Shown here: positions 1-19,787 of the stretch, piece by piece
How positions within the stretch are numbered: the first letter of the stretch is position 1
How the letters are laid out: each line of letters starts with the position of its first letter
Origin: a virus
Virus record (IMG/VR): IMGVR_UViG_3300010413_000009
Location: 81,629 to 101,415 of that record
DNA: 19,787 nucleotides
Reading direction: 5' to 3' (one strand)
Program-made: the position numbers and the translations under genes
The notes under the pieces: generated by a model
Told to the model about the DNA's origin: nothing
Databases searched by the model: none
Seen by the model: the letters and a program-made list of their open reading frames with translations, nothing else

Positions 1-1588
1 ATTCACTGATGATTTTGTTCGCGAGTTTCGGATACCATTCCAAATCACGGTTCGCGATCGAGTCATCGTCGAACCAAACGAGCCAGTTCGTCTCGATTGG
101 GTTAGTTTCATCCCAAAACAGCTGCCTCATGGCTGGATATTTCTTCCTGTTGCCATCATTCAGCACCAAAGTATGCACTGTTCCGTCGTCACGCAGCCGT
201 TCAAGCCATGCGCGCGTCTCCATACAGAGCTGATTCGTCACAATCCGTATCTGTCGTCGCAGCGGAGACGTCGTTTTGAGAATGCTACCGAGGCACGCAC
301 GGTGCATGTCTGGGTAATTTCCGTACATCAGTATGCAAATCGTCATCGACCCGCCGATAATCGGGTCATCGAACGGGTCTTCGCGCAATATCGGTGTCAC
401 CGGCTTCGCCGCTTTGTGCCGCTGCTGCGAAAATGCGTTGATGAGTGTTGGTACGCCCGGCTCTGCGGGCGCTGCAGCCGGCTTTACGGCCTCCAAAAGA
501 GTCTCAAGAGGGGCAAAAAGGTCGATTTTCGTAGGATGGAGCACGCGTTTTGGCGGAATTGGTGCATTAGGTAGGGCCAAATCGCGCGGGCTGCCAATAG
601 CTGGCAGTGTTCCATCCTTGTAGTAGCTCATTACCGCCTCCAAGACGTGTTCTACAGTGATCATGCGCAAGCATTCGGGTATTGTCTGTCCAAAACCATC
701 GTCAACTGGCAGTTTACAGTATGATCGATGCTTGTCCTTTTGGGTATGTAAGACTTTGTTTTTCCAGCACCCGCGATCACGGCAGCATTCGAGCAGTCCC
801 TGGGTATGCAAATAGCGATGTGGCACGCGCACAGACTGTGAGTATGGGCCGAAATTCTCTACACCGACCACATTGACGTAGGCTTCCCACCACCAATGCT
901 CGCGCCCGCCGGCAATGCAGACACAAGGCTTGTCAAAGCACGCAGCCATGTGCATCAGACTCGTGATCGGACAGATAACGCCGTCTGAATGGTGTACAAG
1001 CCATACCAGATCGCGCAAATTCGTCTGTCCGAGTAGATCTAGCACACCATCGACAGGAGGATTGACGCAATCTCTGGAAGTTGCGCCGCATCGTATGAGT
1101 TTCAATCCCGCGTCGCGAAGCTTATTGATCAATTGCTGCCAGCGCGTTGCCGACCACGCCTTCGTTGTGAAGTCTGTCTTGCTGCCAGGCACGACAATCC
1201 AGTAGCGCTCAGCGATCGGGGAGTTCTTGTAGTGCCAATCATCAAGATGCAGGTCACCCTTCGGATACAAGCACGGTACTGGCATGCCTACGCGATGTTC
1301 GAACTCGCGATGGAACGCCGTGACGAAATGCAGTTTGTGGTGATTGGATAGCTTTATGTATCTCCCATAACCCAAATCAACACGCTTGATGTGCCTCGGG
1401 GGTCGACTATGATTGCCCGCGATGTATGGATTATGATCCCACAGTGTTTTGCAGTGTGTAGCAACATGAATTTCGTACTTACCGGGATACGTTAAGGCGA
1501 GATCTCTCGGTAACGCGGTCAGGCAAGTGATATCGCCAGGCGCACACCCGTGTGTAAGCAGGAGCGGTTCTGCTGAATTTGATCCCAT
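1..1588 (-). CDS. Fused glycosyltransferase, partial: N-terminal GT9 (heptosyltransferase-like) domain and C-terminal GT2-like domain. ATG at 1588; the C-terminus lies beyond the left window edge.
   Basis: Hand translation of the minus strand from the ATG at 1588 gives one open frame to position 1, which the ORF track omits because there is no in-window stop. The N-terminus reads MGSNSAEPLLLTHGCAPGDITCLTALPRDL ... WIVVPGSKTDFTTKAWSATRWQQLINKLRDAGLKLIRCGA ... LVHHSDGVICPITSLMHMAACFDKPCVCIAGG. This matches the GT9 pattern of a GD(v/i) N-terminal segment, a K/T-K-xW acceptor region and an xDxGxMHLAAAxxxPxVxLFG-like C-terminal segment. Further on comes SMTICILMYGNYPDMHRACLGSIL ... NWLVWFDDDS, a GT2-like N-terminal stretch with a DxD motif. 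The start lies 8 nt downstream of the preceding gene's stop. Confidence 0.6.
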   Translation of the reverse strand, partial: MGSNSAEPLLLTHGCAPGDITCLTALPRDLALTYPGKYEIHVATHCKTLWDHNPYIAGNHSRPPRHIKRVDLGYGRYIKLSNHHKLHFVTAFHREFEHRVGMPVPCLYPKGDLHLDDWHYKNSPIAERYWIVVPGSKTDFTTKAWSATRWQQLINKLRDAGLKLIRCGATSRDCVNPPVDGVLDLLGQTNLRDLVWLVHHSDGVICPITSLMHMAACFDKPCVCIAGGREHWWWEAYVNVVGVENFGPYSQSVRVPHRYLHTQGLLECCRDRGCWKNKVLHTQKDKHRSYCKLPVDDGFGQTIPECLRMITVEHVLEAVMSYYKDGTLPAIGSPRDLALPNAPIPPKRVLHPTKIDLFAPLETLLEAVKPAAAPAEPGVPTLINAFSQQRHKAAKPVTPILREDPFDDPIIGGSMTICILMYGNYPDMHRACLGSILKTTSPLRRQIRIVTNQLCMETRAWLERLRDDGTVHTLVLNDGNRKKYPAMRQLFWDETNPIETNWLVWFDDDSIANRDLEWYPKLANKIISE

Positions 1589-1596
1589 GAACAAAT

Positions 1597-2679
1597 TCAC
1601 CACTTCCAGATAGGACAGTGCTCCGTTGCTATCCTGATTTTGTTGCGCAGCGGCCGATTTTTGTCAAACGCGTCTAGCATCGCTGGCAAATTTGGCTCAT
1701 TGCCGTGTATTCCGCAACCGCAGCGCGTGCAATACCCGTCCCAGTAGTAAAAACATGGCTGACAGTGGCCGGTGTAGCAATCCTCCACTTCAGCGTCTGT
1801 CCGAAGTGGCTTTCCTTCTTGCAGCCAGTTGTTCAGCGCGATTTCGAGCAACTTCTTCTTCGAAAGAGGCGATGTTTCGCTCCGCGGGCGCCTGCCGAGC
1901 GGAGTCATCGCTTGTGGAAACGCAACACGCGGTCTGAATATCGGCAATGGGCCGTGCAGGGTAATACTTGGGTCAAAATCGGGCAAATCCACGCCCAAAA
2001 TACGTGATGCCGCGTCCAATTTGGCACTGATGGCGGCATCATCGGAGATCATGACGCGATTTAGGTGCAGCCAACACGGCTCGCACCATTCGAAGTGGTA
2101 TTTAGCCGGATTTTCCAGCCTGTCGAAGTATTTCACCCTGTCCGGTACCCGTATAAGGCGATGCGCCGCGTACGATTTGGCTGTCGCAGGGCCGCGCAAC
2201 CTGTTTTGCGCGATATTGCTCTTCTGTATTGCTGGTGCCTCGGTATCGAACGCCAGCCATGTAGGCCAAAATCGCTGCTCGCCGTCACGTAACTGCCCCC
2301 GCCCGGCTATATCATTGCCGTCTAGCAGCAAACTTACGTCCAGATTTCTTGTCGGCAGCGTGTCGCTCTGCAATACGGCAATAAATCGCTCTGGTTGGGT
2401 TATCGCATGCCGTTTTAATTGAGCAATGATGGCCCAGACACGCCGTGTCAGATGCAGCCCGCCAATATCCTCCGAGATTTCAAGGATTTCGACGCCAAGT
2501 TGTGCCGCTGCGTCGTCTAATAAGCATCTTTCACCGGCCGAAAAGGCTGGATCGCCGCCAAACGGGCCCTGAACGACGATAATTCGCGTCAAATCGGCCA
2601 CGTGTTTGCGTAAAAGGCTAATTTGCGCGGGTAACGTGCGGAATCTATGTGAAACCAACGTGTAAACTGCTGTGCTCAT
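1597..2679 (-). CDS. Hypothetical protein with a C-terminal Cys/His-rich cluster, putatively metal-binding. The start is placed at ATG 2679 rather than the track's 2775.
   Basis: The track ORF 1597..2775 begins with a TTG codon (caa at 2773-2775) and would overlap the upstream gene by 92 nt. The in-frame ATG at 2679 (MSTAVYTLVSH...) sits just after the upstream stop at 2684-2686. The C-terminal segment reads CYTGHCQPCFYYWDGYCTRCGCGIHG. No family was recognised from memory. It is co-directional and contiguous with its neighbours. Confidence 0.45.
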   Translation of the reverse strand: MSTAVYTLVSHRFRTLPAQISLLRKHVADLTRIIVVQGPFGGDPAFSAGERCLLDDAAAQLGVEILEISEDIGGLHLTRRVWAIIAQLKRHAITQPERFIAVLQSDTLPTRNLDVSLLLDGNDIAGRGQLRDGEQRFWPTWLAFDTEAPAIQKSNIAQNRLRGPATAKSYAAHRLIRVPDRVKYFDRLENPAKYHFEWCEPCWLHLNRVMISDDAAISAKLDAASRILGVDLPDFDPSITLHGPLPIFRPRVAFPQAMTPLGRRPRSETSPLSKKKLLEIALNNWLQEGKPLRTDAEVEDCYTGHCQPCFYYWDGYCTRCGCGIHGNEPNLPAMLDAFDKNRPLRNKIRIATEHCPIWKW

Positions 2680-2683
2680 GATC

Positions 2684-4534
2684 TCAACTGATTGATACCG
2701 TCGGAACTTGCCCTGTTGGGCTGCAGCCTTCCTGCACAATGTGCATCGTATATGTGCCTTGTGGCGGGCAACCAAACACCGCCGTGCGCGGCTCGCTCAT
2801 CCAGGCAATTTCCTCGAGATTTGTTTCAGGATCGCACGATGTGCCGCCAATCTCTAAGTACCAGACATCGCAATCGCACGTCAGATTGACCCAGATAATG
2901 ACACATTCATAGCCGCTGGGGTATTGTTCATCATAGTAGTAGCATGTACCGTCCCCATTCGTCGTCTTCGCCGGGGTGAATGTTGCATTGAAAATATCAC
3001 AATACCCGGTGAGCCCGCTTACAGAGATGGTTTTGGATGATGGGCATTCGCTACATGTCGAGCAGTCCGTGCAGCACGCCAATGATGGCGAACCTGTGGC
3101 CGAGCCGGTCGCCGTGAACGTAGCGGCACTCGGCAATTCGAGCTCGCCGACATCGCCCTCGTAGGCATCAGTAACTGGCGTGCAATTGCTATTGGTTGTG
3201 AAATACCATGTGCCTGTAGTGTCGCCGTTATCGACGTAGCACAAATACCAGCTCCCGCCGTATTGCTGATACTTCGGCATGCCGTTGTAATAGCCGACAA
3301 TGTTGTAGTAGCCAACAACACTCTCCGAGCATCCGCTACAGGTTACTTCATAACCACCGGAATCACACGGGCCGACGCTAGAACTCGACAACGAGCTTAA
3401 TGATTCTGATGAAAGACTACTAAACATCGAGGACGAAGACGACGGAGGGCATTCGCAGTACCAAACAATCTCGCCATAAAAGCGTCCCGTGATGCACGGA
3501 TGCCCGTGATGATCGGTACCGCTATAAAACCTCCACCAACCTTCACCGCCACCGCCGCCGCCTCCATCAGGACATTCGTCAGGATCACCCCAGGTGACCA
3601 GACATTCGCTAGCCATATCGTCTTTACATTGGCACCAGATCCACGCGCTGCAATCACCGGATACCGCGCAAGCGCCACCATCTTGCCCGAGAACATTATC
3701 AGGCGTGGTATCTGCAACGATCGGCAGCTTCCCGATTTGCCAAGCGAGTGTGGGAAAGTCTGGATATGGGCAGCTTTCGAGCGACTCGACAAGACTGCTT
3801 AGGCTACTGCTGAGGCTGCTGAGACTGCTGAGACTGCTGAGACTTGAGGATGGCGTACAGCAATAACCAACCATCAGCGTTTCGCCATAGAACCGCCCAA
3901 CTACTGGCGGCGGGCCAAGCTCATTGCAGCCACCCCGAAACACCCAATGACCGCTGCCAGTAGCTCCCGCTGGACACTCTTCTGTGTTTGGGCAATCAGG
4001 TTTGCATCCGGCGATCGTGTTGTACTCAGGATCCCCGGCGCATGGGCACCATGTCCAAACACCAAGTGCGCCCTCGCCGCATTCTTCCTCCGGAAAGATA
4101 AGCTGTGGTACGTAGGTGCTGCCTTGATAATCGCCAATGGGCGTATTCCAAGGAAACGGCGGCGATGGTATATCCGGACAGACGTATCCGTACTCTGATC
4201 TGTATGACCAATGACTGCCGCCAGAAATGGTCTCGGTAGGGCAGCGACAGATTATCGAGACCTCGCCATAGAACGTGCCGTCATAGCACGGCGGCCCAAG
4301 ACACGGATCACCGCACTTGATGCTCCACGTGCCCTCACCCGCACATGCAGTATCGCATGTGTCGTCCATCGGGCATGAGCTATCAGACCGTATGCACTCA
4401 CTTGTGAGCGGACCGCATGCGCACCAGACCCAGATAGAGCATTCTGAATCTTCGTTGGTCGGATATTCAGTATCCGTAGGCGTGTCGTTGAATGTCGGCC
4501 ACGTAGGTAACCCACACGTCGGATCGATCGGCAT
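2684..4534 (-). CDS. Very cysteine-rich 616-aa protein with a triplicated Cys/Trp module, Ser-Leu tandem repeats and a poly-Gly run. Candidate receptor-binding fibre or adhesin-like protein. No N-terminal signal peptide is evident.
   Basis: ATG at 4532-4534 follows directly after the upstream TAA: TAATGACCGATG. Three paralogous segments are present: (i) SIWVWCACGPLTSEC...TFYGEVSIICRCP, (ii) GVWTWCPCAGDPEY...GRFYGETLMVGYCCTPSSSLSSLSSLSSLSSSLSSL and (iii) SAWIWCQCKDDMASEC...GGGGGGGEGWWRFYSG...GRFYGEIVWYCECPPSSSSSMFSSLSSESLSSLSSSS. The C-terminal region carries additional CxC, CxxC and CDCD motifs. The protein contains dozens of Cys residues. Confidence 0.5.
   Translation of the reverse strand: MPIDPTCGLPTWPTFNDTPTDTEYPTNEDSECSIWVWCACGPLTSECIRSDSSCPMDDTCDTACAGEGTWSIKCGDPCLGPPCYDGTFYGEVSIICRCPTETISGGSHWSYRSEYGYVCPDIPSPPFPWNTPIGDYQGSTYVPQLIFPEEECGEGALGVWTWCPCAGDPEYNTIAGCKPDCPNTEECPAGATGSGHWVFRGGCNELGPPPVVGRFYGETLMVGYCCTPSSSLSSLSSLSSLSSSLSSLVESLESCPYPDFPTLAWQIGKLPIVADTTPDNVLGQDGGACAVSGDCSAWIWCQCKDDMASECLVTWGDPDECPDGGGGGGGEGWWRFYSGTDHHGHPCITGRFYGEIVWYCECPPSSSSSMFSSLSSESLSSLSSSSVGPCDSGGYEVTCSGCSESVVGYYNIVGYYNGMPKYQQYGGSWYLCYVDNGDTTGTWYFTTNSNCTPVTDAYEGDVGELELPSAATFTATGSATGSPSLACCTDCSTCSECPSSKTISVSGLTGYCDIFNATFTPAKTTNGDGTCYYYDEQYPSGYECVIIWVNLTCDCDVWYLEIGGTSCDPETNLEEIAWMSEPRTAVFGCPPQGTYTMHIVQEGCSPTGQVPTVSIS
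3794..3847. repeat. Imperfect tandem repeat of a 9-nt unit (gag[a/g]ctgct), about five to six copies, inside the Cys-rich CDS. It encodes (SSL)n.
   Basis: The sequence ...actgcttaggctactgctgaggctgctgagactgctgagactgctgagact... is read directly. The reverse-strand frame gives SSLSSLSSLSSLSSSLSSL. A nearby GGC/GGT codon run at about 3537-3560 encodes GGGGGGG. Confidence 0.8.
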
Positions 4535-4540
4535 CGGTCA

Positions 4541-4930
4541 TTAGTCCACGGGAACTGGCGGCGCTTTTACCGCTATGAATTTTGTGAGCTGGTCAACGTC
4601 GATGATGCCTATATGATACCGCCAGTTTTCCTTGCCGTCGAACCGCCAGCAGATAAGTAGCTGCGGTATGGAGTTTGACTTGGTGCGCTTCATGCATTCG
4701 GCTGCAACCTGCCTGTACTCGTCGATATCGATGTAGACGTAAACGATGTCGCGCAAGTTGCCGCGTTTCTCGAGCACCGGCAATACCTTATCCCGCACAT
4801 GATGACACGGTCCGCACCAAGTTGCGCCCAGCATCACGAGCAACGGCTCATCTTCCTTCAGGGCCTTCTGATATGCCTCAGTATACGGATTGGGCGCCGC
4901 GGCGAAGAGCAACAGGATTAGCGCGTACAT
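4541..4930 (-). CDS. Thioredoxin-fold thiol-disulfide oxidoreductase with a WCGPC active-site motif and an N-terminal hydrophobic signal peptide or membrane anchor.
   Basis: The translation reads M(SIM)YALILLLFAAAPNPYTEAYQKALKEDEPLLVMLGATWCGPCHHVRDKVLPVLEK... The segment ALKEDEPLLVMLGATWCGPC aligns with the canonical thioredoxin beta-strand plus WCGPC motif. The hydrophobic N-terminus replaces the first Trx strand, as in TlpA/ResA/DsbE-type membrane-anchored proteins. The track start at 4939 is a GTG (cac); the ATG at 4930 is preferred. The gene overlaps the stop of the upstream 339-aa gene (4936-4938) in either case. Confidence 0.65.
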   Translation of the reverse strand: MYALILLLFAAAPNPYTEAYQKALKEDEPLLVMLGATWCGPCHHVRDKVLPVLEKRGNLRDIVYVYIDIDEYRQVAAECMKRTKSNSIPQLLICWRFDGKENWRYHIGIIDVDQLTKFIAVKAPPVPVD

Positions 4931-4935
4931 GATGC

Positions 4936-5955
4936 TCACATCCCAGTGAAAAGGAGCCCAGTCTGAGGCGGCAGTATATGCCGCAGCATCTCCTCCAGAT
5001 TGTTCAACGAATCGTAGTGCCGCACTTTGATGACAATGCAGCTATCGAGATCGAGCTCGTGCGGAGGTTTCGTCAAAGCAGTGCCACCAGCCATGCCCGC
5101 AGGTACTATGACATTACTGCTAGCACCCAGTTCCATATCTGGCTGAAACTCGCTGATCTCAAAGGATTTGATGAGCGGCGTATTCGCAGGCGGCGTAGAG
5201 CCCACAGGCGCGCCCAGGACGTCGTCCTTGTCGATGCGGTAGATATTGCGCGTCGTGGCTAGAAAGCGCCCACGGCGATCTGTGGCGTCCACAAGGACTG
5301 TTTCCTGCCCGTCGGCAAGCGGCACACCCAGGAACGCGGCCACGGCCCGCTGGAGCCCCCCGGTAGTGGTACCTTTGACATGGCAATCGGCGATAGCATT
5401 GATAGTACGCTTGTACCGGAGATACTCCTCATGCCCGCCTTCGGTGGGTCTTGGAAAGTCGTAGATATAGCCGAGGTGCTTCTCGACGTACCCCCGATCG
5501 AATTGTGCGCGAATTCCCCACAGATAAGCCGTGTCATCGCTGTGCGATATCAAGCTGTCAGTGAATGGATCTTTCACGAATTCTATGATGGATTCGTGAA
5601 TTTGGTAGTCTATCCCTTCATGCAATACCCGCGTCGCGTTTGTGACACGATTCAGCAAGAGCGGCACGCTATACAGCCCCGGCGGCTTCGGAAACAGGCT
5701 CTCGTGATTGTCGCGCGGAAGTTCCAACAGAAATCGGCGCTCAGTATGGTACAGTGGTACCGACAGCCGCCCGGCGCATGCCAGCACTTCCTCGAGATTC
5801 TGGCGCTGCTGCGCGCAAAGCTCAAGATTCGCGCGTACGAGGGCTAGCAGCGGGCTATTACCGGCGTAATACTGTGTCCATAGTGAGCCCAAGAGGGCCA
5901 GAGTATCGCGCGCTTGCTTCTGGGAAAGCGTACCCTTTTGTGGTAGTTCAGGCAT
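4936..5955 (-). CDS. Hypothetical 339-aa protein. It is the first gene after the AT-rich gap and may be a fibre-attachment or baseplate-distal component.
   Basis: ATG at 5953-5955. The gene is co-directional and translationally coupled to the downstream thioredoxin gene. It sits immediately after a gp25-like/J-like pair, where gpI-like or fibre genes sit in P2/Mu-type tail modules. No motif was recognised. Confidence 0.4.
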   Translation of the reverse strand: MPELPQKGTLSQKQARDTLALLGSLWTQYYAGNSPLLALVRANLELCAQQRQNLEEVLACAGRLSVPLYHTERRFLLELPRDNHESLFPKPPGLYSVPLLLNRVTNATRVLHEGIDYQIHESIIEFVKDPFTDSLISHSDDTAYLWGIRAQFDRGYVEKHLGYIYDFPRPTEGGHEEYLRYKRTINAIADCHVKGTTTGGLQRAVAAFLGVPLADGQETVLVDATDRRGRFLATTRNIYRIDKDDVLGAPVGSTPPANTPLIKSFEISEFQPDMELGASSNVIVPAGMAGGTALTKPPHELDLDSCIVIKVRHYDSLNNLEEMLRHILPPQTGLLFTGM

Positions 5956-6133
5956 GGCTTACGTCAGTTTGTATTCGCTGCTATGTACGTATATTTTTGC
6001 ATTATTGAGTTACGCACGCTGTAAATCCTTTAGTACTAAAGACTTACAACGCGGCTAATAGATGCTAAATATTCGTGCATATCGCGGACCCCTCTCTTAC
6101 GTCAATTTCAAGAGTTTATTTAAGCGACACTTT
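5956..6133 (-). promoter_or_regulatory. AT-rich 178-bp intergenic spacer between the Baseplate-J-like gene and the accessory cassette. It is a candidate internal promoter or module boundary.
   Basis: It is the only sizeable non-coding gap in the operon and is markedly AT-richer than its surroundings (ttgtattcgctgctatgtacgtatatttttgcattattgag...). On the transcribed strand it contains TTGAAA, TTGACG and TTTACA-N15-TAATGC-like hexamers, but none gives a clean sigma-70 -35/-10 pair. Confidence 0.3.
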
Positions 6134-7594
6134 TCACGACACCGTTACGTCTTCCGGACGAAGGAAAGCCGCAGTGACCCGGTTGAGAATACGGTCGCCA
6201 CTGACCTGGACCTCCAGTATGGAATCGGGGTCTGGCGCGGCGGCTATGACCCGGAAATCGGTTGGTGCCTCGCCAATCGGCAATCCGTTAACGTAGTTGG
6301 CGATGGCCTGCTGAATTGCCGACTTGTCGGCTTTAGCGCCTCTGCGCAACTGCACGTCGACCTTTATCCACGCAGGTTTTGCAGCGAATACAAGGACGTC
6401 GAGGCCAGGCTGCCGGATTTCCGGGCCATCCAGATAGTCCTGAATAGTTGCAACGTGCGGCATCGCCAGCAGTGTCAGATCAAACCGGCGGAAGCTTTCG
6501 CCTTCGGTCAGCCCGAAAGTCTCGCCGAGTTGCTCGATCTGCAAGGTTGCCGTTTGGTAACGGCTGAATCGCGCCTGCTCATACGTTTCTTCGAGCACTT
6601 TGCAATCGCTGATGCGCAAATCGGCATCGACGGCATGTGCGTCTGCAACATGGTAGAAGCCCGGAGCAGCATCACTATCAACGAACACGCGCCAGACGGA
6701 GCGCTTCTCCTCTTTTGTCACCAATCTCCCCAGAGCAATACTGCCGATTTGCGCAGGGTATGGTTGGCTGCGCAGGTAGATATCGATCCTGCCGCCTTTC
6801 GAGATTCCGTCACTTCCCGCATCCCTCGTCATTTCAGGATCGCCGGCGCCAATGACGGCAATATCCATGATGTCGGGCACGCGCTTTCGTACGAGTGCTT
6901 TGATATTTCCGCGCCCTGCGAAACTCGGAGTAGCAATGCTGGTACGCATCTGCCTGATCAATTCCTCGTTCGATTGTGCGGCAACGCCGCCTGTAAAATC
7001 ATGCGTGGCATAGGCCATATCGAAGCCTACCGGACGGATTGCAGGAACAAGAACATCATGGCGCTTGAGGTTGGCGTCGGGATGCATCGAAGCAGCTACC
7101 ACAGGCACTTGTATCGTGAACTTGCCGTCATCGCGCTCCACAGCGGCGACAGAGTGCCGCGTGAGGCCTACCGACCCGGGCGGCTTAACGCTAATTGGTT
7201 CGCTGACATAGAACAGCTGACCACGCGCGCGGAATTTGCTGTTGAGACCAAAATTGAGCCCGCTGCACCGCGTAAGCACAATAGTGATAGTCCCGGTTGC
7301 CTTGGTTGCCATACGCCGAGAGACACCGTAATTGGACGCTAATGCATCGACAGCCGCGTCGTCGGCCAGCGATGGATCTAGCGCGAGCTCCATCGCAGAT
7401 AGCGAGCGCCGCAGCCGCTCGATAGCCGCCATACTCGCGCCCTGCAACATGGCGTGCAGCCCGGTTACTAGATCGCCAACGACACCGCGACGTACATTCA
7501 AGTCCGGGCATTCCTCGGCGACAAATTGTGCGATCAGATCATGCGCGGCGGTTACCTGCGCATCATCTAATTCATCTGGATTCGGCCAATACAT
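6134..7594 (-). CDS. Baseplate J-like (gp6/gpJ-like) baseplate wedge protein.
   Basis: It is a 486-488-aa protein immediately downstream of a gp25/GPW-like gene, matching the canonical W-J order. The track start at 7600 is TTG (caa). The ATG at 7592-7594 (MYWPNPDELDD...) is preceded by AGGAG-N6 (aacctAGGAGttgcagATG), which overlaps the upstream TAG stop. The family call rests mainly on size and synteny; no diagnostic motif is recalled. Confidence 0.5.
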   Translation of the reverse strand: MYWPNPDELDDAQVTAAHDLIAQFVAEECPDLNVRRGVVGDLVTGLHAMLQGASMAAIERLRRSLSAMELALDPSLADDAAVDALASNYGVSRRMATKATGTITIVLTRCSGLNFGLNSKFRARGQLFYVSEPISVKPPGSVGLTRHSVAAVERDDGKFTIQVPVVAASMHPDANLKRHDVLVPAIRPVGFDMAYATHDFTGGVAAQSNEELIRQMRTSIATPSFAGRGNIKALVRKRVPDIMDIAVIGAGDPEMTRDAGSDGISKGGRIDIYLRSQPYPAQIGSIALGRLVTKEEKRSVWRVFVDSDAAPGFYHVADAHAVDADLRISDCKVLEETYEQARFSRYQTATLQIEQLGETFGLTEGESFRRFDLTLLAMPHVATIQDYLDGPEIRQPGLDVLVFAAKPAWIKVDVQLRRGAKADKSAIQQAIANYVNGLPIGEAPTDFRVIAAAPDPDSILEVQVSGDRILNRVTAAFLRPEDVTVS

Positions 7595-7603
7595 CTGCAA
7601 CTC

Positions 7604-8032
7604 CTAGGTTGGTATCGGCAATTTGATTGTCTTTCGTCCGGCTTCCGTGATCAGGACGATCTCCAAGCATACAACATCTGGCTGGATGTCAATGCTGACG
7701 AGATCGAGATCTGTCAGTCGCTGCTCGGGCGGATCATCCGGGACAGCCTCTGCACGAAGCGCGGCGACGATGTAGCTCTTCGATAGCCGAAACTGACCGA
7801 AGACATCCGCCTCAGTGTTGATATCGCCGTGGCGCCATGCCGAGATGAACGGGCACGCACGTTCCACGCTGCGCCCGAACGAATAACGTGCGCTCTGCGG
7901 TTCGGTTAGTAACACGCACATGACCCGCTGGACGAGTTCGTCCATGCCGTTAACCGCATCACAACCGTCATCAAACCATGGCAGGACGAAATCGTTTTCA
8001 TCGACACGCCATGCCGAGATGTCATTATTCAT
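7604..8032 (-). CDS. gp25/GPW-like baseplate wedge protein.
   Basis: The 142-aa protein contains LTEPQSARYSFGRSVERACPFISAWRHGDINTEADVFGQFRLSKSYIVAALRAEAVP followed by a C-terminal beta-strand-like LVSIDIQPDVVCLEIVLITEAGRKTIKLPI. This resembles the T4 gp25 pattern of a ...RxFxPxFG... loop, then an ExxIxxAIxxxEPR-like helix, then hydrophobic C-terminal strands. The size is typical. The ATG overlaps the upstream stop as ATGA. Confidence 0.55.
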   Translation of the reverse strand: MNNDISAWRVDENDFVLPWFDDGCDAVNGMDELVQRVMCVLLTEPQSARYSFGRSVERACPFISAWRHGDINTEADVFGQFRLSKSYIVAALRAEAVPDDPPEQRLTDLDLVSIDIQPDVVCLEIVLITEAGRKTIKLPIPT

Positions 8033-8469
8033 GATGTATCAAGCAGCTCTTGTACGTAGCCTTCGACGGATGCTTTGTGGACGCCGTACGTTACATTACC
8101 ATGCGCTCCGCGGCGTGCCGCAAGCAACATGAGCGCGCGCGTCGGCGTTCTGTGCCGATCCCTGAACGCACGCTCCATCATGCCCATGTAGCAAATCTCG
8201 AGGTTGCGCCCCATTGCTACTTTGCTTTTGTTCTCCCCGGTGCCCGCATATTCCGCACTGTAACCAGAATTGGACGTAGTCCGATTGAACGGATCGCCCA
8301 TATTCGGAATGTCGACGGGGTTGAACGTCCACCCGCCTGTATATCCGGCAGGAATCATCCAGAAGCGCTGCGTGCCCGGCGGCGATTGCTGTAGATAACC
8401 GGAGATCGCCTGTCCGAATGTCGCCATGTCGTCCATTAGCGACGAAAATTGTGGGTTTACACTGGCCAT
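8029..8469 (-). CDS. Hypothetical 146-aa protein, a possible small baseplate or spike component.
   Basis: ATG at 8467-8469 overlaps the TAA of the sigma gene as TAATG. Its stop overlaps the gp25-like start as ATGA. Its position is immediately upstream of the gp25-like gene. Confidence 0.4.
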   Translation of the reverse strand: MASVNPQFSSLMDDMATFGQAISGYLQQSPPGTQRFWMIPAGYTGGWTFNPVDIPNMGDPFNRTTSNSGYSAEYAGTGENKSKVAMGRNLEICYMGMMERAFRDRHRTPTRALMLLAARRGAHGNVTYGVHKASVEGYVQELLDTS

Positions 8470-9209
8470 TAGAGGATCTCCAGGGATTCACGCTGATCGA
8501 TTTTTCGCTGTATTTGTGCCATTCTGTGGCTCACGGCAGCTGGGCTGATTTTCAGCTGTGATGCGACCGCAATCGGTCTCGTTTTCGGATGTCCGTGCAA
8601 TCCGAGCACGCGCTCCATAATGAACTGGTTCGTAGGGTCAAGATCATCATAGACGAATTCCAGCCATGCGTCATGCTCTTCAGTGATGGGGCGCACGCGC
8701 GGATCGTACATACCAGCCCCTTCCTCGCCTGGACGCGTAATTGTGCCTGTGGCAAGCGGACGTCCGCTGCCGCGAATGTATTTCAACCGCTTCATCGACA
8801 GCCCGGTGTAGTCGGCGATTTCGTTATCGGATGGTGGACGTCCAAGCCGTTCCTCCAATTCCCGTGCCGCCGCCTCTGAACGCATCTGGTCGAGCGCAAC
8901 CTGCTCTGGGACGCGAATGATCTGTCGATGTTGTGATGCTAGCCGGCGCAATCGCTGCAATCGCGACATCAGATGTGTTTTAAGTGGGCCTTTGGCCGGG
9001 TCGTAAGAGGCCATTGCGTTTGCGGCCAGCCGCTTTGCCTGCGACTTCATGGTTACGCCGCGGGCTGACGGGCCGGCATAAGTTCGCAGTGCTGTATTCA
9101 GCACCGGATCGATAGCTTTCAGCATACGCCCCATGTTAGTTGGCGAAGGATCGTCTAGCCACGTGCTGTATGGTTTCTGCAGTTCTGGTTCCAGTAGGTT
9201 CTTTGGCAT
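8469..9209 (-). CDS. Sigma-70 family RNA polymerase sigma factor of small (group 3/4-like) size, embedded within the tail gene cluster.
   Basis: The segment KTHLMSRLQRLRRLASQHRQIIRVPEQVA fits the region 2.4/3.0 pattern (RxIRxPxH). The segment LGRPPSDNEIADYTGLSMKRLKYI resembles region 3/4.1. The C-terminal NQFIMERVLGLHGHPKTRPIAVASQLKISPAAVSHRMAQIQRKI is a region 4.2 helix-turn-helix. The start has a GAGGT Shine-Dalgarno 7 nt upstream (TGAGGTAGCCACGATG), which overlaps the upstream gene's TGA stop. Confidence 0.7.
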   Translation of the reverse strand: MPKNLLEPELQKPYSTWLDDPSPTNMGRMLKAIDPVLNTALRTYAGPSARGVTMKSQAKRLAANAMASYDPAKGPLKTHLMSRLQRLRRLASQHRQIIRVPEQVALDQMRSEAAARELEERLGRPPSDNEIADYTGLSMKRLKYIRGSGRPLATGTITRPGEEGAGMYDPRVRPITEEHDAWLEFVYDDLDPTNQFIMERVLGLHGHPKTRPIAVASQLKISPAAVSHRMAQIQRKIDQRESLEIL

Positions 9210-9219
9210 CGTGGCTACC

Positions 9220-10896
9220 TCATGTACAGCTGCCAGTTGTGCTTGGGCACGTTGCAGACGCTGTCAGGTTGTAATCGCCTGCAAACACATTGCTATACAG
9301 TGGATGCGCCGTCACCGTATAGTTATCGCTGTTGTGCTCGGCCTCAGTACGCACATGTGCCATTCGGAAGGCTGTATAGCATCGCTGATGCTGCGCATCG
9401 AAGAAATGGGTAGTGCGCACCACGGTGCCGTAGCGCTTTTCTCCGGCGCCGGGTGGTTGTGACGAACCAGTCGTTCCCTGAAACGAAATAGTCGATCCTG
9501 GCGAGATATCAAAGCGTACGGGCCCAACGATATCACCCCAACGGTTCTTGAGTAGTTCGTTGACGTACATAGCATGGGCCAGTTCGTCGAGCAATATTTC
9601 TGCATCCAGCTTCTGATCGACTGGATCTGGCACGACCGCGTTAGGTGTGCCGGCGCCTGGATGGTTATGCGCATTGCCGCGGACGCTATTGATACCAGTA
9701 GAATCCGCTGTGAACACTGATGGGATCACGAACTCAGAGAGATACTTAGGTGCCCGCTTCAGGATAACGATCCCATCGTTCCTGCCGACGTACATTCCGC
9801 CGATGGTGTCATCATTAACCGCGTCGTCAGGGATAAGGTTGCCGCCAGCACGCGAACCGTGCCCAGCAAAGTAGCCGACAGCGCGGGTAGCCCGGGGCAG
9901 GAACGCATTCATGTCCTGCTGCGACATATCGATCGACTCGATCGTGGCCGCCGCAGCGTATGGATTCCACTCAGCACGCAGCCCGGGAATGAACGGCACG
10001 ATAGCCGCGCGCTCAGGATACGGAATCAGCTTGAAGAAGAACTTCGGCGATAGCTCATTCACGATCTTATCCCAGAACGTGGTATGCGCCATCGCGTGCA
10101 TTGTGTTCGAGATATTGGAAGGTGTGAGCGTCGTCACAGCGATATCATCGGCAATGGCCATTGCTGCGATGTCCGCATCAACCCCGCCTGGGATTTTGAA
10201 TTGTAACGTCTCACTACCAGTATTGATCAGGCTAAGCGCCGCTTTCGCCTCGTGATTCACGCTATCGTTCGTATCGTTGCCGCCTTTCGCCTGGAACTGT
10301 ACGATGTTAATTCGATCTTCACAGGCAAGTTCATTGAACCATGGAAGTAATGCATCGCCCCAGAGATCTACCTGTATGTTCGTGGCCGTTACGACAGACT
10401 GCGCGGCCGTGCGCGCCACGAAATGCGTCAACGCGCCACCAGACGGATCTAAAGCAATCGCGGAATTGAAGATGAAATGCGTCGGATTCTGTGGGTGACT
10501 CGTTGCACTCAGCGTCGAGGCGAAGCTTAATGCACTAAGCCAGTGTGTACCCTCTACAGTCATGGCGTATCCATTATGCACGCGCCGATAACCAACGCCA
10601 GTAACCCATCCACAGAACAGTACGTACGTCCCGGCGGGCCATACGCGGGGCGTACCGGTCGCTGTCGATGTCACCTTGACTACAAGTGGAATTTGCAGGG
10701 GTGTATTGAGCCCGGCAGCAGTATGAGCTGTCGATGCCGTGTACGGAGGTAGCGCAGTGTAGCCGACGGGGAGCACGGCAGTGCAGCTAGGAATTCGATT
10801 CATCTCGTACGAGACTTCGAATTGCACGAGCTCCACTGTGACCGGCGTTGCGCCGATCTCCGCCCAGAGATCGAAATCGATTGCTACATAACTCAT
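9220..10896 (-). CDS. Hypothetical 558-aa structural protein, a candidate baseplate hub or central component.
   Basis: The long ORF is co-directional, and its ATG at 10894-10896 overlaps the upstream stop as ATGA. Its composition is rich in Thr, Ser, Ala, Gly, Asn and Val and is beta-like. It occupies the position between the tape-measure candidate and the gp25/J pair, where hub proteins sit in Mu/P2-like modules. No motif was recognised. Confidence 0.4.
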   Translation of the reverse strand: MSYVAIDFDLWAEIGATPVTVELVQFEVSYEMNRIPSCTAVLPVGYTALPPYTASTAHTAAGLNTPLQIPLVVKVTSTATGTPRVWPAGTYVLFCGWVTGVGYRRVHNGYAMTVEGTHWLSALSFASTLSATSHPQNPTHFIFNSAIALDPSGGALTHFVARTAAQSVVTATNIQVDLWGDALLPWFNELACEDRINIVQFQAKGGNDTNDSVNHEAKAALSLINTGSETLQFKIPGGVDADIAAMAIADDIAVTTLTPSNISNTMHAMAHTTFWDKIVNELSPKFFFKLIPYPERAAIVPFIPGLRAEWNPYAAAATIESIDMSQQDMNAFLPRATRAVGYFAGHGSRAGGNLIPDDAVNDDTIGGMYVGRNDGIVILKRAPKYLSEFVIPSVFTADSTGINSVRGNAHNHPGAGTPNAVVPDPVDQKLDAEILLDELAHAMYVNELLKNRWGDIVGPVRFDISPGSTISFQGTTGSSQPPGAGEKRYGTVVRTTHFFDAQHQRCYTAFRMAHVRTEAEHNSDNYTVTAHPLYSNVFAGDYNLTASATCPSTTGSCT

Positions 10897-11357
10897 TTGC
10901 GTGCGCGCTCCGTGCAGTAAACCATAGCCAGTACCAGCGCGCCAAGCTTGTATGGTAATTGGTCACTGTTCTTCCACAACTCGAACAATATTTCGTTCGT
11001 CTCTTCCGCGGTATCGCCGAACAATTCCCGCTCACTTGCCGGAGTGAGCACAGCTGCGAGTTGCGGAACGAATGCTGCCAGATCATCGCAATCTGATCCA
11101 AAATGAATATTGTCGAATGGCAGATACGTTATGCGCGGGTCTGGTGCCAACACGAGATCTTCAAGTTCGGTGGCGTGCACCAACTGCATAAGCTGCCTGA
11201 TGCGCAACTGATTGGCGGGCGTGCGACCGAATAGCACGACTTTGAGCTTGTCAACTACTTCCGGAACTGGCATCGGAACAAAGTCCGGGTCGACATACTC
11301 GTCGCTGGGATAGCCCGGCGGCATGTTTTGTAGCAGTGTTCTTACGTGGTTGATCAT
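10893..11357 (-). CDS. Hypothetical 154-aa protein.
   Basis: ATG at 11355-11357 overlaps the upstream stop as ATGA. The gene is co-directional and lies in the tail module. Confidence 0.4.
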   Translation of the reverse strand: MINHVRTLLQNMPPGYPSDEYVDPDFVPMPVPEVVDKLKVVLFGRTPANQLRIRQLMQLVHATELEDLVLAPDPRITYLPFDNIHFGSDCDDLAAFVPQLAAVLTPASERELFGDTAEETNEILFELWKNSDQLPYKLGALVLAMVYCTERARK

Positions 11358-11806
11358 GATGGTATCGTCTTGAAATTGAATTGGAATCGCGCCAGTCGCG
11401 ACTCTGGATTCATGTACTGAAACGTACCGCCCACAAGGAAACCAACAGCTACGTATCCGGCGAATTGCAGCGCCAGTGCTGTACCGGTCGCGGCAATCCT
11501 ATAGTTGGTATAGTAGGTAATAGCTGTCGTAAGGCCGTGAACGAAATTGGCGCATTCCAGCCCCGCGATGCCCGTGACCACAACATCACCCATGCGCTCG
11601 CCGAATACATAGACGTACGTATAGTTGCGCAGCGTGAGCAGAAACTGGTAGTTGCCGGCTGTGCTCGCGCTAACACCCGCTAACGCTGCATTCTGCGCAG
11701 AAACACCTTGCGACCAGTTAGCCATCTGAAAGTTGATCACACCGGCAGTTGCCGTTGAGAGCACTTTCATAACGCCTGAACCGACGCCACCGAACATGTA
11801 AGCCAT
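11354..11806 (-). CDS. Hypothetical protein of about 150 aa with a hydrophobic stretch. The start is re-assigned to ATG 11806.
   Basis: The track ORF 11354..12022 would overlap the upstream 668-aa gene by about 210 nt. The internal ATG at 11804-11806 (MAYMFGGVGSG...) lies 5 nt after the upstream TAA and is preceded by AGGAG-N9 (ggcgcAGGAGcgtaacataATG). The segment IAATGTALALQFAGYVAVGFLVGG looks like a transmembrane region. Confidence 0.4.
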   Translation of the reverse strand: MAYMFGGVGSGVMKVLSTATAGVINFQMANWSQGVSAQNAALAGVSASTAGNYQFLLTLRNYTYVYVFGERMGDVVVTGIAGLECANFVHGLTTAITYYTNYRIAATGTALALQFAGYVAVGFLVGGTFQYMNPESRLARFQFNFKTIPS

Positions 11807-11810
11807 TATG

Positions 11811-13817
11811 TTACGCTCCTGCGCCCATAGGCTGCGCTGCAACTCCGTGGACGTCCCCGCCCGCGTTACCCGCGTCCTTCCACATATCTCCCCAGTTCGT
11901 GATCTCGACCGGTGTGACGCCGCTGCCGCCCTGTCCCGGCCGTGTTGGCGCATCGTTTTGAAGCGGGTTCTCCTTGGCGGGCTCATTTCCGGCGCGGTCA
12001 CCCCGCATTGCCTTCCTGTCACGATCGTACCCGCCGAAAAAGCGCGCTAAAAGCTTGCCTGCATCATCTGCTTCACCGACGCCGCGCATGATACGCCCGA
12101 CCGGACCCTCCTGTGCCTCTGCCGCATGCTTTTGGTCTTCTGCCGCAGCGGCCTCCGCCTCCTCCGTGGTCTGCCTAATCGAGCCCAGCATCTCCTTGCT
12201 ATGCAGTGCTGCCGCATGTCCGGCACCCCCGCGGTAACCGCGACTGATTGCGGCTTCGCCGGCGGCACCCATTGCGACCGTGGCTGCAGACTCCGCACGA
12301 CTGCCGCGCAATCCCATCTTATTGAGTCGCTTGATGACAGCTTCGCGCACTTCCTCCTGAGATTGTCCTGCGGTATCGCGGATAACATCGGTGACGCCCT
12401 GCCCGAGCTGCATTGCGCGGCGTGCGCCCATGTGTCCGCGCGTGCCTAGCTGGTTAGCGACTGCCCGGCTCATGAAGTCACCGACATCAGCATCCCACTG
12501 CGTTTCGCGTACCGCACCGGCTACTTCAGCGCCGTACAGCCTGCGGTTTTCATTGCGCTGCTGTAGCATAGTCAAAGCATCAGTCATGTTGACACCGCTG
12601 CCGCGCATCAAATTGCGGAACTGTCCAGGTTCCGTAATGTTGAATTCGCCTTTATCTTTGAGGTTCGTGTACGCCTTGAACGCCTGCGAACCCTTACGCA
12701 ACATTCCAGTCTCGCCCATGCGCATCAGCGCCGACGCCATATTGCCGGATTCACTCTGGCCTGCCTGCACAGTGAGCAGAGCATCCTGCTGCATCAGTTC
12801 AGATGCACTCACGCCTGCCGCCCGGATAAGTCCCTGTCCCTTATCTTTCGCGTAAGCGCCGAATGCCATAGCATGCTGTCCAGCACCGACACCTTGCAGC
12901 ACGTCACCGCCGAGTTCCACCGCACGCATACCCGCCGCCTGCTGAAGACCAAGTGCCTCACCAGCCGAGATATTAGCGCGCTGCGACAGCTGCTTGAACA
13001 TTCGCACTTGATGTTCGAGAACATCATTATCGACGCCGCGGCCAAAGCCGCCCATCGTCATGACGTCTAGTGTCTGTAACATTTGGGTGGGTGGCAATGC
13101 TGCAAATGGACCGCCAAGATCGCGGACGGCGCTCGCGGAATGCGAAATCGAACGGCCGAACTCATGTCGTTGTTCCTTCGACATATTGAGATAATCAGCC
13201 GGCCCGACACCCATATCCTGCGCTGCGCGTACCAGACCAGAAACACGGCCTTTGCGGAAACCACGAGTCTCTTCAGGACGCAATTCGCCCATCTGCGCCG
13301 TAATCTGGCTTGTTGCAGCGCGCAGCTGCTGCTGGTTCATCCCGGTCCCGGGCATATCTGGAATCTGCATGCGATTACGGAGCATTTCCGAGTAATTCGC
13401 TGCGGCCTGGCCACCACCCATACCCAATTCATCGAGGACGTCGCCAGGCATCATCGTGCCGAGAAACGGCATTGCCGCTCCCATCATTCGGCCAAAATCG
13501 GCTGTTTGGGCGAATGCCGATGCTTCCTGGCCAATCTTGGGAGTTAGCAGCCCCATCCCGACGAGACCGCCGCCGGGTTGAGTGCCCATGATGAAATCTT
13601 GGAAGCCCTTGGCCGCCTCAGGCGCACCGATATCCATGATGGACTGCATCTGGCCTGACGAGAACTCACGGGCACGGCGCGTATCCATGATGTTCTGGTT
13701 CGGCTGCCACTGGCCAAAGTCCATGCCTTTCGGCATAATCTGCGGGCCGAGCATCTGGATGACCATATCCAGCAACGGATTGCCAGTATAGCTTGCGTCA
13801 GGACGCCAGGCGGGCAT
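11811..13817 (-). CDS. Low-complexity 668-aa protein rich in Met, Gly, Ala and Gln. It may be a tape-measure or internal virion protein.
   Basis: The composition shows runs such as MGGAMPFLGTMMPGDVLDELGMGGGQ and MQIPDMPGTGMNQQQL. It lies between the tube-side genes and the baseplate genes. ATG at 13815-13817 is preceded by GGGGAAG. No catalytic motif was seen. Confidence 0.4.
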   Translation of the reverse strand: MPAWRPDASYTGNPLLDMVIQMLGPQIMPKGMDFGQWQPNQNIMDTRRAREFSSGQMQSIMDIGAPEAAKGFQDFIMGTQPGGGLVGMGLLTPKIGQEASAFAQTADFGRMMGAAMPFLGTMMPGDVLDELGMGGGQAAANYSEMLRNRMQIPDMPGTGMNQQQLRAATSQITAQMGELRPEETRGFRKGRVSGLVRAAQDMGVGPADYLNMSKEQRHEFGRSISHSASAVRDLGGPFAALPPTQMLQTLDVMTMGGFGRGVDNDVLEHQVRMFKQLSQRANISAGEALGLQQAAGMRAVELGGDVLQGVGAGQHAMAFGAYAKDKGQGLIRAAGVSASELMQQDALLTVQAGQSESGNMASALMRMGETGMLRKGSQAFKAYTNLKDKGEFNITEPGQFRNLMRGSGVNMTDALTMLQQRNENRRLYGAEVAGAVRETQWDADVGDFMSRAVANQLGTRGHMGARRAMQLGQGVTDVIRDTAGQSQEEVREAVIKRLNKMGLRGSRAESAATVAMGAAGEAAISRGYRGGAGHAAALHSKEMLGSIRQTTEEAEAAAAEDQKHAAEAQEGPVGRIMRGVGEADDAGKLLARFFGGYDRDRKAMRGDRAGNEPAKENPLQNDAPTRPGQGGSGVTPVEITNWGDMWKDAGNAGGDVHGVAAQPMGAGA

Positions 13818-14208
13818 AATGACTTCCCCATTTCATGAGTTGTTTACGAATGGCTTCCTTGCCCTTCTTGCTACGCGGATCCGGGAAGCGCTTTAGATAA
13901 CGCCTCCGCATCTCTGCGACTGTTTCCTCGACTGTTTTGGGGCCGGTGTCGAGCCACGGCATGAGTTCATTTATTGCGCTGTTTCTAGCTATCTCCGCTT
14001 GTTTGAAGTGCAAATCGAACGTCGGCCTGGTGGTGTCATAGCTCAGTAGTGCCAGGTTATAATTGAACTTGTATTCATATGCCCGCGCACGTAGTTTCCG
14101 CAGCAGGTAATCTGATACCATTGCTGCCCGTTGCCACCACCTGCCGGATAGTATATCACCTTTGAAGTCCAGCATACCCTCGCAATATGCCTGGACCAGT
14201 AGACACAC
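13798..14208 (-). CDS. Hypothetical small basic protein of 125-136 aa, immediately upstream of the Met/Gly-rich gene and overlapping it by 20 nt.
   Basis: The track start at 14208 is GTG (cac). An in-frame ATG at 14173-14175 gives MLDFKGDIL... The C-terminus (…MKWGSHYARLAS) overlaps the start of the next gene. Confidence 0.35.
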   Translation of the reverse strand: MCLLVQAYCEGMLDFKGDILSGRWWQRAAMVSDYLLRKLRARAYEYKFNYNLALLSYDTTRPTFDLHFKQAEIARNSAINELMPWLDTGPKTVEETVAEMRRRYLKRFPDPRSKKGKEAIRKQLMKWGSHYARLAS

Positions 14209-15413
14209 TAACCGGTTCTGTCGAAAAAACTCGGATCACTTGCGTGTGCCTCGATGTGCTGCAACAGTTTGCAGAATCGGACCCACTGTGCGCCGACGGC
14301 GGAACGCAGGCTATCCGTCGTGAAGATCTCATTGTTGAGATAATCACTTAGGAGCTGTAACGGCTCACCTTCCTTGTCGTCAATATCGGCGATTGCCGGA
14401 AGTTTGATTTCGCCCCTGCCAGCGCGTCGCACCGACTCGATACCCATGGCCATCTTGTAGTTCTCGACCATCGCCACGTATTGCATCACGTGCTTGACCG
14501 TGCCACTGGCGACTGCCTTGTCTGCATGAACAATGGCAAGATCGACTTCCTTTGGCAGCAAGCCACGGAAGACTACGATGATGCGCCCGCCAAACAACTT
14601 GATCTCCTTGCGAAACCGCGCATCGTCGGCCATCAGCGTGGCGACATATGCCACAATGTCTTCATCCGTCGGCACTACGGTTTCACCATTGAGATCGAAG
14701 TTACACCGCGGGCAATATGTCGTTGTGTTGGACAGGTCGGCGCCGCTACCCGTTGGATTTTGATCACCTGAAGAAATTTCGGGTGCAGCGGGAACCACTG
14801 TTTCGGCTGCAACTGCTGCCGGTTTCTTCAGCTTAAACGGCGAAATTGGCCGGTCATCAGTCATGCCGATGTCATCAACCAACTCAATCCCGCCACGCTC
14901 ACGTGTCGCCGCCGCGGTCGCGGCCGCAATGGCCGCAGCGGCACCCGGCTTTGCAAGTACCTGTGGAGGCGGCTGATGTGGCGCCTGTGCGCGGGCCTTA
15001 CGCGCAGCATTCATCCGTGCCTGTAGCTCATCCATCTCACCGAATATGCGCAGCGCTTTCTCCTGCTCGGCAGGCGGAAGGCTTTCGATATCAACGGGTG
15101 TCGGAGGCTCCAGCGGCGGCGTTGCCGGATCGATGGGCGACAGATCCTGGTAGTCTTCTGCGTCCTCGCGGATCTTCTCGACCTCTTTCTGCAACTGCTT
15201 GCCGACGGCTGTGCCGCGGAAGTTAGGCACGGGCTCGCCCGGCCGCCAGCCCGCCTTCTCGATGATTGCGCGCTCGGCATCTGTCAGGTCATCATGTCCG
15301 CGCACAGTCTGTAGCGGTACGCGTCCAAGCACCGTTCCTGGCGGCGGCGGAAGCGTGCCATAGTCAGCTGCTGGCGCTACAGCGAATTGCTTACGGCGTG
15401 GAGGTAATGTCAT
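14208..15413 (-). CDS. Hypothetical 401-aa protein with a Pro/Ala-rich central linker and a C-terminal globular domain.
   Basis: ATG at 15411-15413 overlaps the upstream stop as ATGA. The central region reads PPLEPPTPVDIESLPPAEQE...APHQPPPQVLAKPGAAAAIAAATAAAT and is low-complexity. A C-terminal CPRCNFDLNGE segment is present. Confidence 0.4.
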   Translation of the reverse strand: MTLPPRRKQFAVAPAADYGTLPPPPGTVLGRVPLQTVRGHDDLTDAERAIIEKAGWRPGEPVPNFRGTAVGKQLQKEVEKIREDAEDYQDLSPIDPATPPLEPPTPVDIESLPPAEQEKALRIFGEMDELQARMNAARKARAQAPHQPPPQVLAKPGAAAAIAAATAAATRERGGIELVDDIGMTDDRPISPFKLKKPAAVAAETVVPAAPEISSGDQNPTGSGADLSNTTTYCPRCNFDLNGETVVPTDEDIVAYVATLMADDARFRKEIKLFGGRIIVVFRGLLPKEVDLAIVHADKAVASGTVKHVMQYVAMVENYKMAMGIESVRRAGRGEIKLPAIADIDDKEGEPLQLLSDYLNNEIFTTDSLRSAVGAQWVRFCKLLQHIEAHASDPSFFDRTG

Positions 15414-18265
15414 GGTAGTACTGGTGGACTCCTTAGTTTTCCGATGTGGTAGTAATTGCCATCGATGATGCTCGCTGTAGGCGCATTCAGCGTCACCGGT
15501 GACTCGTAAGTCGCACCGCGGTCCTCAGCAAGGCCCGTGGTTGTATCGTAGAGTTTGTTGGTGGTCTTTTTGTATGCATCGTCGTCCTGGGATAGGCGCT
15601 GATAACCCGGGAACGGTAACGTGTATTGCCAGTCACCCGTAGATCGATTGCTTTCGACCGGATTCTCTGTCCATTCACGAACAGTATCACCGTTCTCGCG
15701 CGCCATCTGCTGCCAGCGTGCTTCCCAAAGCGTGAACGCCTGCGTCATGTAATCTTCTTCGACTCGGAGGTCGAACCATGCACTCCTGACTGTGTAGATA
15801 TTGCCAGGACGTCCGGTTTCGTACCACATGGTATTTAGATCGACACCCCATGCTGTCGTGCTCCATGTACGCAATGTGGCTTCGTATGTATGGCCCTCGC
15901 TGATCGACGTGCATGCCGCTCCTGTGTTGGCCTTCGCTACAACGCCACCCTGTGACGAGTAAAAGTGCCCTGCACATGAAATGACATCGTTGTTTGCCAA
16001 ATGCGAACCATAGTTCAGCAGATCACCATCGATGTACACATCACCACAAAGCGTGGCACCCACTTCGGTGAACAGGTTCACTTGTCGAATACTCGGCGAA
16101 TCCGGAAATGCGTGCATCACGGCGCATTTAACCCAGTGCTTCACGAAATCCGATCGAGTGATGATATCCCCGTAGCCCTTAGTATCCAGAACGATATCGC
16201 CCTCTTTGGGCTGCGTCGGACATACGGATGAATACCCGTCACTCTTACCTAAGCAGTCGGCCATGCGGGTCATCAAATAGACATTACGCGACCAGCCGAC
16301 GATCTCAGAATTCGCTGCCTTCATAACGATGCCGGTATGCGGAGATACTTCTCCCACATACCCCCAGCCGTAATAAGACTGCCCCTGCGTTCCGCACGGA
16401 CCCGAGCCGCCGGCGCCATCTGTATTGGCATCTGAACGGGCTTCGATGAACACACCGTACGGGCCGCCGCCAATACCGCCGCCGAGATTGAGGTTCTCTT
16501 CAGCCTTGATGCGGATATCACATTCACTGGTCGTGATGTCGATGCTGTTCCACGCGCGCAGGCAGATATCGCGACCTCCCCAGGTAATCATGTTTCGTCC
16601 GGGCGCGAGGAACACGTCGCCAGGACATTCCAGGAAGATACATCCGCCGGCCATGCGAATTTCGGAGCCCCAGCCGTCCCCTATACAAATGCCGCCCTCG
16701 TCAGTGATCGTGAAGTACGCCGTATTGCGGTATACATTGACAGCCGGCGCCCGATGATCGTATTCAACAGCATCGTAGCCTGCCACATCTAGATACCATT
16801 GGTATTCGCTTTCTAGGTCGTCCCAGATTGGCACATCCTGATTGCTCGTAACATGCTCGTATTCGCTTTCCTCGTGGAGCTTGTAATCCCATTGGTGATA
16901 GTAGAATGGGTGCTCACCTTCCCAATTGAATAGATGCGCGTGCAAATCCATGATCGTATTGGCGCGATACAGATGCAATTCATCATCTGTGACCCCGGCG
17001 TCAGGCGATGGCGTTGCTTGAATTTTATGATCCGAACCCAGCACGCCATAGTAACCAGATTGTTTGTAATTAGCAGCTGTGTCGCCATCCGCAGATGTGA
17101 CAATCTCGCAGCGCTTGGGTGTTGGGATCACAGGGCGCTTGGCGATGGTTACACCGAGCGCCGAACGCATGCCCAAATGCCCCGACATCATTATCTGCTG
17201 CTCATGCAAACCGATCGGCATGTAGTAGCAGTCGCTGTAACGCATCTCGTCTTGCATCGTGCCGCCGCCGCCCATCGTCAGGATCGGCGAGCAGACCAAT
17301 TTCTTCTCACCCTGCCCGAGATAGCCGCGGTAGAGCCGGAAGCGATGGAATGGCTGCAAGTCGTCGTGCGTGGGCTCGATGCCGGCATAGTGCGGTGCCG
17401 TGTTCTGTACATCATCGGCCGTCAAGACAGAGCTTGCATCGCGCGGGCCCGTGAGCATACCCTGGTGTTCCCACGGATAGGTCGCAACGCCGTGGTAGTA
17501 GACGGTCTCACCTTCATCATCGTAGACTTCGCGCTCACTTGGCCCGGCCCACTCCTGGAATTGCTGTCCAGCAATACGACAGAGCCCGTCCCAGTAGTAC
17601 GCCCAGATGCCTGTGTACTCGTCGGCGCGCAGGAAGGTCATATAGGAGTCGAGATGGAGCATCAAGCCGAGCTCGGACGTACGATTGAACTCACCGATCT
17701 CCAGGCTATCGAACGGAGTGCGCCCGGACCAGTCGGTGATGCCACCGCACATGTCGATGGTGCCGCTCTTTTGCGTGCCGCCCATATTGAGCGGCTCCTG
17801 CAGACCCGATTCGGCTTTCAGGCCGGTGTTCGAGCCCATACTAATGCCGTCGCCATAGGCCTTCGTCGGATTCCACATGTACATAGGCTCGGTACTAATG
17901 ATGAGCCCAGATGTGGTGAAGGGCAGGCGCATAAAGCGAACGTGCGTGCCGACGACGAGCGTATCGGCATCGTAGGCGCCAATGGGCGCAACAGGACCCG
18001 ACATGCCCTTGGCACAATCGACTGCGGGCCCGCCTCCGTCCGGCGCGACGCGGTAGCAGCGCGTCAGAGGAATAGCGTCAATTACAACGCCGTACTCGAA
18101 GAACCCATTAGCGGCTAGGTCTGTCTGTGAAGAAGAAAGCGCGCCGAGACTATCTGCTGCCGGACGCTGATCGCCGCTCAAATTGGGCGCTAAACGCGTA
18201 ACCCAATCGACGTTACGCGCCAACCGCGCGACGTTTTCCGCCGCGTGTAGCATGTAGTTCCACAT
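15410..18265 (-). CDS. Large 951-aa beta-rich virion protein, a candidate tailspike, central fibre or tail-associated enzyme. It may have a beta-helix region.
   Basis: ATG at 18263-18265 (MWNYM...). A Gly/Asp/Asn/Thr-rich segment with periodic hydrophobics and Cys (ICIGDGWGSEIRMAGGCIFLECPGDVFLAPGRNMITWGGRDICLRAWNSIDITTSECDIRIKAEENLNLGGGIGGG) resembles the coils of a right-handed beta-helix. The protein is unusually rich in Trp, Tyr and His. Confidence 0.45.
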   Translation of the reverse strand: MWNYMLHAAENVARLARNVDWVTRLAPNLSGDQRPAADSLGALSSSQTDLAANGFFEYGVVIDAIPLTRCYRVAPDGGGPAVDCAKGMSGPVAPIGAYDADTLVVGTHVRFMRLPFTTSGLIISTEPMYMWNPTKAYGDGISMGSNTGLKAESGLQEPLNMGGTQKSGTIDMCGGITDWSGRTPFDSLEIGEFNRTSELGLMLHLDSYMTFLRADEYTGIWAYYWDGLCRIAGQQFQEWAGPSEREVYDDEGETVYYHGVATYPWEHQGMLTGPRDASSVLTADDVQNTAPHYAGIEPTHDDLQPFHRFRLYRGYLGQGEKKLVCSPILTMGGGGTMQDEMRYSDCYYMPIGLHEQQIMMSGHLGMRSALGVTIAKRPVIPTPKRCEIVTSADGDTAANYKQSGYYGVLGSDHKIQATPSPDAGVTDDELHLYRANTIMDLHAHLFNWEGEHPFYYHQWDYKLHEESEYEHVTSNQDVPIWDDLESEYQWYLDVAGYDAVEYDHRAPAVNVYRNTAYFTITDEGGICIGDGWGSEIRMAGGCIFLECPGDVFLAPGRNMITWGGRDICLRAWNSIDITTSECDIRIKAEENLNLGGGIGGGPYGVFIEARSDANTDGAGGSGPCGTQGQSYYGWGYVGEVSPHTGIVMKAANSEIVGWSRNVYLMTRMADCLGKSDGYSSVCPTQPKEGDIVLDTKGYGDIITRSDFVKHWVKCAVMHAFPDSPSIRQVNLFTEVGATLCGDVYIDGDLLNYGSHLANNDVISCAGHFYSSQGGVVAKANTGAACTSISEGHTYEATLRTWSTTAWGVDLNTMWYETGRPGNIYTVRSAWFDLRVEEDYMTQAFTLWEARWQQMARENGDTVREWTENPVESNRSTGDWQYTLPFPGYQRLSQDDDAYKKTTNKLYDTTTGLAEDRGATYESPVTLNAPTASIIDGNYYHIGKLRSPPVLP

Positions 18266-18326
18266 ATTGCACCGGTTAGGGGCTCAAAAGGCCCTAGGGA
18301 CTACGTCCCTAATACCACGCTACCTA
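18266..18326 (-). promoter_or_regulatory. Intergenic element between the tube-like gene and the 951-aa gene. It holds a short hairpin (AGGGAC-GTA-GTCCCT), a CCCTAGGG palindrome, a U-run and the TAGGGACGT motif.
   Basis: The transcribed strand reads TAGgtaggtagcgtggtatTAGGGACGTAGTCCCTAGGGCCTTTTGAGCCCCTAACCGGTGCAATATG. It has a 6-bp stem with a 3-nt loop. TAGGGACGT begins 38 nt upstream of the ATG. Confidence 0.3.
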
Positions 18327-18788
18327 CTACGTAACCGCATAGGTCATGTAGAGGAAGACAAACCCGAGTTGCTCGTTGACAACCATGTCCTGCGCCGAGA
18401 CGGCGCCGCCGTAACTGTTGAGCACAACGGATGCCATCACCAGCGTAATCGTACTCGATGACACGCCGCCGGCACAGGCCGCGTCAGCAGTAACTGTCAG
18501 CGTATTCGTGTCAGCATAGCAGACGTTGCCGTACTTCTCGAAGAATGCCGCGGCAAGCGCTGATGGACCCATGACTCGAGACATGGAACCTTGCCCAGCC
18601 GTGCGACCTTGTACCAACACGACATCCGTTGAAGTGACGTCGTACAGTCGCGTGATGTTCTGCTGGTATTGCCACTGCAGGTTCTGCACTAGCAGACCCG
18701 TGTACTTCGAATCGAAAGTGATCGTGGCACCATCAGCGGAGAACGCACCACCGTACGTGATGGTATTTGAAAACATGTCGGTAGCCAT
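18327..18788 (-). CDS. Tail tube-like protein (153 aa).
   Basis: Its size is typical of contractile-tail tube proteins, and it lies immediately downstream of the sheath gene. It has the strongest ribosome-binding site in the window (caAGGAGGttgttagccaATG). The composition is beta-rich, with a Gly/Ala/Thr/Ser/Val bias. Confidence 0.5.
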   Translation of the reverse strand: MATDMFSNTITYGGAFSADGATITFDSKYTGLLVQNLQWQYQQNITRLYDVTSTDVVLVQGRTAGQGSMSRVMGPSALAAAFFEKYGNVCYADTNTLTVTADAACAGGVSSSTITLVMASVVLNSYGGAVSAQDMVVNEQLGFVFLYMTYAVT

Positions 18789-18867
18789 TGGCTAACAACC
18801 TCCTTGCATGTCCAGGGCTTGCCACGTCCCTAGTGGTTAAGTTTAGACCGACCGGGTCGGTTGGCAC
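18789..18867 (-). promoter_or_regulatory. Intergenic element upstream of the tube-like gene. It holds a GC hairpin (ACCGAC-CCG-GTCGGT), the TAGGGACGT motif and an AGGAGG Shine-Dalgarno.
   Basis: The transcribed strand reads TAGGTGCCAACCGACCCGGTCGGTCTAAACTTAACCACTAGGGACGTGGCAAGCCCTGGACATGCAAGGAGGTTGTTAGCCAATG. TAGGGACGT begins 36 nt upstream of the ATG, the same motif and nearly the same spacing as at 18266..18326. Confidence 0.3.
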
Positions 18868-19787
18868 CTAGGCAATGACTTTCTGATGAATCTCCAACGT
18901 GGACCCGCCCAATCCGTGTCCGTACGGCTGTGGCACGGTCAACTTGACGTTAAGCACAAGGCTTCCTTCGAGGTAGACGTGACGTCTTACAACCTCAACT
19001 GCTCCCGCCACCAGCTGGGGACCGATCGTCGAAGCGCGCCTCCCAGCAAGGCTATCCAGCTTCGCCCGCACTTTCTGTACCAGACGGCTGCGGAACCGTT
19101 GTGTGGCTGACGTTGTCATGATGGCGCGGCTGAGCTCGGTACGCAATACCTTGTTGATCGAGTCAAGGTTGGTGACCAGAGCTTCGTCGTATGCCGCTGG
19201 GTCGACATGGTCGGCGGTCGTTACACCGCGACGCGTCACCACGCGCCCGGATTTGTTGGTCAAGATCCAGACACCACATTCTGCCATCATGTCGAGCTGA
19301 TCCTCGCTGAAATGCGCGACATCTACGAAAGTAATGCCCGGCACTTCAACATCTGTCAGCGCACGATGCGGGGCGCATCCGGAACGTAGGCCAGCCAGCG
19401 CGGCACACAAATGCCACCCTGCTACGACCTCCGAGCCCGATAGCGCTTCTGCGGGCCATACGGCCCGTACTCGCTTATTATTCAGCGCTGCTGCACGATT
19501 TGCAACGACTCCGGCAGCATCATCTGCTTCTAGCCTGCGCCAAACTTCGATGTGCGTTGCCACACTGTTTGGTGTCAGGCCACCCTGTACCGTAAGCGCG
19601 TCCTCGCTCACGATGTCCTTCACGACGAATTCCTCATACTCGTCGTCGCCATAACGCAGGATGTCGCCAGGGCGCACACCCAAGCGCATGAAGCCTGCAT
19701 CACCGGCCGGTACTTCGACTACAGCGCCCTCCGCTGTGGACGTAATCACAGCCTGAAGTGGCTCAGGATCGCCGCCAGCGACGATTA
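18868..19787 (-). CDS. Contractile tail sheath protein, C-terminal part. The N-terminus lies beyond the right window edge.
   Basis: The track start at 19749 is a GTG (cac). The frame stays open to the window edge (…IVAGGDPEPLQAVITSTAEG…). The C-terminal region fits the phage-sheath family pattern: RAVWPAEALSGSEVVAGWHLCAALAGL compares with YYPW...cGhvAGviArtD, and AECGVWILTNKSGRVVTRRGVTTA compares with gINpiR.fpGrGpvVWGARTL. The segment YDEALVTNLDSINKVLRTEL compares with W.YinVRRL..yIe.Si. A tube-sized gene lies directly downstream. Confidence 0.6.
   Translation of the reverse strand, partial: IVAGGDPEPLQAVITSTAEGAVVEVPAGDAGFMRLGVRPGDILRYGDDEYEEFVVKDIVSEDALTVQGGLTPNSVATHIEVWRRLEADDAAGVVANRAAALNNKRVRAVWPAEALSGSEVVAGWHLCAALAGLRSGCAPHRALTDVEVPGITFVDVAHFSEDQLDMMAECGVWILTNKSGRVVTRRGVTTADHVDPAAYDEALVTNLDSINKVLRTELSRAIMTTSATQRFRSRLVQKVRAKLDSLAGRRASTIGPQLVAGAVEVVRRHVYLEGSLVLNVKLTVPQPYGHGLGGSTLEIHQKVIA

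Follow-up and report, generated by a model that had tools for sequence, protein, structure and literature searches.

Linkage of glycosyltransferase-fold genes to a cysteine-rich putative tail fibre gene in uncultured jumbo myoviruses

Why a phage should carry sugar-transferase genes directly behind its baseplate genes is the question raised by a five-gene cassette at positions 1-5955 of the window analyzed here, a 19,787-nt stretch of IMG/VR record IMGVR_UViG_3300010413_000009. A sequence-only reading of this DNA had offered two answers, namely, a maturation system that forms disulfides in a fibre or adhesin and glycosylates it, and a lysogenic-conversion module that remodels the host lipopolysaccharide (LPS) core. 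The three sugar-transferase domains of the cassette stay linked to its Cys-rich protein across distant phages, and this linkage leads to the proposal that the phage may glycosylate its own tail fibre. The main new evidence is the genetic linkage of the Cys-module gene and the glycosyltransferase family 9 (GT9) gene, together with two natural fusions.

Genomic context of the cassette

The five genes all lie on the minus strand, co-directional and downstream of a J-like gene (6134-7600, minus strand; PF04865, E 1.9e-8; phrog_6, E 8.6e-22), as the sequence-only reading had described. The sequence that it had placed between the thioredoxin and Cys-rich genes, TAATGACCGATG, is present when the junction is read directly, and the directly read spacers measure 4 nt between the Cys-rich and 360-aa genes and 8 nt between the 360-aa and glycosyltransferase (GT) genes. 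The cassette belongs to a lineage of uncultured jumbo phages, represented by viral IMG/VR contigs of 57 to 226 kb from many samples, in which the recurring gene order is J, 339-aa, (thioredoxin), Cys-rich, 360-aa, GT9-GT2, p143, and p110. In none of the relatives found is it separate from the tail module, and synteny is identical in all 15 homologues of the 616-aa Cys-rich protein. Positions 1-5955 are best explained as the distal part of a module for baseplate and fibre in an uncultured jumbo myovirus, the host of which probably belongs to the Planctomycetota. The first gene encodes a 339-aa protein (4936..5955, minus strand) that is probably a baseplate wedge component ('triplex', gp7/XkdT/Mu gp48 class) and the partner of J, although this fold assignment is weaker than that of GT9. 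The cassette had been called accessory, a term that does not suit this probable core gene, so the set is not wholly accessory.

In comparison with the myovirus order (P2 W-J-I-H-G; Mu gp46-47-48; T4 gp25-gp6-gp7), a 142-aa gene occupies the gp25 slot, a likeness of position only with no family match, and the order here comprises J (gp6-like), the wedge partner, a fibre-like gene, and then downstream accessory genes. The fibre slot differs in holding a Cys-rich, Ser-rich mosaic without similarity to known fibres, and the chaperone slot differs in holding GT-fold proteins. A sigma-factor-like gene inside the baseplate block is another departure from that order. The whole cassette was not found in host genomes, and Planctomycetota metagenome-assembled genomes yielded a lone GT9 gene only, which is not what would be seen if the cassette were a chromosomal island of the host that exists apart from the phage. 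A lone GT9 relative in a Pirellulales chromosome has integrases and a transposase as neighbours.

The Cys-rich, Ser-rich protein as a putative tail fibre

The 616-aa protein (2684..4534, minus strand) contains 51 Cys residues and three paralogous modules, a hidden Markov model (HMM) from each of which matches all three (i-E 1e-8 to 1e-15), in agreement with its earlier description as a protein with dozens of cysteines in a triplicated arrangement. The modules, each located by HMM match on the minus strand, occupy aa 30-103 (4226..4447), aa 151-232 (3839..4084), and aa 290-366 (3437..3667) and share the consensus C..W.WCPC...CP...G.W...GPPC..GRFYGE....C.CP. Ser linkers follow module 2 (SSSLSSLSSLSSLSSSLSSL; aa 229-248, nt 3791-3850, minus strand) and module 3 (aa 365-386, nt 3377-3442, minus strand). 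Next come a "mid" domain (aa 391-470; 3125..3364, minus strand), with the pattern G.Y...G.YNG.P.Y...W...W and no family match in Pfam, and a C-terminal domain (CTD; aa 473-616; 2687..3118, minus strand). The mid domain is a portable unit of about 85 aa; several homologues have it as an insertion in module 2, and some very large proteins contain repeats of it. The CTD also occurs as stand-alone proteins of 130 to 155 aa and at the C terminus of other proteins, and in locus L010 it is replaced by a LamG-like sequence.

A profile search for this protein recovered 137 representative clusters. Wherever a relative of its domains has a PHROG or Pfam annotation, the label is that of a virion, fibre, or surface protein. 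In other phages, tail-fibre proteins with collagen repeats contain single Cys modules that lead into poly-Ser. The 616-aa protein is 31 to 44% identical to its relatives, whereas the neighbouring GT fusion, at 55 to 71% identity, ranks with the best-conserved genes of the region. Because the gene directly follows the wedge genes, diverges fast, has swapped C-terminal domains, and has domain relatives with such labels, we infer that its product is a putative tail fibre or receptor-binding protein. Each module has four nearly invariant Cys residues, and two Cys columns are either both filled or both empty in 69 of the 72 instances of the module, the pair having been lost together on six or more separate occasions; this paired behaviour fits the disulfide signature of an extracellular protein. 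No signal peptide or transmembrane segment was detected in the 616-aa protein. Across 83 modules, the Ser content is 30% in the 20 aa behind the module end, versus 10% protein-wide.

Glycosyltransferase-fold proteins

The last gene of the cassette encodes a 667-aa fusion, which the window edge cuts at residue 529; the full-length protein was read from locus L017, whose identity with the window is 99.95%. Its N-terminal GT9 domain (aa 1-335; 584..1588, minus strand) has a heptosyltransferase-like GT-B fold and matches PF01075 (E 3e-13, 50.1 bits versus a cutoff of 22), upholding the earlier assignment. The GT2 half of that assignment held less firmly: the GT2-like (GT-A) domain begins at about aa 406 (1..373, minus strand) and has an invariant FDDDS motif, but its PF13641 score of 22.3 bits is below the cutoff of 27, and three full-length homologues (E 1.5e-4 to 4.4e-4) are likewise under the gathering score. 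The AxGD motif, K143, GGRE, and a five-Cys cluster of the GT9 domain are conserved across four deep lineages. With the 55 to 71% identity of the fusion, the invariant motif-like residues, and the DDD motif, the transferases of the cassette look active.

The GT9 domain shares its Pfam family with WaaC, WaaF, and WaaQ (CAZy GT9, PF01075), and its C-lobe can be aligned to those of WaaF and WaaC, with the DKHW Lys and a glycine-rich strand in register; the position of the N-terminal GD motif is also common to them. However, hhalign leaves the acceptor-binding N-lobe unaligned, the phage gene lies in a fibre module rather than an LPS operon, and the scores against the equivalog models for LPS heptosyltransferases and TibC (18 to 30 bits) are far under every cutoff (135 to 569). 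The analogy with TibC and AAH, which had been suggested, does not extend to membership of their family (TIGR04414, 22.3 bits versus 200), leaving a mechanistic resemblance only. TibC heptosylates Ser residues of TibA and forms a stable enzyme-substrate complex (PMC4358343). In both TibC/AAH on TibA/AIDA-I and the phage locus, the gene for a GT9-related GT-B enzyme lies beside that for a repetitive surface or adhesin-type protein (PMC4358343), and both TibC (Cys339/342/358/370, Fe binding) and the phage GT9 (five invariant Cys after GGRE) have a Cys cluster in the C-lobe, although the spacing differs. TibC has a 97-residue N-terminal beta-barrel, for which the phage GT9, with its GD motif at residue 19, has no room; the phage enzyme, unlike TibC/AAH, is fused to a GT2-like domain, and its putative substrate is a fibre with Cys modules and poly-Ser linkers rather than a beta-helix autotransporter. 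Since the GT9 domain is equidistant from LPS heptosyltransferases and TibC, its sequence does not reveal the donor or the type of acceptor.

The N-terminal ~250 aa of the 360-aa protein (1597..2679, minus strand) are predicted to adopt a fold like that of GT-A or nucleotide-diphospho-sugar transferases, in which strand 4 is followed by an invariant D106, an assignment from a low-confidence model that is weaker than that of GT9. An 80-aa C-terminal domain with four Cys residues (C306, C309, C317, and C355; nt 1600-1839, minus strand) follows.

Linkage of Cys modules and GT9 across phages

In at least four divergent groups of phages, the gene immediately after that for the Cys modules is GT9, and the two are neighbours at every assessable locus. 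In loci L024, L033, and L034, a GT9 gene with a product 45 to 46% identical to that of the window directly follows a gene for a collagen-repeat or LamG-tipped fibre with a single Cys module, and in L024 and L034 it is followed by a separate GT2-like gene and then by p143 and p110 homologues. Two fusions join the partners. In P0041 (L021/L022), a single complete open reading frame, seen in two separate assemblies, spans three Cys modules and GT9, and in P0009, the Cys-rich protein continues into the C-terminal domain of the 360-aa protein (E 1e-17). Locus L015 carries a GT9-GT2 fusion after genes for a collagen fibre and a double GT4 protein, with no Cys module.

Fibre glycosylation and alternative explanations

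Phage-encoded O-glycosylation of the Ser linkers of the fibre is the reading that we prefer, and we give it about an even chance of being correct. The 339-aa protein would serve as the wedge partner of J. The fibre would consist of three small modules, disulfide-bonded once the virion is released, with flexible Ser-rich linkers between them and two distal binding-type domains behind. While the fibre is still cytoplasmic, soluble enzymes (GT9 with the GT2-like domain fused to it, joined in this lineage by the GT-A-like 360-aa protein) would dock on the folded Cys modules and O-glycosylate the adjacent Ser linkers, with the four-Cys domain of the 360-aa protein as a possible docking domain. GT9 would add the first sugar, putatively heptose from host ADP-heptose as the family default, and extension of the glycan would fall to the two GT-A domains. 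Several observations sit less well with fibre glycosylation: only 38 of the 83 modules are followed by at least 30% Ser, and the fused P0041 has no Ser linkers; L015 has GT9-GT2 without any Cys module; and the GT2-like and GT-A assignments are subthreshold and low confidence, respectively. Of the two answers offered earlier, fibre maturation is better supported than LPS conversion, through the GT9 adjacency, the L021/L022 fusion, and the modules in collagen-repeat fibres, although its thioredoxin, TibC, and accessory 339-aa components fell away or lost strength.

Soluble transferases glycosylate Ser/Thr in or beside small folded disulfide-type modules in the case of POFUT1 and POGLUT1 on EGF repeats and POFUT2 on TSRs; the concept is common to these and the phage proposal, but enzyme families, compartment, and organisms are unrelated, which makes this an analogy only. 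Glycosylated virions are also known from mycobacteriophages, whose hosts are Actinobacteria and whose virion-glycosylating enzymes, to our knowledge, are not GT9. As summarized in PMC12619734, phage-encoded GTs modify the phages' own capsid and tail-tube proteins in the host cytoplasm (Freeman et al. 2023). The targets there, according to that summary, are the C termini of these subunits, whereas here the target would be a putative tail fibre with Cys modules and Ser linkers.

Remodelling of the host envelope is an unlikely explanation, though the foremost of the alternatives. During infection or lysogeny, the GT9, GT2-like, and GT-A-like enzymes would modify the host LPS core or a different envelope glycan, for instance, to exclude superinfecting phages or to keep released virions from re-adsorbing to debris. 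Adjacency to the fibre gene would then be coincidental or a sign that a receptor-binding protein and an enzyme that modifies its receptor had coevolved. Among PDB and NCBIfam entries, the GT9 C-lobe is most similar to WaaF, WaaC, and RfaQ, the cassette enzymes lack transmembrane segments as do the soluble, peripheral, cytoplasmic LPS core transferases, and both L015 and the lone Pirellulales gene show such enzymes apart from a Cys-module protein or phage cassette. Against this stand the equivalog scores, the in-frame fusions of GT9 to Cys modules and of the 360-aa C-terminal domain to the Cys-rich protein, and the strict gene order of distant lineages, which envelope remodelling leaves unexplained. 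Lysogenic conversion in particular gained no positive support: the 20-kb phage loci contain no Gtr-type membrane proteins and no integrase, and the viral contigs are of jumbo-phage size.

Somewhat less probable still is that the GT-fold proteins are fibre or virion components, with sugar-binding clefts for the receptor, or assembly factors such as chaperones, with no catalysis on the fibre. Assembly chaperones are common beside myovirus fibre genes (P2 gpG, T4 gp38/gp57), GT9 in P0041 sits where the window protein has its distal mid domain and CTD, the fibre C terminus in P0009 is the C-terminal domain of the 360-aa protein, and adjacency and fusion would fit this explanation too. However, the GT fusion is far better conserved than the fibre, whereas receptor-binding tips usually show the opposite pattern, and AxGD, K143, GGRE, and DDD are invariant over deep divergence; such catalytic-type motifs point to activity inside the cell, because no nucleotide-sugar donor is available outside it.

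Glycosylation of modified genome bases, as in T4 and other phages, with the Cys modules as metal-binding nucleic acid-binding domains, is very improbable: the genes are surrounded by baseplate and fibre genes and do not lie near those for replication, fibres with collagen repeats and LamG-type tips contain the modules, paired Cys gain and loss points to disulfides rather than a metal site, and GT9 is not known as a DNA-modifying family. A metal could in principle be bound by the four nearly invariant Cys of each module, and multiple GTs of large phages are often DNA modifying according to Pyle et al. 2024, as cited in PMC12619734.

Thioredoxin and the AT-rich insert

The thioredoxin-fold protein (4541..4939, minus strand) has a WCGPC motif and matches PF00085 (E 3.4e-8, 33.9 bits versus a cutoff of 23.5), with 36.8 bits against TIGR01068 (cutoff, 96.8). 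Its hydrophobic N terminus (13-residue Kyte-Doolittle maximum, 2.68) is kept in the L001 homologue, the only one found by tblastn, which has CPPC in place of WCGPC; both the fold and the signal or anchor had been recognized from the letters alone. The protein is 132 aa from GTG 4939, with the reported overlap of the 339-aa stop, or 129 aa from ATG 4930 (the JGI gene call), with no overlap. The earlier role as disulfide catalyst of the fibre is unlikely because the thioredoxin is probably exported or membrane anchored, whereas the Cys-rich protein has no signal peptide, and because it is confined to two sublineages, most relatives having the Cys-rich protein without it. The thioredoxin may be an optional exported add-on, dispensable for fibre glycosylation.

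The 178-bp AT-rich gap noted earlier between the J and 339-aa genes (5956..6133, minus strand) is present, with 38.8% GC versus about 55% for the window. It separates the cassette from the tail operon with a conserved motif pair, so the proposed translational coupling does not apply in this window; in L008 and L010, unlike the window, the first cassette gene abuts or overlaps J, and the insert is missing where J abuts the 339-aa gene. A scan of the insert for sigma-70 promoters and terminators gave no enrichment. The motif TGACGTAAG occurs twice in the insert, at 6096-6104 and 5958-5966, and nowhere else in the window; the second copy ends 2 nt ahead of the 339-aa ATG, and a hairpin-prone segment lies between the two. 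The pair recurs, 138 to 141 nt apart, at the equivalent position in L001, L007, L017, L018, and L020.

Organization of the tail module and its cassette

The long ORFs of the window all lie on the minus strand and together make up a contractile-tail module. Along that strand are a sheath fragment (phrog_279), a 153-aa gene at the tube position, a 951-aa ORF (15410-18265) without a Pfam or PHROG match, two unknowns of 401 and 136 aa, a Gly/Ala/Met-rich, tape-measure-like gene of 668 aa (11811-13817) followed in order by genes of 154 and 558 aa, a 246-aa sigma-70-region-3-like gene (8469-9209), genes of 146 and 142 aa, and the baseplate J gene (6134-7600; PF04865, E value of 1.9e-8; phrog_6, E value of 8.6e-22). 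The 951-aa ORF is placed between the tube-position and tape-measure-like genes, where small chaperone genes are normal in myoviruses. The sigma-like protein (PF04539, E value of 2.9e-6, with weak RpoD, FliA, and SigF NCBIfam matches) is encoded inside the baseplate gene block and, at 65 to 75% identity across sublineages, is among the most conserved of the region. A 222-aa ORF with a GTG start (11354-12022, minus strand) shares about 210 nt with the last part of the tape-measure-like gene; JGI annotates this DNA with a 150-aa gene whose start lies beyond the stop of the larger gene, and the long form is probably an artifact of ORF listing.

Downstream of J, a 178-bp AT-rich gap (38.8% GC) is followed by five genes, as the sequence-only reading had described: a 339-aa gene (4936-5955), a 132-aa thioredoxin gene (4541-4939), a 616-aa Cys-rich gene (2684-4534), a 360-aa gene (1597-2679), and a glycosyltransferase gene that begins at 1588 and runs past the window edge, with 529 of its 667 aa inside the window. 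A JGI contig that is 99.95% identical to the window completes the last gene. The junction sequences, TAATGACCGATG included, agree with that account, and the overlap that it reported between the thioredoxin and 339-aa genes exists only if a GTG start is chosen.

Neither megablast with the whole window nor tblastn with the Cys-rich protein found anything similar among 50,697 GenBank phages, IMG/VR single-protein scans with the Cys-rich and 339-aa proteins returned nothing, and an Rfam search over the window gave no match. Protein searches found metagenomic homologs for every cassette protein, and the IMG/VR loci were recovered only by using an alignment of the glycosyltransferase. On the contigs of the homologs, the anticipated five-gene synteny recurs in the order J, 339-aa gene, (thioredoxin), Cys-rich gene, 360-aa gene, GT9-GT2 fusion, p143, and p110, the last two being small conserved genes that lie beyond the left window end, and a TROVE/Ro60 gene is often next. 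Because this order is shared and the IMG/VR viral contigs of the homologs are 57 to 226 kb long, the cassette is regarded as fixed to the tail module of an uncultured large or jumbo myovirus lineage. An origin as a horizontally acquired island was rejected, since GC content is uniform throughout the window and the lineage carries the set as a fixed feature.

In six sublineages, two copies of the motif AAnTGACRTAAG, 138 to 141 nt apart, flank the AT-rich insert between J and the 339-aa gene (window positions 5956-6133, minus strand; L001, 8444-8593; L007, 8785-8933; L018, 6716-6863; L020, 1970-2115, the L numbers denoting related loci). The second copy usually stops 2 to 3 nt ahead of the start codon, the motif is nearly absent elsewhere in about 20 kb per locus, and the stem-loop between the copies differs in sequence among sublineages. 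Loci in which J abuts the 339-aa gene lack the insert. A scan for sigma-70 promoters and terminators showed no enrichment over shuffled sequences. The motif pair may mark a promoter or operator of the phage, or else be the footprint of a small insert.

The 339-aa protein and the thioredoxin

The 339-aa protein has zero sequence-family matches in Pfam, PHROGs, and NCBIfam, and PDB sequence and profile searches with it remained at chance level. Foldseek with its AF2 model (pLDDT of 70.9) gave no significant match; further down among the structures listed for the model are T4-like gp6 and gp7 and Mu gp47 and gp48. In the window, as in every relative, the gene follows directly after gp6/J. Counted previously as accessory, it is read here instead as a core structural gene, given its place beside J, which it touches or overlaps in L008 and L010, and its product is assigned with moderate confidence as the wedge partner of J (the gp7/XkdT/Mu gp48 "triplex" class).

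The predicted thioredoxin-fold protein with WCGPC was recovered (PF00085, 33.9 bits against a gathering threshold of 23.5). It scores below the TrxA equivalog (TIGR01068, 36.8 against 96.8), and its PHROGs matches are weak (E values of 3e-4 and 7e-3). The only other copy, in L001, carries CPPC. The proposed signal or anchor is present as an N-terminal hydrophobic segment in both copies, which suggests from sequence that the protein is exported or anchored in the membrane with its C terminus out; the other cassette proteins have no hydrophobic segment (Kyte-Doolittle 19-residue maximum of 1.29 or less). The thioredoxin is missing from six sublineages (L004, L007, L008, L010, L018, and L020), all of which keep the Cys-rich protein. 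Its suggested role as the disulfide oxidase or isomerase of the fiber does not fit this topology and patchy distribution.

A Cys-rich protein with portable domains

The 616-aa protein contains 51 Cys residues and, as had been noticed, three paralogous modules of about 75 aa (HMM cross-matches with i-E values of 1e-8 to 1e-15); no signal peptide was found in it. The modules share the consensus C..W.WCPC...CP...G.W...GPPC..GRFYGE....C.CP. In the 20 residues after module ends, 30% are Ser versus 10% overall, and 38 of 83 modules are trailed by at least 30% Ser. The three modules are followed by a "mid" domain of about 85 aa and a C-terminal domain (CTD) of about 145 aa. Cys module, mid domain, and CTD are all absent from Pfam and PHROGs and are defined here as three unannotated, portable, putative fiber domains.

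Searched by profile, 1.84 billion representative proteins yielded 137 clusters, among which the complete architecture is confined to this phage lineage, the mid domain has a wide distribution with repeated copies in very large proteins, and the CTD also occurs as free-standing proteins of 130 to 155 aa. A single Cys module with poly-Ser is found in collagen-repeat proteins, which receive a tail-fiber label in PHROGs through their collagen part, and in a protein with a LamG-type tip; in L010, a different, LamG-like C terminus (judged by eye) replaces the mid domain and CTD. Identity of the 616-aa protein to its relatives is 31 to 44%, well under the 55 to 71% of the glycosyltransferase.

The initial Cys of the module and that of its terminal CxC are jointly present or absent in 69 of 72 instances, with at least six separate joint losses. 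Such covariation would be expected of a disulfide pair and therefore of a protein with an extracellular destination. Zinc fingers were considered for the modules and set aside, since the paired loss of Cys columns favors at least one disulfide, with four invariant Cys residues remaining ambiguous. This Cys pattern and the position after the wedge genes make a putative fiber or receptor-binding protein the best reading of the 616-aa product.

At L017, a locus from the phage of the window itself, JGI gene calls break the intact 616-aa ORF at 8065-9918 into pieces of 99 and 235 aa and reduce the glycosyltransferase (11014-13017) to 561 aa. The L017 DNA has no stop or frameshift, and its encoded Cys-rich protein is identical to that of the window; the split calls are an annotation artifact through which protein databases would miss the protein.

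The predicted transferases

By sequence, the first domain of the fusion is a firm member of the GT9 family (PF01075, 50.1 bits against a cutoff of 22; E value of 3e-13; aa 83-237), as had been proposed, and the same threshold is passed in five other lineages. A profile search of the PDB matched 1psw (WaaF; E value of 0.0036) and 2gt1/2h1f/6dfe (WaaC; E value of 0.05), whereas phmmer of the full protein against the PDB found no match, and no PDB sequence match to TibC was obtained. With hhalign, residues 109-227 fall onto WaaC 159-280, with K143 at the conserved WaaC Lys (DKHW). An AxGD motif (D19) is invariant in eight sequences from four lineages; it stands opposite G12-D13 of WaaC/WaaF only in low-scoring local alignments, the N-lobe lying outside the hhalign coverage. 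The domain is far under every heptosyltransferase equivalog cutoff, including that of the adhesin heptosyltransferases TibC and AAH (BAHT), to which an analogy had been drawn (TIGR04414, 22.3 bits against 200; E value of 5.6e-5; C-lobe only).

The second half is predicted to be GT2-like, sub-threshold but consistent: across three full-length homologs, scores stay below the cutoffs (PF13641, 20.8 to 22.3 against 27; PF00535, 13.6 against 23.3), but a DDD is invariant. The DxD motif reads WFDDDS throughout the window lineage and WFDDNC in the homolog of L024, an unrelated 74-kb phage contig.

No family match was found for the 360-aa protein, and PDB sequence and profile searches reached chance level only. 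Its AF2 model is poor overall (pLDDT of 48.9), with most of residues 1-100 at 61 to 77 in a beta-alpha-beta pattern; listed under it are GnT-I, GlfT2, and SunS, as well as sugar nucleotidyltransferases. D106, after strand 4, is invariant; in GT-A enzymes, the DxD is located after strand 4. The protein is tentatively modeled as a transferase or a sugar-activating nucleotidyltransferase with a GT-A-like fold. Its last 80 residues hold four invariant Cys residues (C306, C309, C317, and C355). The gene is absent in L010. One sublineage, represented by a 116-kb NCBI MAG contig, has an Endonuclease_7 (homing-endonuclease-like) gene as an insertion between the gene of the 354-aa counterpart of this protein and the GT9-GT2 gene (L018, 11053-11610; L019, 5887-6444).

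Linkage of the fiber-like protein and the transferases

In L024, four separate genes come after that for a collagen/Cys-module/poly-Ser protein: a GT9 gene (329 aa, 46% identical to that of the window) after a 4-nt spacer, a GT2-like gene (318 aa, 30% identical), and homologs of p143 and p110. L034 has the same arrangement, and in L033 a Cys-module/LamG protein precedes a GT9 gene. The 185-kb phage L015 is without Cys modules, and its gene run starts with a methyltransferase and includes unannotated ORFs with a common N-terminal motif, which read as fiber-like, a collagen-repeat fiber gene, a double GT4, and a GT9-GT2 fusion. HMM searches of L015 for the CTD and the Cys module found nothing, and its small Cys protein is not claimed as a CTD homolog. 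In PHROGs, apart from the weak thioredoxin matches, neither the cassette proteins nor their relatives in other lineages had a match, collagen repeats alone leading to tail fiber. The locus of P0068, the one other that was inspected, was too short and was left out of the adjacency comparison.

Two fusions join the same partners. In P0041, a single complete ORF, recovered in independent assemblies of two samples, encodes three Cys modules and a GT9 domain; a 194-aa ORF that reads as fiber-like (no PHROG match) is a neighbor, and p143 and p110 homologs lie downstream. Its contigs came from exact look-up, metagenome and viral contig scans for P0041 having returned nothing. In P0009, a Cys-rich protein is joined to the four-Cys C-terminal domain of the 360-aa protein (48% identity, E value of 1e-17), with a GT9 gene directly downstream. 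The deep conservation of adjacency and the two independent fusions argue that the fiber-like protein and the transferases act together physically.

The genes p143 (about 135 to 158 aa; 61 to 76% identity within the lineage) and p110 (about 96 to 119 aa, with a CxxC or CC motif inside a basic stretch) always come after GT9/GT2, even in distant lineages (L001, 15301-16072; L024, 13508-14219; L021, 3878-4667; L015, 12124-12887, the last by eye). Neither has a family match, and both may be part of the same functional module. Beyond the left window end, about 1.5 kb downstream of the glycosyltransferase gene, is a TROVE/Ro60 and vWA gene of 571 to 580 aa, 64 to 69% identical among loci (L017, 14575-16290; L001, 16744-18486; also L007 and L018).

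A possible fiber glycosylation system

The most economical account of the observed gene content, fold and family assignments, synteny, fusions, and Cys covariation is a three-step model, in which we infer the acceptor, the sugar, and the virion location. Soluble transferases would dock on folded Cys modules in the cytoplasm, the four-Cys domain of the 360-aa protein being one docking element. The enzymes would then O-glycosylate the adjacent Ser linkers, GT9 adding the first sugar and the GT-A-type domains extending the glycan, and the glycosylated fiber would be mounted on the baseplate via the J/339 wedge. Stated more broadly, we tentatively propose, as a possibility held at clearly less than even odds, a widespread undescribed module in which a GT9 protein O-glycosyltransferase recognizes a disulfide-type fiber module and glycosylates its poly-Ser linker, possibly with heptose, GT2, GT-A, or GT4 partners extend the glycan, and the hosts are probably Planctomycetota.

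Remodeling of the host LPS or envelope by the transferases is an unlikely alternative, and its lysogenic form, a Gtr-type conversion module, finds no counterpart here: the cassette proteins include no GtrA/GtrB/GtrC-like membrane components, and gene calling at the phage loci gave no integrase. That the GT-fold proteins are themselves fiber components or chaperones is somewhat less likely still, and glycosylation of phage DNA by the transferases is very improbable.

TibC has an N-terminal beta-barrel (residues 1-97) and a four-Cys iron finger (C339, C342, C358, and C370) in its C-lobe (PMC4358343). In contrast, the GD motif of the phage GT9 is at residue 19, leaving no room for the 97-residue barrel, and its five invariant Cys residues (C268, C269, C274, C291, and C306) follow GGRE in the region of the TibC finger but with a different spacing. 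The proposed mode of working is most like TibC/TibA adhesin heptosylation (PMC4358343) and mycobacteriophage virion glycosylation (Freeman et al. 2023, as cited in PMC12619734), and the phage system belongs to neither; its GT9 falls short of the BAHT score cutoff and has no place for the barrel, and its proposed target is a tail fiber. If fiber glycosylation is correct, tailed phages would have their first glycosylated tail fiber system and TibC-type protein heptosylation its first counterpart in viruses, and the glycosylation of proteins by GT9 would extend beyond bacterial adhesins to viruses. Host-range-determining tail fibers could then bear phage-made glycans, a new layer in receptor recognition, fiber stability, and evasion of host or environmental proteases. 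The adjacency in several deep lineages and the two fusions offer a concrete, cloneable candidate enzyme-substrate pair even though the phages are uncultured.

Genomic GT9 relatives and probable hosts

A first scan of 185,579 species genomes with narrow glycosyltransferase patterns found zero relatives of the enzyme, and a wider genome scan found eight stand-alone GT9 relatives, five of the eight in Planctomycetota MAGs (GTDB MAG contigs, L025 to L030). None of the Cys-rich, 360-aa, or GT2 genes was found at these stand-alone loci; L031, from an Aquaspirillum MAG, has fiber-gene and p143 homologs beside its GT9. A host chromosomal island with the cassette, independent of the phage, had been raised as an alternative, and none appeared in the genome scans. 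Because the genomic GT9 loci are without the cassette partners and most are in Planctomycetota, no host island is taken to hold the cassette, and Planctomycetota are indicated as the likely host phylum of this phage lineage. To our knowledge, very few phages are known for this phylum. Two integrase genes and a DDE transposase surround the lone GT9 on a Pirellulales contig, with peroxiredoxin-type genes nearby and an adjoining DUF1559 gene, which is typical of Planctomycetota; this context suggests a mobile origin of that copy.

Follow-up and report, generated by a model that had tools for sequence, protein, structure and literature searches.

A GT9–GT2 glycosyltransferase fusion in the tail module of a large uncultured phage and its possible role in glycosylating serine tracts

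The stretch of viral DNA analysed here (the window; 19,787 nucleotides of the IMG/VR record IMGVR_UViG_3300010413_000009) begins within a gene that joins two glycosyltransferase (GT) domains (Table 1). Its start codon is the ATG at 1586–1588, and the minus-strand frame is free of stops down to window base 2, a run of 529 codons. The window corresponds, in reverse complement, to a segment of a JGI contig (3300009506 Ga0118657_10001786; 36,026 bp), on which the complete open reading frame (ORF) encodes 667 amino acids (L001:9683–11686). A preliminary description of this DNA had read the frame as a single polypeptide with both domains, and that reading holds: neither the window frame nor the full ORF on the parent contig has an in-frame stop or frameshift between the domains, and all of the peptide strings quoted in that description lie in frame (GDITCLTALP, MHMAACFDKPCVCIAGG, DDDS, ECCRDRGC and CKLPVDDGFGQTIPEC). 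An assembly or frameshift artefact was ruled out by the occurrence of the identical protein on two contigs and of continuous ORFs in more than 100 homologues. The source is a large uncultured phage, from a lineage without a cultured relative among 50,697 GenBank phage records; megablast with window positions 1–8000 and tblastn with the full protein found no match in these records. The fusion protein and ten neighbouring proteins had no match in PHROGs. An Rfam scan of the parent contig found one tRNA, and no Y RNA beside its Ro60-like gene.

The GT gene shares its strand with a baseplate-J-like gene (6134–7600) and a sheath-like gene (18868–19749) and starts 8 nt past the stop of the preceding ORF, in agreement with the tail-operon setting first assigned to it. 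Promoter and terminator scans of window positions 1–8000 gave counts at the level of chance, which speak neither for nor against co-transcription. The arrangement is conserved, in that the GT gene follows baseplate and fibre genes in the viral loci that we compared (n = 71); because gene order is shared across these phage loci as a whole, the proximity of fibre genes may be a matter of genome layout and not of function. The 616-amino-acid protein upstream is a candidate acceptor with Ser/Leu tracts. Eight viral loci (this contig and seven others) have a member of its family (c36) upstream of the GT gene, and five of the eight members are Ser-rich. Directly upstream of its gene is one for a thioredoxin-like protein, which may be a folding helper for the candidate acceptor; in one member of the GT family (P0293), the enzyme is joined to a sulfhydryl oxidase of the Erv1/Alr type. 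The 334-amino-acid ORF next to the GT gene ends in a Cys cluster (CYTGHCQPCFYYWDGYCTRCGCG) and may be part of the same cassette. It has no match in Pfam or PHROGs and just six homologues, all on related contigs. On the other side of the GT gene, a small downstream protein, also without a Pfam or PHROGs match, has the N-terminus MSMSSESGSSCG on this contig and the pattern M-x-x-S(4-8)-C-G in homologues from other metagenomes.

Table 1. Positions of the GT gene, its domains and motifs, and neighbouring genes in the window.
Feature	Position	Strand	Remarks
GT9–GT2 fusion gene, first 529 of 667 codons	1–1588	−	Stop-free frame; continues past the left edge of the window
GT9-like GT-B domain, aa 1–330	599–1588	−	
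D19, candidate catalytic base	1532–1534	−	PGD motif, aa 17–19
K143, lysine of K-x-W	1160–1162	−	
Conserved motif T209..H213	950–964	−	
Conserved motif AGGRE	899–913	−	
Cys4 finger insertion, aa 257–310	659–820	−	Between AGGRE strand and C-terminal helix
Finger cysteines	C268 785–787; C269 782–784; C274 767–769; C291 716–718; C306 671–673	−	
Pro/Ala-rich interdomain linker, aa 331–405	374–598	−	Conserved DLFxP; mostly low-confidence/disordered
GT2-like GT-A domain, N-terminal part, aa 406–529	2–373	−	Remainder outside the window
DxD motif, D507-D508-D509	62–70	−	Invariant in homologues
334-aa ORF	1597–2601	−	JGI call L001:8670–9674; between Ser-tract protein and GT gene
616-aa Cys-rich modular protein, candidate acceptor	2684–4534	−	Follows baseplate genes; 51 Cys, 73 Ser
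Ser/Leu tracts of the 616-aa protein	aa 229–249 (3788–3850); aa 365–387 (3374–3442)	−	
Thioredoxin-like protein	4541–4939	−	PF00085, 33.9 bits; CGPC motif, hydrophobic N-terminus

The N-terminal domain has a GT-B fold that is nearest to solved GT9 structures, and its original assignment to GT9 stands: PF01075 matches residues 83–237 with 50.1 bits (Pfam; cutoff 22), as it does 51 of 51 aligned homologues. The catalytic Asp and Lys, which the preliminary description had singled out for comparison with known enzymes, are both conserved. D19 never varies in the N-domain alignment, reaches 90% conservation or more in the other alignments and lies in a PGD motif that pairs with the GD of WaaF. K143 shows no variation in two alignments and at least 90% conservation in a third, and it aligns with K192 of WaaF and WaaC and with K230 of TibC. 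The catalytic residues of the reference enzymes are D13 and K192 in WaaC and D110 and K230 in TibC. Profile searches of the PDB (profiles A1 and A4) matched WaaF, WaaC and PnsB1; TibC was not matched. Membership of the TibC/AAH equivalog was rejected (TIGR04414 of NCBIfam; 22.3 bits against a cutoff of 200, with residues 121–227 alone matched). PnsB1 is a GT9-like subunit of the chloroplast NDH complex and provides the precedent for a GT9 module that serves as a non-catalytic scaffold. Such a role, or alternatively action on phage DNA or on a small molecule, seems to us highly improbable here: neither the catalytic Asp and Lys nor the two aspartates of DxD vary, the neighbours in the examined loci are structural with no DNA-modification genes nearby, and we know of no GT9 enzyme that acts on DNA.

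Within the C-lobe, the insertion contains four Cys residues (C268, C274, C291 and C306) that are invariant in alignments of 35–57 homologues. The Cys pairs had been likened to the iron finger of TibC, a suggestion flagged as speculative at the time and now considerably firmer: in an hhalign comparison of the family profile with TibC of ETEC H10407 (E = 2.2 × 10−5, 204 columns), the alignment spans the whole iron finger and pairs C274, C291 and C306 with C342, C358 and C370 of TibC (residues as in PMC4358343), in that order, with the first Cys shifted by a 6-column indel. Plain sequence searches with the family left TibC undetected. Judged from the profile alignment, this finger and the one in TibC are homologous; WaaC has no finger, as only about 31 residues follow the equivalent strand. 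The finger of TibC binds iron and takes part in recognition of the protein substrate (PMC4358343); the metal of the putative phage finger may be iron or zinc.

The likeness to TibC and AAH (the BAHT enzymes of GT9; PDB 4RAP and 4RB4; TIGR04414) extends from the catalytic Asp of the G-D motif and the lysine of A-K-x-W to the insertion point of the Cys4 finger, where three Cys out of four line up together with GCW and C..(L/M)IT, and to the setting, namely a cytoplasmic enzyme with a gene that adjoins that of a presumed Ser-bearing substrate. There are also differences. TibC has an N-terminal flattened β-barrel (residues 1–97), whereas the phage protein has none and begins its Rossmann strand at residue 7 (E7–13); the first Cys pair is spaced CC-x4-C in the phage protein and C-x2-C in TibC; and Trp305 of TibC is replaced by His. 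TibC is a dodecamer; assembly into a ring of twelve and a β-hairpin thumb are features of the BAHT enzymes. Unlike TibC and AAH, the phage enzyme is phage-encoded and fused to a second glycosyltransferase, and its neighbours are proteins with poly-Ser tracts rather than autotransporter β-helices. No AIDA/TibA-type autotransporter was found near the gene, which has baseplate and fibre genes as neighbours in phages and RHS or other poly-Ser proteins in bacteria.

The two domains are covered by two overlapping monomer models, neither of which represents domain packing. The linker is modelled with a pLDDT of 48–86 per 10-residue block. The GT2-like domain with a DxD motif that had been recognized beyond the linker is weak by sequence here (PF13641, 14.7 bits, E = 0.032, below the Pfam cutoff of 27) and is upheld by homologues, fold comparison and the invariant DDD. 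At E ≤ 0.01, PF00535 matches 20 and PF13641 matches 15 of 51 homologues. The homologues P0022 (25.2 bits) and P0053 (23.8 bits) exceed the Pfam cutoff for PF00535 (23.3). The model of the C-terminal domain (pLDDT of 88) matches GT-A enzymes in Foldseek with E-values of 1.7 × 10−7 to 1 × 10−5, including 6p61, SpsA, TarP, TarS, GtrB and polypeptide GalNAc-transferases, and several two-domain bifunctional glycosyltransferases are among the GT-A fold matches. The HNGGD motif (H605–D609; at least 90% conserved, with G607 invariant) lies at the position of the GT2 ‘ED’ motif, an equivalence drawn by pattern alone. On the predicted model and these matches, the C-terminal domain is a divergent GT2-like GT-A fold.

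The GalNAc-transferases (GT27), which are among the best Foldseek matches of this domain, initiate glycosylation on Ser/Thr-rich mucin repeats. They raise the prospect of protein glycosylation with another step order, donor or target, for example with the GT-A domain initiating on Ser and the GT9 domain extending, or with a host surface protein as the target. We regard such variants as improbable. As to step order, Foldseek E-values do not separate GT27 from GT2, homologues match GT2, an inverting family, in Pfam, and the known initiating Ser transferases are the BAHT enzymes (PMC4358343).

Both domains also bear on the possibility that the enzyme remodels the host envelope by adding heptose and then hexose to a lipid-linked or LPS-core acceptor. 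The surface of the infected cell would be altered in the way known from seroconverting phage glycosyltransferases, which could block, for example, superinfection or the re-adsorption of progeny. The characterised GT9 enzymes other than BAHT are all LPS-core heptosyltransferases, WaaF, WaaC and WaaQ are the best matches at the sequence level, and some sources label homologues ‘ADP-heptose:LPS heptosyltransferase’; lipid-linked acceptors are used by many enzymes of GT2, and the fold matches include GtrB and ArnC. We nonetheless think it unlikely that the envelope is the target. Membership of the WaaC/F/Q equivalogs was rejected, with NCBIfam scores far under the cutoffs (28.8 against 467 for RfaQ, 26.3 against 170, 24.7 against 134.6 and 21.4 against 185.3), and the TibC-type finger is present in the family but absent from WaaC. 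When 1.84 billion proteins were searched by phmmer with the N-terminal domain, no more than 1,744 cluster representatives matched, so that the GT9 subfamily is well separated from the classical LPS enzymes. By secondary-structure prediction, the GT2 domain consists of the GT-A core and has no extra C-terminal helices like the membrane helices of GtrB-type enzymes. The setting differs as well: WaaC, WaaF and WaaQ are single-domain proteins with genes in LPS core operons, whereas the phage enzyme has two domains and its gene lies within a late structural module, at the tail genes, and not among early or lysogeny genes.

Searches at E ≤ 0.001 returned 373 homologues, and the best 120 listed are mostly 600–750 amino acids in length. 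Given that both domains are fused in more than 100 homologues of 600–750 amino acids and that the two halves are separate adjacent genes in some phages (loci L151, L154, L144 and L008), the fusion is neither a one-off nor an artefact. The view that GT9 enzymes are normally stand-alone, from which the preliminary description had set out, is correct for the characterised enzymes but not for this subfamily, which is routinely fused to other modules (GT2, GT4, a second GT9, a methyltransferase, Mannosyl_trans3 and Erv1/Alr). Such variety of partners is the pattern expected of glycan-elongating enzymes. In the literature, we found no paper on a phage GT9–GT2 fusion or on heptosylation of poly-Ser.

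Ser-rich ORFs (at least 8 Ser in 12 residues) are associated with the gene in both phages and bacteria. They account for 28 of 397 ORFs within three genes compared with 6 of 747 at a distance of six or more genes in viral loci, and for 33 of 364 near compared with 2 of 302 far in bacterial loci. A strong Ser tract lies no further than three genes away in only about a third of the loci (viral, 25 of 71; bacterial, 27 of 70), and the Ser-rich neighbours belong to many unrelated families (17 in viral loci, 24 in bacterial loci). The enrichment is only marginal after dereplication of the loci at 60% identity by single linkage (viral, 7 of 102 versus 6 of 248, P = 0.06; bacterial, 7 of 91 versus 2 of 132, P = 0.03). 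In ten bacterial loci, the gene adjoins one for a protein of HldE architecture (PfkB plus a cytidylyltransferase, CTP_transf_like), and in the same ten loci it also adjoins RHS proteins with poly-Ser runs. These neighbours enter into the variants of donor and target introduced above. The position of D261, the heptose-binding residue of WaaC, is not conserved and is Ile or Val in this GT9 family, and the donor may therefore not be heptose; the adjacency of HldE in bacterial loci, however, points to heptose. The poly-Ser neighbours in bacteria are cellular, RHS-type proteins, which fits a target other than the virion.

The reading that we put forward, with confidence just short of even, is that the gene product is a cytoplasmic enzyme for two-step O-glycosylation of Ser tracts in phage structural proteins. 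It would be a soluble, bifunctional protein glycosyltransferase, the GT9 GT-B domain of which, related to the TibC/AAH O-heptosyltransferases, would use D19 as the base, K143 as the lysine that contacts the donor phosphate and the Cys4 finger as a metal-binding element. Gene neighbourhoods suggest ADP-heptose as the donor, a Ser repeat as the acceptor and the addition of two successive sugars to one acceptor. The GT9 domain would transfer heptose from ADP-heptose made by the host to Ser hydroxyls in the Ser-rich tracts, the candidate acceptors being the fibre-like, Cys-rich protein of 616 amino acids and the small protein encoded downstream, with its Ser-rich N-terminus. The GT2-like GT-A domain, with the DDD motif as the metal and donor site and GGD as a candidate base, would then attach the second sugar, supplied by a nucleotide-sugar donor, and the flexible linker of about 75 residues could let both active sites serve the same tract. 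Tail-fibre linkers would thus become coated with glycan, and the biological benefit may be shielding from proteases or host defence, or binding to receptors.

More tentatively still, the finger-bearing GT9 enzymes could constitute a widespread, hitherto unnoticed system for poly-Ser O-glycosylation that a lineage of large phages has captured, in which a BAHT-like Ser heptosyltransferase is combined with interchangeable modules for elongation or modification (GT2, GT4, a second GT9, a methyltransferase or a sulfhydryl oxidase) across Planctomycetota, Verrucomicrobiota, Acidobacteriota and Proteobacteria; the GT9–GT2 version of phages would place a defined disaccharide on the Ser/Cys-rich linkers of tail fibres. 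To our knowledge, the only proteins established as targets of O-heptosylation by GT9 enzymes are the autotransporter adhesins of a handful of proteobacterial pathogens. The K4CP chondroitin polymerase and the heparosan and hyaluronan synthases also carry two GT modules per chain that add different sugars in succession, as proposed here, but they polymerise free polysaccharide that is not linked to a protein acceptor, and we know of none among them in which a GT-B module of GT9 is coupled to one of GT-A fold. Mycobacteriophage glycosyltransferases modify the virion proteins of their own phage; according to PMC12619734, which cites Freeman et al. 2023, the capsid and tail-tube subunits carry these glycans at their C-terminal ends. 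The phage enzyme described here would share with them its phage origin and its action on structural proteins of the same phage; neither an enzyme of the GT9/BAHT type nor a poly-Ser tract nor a fusion of two domains appears in the passage on mycobacteriophages in PMC12619734.

The genes for the enzyme and for its candidate acceptors are neighbours, and Escherichia coli makes ADP-heptose. A single enzyme that carries out both steps on a simple Ser-tract tag could serve glycoengineering. If the proposal is correct, the mechanism of TibC and AAH, together with the iron finger, would be found in environmental bacteria and large phages as well, across hundreds of protein clusters, and a function would be at hand for the poly-Ser linkers that are frequent in phage fibres and in surface proteins of Planctomycetota and Verrucomicrobiota. 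It would also be a second, mechanistically distinct case of phages that glycosylate their own virions.

The fusion gene at the left end of the window is open on the minus strand for 529 codons from an ATG (window 1586–1588) to the window edge, and this frame contains all of the peptide strings quoted in the preliminary description. Taken as its reverse complement, the window matches part of its parent JGI metagenome contig, 3300009506 Ga0118657_10001786 (L001, 36,026 bp), without a difference; there the ORF reaches a stop and yields a product of 667 aa. The JGI call begins at an internal TTG (P0001), whereas the homologues share the initiator Met of the window ORF; the gene is mis-called on L001 (561 aa called versus 667 aa real). 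The start codon lies 8 nt past the stop of the preceding ORF, with a GGAAGTGGTGA stretch 9–18 nt 5′ of it. Consensus scans for promoters and terminators gave counts at chance level. The 616-aa ORF is also mis-called on L001, where only two fragments of 99 and 235 aa appear.

The union of GT9 and GT2 domains in one polypeptide, first proposed from this gene, is typical of its family: 373 relatives came from a word-indexed search, and most of the best 120 are 600–750 aa long with 97–100% query coverage. With the N-terminal domain as query, a complete phmmer search through 1.84 billion cluster representatives gave 560 matches at E ≤ 1e-30, a number that rises to no more than 1,744 at E ≤ 1e-3, indicating a subfamily that is sizeable yet well separated from classical GT9 enzymes. 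In several phages (L151, L154, L144 and L008) the halves are separate adjacent genes with 40–57% identity to the respective halves of the fusion, so the two activities are coupled either way. Bacterial relatives carry the finger-bearing GT9 module fused to a second GT9 and a methyltransferase, to Mannosyl_trans3 or GT4 modules or, in P0293, to an Erv1/Alr sulfhydryl oxidase. Relatives occur at 70 IMG/VR loci, many on contigs of 150–226 kb; DNA and protein searches found none in any of 50,697 GenBank phage genomes, and in BFVD the phage GT9-like proteins are all distant (13–18% identity). None of ten neighbouring proteins from the window and L001 matched a PHROGs family, and this phage lineage is essentially uncharacterised.

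Pfam places aa 83–237 in GT9 (PF01075, 50.1 bits versus a cutoff of 22). The NCBIfam equivalogs for LPS heptosyltransferases and for TibC/AAH match the N-terminal domain only weakly and partially, all far under their cutoffs, and no curated model supports an LPS heptosyltransferase identity. An AlphaFold2 model of the 529 window-encoded residues, built with 57 homologues in the input, has a mean pLDDT of 91 and comprises a GT-B domain, a linker and the first part of a Rossmann-like domain; a second model, of P0001 (aa 107–667; pLDDT 88), contains the complete GT-A domain. The C-terminal domain is divergent in sequence (PF13641, E = 0.032 in the window protein), and Foldseek matched it to the GT2 enzymes 6p61, SpsA, TarP, TarS and GtrB and also to polypeptide GalNAc-transferases (E-values of 1.7e-7 to about 1e-5). 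Among 51 aligned homologues at E ≤ 0.01, PF00535 was found in 20 and PF13641 in 15, and some homologues (P0022 and P0053) exceed a curated GT2 cutoff. The linker is otherwise variable, yet a short motif, DLFxP, is conserved (IDLFAP in the window protein); two short helices are predicted near it with intermediate confidence, and a role for it in docking or packing is possible.

Positions of the fusion-protein regions and neighbouring features
Feature	Position	Strand	Remarks
Fusion ORF	L001:9683–11686		complete
N-terminal domain	aa 1–330		GT-B fold; Pfam PF01075 and AlphaFold2 model
Interdomain linker	about aa 331–405; window 374–598	minus	Pro/Ala-rich; poorly ordered in model
616-aa Cys-rich ORF	window 2684–4534	minus	51 Cys; Ser/Leu tracts SSSLSSLSSLSSLSSSLSSLV and SSSSSMFSSLSSESLSSLSSSSV
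Thioredoxin-like gene	window 4541–4939	minus	CGPC motif; hydrophobic N-terminus
426-aa ORF	window 6062–7342	plus	antisense to baseplate-J-like gene; no Pfam match
Baseplate-J-like gene	window 6134–7600	minus	
246-aa ORF	window 8469–9209	minus	Sigma-70 region 3, PF04539, 27.7 bits versus cutoff 25.3
Sheath-like gene	window 18868–19749	minus	
Small partner gene	L001:11775–12212		directly downstream of GT gene, outside window
571-aa TROVE/Ro60 and vWA protein	L001:13244–14959		about 1.6 kb beyond left end of window; PF05731, PF25045 (precomputed Pfam)
tRNA	L001:16249–16318		1.3 kb past TROVE/Ro60 gene

Conservation was assessed in three alignments (one of the N-terminal domain, two full-length) of 35–57 homologues with 35–70% identity to the window protein. 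K137, G168, G203, R229, E230 and H257 of the GT9 domain are invariant in all three, as are C268, C274, C291 and C306; K143, T209 and H213 show no substitution in two of the alignments and stay at 90% or more in the other. D19, which lies in a PGD motif, does not vary among the aligned N-terminal domains and is conserved at 90% or more in both full-length alignments. In the GT2 domain, D507, D508, D509 and G607 are invariant, with conservation of 90% or more at H605, N606, G608 and D609. The WaaF counterpart of D19 is the aspartate of its GD motif, and K143 pairs with the lysine of the K-x-W motif in WaaF and WaaC. Judged by alignment, D19 and K143 are at the positions of the GT9 catalytic base and donor-phosphate lysine, which are D13 and K192 in WaaC. 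The position of WaaC D261 is occupied by Ile or Val in the fusion-protein family, so heptose is not certain as the donor.

The preliminary description had also noted, as speculation, that cysteine pairs in this domain recall the iron finger of the autotransporter heptosyltransferase TibC, whose iron ligands are Cys339, Cys342, Cys358 and Cys370 and whose catalytic base and donor-phosphate lysine are D110 and K230 (eLife, PMC4358343). Alignment by hhalign of a profile of 35 N-terminal domains with TibC of ETEC H10407 (locus L156:18640–19860) bears out the resemblance (probability 76%, E = 2.2e-5, 204 columns; family 78–318 versus TibC 174–385). It pairs K143 with K230 and extends through the finger, where three cysteines are matched directly: C274 with C342 (common motif GCW), C291 with C358 (no common motif) and C306 with C370 (common motif C..(L/M)IT). 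C268/C269 is shifted relative to C339 by a six-column indel. WaaC has only about 31 residues past the equivalent strand, which leaves no room for a finger-type insertion. Given both the alignment and the short WaaC tail, the finger of the fusion family is best read as homologous to that of TibC. A point of difference is that plain sequence search from the family did not detect TibC. The fusion enzyme appears to work like TibC and AAH; membership of their equivalog is ruled out because the family lacks the N-terminal β-barrel of TibC, the protein falls under the TIGR04414 (BAHT) cutoff and it has no autotransporter neighbour. In ETEC H10407, IS3 and IS1 insertions have left a GT9 gene (locus L155:24503–27668; NC_017633.1 2254503–2257668) as three pseudogene fragments; it adjoins an inverse-autotransporter gene, and the intact tibC–tibA pair is about 41 kb away.

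The sheath-like, baseplate-J-like, thioredoxin-like and 616-aa genes all precede the GT gene on its own strand, and in the viral loci with gene order examined the GT gene closes the baseplate and fibre block. Clustering of the ORFs of 71 viral loci placed a small conserved protein gene next after it in 61. This partner is about 145 aa long rather than the 99 aa called on L001, and its homologues are of 141–156 aa; because the upstream 46 codons are conserved and the homologues are longer, we place its true start at an upstream ATG (MSMSSESGSSCG...). Many members, including that of L001, have at their N-terminus a short run of Ser and then Cys-Gly. The Sigma-70 region 3 ORF inside the baseplate block is unexpected for a structural module, and the 426-aa ORF is probably a chance ORF, given the window G+C of 56%. 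Beyond the partner gene, L001 encodes a TROVE/Ro60 protein and a tRNA; Rfam at gathering thresholds found no Y RNA on the contig.

Ser-rich ORFs (8 or more Ser within a stretch of 12 residues) cluster near the GT gene in both viral loci (28/397 within 3 genes versus 6/747 at least 6 genes away) and bacterial loci (33/364 versus 2/302), and belong to 17 and 24 unrelated families, respectively. The signal was weaker once single linkage at 60% identity had reduced the loci to 18 + 18 lineages (viral, 7/102 versus 6/248, P = 0.06; bacterial, 7/91 versus 2/132, P = 0.03), so the association is suggestive rather than proven. Ten bacterial loci, mostly from Planctomycetota, have the GT9 gene followed by a PfkB and cytidylyltransferase gene, the architecture of the ADP-heptose synthesis enzyme HldE, and a giant RHS-repeat gene whose product contains poly-Ser runs. 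In the vicinity of family members, Cys often flanks the poly-Ser tracts (for example, CCTPSSS, CECPPSSSS and SSSSCVP), and the thioredoxin-like gene is directly upstream of that for the 51-Cys protein; a connection between disulfide chemistry and the modification of Ser tracts is possible.

The most economical reading, which we hold tentatively, is that the fusion protein is a cytoplasmic two-step O-glycosylation enzyme for Ser-rich tracts. In the scheme that we infer for donor, acceptor, step order and biological benefit, the BAHT-like module would transfer heptose onto serines of these tracts and the tethered GT2 module would add a second sugar; its likely acceptors would be the fibre-like neighbour, rich in Cys and Ser, and the small protein encoded downstream. 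Two rivals seem about equally unlikely: that LPS or another envelope glycan is modified, and that proteins are glycosylated but the donor, the step order or the target is another. It seems very improbable that the target is not a protein or that the role is that of a scaffold. Mycobacteriophages are known to glycosylate their own virions, as cited in PMC12619734, where the passage concerned mentions no GT9 enzyme; our literature search found nothing on a phage GT9–GT2 fusion or on poly-Ser heptosylation. What makes the family of interest is chiefly that poly-Ser tracts and glycosylation may be connected, and that this could readily be tested.

What the first reader, a model, noticed from the sequence alone, without database searches (positions are those of the whole stretch)
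2684..4534. Triplicated Cys/Trp-rich module, each copy ending in a Ser-Leu tract, in a 616-aa protein without a signal peptide
Three internal copies share the pattern W-[VTI]-W-C-x-C ... S/A-E-C ... G-R-F-Y-G-E-x(5)-C-C/C-x-C-P followed by an SSL/SSSS tract. The copies are SIWVWCAC..FYGEVSIICRCP; GVWTWCPC..GRFYGETLMVGYCCTPSSSLSSL...; and SAWIWCQC..GRFYGEIVWYCECPPSSSSSMFSSLSS.... The C-terminal third carries further CxC, CxxC and CDCD clusters. This density of Cys paired with aromatic residues suggests a knotted disulfide-rich or metal-cluster fold. A modular repeat architecture with flexible Ser-rich linkers is characteristic of receptor-binding or adhesive proteins. I do not recognise the module. 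The absence of an N-terminal signal peptide, while the neighbouring thioredoxin has a signal anchor, is an unresolved tension that is worth testing.
Basis: seen in the sequence. Interest (0 to 1): 0.8.

Follow-up and report, generated by a model that had tools for sequence, protein, structure and literature searches.

The report
Cysteine-module phage tail fibre with glycosyltransferase
This is a real gene for what is most likely the tail fibre of an uncultivated giant bacteriophage, built from three copies of a previously undescribed cysteine/tryptophan-rich mini-domain that, wherever it occurs, sits next to a sugar-attaching enzyme, which suggests that these phages glycosylate their fibres.

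Summary
A 616-aa ORF lies on the minus strand (2684-4534). It carries three paralogous ~70-aa Cys/Trp modules (pairwise z about 12 against shuffles, no DNA-level repeat). Ser-Leu tracts follow modules 2 and 3, but not module 1. The gene sits in a contractile-tail operon: sheath, tube, baseplate J, 339-aa protein, thioredoxin, this gene, 360-aa protein, GT9 glycosyltransferase. A phage structural protein assembled in the cytoplasm needs no signal peptide. The thioredoxin is present in only two of about seven related lineages.

The module matches nothing in Pfam, PHROGs or NCBIfam, and no fold in the PDB or BFVD. Only 38 protein clusters among 1.84 billion contain it. Four Cys are near-invariant across 87 modules, and one further Cys pair covaries strongly.

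Distant relatives carry a single module after collagen-like repeats, so the module works in trimeric fibres. The C-terminal domain is swapped between lineages, as in receptor-binding proteins.

The new result is a gene linkage. In 14 of 14 informative contexts a glycosyltransferase lies within one gene downstream or is fused. It is usually an orthologous GT9, and in two loci a GT1.

My best reading is a Cys-stapled trimeric fibre whose Ser-rich linkers are O-glycosylated. Whether the Cys bind metal or form disulfides is unresolved.

The parts
2684..4534 (-). 616-aa Cys/Trp-rich modular protein, the putative tail fibre or receptor-binding protein
   Evidence: ORF. Fifteen homologues. Conserved position after the baseplate genes.
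4235..4447 (-). Module 1 (aa 30-100). It has 12 Cys; the near-invariant ones are C38, C40, C54 and C98.
   Evidence: HMM domain 30-100, E 1.5e-23. The module-only AF2 model has pLDDT 81 and three beta-strands.
3854..4072 (-). Module 2 (aa 155-227). The near-invariant Cys are C163, C165, C181 and C225.
   Evidence: HMM domain 155-227, E 2.4e-24. In 8 homologues a ~100-aa domain is inserted in its first loop.
3773..3850 (-). Ser-Leu linker (aa 229-254), a candidate O-glycosylation tract
   Evidence: Sequence. It is encoded by a 9-bp tandem repeat at 3806-3844. Ser-rich tracts follow 50/91 modules, against 8.5% of background windows.
3443..3658 (-). Module 3 (aa 293-364). The near-invariant Cys are C301, C303, C321 and C362.
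   Evidence: HMM domain 293-364, E 8.5e-21.
3377..3442 (-). Poly-Ser/Ser-Leu linker (aa 365-386)
   Evidence: Sequence and enrichment.
2687..3367 (-). C-terminal all-beta domain (aa 390-616) with a CCxxCxxCxxC cluster, the putative swappable receptor-binding domain
   Evidence: AF2 pLDDT is about 90. No significant fold match. The domain is replaced by other domains in L008/L016 and L014/L015 (P0021; also P0023).
1597..2679 (-). 360-aa protein of unknown function with a C-terminal Cys motif (...RIATEHCPIWKW). It co-occurs with the C-terminal domain of the fibre.
   Evidence: It is present only where the 390-616 domain is present. Its true start is MSTAVY. One of 4 members hits DUF6171 weakly. 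Its C-terminal motif is fused to the fibre in P0009.
1..1594 (-). GT9 (heptosyltransferase-family) glycosyltransferase, cut by the window edge. Full-length orthologues are 667 aa with a second, GT2 domain.
   Evidence: Pfam PF01075 at 3e-13. GT9 plus GT2 in L014. Orthologues sit next to module proteins in unrelated fibre contexts.
4541..4939 (-). Thioredoxin-fold protein (WCGPC) with a hydrophobic N-terminus, an optional neighbour
   Evidence: Pfam PF00085 at 3e-8. A homologue with CPPC and a hydrophobic N-terminus occurs in L001. It is absent from 5 of about 7 lineages.
4936..5955 (-). 339-aa conserved protein between baseplate J and the fibre, a possible baseplate-fibre adaptor
   Evidence: Its position is conserved in all related loci. 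It has no family hit.
6134..7600 (-). Baseplate J-like wedge protein, which fixes the structural context
   Evidence: Pfam PF04865 at 1.9e-8 and phrog_6 at 8.6e-22.

Best explanation
The ORF encodes the distal tail fibre or receptor-binding protein of an uncultivated large (150-226 kb contigs) myovirus-type phage. I propose the following model.

- The protein is made in the cytoplasm, which is why it has no signal peptide.
- It probably trimerises.
- Its N-terminal two-thirds form three ~70-aa three-stranded beta modules.
- Each module is locked by a near-invariant four-Cys cluster (WxW-C-x-C ... C-P ... C) plus lineage-specific accessory Cys pairs.
- The modules act as staples or nodes of the fibre.
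- The modules are joined by Ser-rich linkers.
- The C-terminal ~230 aa form an exchangeable receptor-binding domain. This domain travels with the downstream 360-aa protein, which may be an assembly or modification factor.
- The module-plus-linker region is the substrate or docking site of the dedicated glycosyltransferase encoded just downstream. That enzyme is a GT9-GT2 protein in the window.
- The Ser-rich linkers would therefore be O-glycosylated, most simply heptosylated, giving a stiff, protease-resistant glycan-coated stalk.

Shown: the gene is real; the module is triplicated and conserved; the gene lies in a tail and baseplate context; the C-terminal domain is swapped between lineages; relatives carry collagen-like repeats; the gene is strictly linked to a glycosyltransferase.

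Inferred: trimer formation, the stapling role of the Cys, glycosylation of the linkers, and the identity of the sugar.
For: Structural context:
- Sheath (phrog_279), baseplate J (Pfam and phrog_6) and the conserved gene order place the gene where fibres lie. The order is p558, sigma-like, p146, p142, baseplate J, p339, [Trx], Cys-rich, [p360], GT9.
- IMG/VR classes the related contigs as viral.
- No relative was found in 185,579 species genomes.

Receptor-binding behaviour:
- The C-terminal domain and p360 are present or absent together across lineages. P0021 and P0023 carry other C-terminal domains.

Trimer context:
- Single-module relatives place the module directly after collagen-like GPPGxxG repeats, typically as ...CC-x-W-x-W-C-P-C.
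- In L022 and L066 the module protein follows a tape-measure protein and a ~300-aa protein.

Cys pattern:
- Positions 9, 11, 27 and 71 of the module profile are Cys in 84, 83, 84 and 82 of 87 modules.
- Positions 3 and 69 co-occur (48 both, 36 neither, 3 single; phi 0.93).

Glycosyltransferase linkage:
- All ~7 three-module lineages have GT9-GT2 downstream.
- P0022 is three modules fused to GT9 and was seen in two samples.
- The single-module loci L017, L021, L023 and L057 have GT9 within one gene downstream.
- L022 and L066 have a GT1 immediately downstream, with sulfotransferase, radical SAM and methyltransferase genes nearby.
- These GT9s are 44-64% identical to the window enzyme, although the fibres share only the module.
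- All 8 IMG/VR loci whose GT9 is at least 47% identical have a module ORF just upstream.
- Ser-rich tracts follow modules about 6 times more often than background.

Precedents:
- GT9-family TibC/Aah O-heptosylate Ser residues in the cytoplasm (PMC4358343).
- Phage-encoded glycosyltransferases glycosylate mycobacteriophage virions (cited in PMC11256854).
Against: - There is no sequence or fold similarity to any known fibre protein.
- The N-terminus before module 1 is only ~30 aa, which is short for a baseplate-attachment domain.
- The window protein itself has no collagen repeats or other trimer signature.
- No glycan evidence is possible in silico.
- The GT9 scores far below the cut-offs of both the LPS heptosyltransferase and the Aah/TibC equivalog models (22-29 bits against 135-467), so its acceptor is unknown.
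- Thirty more distant GT9-GT2 loci (35-42% identity) lack the module.
- Module 1 usually lacks a Ser tract.
- The three-module lineages are related to each other, so the independent observations of linkage number about 6-7, not 14.
Confidence: 0.55

Rival explanations
1. Lectin plus receptor-masking pair. In this reading the modules are small aromatic, Cys-stabilised carbohydrate-binding modules that bind a host surface glycan, comparable to hevein or CBM1 domains joined by Ser/Thr linkers. The linked GT9-GT2 enzyme would modify that glycan on the infected host (for example the LPS core) rather than the fibre. This would prevent superinfection or stop progeny sticking to debris.
For: - The modules are rich in Trp, Tyr and Cys and are separated by Ser-rich linkers.
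- The GT9 family is best known for LPS-core heptosylation, and the top NCBIfam hits are RfaQ and heptosyltransferase III.
- The fusion of modules to GT9 in P0022 resembles the layout of a carbohydrate-binding module attached to an enzyme.
- Seroconversion genes often lie next to tailspike genes. This point is from general knowledge and was not tested here.
Against: - The glycosyltransferase tracks the conserved module, not the variable receptor-binding end.
- It sits inside the late structural operon, immediately after or overlapping the fibre gene.
- No relative of the fibre was found in 185,579 species genomes, so there is no sign of a prophage lifestyle. Remodelling LPS would pay off mainly in lysogeny.
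- The GT family can be swapped (GT9 or GT1) while the adjacency is kept.
- There is no fold similarity to known carbohydrate-binding modules.
Confidence: 0.2
2. Disulfide-knotted extracellular fibre serviced by the phage thioredoxin. In this reading all or most of the 51 Cys form disulfides, partly between chains like a collagen cystine knot. The neighbouring WCGPC thioredoxin-fold protein would catalyse or proof-read them. This rival concerns only how the Cys work and is compatible with the fibre model.
For: - A thioredoxin gene lies directly upstream in the window and in the L001 lineage.
- There is one strongly covarying Cys pair (phi 0.93).
- The window modules have 12, 8 and 8 Cys, all even numbers.
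- CC doublets occur at the junction between collagen repeats and the module in relatives.
- The virion functions outside the cell.
Against: - The thioredoxin is absent from 5 of about 7 lineages. It has a signal-like N-terminus, which would place it in a different compartment from the cytoplasmic fibre.
- Across 87 modules the Cys count is even in 49 and odd in 38, so there is no even bias.
- Losses at the four near-invariant Cys are single and uncompensated. This fits a four-ligand metal site better than two obligate disulfides.
- The protein would be made in a reducing cytoplasm.
Confidence: 0.4
3. The gene product is not a fibre. It could instead be a non-structural or decoration protein, for example a scaffold or substrate-presenting partner of the glycosyltransferase, or a secreted or injected effector that merely sits at the end of the tail operon.
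For: - There is no homology to any fibre family.
- The N-terminus is very short.
- P0022 lacks any C-terminal binding domain and is fused to an enzyme.
Against: - The position after baseplate J and p339 is conserved in all lineages.
- The position after a tape-measure protein and a Dit-like gene in siphovirus-type loci is typical for tip and fibre proteins.
- Relatives carry collagen-like stalks.
- The C-terminal domain is swapped, including a weak Laminin_G_3 Pfam hit in P0033. The C-terminal domains of P0021 and P0023 differ and look jelly-roll-like by eye, which I did not test.
Confidence: 0.12

Closest known systems
Metal-stapled trimeric phage fibres (T4 gp37 tip with Fe2+ held by HxH motifs; gp12 with Zn). 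Recalled from general knowledge, not tested here.
   Same: The gene lies downstream of the baseplate wedge genes. Short repeated beta modules carry regularly spaced potential ligand residues (here CxC instead of HxH). The distal domain is exchangeable.
   Different: There is no sequence or fold similarity. The putative ligands are Cys, not His. The modules are separated by flexible Ser-rich linkers rather than forming a continuous beta-structured shaft. Metal binding is unproven.
Bacterial autotransporter heptosyltransferases (TibC/Aah, GT9-like) acting on TibA/AIDA-I (PMC4358343)
   Same: A cytoplasmic GT9-family enzyme is encoded next to its adhesin substrate. Ser residues would be O-heptosylated. 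TibC has a Cys4 'iron finger' (C339, C342, C358, C370) inserted after the catalytic C-lobe. The phage GT9s have a conserved CC-x4-C-x16-C-x14-C cluster in a comparable place.
   Different: The phage enzyme scores 22 bits against the 200-bit cut-off of TIGR04414. It carries an extra GT2 domain. The putative acceptor is a phage fibre with a new Cys module, not an autotransporter beta-helix.
Mycobacteriophage virion glycosylation (Che8 and others; Freeman et al. 2023, as cited in PMC11256854)
   Same: Phage-encoded glycosyltransferases modify virion structural proteins in the cytoplasm. I recall that the acceptors there are Ser/Thr-rich tails, which I did not check.
   Different: In the mycobacteriophages the targets are capsid proteins (PMC11256854) and, as I recall, tail-tube proteins, in actinobacteriophages with other glycosyltransferase families. 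Here the target would be the fibre, the enzyme is GT9-GT2 (or GT1), and a dedicated conserved Cys/Trp domain accompanies the acceptor tract.
Small Cys-rich carbohydrate-binding modules joined by O-glycosylated Ser/Thr linkers (fungal CBM1, hevein/CBM18). Recalled from general knowledge.
   Same: Small aromatic, Cys-rich modules are separated by Ser-rich linkers that are typically O-glycosylated.
Collagen type III C-terminal cystine knot and collagen-like phage tail fibres. Recalled from general knowledge.
   Same: In single-module relatives, a CC doublet and the module follow directly after GXY repeats. That is where a registration or trimer-locking element would be expected.
   Different: The window protein has no collagen repeats. 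The module is a 70-aa folded domain, not a two-Cys knot.

Membership tests
Phage tail fibre / receptor-binding protein (functional class) | Encoded in the tail module, downstream of the baseplate or tail-tip genes | tested here: met
   The gene follows baseplate J and p339 in about 7 lineages. It follows a tape-measure protein and a ~300-aa protein in L022 and L066.
Phage tail fibre / receptor-binding protein (functional class) | Conserved proximal part with an exchangeable distal (C-terminal) domain | tested here: met
   The 390-616 domain is replaced in L008/L016, in L014/L015 (P0021), in P0023 and in P0022.
Phage tail fibre / receptor-binding protein (functional class) | Homology or fold similarity to a characterised fibre family | tested here: not met
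   No PHROG or Pfam hit. No tblastn hit in 50,697 phage records. Foldseek against PDB and BFVD gives a best E of 0.01-0.05.
Phage tail fibre / receptor-binding protein (functional class) | Trimeric and present in the virion | not testable with these tools
   The only indirect evidence is the collagen-like repeats in single-module relatives.
Cys4 structural metal site (zinc ribbon / rubredoxin-like knuckles) | Four conserved Cys ligands per domain | tested here: met
   Profile positions 9, 11, 27 and 71 are Cys in 82-84 of 87 modules. Losses are single and uncompensated.
Cys4 structural metal site (zinc ribbon / rubredoxin-like knuckles) | Two CxxC-type knuckles and a fold resembling known zinc ribbons or rubredoxins | tested here: not met
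Cys4 structural metal site (zinc ribbon / rubredoxin-like knuckles) | The four thiols converge to a tetrahedral site, and metal is present | not testable with these tools
   Model coordinates are not exposed. This needs ICP-MS or an experimental structure.
Disulfide-rich extracellular mini-domain (knottin / EGF / hevein type) | Even number of Cys, with all Cys paired | tested here: not met
   49 modules have an even count and 38 an odd count.
Disulfide-rich extracellular mini-domain (knottin / EGF / hevein type) | Export signal that delivers the protein to an oxidising compartment | tested here: not met
   Neither the window protein nor its homologues have an N-terminal hydrophobic segment.
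Disulfide-rich extracellular mini-domain (knottin / EGF / hevein type) | Correlated gain and loss of Cys pairs | tested here: inconclusive
   One clear pair exists (positions 3-69, phi 0.93). The other correlations are weaker, and the four near-invariant Cys are lost singly.
BAHT-type protein O-heptosylation system (TibC/Aah) | GT9-family enzyme encoded next to the acceptor protein | tested here: met
   PF01075 hits at 3e-13 to 5e-7 in the window and in L014, L017, L021 and L023.
BAHT-type protein O-heptosylation system (TibC/Aah) | Enzyme reaches the equivalog score of TIGR04414 | tested here: not met
   22.2 bits against a cut-off of 200. The LPS heptosyltransferase models are equally sub-threshold.
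BAHT-type protein O-heptosylation system (TibC/Aah) | Cys4 iron-finger insertion | tested here: inconclusive
   A conserved CC-x4-C-x16-C-x14-C cluster lies after the C-lobe. TibC has C-x2-C-x15-C-x11-C (PMC4358343). I could not obtain an alignment to TibC.
BAHT-type protein O-heptosylation system (TibC/Aah) | Heptose attached to Ser of the acceptor | not testable with these tools
   This requires glycoproteomics.
Thioredoxin-substrate gene pair | Conserved co-occurrence of the thioredoxin with the Cys-rich protein | tested here: not met
   The thioredoxin is found only in the window and the L001/L011 lineage. It is absent from the L004, L007, L008/L016, L009 and L014/L015 lineages.

The most novel reading that the evidence does not exclude
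The Cys/Trp module together with its trailing Ser tract may be the portable recognition-and-acceptor cassette of a previously unknown phage protein-glycosylation system. In that system a dedicated GT9-GT2 enzyme (or GT1 in some lineages) would dock on the module and build glycans on the fibre. The result would be a 'glyco-stalk' tail fibre in which glycosylated linkers between Cys-stapled trimer nodes replace the usual beta-structured shaft. This would be the first tail-fibre glycosylation system, and the first protein-directed GT9 outside autotransporter adhesins.
Probability: 0.4. Interest if true: 0.75.

Novelty: new variant of a known kind. Interest (0 to 1): 0.62.

Why it matters
If the reading is right, it defines three things:
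- a new, very rare protein domain, found in 38 clusters among 1.84 billion representatives;
- a new way to build a phage fibre, as Cys-locked nodes joined by Ser-rich linkers;
- a gene-neighbourhood rule, module followed by a glycosyltransferase, which predicts that some environmental phages glycosylate their receptor-binding organelle.

Virion glycosylation is so far documented in mycobacteriophage capsids (PMC11256854). Fibre glycosylation would bear on host recognition, on stability in the environment and on immune evasion in phage therapy. It would also offer a compact tag-plus-enzyme pair for protein glycoengineering. The question is directly testable by co-expressing two genes in E. coli.

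Tried and rejected
Searches on the 616-aa protein that found nothing:
- Pfam, PHROGs and NCBIfam gave no hit.
- A profile search of PDB sequences found nothing.
- tblastn against 50,697 phage records gave no match.

Searches that failed for technical reasons:
- self-BLASTP did not report the internal repeat, so I replaced it with alignment against shuffled sequences.
- The viral-contig scan with P0030 found no close relative.

Ideas considered and dropped:
- The thioredoxin as an obligate partner. It is not conserved across lineages.
- An assembly or frameshift artefact. Homologues conserve the frame, and the modules share no DNA-level repeat.
- A prophage or bacterial origin. There is no relative in the species-representative genomes.
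- A strict two-way link between GT9 and the module. Thirty more distant GT9-GT2 loci lack the module.
- Membership of the RNAP-encoding 'mReC' jumbo phages. They share only a sample of origin with one relative, and I did not test this further.

Other dead ends:
- Searches of p360 and p339 against the PDB gave nothing useful.
- I could not measure Cys-Cys distances because model coordinates are not exposed.
Full report
1. The observation

The interval 2684-4534 holds a 616-aa ORF on the minus strand. The plus-strand translation is full of stops. The protein has 51 Cys (8.3%), 21 Trp, 73 Ser and 71 Gly. It has no hydrophobic N-terminus.

The three copies lie at aa 30-100, 155-227 and 293-364. 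They align with invariant W, W-C, C, W, P, G and C columns. They score 116-131 in local alignment, against 35 +/- 7 for shuffled partners (z about 12). Their DNA shows no similarity. The triplication is therefore ancient and not an assembly artefact.

One detail needs correcting. The Ser-Leu or poly-Ser tracts follow modules 2 and 3 (aa 229-254 and 365-386), not module 1. The SSL tract is encoded by a 9-bp tandem repeat at 3806-3844.

2. The gene is real and conserved, and the domain is very rare

A search of 5.8 billion proteins returned 15 homologues, all from metagenomes. They are 29-46% identical, unnamed and without Pfam domains. Their alignment conserves the three modules, including the Cys and Trp positions.

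In eight homologues a ~100-aa domain is inserted into the first loop of module 2. It resembles the small sub-domain that follows module 3.

I built a module profile from 37 exact module sequences and scored it against all 1.84 billion cluster representatives. It found only 38 proteins at E <= 1e-3.

These proteins fall into two architectures. One has three modules. The other has a single module that follows an N-terminal domain and collagen-like GPPGxxG repeats, and is followed by poly-Ser and a variable Cys-rich C-terminus. Copy number is 3 or 1, not graded.

3. Genomic context

All long ORFs of the window lie on the minus strand and form a contractile-tail module:
- sheath (18868-19749, phrog_279);
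- a 153-aa ORF at 18327-18788, which by its position next to the sheath gene is probably the tail tube; it has no significant family hit;
- a 668-aa ORF that is Gly/Ala/Met-rich and tape-measure-like by composition only, with no family hit;
- a sigma70-region-3-like 246-aa protein;
- baseplate J (6134-7600; PF04865 and phrog_6);
- a 339-aa protein;
- a thioredoxin-fold protein (4541-4939);
- the Cys-rich gene;
- a 360-aa protein (1597-2679);
- a GT9 glycosyltransferase that runs off the left edge.

The closest isolated phage for baseplate J is Bacillus phage G, at 26% identity over 39% of the protein.

Related contigs are 90-226 kb and are held as viral genomes in IMG/VR. No relative exists in 185,579 species-representative genomes.

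tblastn of the window proteins against 16 related loci shows the same gene order in about seven distinct lineages. This explains the missing signal peptide: a phage tail protein would be assembled in the cytoplasm and released by lysis.

The thioredoxin has a conserved hydrophobic N-terminus and a CxxC motif. It occurs in only two of the seven lineages, so it is not an obligate partner.

4. Evidence for a fibre or receptor-binding role

The gene occupies the fibre slot after the baseplate wedge genes. The C-terminal domain (aa 390-616) has AF2 pLDDT of about 90 and is all-beta. It is replaced by unrelated domains in several lineages. The downstream 360-aa gene is present exactly where this domain is present. 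This is the behaviour of a receptor-binding domain with its own accessory factor.

In P0009 the C-terminal Cys motif of the 360-aa protein is fused to the fibre.

The single-module relatives carry collagen-like repeats, which form obligate trimers. In L022 and L066 the module protein follows a tape-measure protein and a ~300-aa protein. That is the tail-tip position of siphoviruses.

5. Anatomy of the module

AF2 with the 37-sequence module alignment gives pLDDT 81 and three beta-strands: WxWCxC, GxWxF and (FYGE)xxxxCxC. The full-length model shows the same three strands for each module, with disordered linkers.

Across 87 modules from 43 proteins, profile positions 9, 11, 27 and 71 are Cys in 84, 83, 84 and 82 cases. 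In the window these are C38/C40/C54/C98, C163/C165/C181/C225 and C301/C303/C321/C362.

Positions 3 and 69 are gained and lost together (48 both, 36 neither, 3 single; phi 0.93). Other Cys are specific to a module type.

The exceptions at the four near-invariant sites are single and uncompensated. The total Cys count per module is even in 49 and odd in 38. This fits a four-ligand metal site plus accessory disulfides somewhat better than an all-disulfide knot, but it is not decisive. I could not inspect model coordinates.

From the strand register implied by the 3-69 pair, the last conserved Cys lies at the opposite end of the sheet from the CxC. If the four Cys do form one cluster, it may be built between chains of a trimer. 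The CC doublets at the collagen/module junction of relatives are consistent with that. This step is inference.

6. The glycosyltransferase linkage

This is the main new finding. Every three-module lineage has a 660-667-aa GT9-GT2 enzyme directly downstream, or after the 360-aa gene. The enzyme is 47-70% identical to the window copy, so it is more conserved than the fibre, which is 37-48% identical.

P0022 is three modules fused in frame to GT9 and was recovered from two samples.

The distant single-module proteins share only the ~70-aa module with the window protein, yet they show the same pattern:
- L017 has GT9 immediately downstream (Pfam).
- L021 has GT9 immediately downstream.
- L023 has GT9 one gene downstream.
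- L057 has two module proteins followed by GT9.
- L022 and L066 have a GT1-family enzyme immediately downstream. L066 also has a sulfotransferase; L022 also has a methyltransferase, two radical-SAM enzymes and a sulfotransferase.

That makes 14 of 14 informative contexts, which represent perhaps 6-7 independent events.

The GT9s from these different fibre contexts are orthologous, at 44-64% identity. They share a distinctive CC-x4-C-x16-C-x14-C cluster.

I also ran the reciprocal test. Of 38 IMG/VR loci with GT9-GT2 relatives, all 8 with at least 47% identity have a module ORF just upstream. The 30 at 35-42% identity do not. Several of those 30 instead carry other small Cys/Trp modules flanked by long poly-Ser/Thr tracts.

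Ser-rich tracts follow 50 of 91 modules, against 8.5% of background windows.

7. Interpretation

The glycosyltransferase tracks the conserved module and linker rather than the variable receptor-binding end. It lies in the same late operon. The adjacency survives replacement of the glycosyltransferase family.

The simplest reading is that the fibre itself is the acceptor. Its Ser-rich linkers would be O-glycosylated in the cytoplasm, and the module would serve as the docking element and as the structural node.

Two precedents exist. GT9-like TibC/Aah heptosylate Ser residues of adhesins in the cytoplasm and carry a Cys4 iron finger (PMC4358343). Phage-encoded glycosyltransferases glycosylate mycobacteriophage capsids (PMC11256854, citing Freeman et al. 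2023).

The phage GT9 is, however, equally far from the LPS heptosyltransferase models and from the Aah/TibC model, and is sub-threshold for all of them. Its acceptor remains inferred.

The main rival is that the modules are lectin-like and the enzyme masks the host receptor. I rate it lower for the reasons given above, but it is not excluded.

8. Novelty

The domain has no family assignment and no detectable fold relative. Virion glycosylation and metal- or disulfide-stapled fibres are known kinds of system. A fibre built from this module with a dedicated GT9-GT2 partner is a new variant of them.

I found no paper describing it.

9. Verdict and confidence

- The gene and the triplicated module are real: about 0.98.
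- It is a tail-fibre or receptor-binding-type virion protein: about 0.8.
- It is functionally coupled to the glycosyltransferase in some way: about 0.75.
- The fibre is the glycosylation substrate: about 0.5.
- The four conserved Cys form a metal site rather than disulfides: roughly even.

Noticed in passing
window 8469-9209 (-): A 246-aa protein with a weak Sigma70 region-3 hit sits inside the baseplate gene block. It is conserved at 51-75% identity in every related locus. A sigma-like factor among structural genes is unusual.
   Followed up: partly
window 1597-2679 (-); P0009 C-terminus: The 360-aa downstream protein ends in a conserved CxxC...CxxCxC...NKIRxATEHCPxWKW motif. One of 4 members hits DUF6171 at E 0.002. 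The protein co-occurs strictly with the fibre's C-terminal domain, and its C-terminal motif is fused to the fibre in P0009.
   Followed up: partly
window about 640-760 (-), within the GT9 ORF; alignment A5: The phage GT9s share a conserved Cys cluster (LDCCxDRGCWK-x16-C-x14-C) after the nucleotide-sugar lobe. It is reminiscent of the Cys4 iron finger of TibC (C339, C342, C358, C370; PMC4358343).
   Followed up: partly
L056 985-3375; L057 1-1440; L048 3990-5525; L039 4207-5655: Loci with more distant GT9-GT2 enzymes encode a different small Cys/Trp module (about C..xC.Y.W....GW.L....C...C.C..PP). It is repeated between very long poly-Ser/Thr tracts. This suggests a wider theme of glycosyltransferase-linked, mucin-like phage fibre proteins.
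   Followed up: no
L022 7143-13146; L066 6198-9249: In siphovirus-type loci the module protein is followed by a GT1 enzyme. L022 then has a methyltransferase, two radical-SAM enzymes and a sulfotransferase; L066 has a sulfotransferase. This hints at an elaborately modified, possibly sulfated or methylated, glycan.
   Followed up: no
L001 16744-18486; L007 14706-16421: A TROVE/Ro60 plus vWA protein is encoded a few kb downstream of the fibre-glycosyltransferase block in related phage contigs.
   Followed up: no
window 3806-3844 and 3528-3562: The SSL linker is encoded by a 9-bp tandem repeat (4.3 copies). The Gly7 run in module 3 is encoded by short 6- and 10-bp repeats. Both are slippage-prone and could vary in length between strains.
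   Followed up: no
window aa 7-15, 119-129 and 255-265 of the ORF (about 4490-4516, 4148-4180 and 3740-3772): Each module is preceded, 25-40 aa upstream, by a conserved Pro- and aromatic-rich motif beginning with Cys (consensus CS[IM]PxFPxFxW; CPDIPSPPFPW in unit 2). The true repeat unit is therefore about 130 aa. Similar C-x-[VI]-P motifs open the single-module proteins.
   Followed up: partly
alignment A2 columns 323-432 (P0002, P0003, P0004, P0006, P0008, P0010, P0011, P0012): A ~100-aa domain (GxYxxxGxxxGxPxY...WxxW...EWWIS) is inserted inside module 2 in eight homologues. It resembles window aa about 395-446 after module 3. This is a domain-in-domain insertion that the module tolerates.
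   Followed up: no
L008 (sample 3300017989): One relative comes from the same metagenome that yielded representatives of the RNAP-encoding jumbo phage clade 'mReC' (PMC7481178). I did not test whether this phage lineage belongs to that clade.
   Followed up: no
window 6062-7342 (+) and 16934-18118 (+): Long ORFs of 426 and 394 aa lie antisense to baseplate J and to the 951-aa gene. They have an odd, Arg-rich composition and are most likely non-coding shadows of the real genes.
   Followed up: no

Follow-up and report, generated by a model that had tools for sequence, protein, structure and literature searches.

The N4 virion RNA polymerase (vRNAP) and the virion RNA polymerases of phiKZ and AR9 are made late in infection, travel inside the virion and carry out the first transcription when the next host is infected. 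The RNA polymerase of P23-45 is fused to the tape-measure protein, so that the transcription machinery is physically part of the tail. To our knowledge, no sigma-70-family factor is used by the multisubunit polymerases that have been characterised in phages (phiKZ, AR9), and we know of no such subunit in the virion machinery of N4, phiKZ/AR9 or P23-45.

Reviews describe phage multisubunit polymerases without a sigma homologue and phage sigmas that act on the host polymerase, and they divide large phages into two groups, one having its own multisubunit polymerase and no sigma, the other having a sigma that hijacks the host enzyme and no polymerase (PMC7824862, PMC13282480). The phage clade described here departs from this division, with sigma and polymerase genes on the same contigs. 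The analysis started from the window, which is the whole 19,787-nucleotide stretch of viral DNA studied.

Sequence and domain organisation of the sigma protein

The sigma-70-family gene is located on the minus strand at 8469..9209 of the window. Its open reading frame was confirmed, starting with ATG and encoding 246 aa. Residues E7 and W17 are conserved across the family alignment, which supports the full-length start. The JGI gene call for the same ORF gives a shorter product of 218 aa. An identical protein is encoded on a JGI contig of 101 kb.

The encoded protein is a divergent but complete member of the sigma-70 family, consisting of sigma2, sigma3, a flexible linker and sigma4. The sigma2 domain (regions 2.1-2.4, which docks on the beta' clamp helices) is predicted at aa 8-96 (8922..9188, minus strand), with YDPxxG-LKTHL-LQRLRR as the equivalent of regions 2.2-2.4. 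The sigma3 domain occupies aa 102-147 (8769..8906, minus strand). Within it, aa 113-145 match Pfam PF04539, the helix-turn-helix of regions 3.0-3.1, scoring 27.7 bits (cut-off 25.3); a match is likewise present in each of the 34 relatives (34/34), and IIRVPEQV...LGRPPSD..IADYTGLS aligns to SigA region 3 in PDB alignments. At the position of sigma region 3.2, a disordered linker (aa 151-178; 8676..8759, minus strand) has pLDDT values below 50 and is variable in the family alignment. The sigma4 helix-turn-helix domain (regions 4.1-4.2, for the -35 element and the beta flap) spans aa 180-245 (8475..8672, minus strand) and contains the conserved motif KISPAAVSHR. The PF04539 match, together with the sigma2 and sigma4 assignments, bears out a sequence-only reading of this DNA, which had proposed a sigma-70-family factor with regions 2, 3 and 4. 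That reading had also considered that DNA-binding region 4 might be lacking, which is not the case.

Single-protein similarity to known sigmas is marginal (E about 0.005-0.1). Nevertheless, near-invariant residues of the family fall at sigma70 DNA-contact positions, namely Q85 (equivalent to Q437), R89 (R441) and R99-x-P101 (R451-x-P453), and the sigma4 recognition helix SPAAVSHR is near-invariant across the family. This pattern in the alignment argues for a working DNA-binding factor. At the -10/melting positions, the HMMER alignment to E. coli sigma70 shows Q437 and R441 kept as Q85 and R89, Y430 replaced by H79, W433/W434 by S82/R83, and T440 by R88. The tryptophan dyad is absent from some bona fide alternative sigmas too.

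Gene neighbourhood and conservation of the locus

The sigma gene is part of a tightly packed block of genes on the same strand. At the upstream junction (9210..9222, minus strand), the TGA of the 558-aa gene is overlapped by GAGG and followed after 10 nt by the sigma ATG (TGA-GGTAGCCACG-ATG); across loci, the distance from the upstream stop to sigma is mostly below 35 nt. At the downstream junction, TAATG (8467..8471, minus strand), the stop codon of sigma and the start codon of the 146-aa gene share one nucleotide. Of 44 loci, 19 show this same 1-nt overlap and 26 show one of 1-8 nt. The sequence thus agrees with the coupled junctions claimed earlier (TGA-SD-ATG upstream, TAATG downstream), and the arrangement is conserved across loci. 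Judged from this arrangement, the sigma gene is probably co-expressed and translationally coupled with late structural/baseplate genes.

The conserved upstream partner is a 558-aa protein (9220..10896, minus strand), a putative tail hub, with a tblastn match that lies about 1.7 kb upstream of the sigma gene in 41 of 51 loci. Only weak N-terminal matches were obtained for it in a profile search against the PDB (Pvc8, E=0.69; lambda tail tube protein, E=0.27), and its profile has no match among PHROGs. Directly downstream of sigma, the 146-aa protein (8029..8469, minus strand), considered as a candidate anti-sigma factor because of the overlapping genes, has no family or PDB match in Pfam, PHROG and PDB searches, and its AF2 model (pLDDT 53) is unusable. 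Distant relatives encode 124-aa proteins at the same position that are not detectably homologous to it. The next gene encodes a 142-aa protein (7604..8032, minus strand), probably a gp25-like baseplate wedge protein according to a profile match to 9euf_L (E=0.056); the profile also matches Arash gp12 and D69 g13. It is followed by a 488-aa Baseplate J-like wedge protein (6134..7600, minus strand; Pfam Baseplate_J, 34.4 bits; PHROG 6, E=8.6e-22), which is homologous to Arash gp13 and D69 g14 and which 48 of the 51 loci encode downstream of sigma. The earlier description of the sigma gene as lying between tail hub and baseplate genes therefore holds on the baseplate side, firmly for the 488-aa protein and weakly for the 142-aa protein, while the hub label is not established by the matches of the 558-aa protein. 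No Rfam families or tRNAs were found in the window.

The order of a ~550-aa protein, sigma, two small proteins and a Baseplate-J homologue, usually with overlapping stop and start codons, is kept on about 44 viral contigs (non-redundant, 39-226 kb), whose sigmas range down to 28% identity. When the sigma scan was repeated with a broader alignment, the same 44 contigs were retrieved. In metagenomes, 723 protein clusters (50% identity) match at E<=1e-30. In a large clade of phages with contractile tails and genomes of roughly 90-230 kb, the sigma gene thus belongs to the core of the baseplate cluster and is inherited vertically. The clade is mostly uncultured; its cultured members are Salmonella phage Arash and Vibrio phages D69, D148 and D181.

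A tblastn search of the window's sigma, 558-aa and 951-aa proteins against cultured phages found nothing, and the cultured relatives surfaced only in searches that started from distant members of the family. Arash and D69 share the sigma/baseplate synteny. Their sigmas score 74.6 bits (Arash Gp10) and 62.7 bits (D69 g11) with the sigma-family profile A1, and the layout in both is sigma, small protein, gp25-like protein, J-like protein. The upstream neighbours differ, being a 1165-aa lysozyme-containing protein and a 96-aa protein in Arash/D69 and the 558-aa protein in the window. Identity between the Arash sigma and the window protein is only about 24%. Weaker sigma matches in phages Munch and S-H34 are surrounded by small genes of early type, in agreement with the earlier remark that the placement in the window is unusual. 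These two were rejected as family members and are ordinary early-region sigmas; a match in Acinetobacter phage ME3 is spurious and lies inside the terminase gene.

Phage polymerase, virion proteome and candidate promoters

The RNA polymerase of this lineage consists of a beta-beta'N fusion of about 1450 aa and a beta'C of about 630 aa. Among the best 80 polymerase matches listed, it is present on at least 14 of the 44 sigma-bearing contigs, including those whose sigma shares 65% and 72% identity with that of the window. Contig 3300017991_000049, with the 72%-identical sigma, encodes a 1456-aa beta-beta'N fusion and a 629-aa beta'C. The 1456-aa fusion aligns through the beta' clamp-helix and beta flap regions, the two sigma docking sites. 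The same polymerase type, beta-beta'N plus beta'C, is encoded in the Arash and D69 genomes. The window's own contig, of which 19.8-36 kb is covered, shows no polymerase gene, and the 36-kb contig begins at the sheath gene; its relatives with 65-72% sigma identity suggest that the window phage encodes one as well.

Arash Gp10 is annotated as 'RNA polymerase sigma factor RpoS' (OQ632216; PMC10585845). Mass spectrometry of Arash virions from sucrose gradients detected Gp10 with 100% coverage, 24 unique peptides and 467 spectra, compared with 2 unique peptides for reductases and two helicases (PMC10585845). Expressed as spectra per residue, sigma reaches 2.0, the polymerase subunits 2.3 and 2.0, baseplate protein Gp13 0.98 and a kinase contaminant 0.59. 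The preparation contained 116 proteins, ribonucleotide reductases included, and the authors allow for carry-over of abundant proteins (PMC10585845). Gp10 is listed there in the virion proteome; its gene position, its conservation and a link to the phage polymerase are not discussed (PMC10585845).

The motif TAGGGACGT occurs exactly twice in the window, on the minus strand at 18303-18311 and 18824-18832, each copy ~37-45 nt upstream of a start codon. The first copy forms the 5' arm of the first of two tandem stem-loops in the spacer between the tube and 951-aa genes (18279..18311, minus strand). The consensus structure of these stem-loops in five phages has 10 pairs, none broken and three with compensatory changes. 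For the TAGGGACGT hairpin, the structure is kept in the five phages despite sequence variation, with compensatory changes in 3 of 6 pairs; folding energy alone is not significant for the stem-loops. The second exact copy, in the sheath-to-tube spacer (18824..18832, minus strand), is not conserved in sequence in the relatives L002, L009 and L013, and in L002 (75% identical) the motif reads CCGGGGACATGG and TTAGGGGCGGTA. The earlier observation that the tube and 951-aa genes share this motif is therefore correct as to two exact copies upstream of their starts, and its use as a promoter is not supported. As a conserved promoter element TAGGGACGT was rejected, being a hairpin arm whose sequence varies in relatives, in contrast to the DNA-binding helices of sigma, which are nearly invariant family-wide.

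Host sigma70-type promoters are not in excess in the window (13 found, 13.9 expected). A search upstream of structural genes gave no conserved promoter-like motif, and the cognate promoter was not found. Repeated 11-mers in 45 kb of one relative proved to be coding repeats or locus overlaps. In the window and two relatives, an AT-rich gap of 178 nt, in which TGACGTAAG is repeated, lies before the distal sub-operon.

Proposed role and comparison with known systems

The presence of a polymerase in the lineage and of a sigma homologue in the Arash virion shifts the probable role from a late sigma of the host polymerase to a factor of the phage polymerase, possibly delivered by the virion. The reading we favour, if tentatively, is that the sigma is produced late, travels in the virion and serves the phage polymerase as its specificity subunit. 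It would be made late, together with the tail and baseplate proteins, and the location of its gene in the baseplate operon would confine its synthesis to the time of virion building. The sigma would then enter the virion along with the phage polymerase and, in the next host, act as the promoter-specificity (initiation) subunit of the incoming enzyme, so that early phage genes could be read without a host sigma. In its favour are the near-invariant DNA-contact residues, the fixed gene order, the polymerase genes on the same contigs, the Gp10 signal in Arash virions, the precedents of N4, phiKZ and P23-45, and the host-type promoters, which are not in excess in the window. Against it count the possible carry-over in the Arash preparation, the low identity of the Arash sigma, the replaced melting residues, the search for a cognate promoter that found none, the covered part of the window's contig, on which no polymerase gene is seen, and the phiKZ and AR9 polymerases, which work with other factors than sigma-70-family proteins. 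With somewhat more reserve, we suggest that a virion-loaded, injected sigma might start early transcription as the initiation subunit of the phage multisubunit polymerase, its route into the particle possibly being tail/baseplate assembly.

A less probable but serious alternative is an intracellular late sigma without a virion role, which stays in the cell and directs the host or phage polymerase to late or very late promoters, giving positive feedback on the structural operons or, further downstream, on the sub-operon of tail-fibre/accessory genes. The complete sigma architecture with conserved DNA-contact residues, the location of the gene in the late operon and the AT-rich 178-nt gap with TGACGTAAG before the distal sub-operon all agree with it, and the Arash signal could be carry-over in a preparation of 116 detected proteins. 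However, an operon cannot be started by a sigma that must first come from that operon. Structural genes are not preceded by a conserved promoter-like motif, TAGGGACGT is not conserved in relatives, and Arash Gp10 has 24 unique peptides against 2, with spectra per residue that match those of the polymerase subunits. This alternative overlaps with another, that the sigma replaces the host sigma on the host core RNA polymerase and the phage polymerase uses other factors. Among proteins of solved structure, bacterial group 2/3 sigmas come closest, and the reviews' view of phage sigmas and of sigma-free phage polymerases points the same way (PMC7824862, PMC13282480). The sigma-encoding phages of those reviews lack a polymerase, however, whereas both genes occur here on the same contigs, and clamp-helix and flap regions can still be aligned in the phage enzyme. 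We consider the host enzyme an improbable partner, while recognising that the available data fit binding to the phage polymerase and to the host polymerase alike.

The sigma fold might also have been exapted as a building block of the baseplate or tail lumen, with loss of its role in transcription. Its fixed place among baseplate genes across a deep clade, with predicted translational coupling, would suit a structural protein, as would the presence of the homologue in the Arash virion at levels like those of its neighbours. Conservation is nevertheless strongest at the sigma DNA-contact positions and in the sigma4 recognition helix rather than on a new surface, and three sigma domains and the flexible linker are all retained, so that we regard exaptation as quite unlikely. 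Regulatory genes inside structural operons are often morons, and the sequence-only reading had allowed for a moron insertion. Synteny contradicts this idea, as it does a host sigma gene recently acquired by the tail operon through horizontal transfer; it was rejected and has hardly any probability left: the gene has the same place in all relatives examined, in ~44 loci down to 28% identity and in Arash and D69. Its G+C content (0.56) equals the window mean (0.557), no promoter or terminator flanks it in the window sequence, and no close cellular homologue was found, the best matches all being ~245-aa metagenomic proteins.

If the favoured role is correct, it would provide the first example of a viral multisubunit polymerase that depends on a sigma, and likewise the first of a sigma delivered by the virion, and would contradict the generalisation that polymerase-encoding phages have no sigma homologues. 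A sigma serving the phage polymerase would make a simple two-polypeptide-plus-sigma system, bearing on the evolution of the pairing of sigma and polymerase, and would be a new way for a virus particle to deliver promoter specificity. The clade is widespread in metagenomes, with its sigma locked into the baseplate gene cluster, and because cultured members exist the question is directly testable.

In domain order (sigma2-sigma3-linker-sigma4), absence of region 1.1, length of about 245 aa, equivalents of Q437, R441 and R451-x-P453, and the sigma4 helix-turn-helix, the window sigma resembles the bacterial group 2/3 sigmas SigB, RpoS, FliA and SigF. It differs from them in the replacement of W433/W434 and Y430, in its marginal similarity, and in being encoded in a phage baseplate operon in a lineage with its own polymerase. 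N4, phiKZ/AR9 and P23-45 deliver the catalytic enzyme, whereas the window protein is a sigma whose delivery is proposed from its relatives. Functional analogues would be the fifth, specificity subunits of the non-virion RNA polymerases (nvRNAP), gp68 of phiKZ and gp226 of AR9. These have no sequence similarity to sigma, gp68 showing structural resemblance only (PMC13282480), whereas the window protein is recognisable as sigma-70 family by sequence. The sigmas of RNAP-less jumbo phages, T4 gp55 and SPO1 gp28/gp34 are likewise phage sigma-family proteins that reprogramme promoter choice. Their partner is the host polymerase and their genes lie in early/middle regulatory regions, as in the contexts of Munch and S-H34, whereas the window sigma belongs to a baseplate cluster in a polymerase-encoding lineage.

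Sigma-70-family identity of the 246-aa protein

The ORF at 8469..9209 (minus strand) begins with ATG, encodes 246 aa and belongs to a long minus-strand gene block in the window. Its junctions, read from the window sequence, are those described in the sequence-only reading, TGA-SD-ATG upstream and TAATG downstream. The stop TGA of the 558-aa gene occupies 9220-9222, a GAGG overlaps this stop and 10 nt lead to the sigma ATG; downstream, the sigma TAA overlaps the ATG of the next gene. The JGI call for this gene is a shorter 218-aa product from an internal start. The 246-aa start is supported by the family alignment, because N-terminal residues, E7 and W17 among them, are kept across the relatives.

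The Pfam Sigma70_r3 model matches aa 113-145 of the protein (27.7 bits; curated cut-off 25.3). Used as a single sequence, the protein shows marginal similarity to solved sigma factors (E about 0.005-0.1), and an NCBIfam scan returned only far sub-threshold sigma matches. A public-protein search retrieved 74 relatives, nearly all of about 245 aa and metagenomic. Sigma70_r3 was matched in all 34 aligned relatives, Sigma70_r4 in six and r4_2 in two. In a profile search against solved sigmas, the alignment is collinear from region 2.2 to 4.2, with M. tuberculosis SigB (E=3.5e-8) and RpoS (E=1.5e-7) as top matches. The r3 match and this collinearity confirm the proposed assignment to the sigma-70 family. 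The AlphaFold model built on the alignment (mean pLDDT 79) contains three helical domains, with aa 151-178 disordered. In a HMMER alignment, the equivalents of DNA-contacting residues of E. coli sigma70 are invariant or nearly so in the family (Q85=Q437, R89=R441, R99-x-P101=R451-x-P453). Region 4, whose absence had been named as a refuting outcome, is kept: its recognition helix, SPAAVSHR, is the most conserved stretch in the family, in addition to the r4 matches in six relatives. Judged from sequence, the protein has the architecture of a full sigma, and its melting region is altered: the positions of Y430 and of the W433/W434 dyad carry H79 and S82/R83. The family is large and environmental; with clusters formed at 50% identity, an exhaustive profile search counted 723 at E≤1e-30 and 1497 at E≤1e-10.

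Place of the sigma gene in a contractile-tail module

The gene block around the sigma is a contractile-tail module, and all window genes described here lie on the minus strand. Upstream of the tube gene, locus L053 encodes a 495-aa sheath candidate with a weak, below-threshold Phage_sheath_1 match (25.9 bits). In the window, a tube-sized protein (153 aa; 18327-18788) is followed by proteins of 951 aa (15410-18265), 401 aa (14208-15413) and about 130 aa (13798-14208), and by a Gly/Ala/Met-rich, tape-measure-like protein (668 aa; 11811-13817). Two proteins of about 150 aa, one at 10893-11357, precede the 558-aa gene (9220-10896). Beyond the sigma lie a 146-aa protein (8029-8469), a 142-aa protein with a weak baseplate wedge subunit match (7604-8032; E=0.056), a 488-aa Baseplate-J protein (6134-7600; Baseplate_J 34.4 bits; PHROG 6, E=8.6e-22) and a 339-aa protein (4936-5955). 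In all close relatives, the conserved 951-aa protein likewise separates the tube gene from the tape-measure region; it has no family match and no cultured-phage match. The sigma had been placed between tail hub and baseplate genes. The baseplate side holds, given the 488-aa protein; the hub label of the 558-aa protein is plausible but unproven, with very weak N-terminal matches to Pvc8 (E=0.69) and the lambda tube protein (E=0.27) and no match in a PHROG search.

Further downstream, a 616-aa protein (2684-4534) is rich in cysteine and contains SSLSS runs and internal repeats; it probably serves as a tail fibre or receptor-binding protein. A thioredoxin-like gene (4541-4939; WCGPC motif; Pfam Thioredoxin, 33.9 bits) directly precedes it, which suggests that the fibre has a disulfide helper of its own. 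The thioredoxin-like gene is absent from L002, a relative whose sigma is 75% identical. Just past the left end of the window, L001:17856-19541 encodes a 561-aa protein with a heptosyltransferase domain (glycosyltransferase family 9); its gene lies downstream of the tail-fibre genes and also occurs in L002.

The same gene order and tight packing were observed on contigs whose sigma relatives share 75%, 51%, 41% and 40% identity. An IMG/VR scan retrieved 45 viral contigs (39-226 kb) with sigma relatives. By tblastn with the window proteins, 48 of 51 loci have a Baseplate-J homologue about 1.6 kb downstream of the sigma, and 41 of 51 have a homologue of the 558-aa protein about 1.7 kb upstream of it. 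As sequence similarity declines, these positions continue to be filled by ORFs of corresponding size. At 19 of the 44 non-redundant loci, the last base of the sigma stop is also the first base of the next start (TAATG or TGATG); overlaps of 1-8 bases occur at 26 of the 44. The sigma thus keeps one position in the baseplate operon throughout a deep clade. This placement is indeed uncommon: weaker sigma matches in phages Munch and S-H34 sit among small early-type genes, the usual placement.

Intergenic spacers and the promoter search

The motif TAGGGACGT, suggested earlier as a promoter linking the sigma to the tube and 951-aa genes, occurs exactly twice in the window, each copy 37-45 nt upstream of a start codon. 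In the tube-to-951-aa spacer, it forms the 5' arm of a perfect 7-bp hairpin, and a second stem-loop follows. Both structures recur in five related phages with differing stem sequences; all 10 pairs are intact, and three of six pairs in the first stem show compensatory changes. Taken alone, the folding energy of this spacer does not surpass that of shuffled sequence. For the second copy, which lies in the sheath-to-tube spacer, relatives show no sequence conservation. A cognate promoter should be conserved, because the DNA-binding helices of the sigma are almost invariant in the family; the unconserved motif is therefore not supported as its promoter, and a search for candidate promoters found none.

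The tandem GC-rich stem-loops just after the tube gene (window 18266-18326, minus strand) are also found in relatives (L002:772-842, L009:883-947, L010:365-440 and L013:2362-2426). More distant relatives likewise have a strong hairpin there, in some followed by a T-run. These elements probably set the expression ratio of tube to downstream genes, as a partial terminator or mRNA stabiliser. The sheath-to-tube spacer (window 18789-18867, minus strand; L002:230-306, L009:345-417, L013:1824-1902) contains a short hairpin with covarying stems (CCGAC/GTCGG, GCCG/CGGC, CCAAC/GTTGG) immediately downstream of the sheath stop, and a second element in which a loop-like GTGGCAA is conserved some 25-30 nt upstream of the tube start. 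An AT-rich 178-nt gap (5956-6133, minus strand; G+C 0.39 versus 0.56) separates the Baseplate-J and 339-aa genes and holds two exact copies of TGACGTAAG (5958-5966 and 6096-6104; 0.14 expected by chance). In L002 and another relative, L014, two copies of TGACATAAG are likewise 139-141 nt apart, and the second one directly adjoins the start codon. In L009 the gap is missing altogether. The gap could serve the distal sub-operon as promoter or operator, or it could have been left by a small insertion that duplicated its target.

Phage RNA polymerase, virion data and the role of the sigma

The window protein has no match in the cultured-phage collection. Two distant family members used as queries match gp10 of Salmonella phage Arash, annotated 'RNA polymerase sigma factor', and a hypothetical protein of Vibrio phages D69, D148 and D181. 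The family profile scores 74.6 bits with Arash gp10 and 62.7 bits with D69 g11, and the window protein aligns to gp10 with E=1.6e-12 (small database). The downstream order in Arash and D69 is that of the window: a small protein, a gp25-like protein (gp12/g13) matched by the profile of the 142-aa protein, a J-like protein (gp13/g14) and a homologue of the 339-aa protein (gp14/g15).

Arash encodes an RNA polymerase in which Gp206 joins beta and the N-terminal half of beta' in one fusion (Pfam Rpb2 domains 3 and 6; Rpb1 domains 1 and 2) and Gp216 carries Rpb1 domain 5; D69 has the same type (58% identity). In this clade the polymerase consists of two polypeptides, the C-terminal half of beta' being separate. 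The catalytic motif is AADYDGD in Arash and NADFDGD or GADFDGD in metagenomic relatives. An IMG/VR scan with a catalytic-segment alignment placed two sigma-bearing contigs among the best 80, and a second scan centred on those two polymerase sequences placed at least 14 of 44 among the best 80, including contigs whose sigmas are 65% and 72% identical to that of the window. Close relatives of the window phage thus possess the polymerase. Each contig appears once among the best 80 of each scan, which suggests one polymerase set per genome. The contig with the 72%-identical sigma (IMGVR_UViG_3300017991_000049; 226 kb) encodes a 1456-aa beta-beta'N fusion (L149:2176-6546) and a 629-aa beta'C (L149:7581-9470), the architecture of Arash. 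The fusion aligns to Salmonella RpoC residues 22-514, clamp-helix region included, and to RpoB through the flap region, so both sigma-docking elements are present at the alignment level. The window phage, whose own contig is too short to show a polymerase, presumably carries one as well.

Sucrose-gradient-purified Arash virions were analysed by LC-MS/MS (PMC10585845). The sigma homologue Gp10 was present in this preparation with 100% coverage, 24 unique peptides and 467 spectra; the most-detected protein was Gp206, annotated RNA polymerase beta (3516 spectra), and Gp216 had 1210 spectra (PMC10585845). Gp4 (1097 aa), encoded early in the corresponding gene block of Arash, is the second most detected virion protein and has no detectable homology to the 951-aa protein of the window. 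By the crude measure of spectra per residue (spectra divided by protein length), Gp10 (2.0) is close to Gp206 (2.3) and Gp216 (2.0), with baseplate Gp13 at 0.98 and dNMP kinase at 0.59, which is compatible with a sigma present in step with the polymerase. The helicase gene gp217 adjoins the polymerase, and its product is at the polymerase level (2.4). The list comprises 116 proteins, including ribonucleotide reductases with 2 unique peptides, and its authors consider carry-over of abundant enzymes possible (PMC10585845).

The sigma is probably virion-associated. We tentatively favour, at a little short of even chances, a protein that would be produced late, enter the particle together with the phage polymerase and serve as the specificity subunit of that enzyme when the next infection starts. 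A late sigma remaining inside the cell, a reading to which the possible carry-over is relevant, is somewhat unlikely, given the polymerase-like abundance of Gp10. Action on the host polymerase, which overlaps with that intracellular alternative, appears improbable beside a phage polymerase with both docking elements. A structural protein exapted from a sigma might be read into the fixed baseplate position and the presence of Gp10 in virions; with near-invariant DNA-contact residues, it is more doubtful still. The moron insertion raised earlier is extremely improbable, because the position is conserved over about 44 non-redundant loci, and the G+C content of the gene (0.56) equals the window mean (0.557). 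The sequence-only interpretation is thus supported for sigma family and structural-operon placement, and not for the moron or the motif as promoter.

Among 224 jumbo phages compared previously, the polymerase-encoding group had no sigma and the sigma-encoding group had no polymerase (PMC7824862). A 2026 review likewise reports no homologues of bacterial alpha, sigma or omega in phage multisubunit polymerases, and no sequence similarity to sigma in the specificity subunits gp68 (phiKZ) and gp226 (AR9) (PMC13282480). Precedents exist for transcription machinery delivered with the particle, and in Thermus phage P23-45 a polymerase and the tape-measure protein form one fusion. Here, a sigma-70-family factor has its fixed place in the baseplate cluster of phages that encode a polymerase, and the cultured members make the model of a packaged specificity subunit directly testable.
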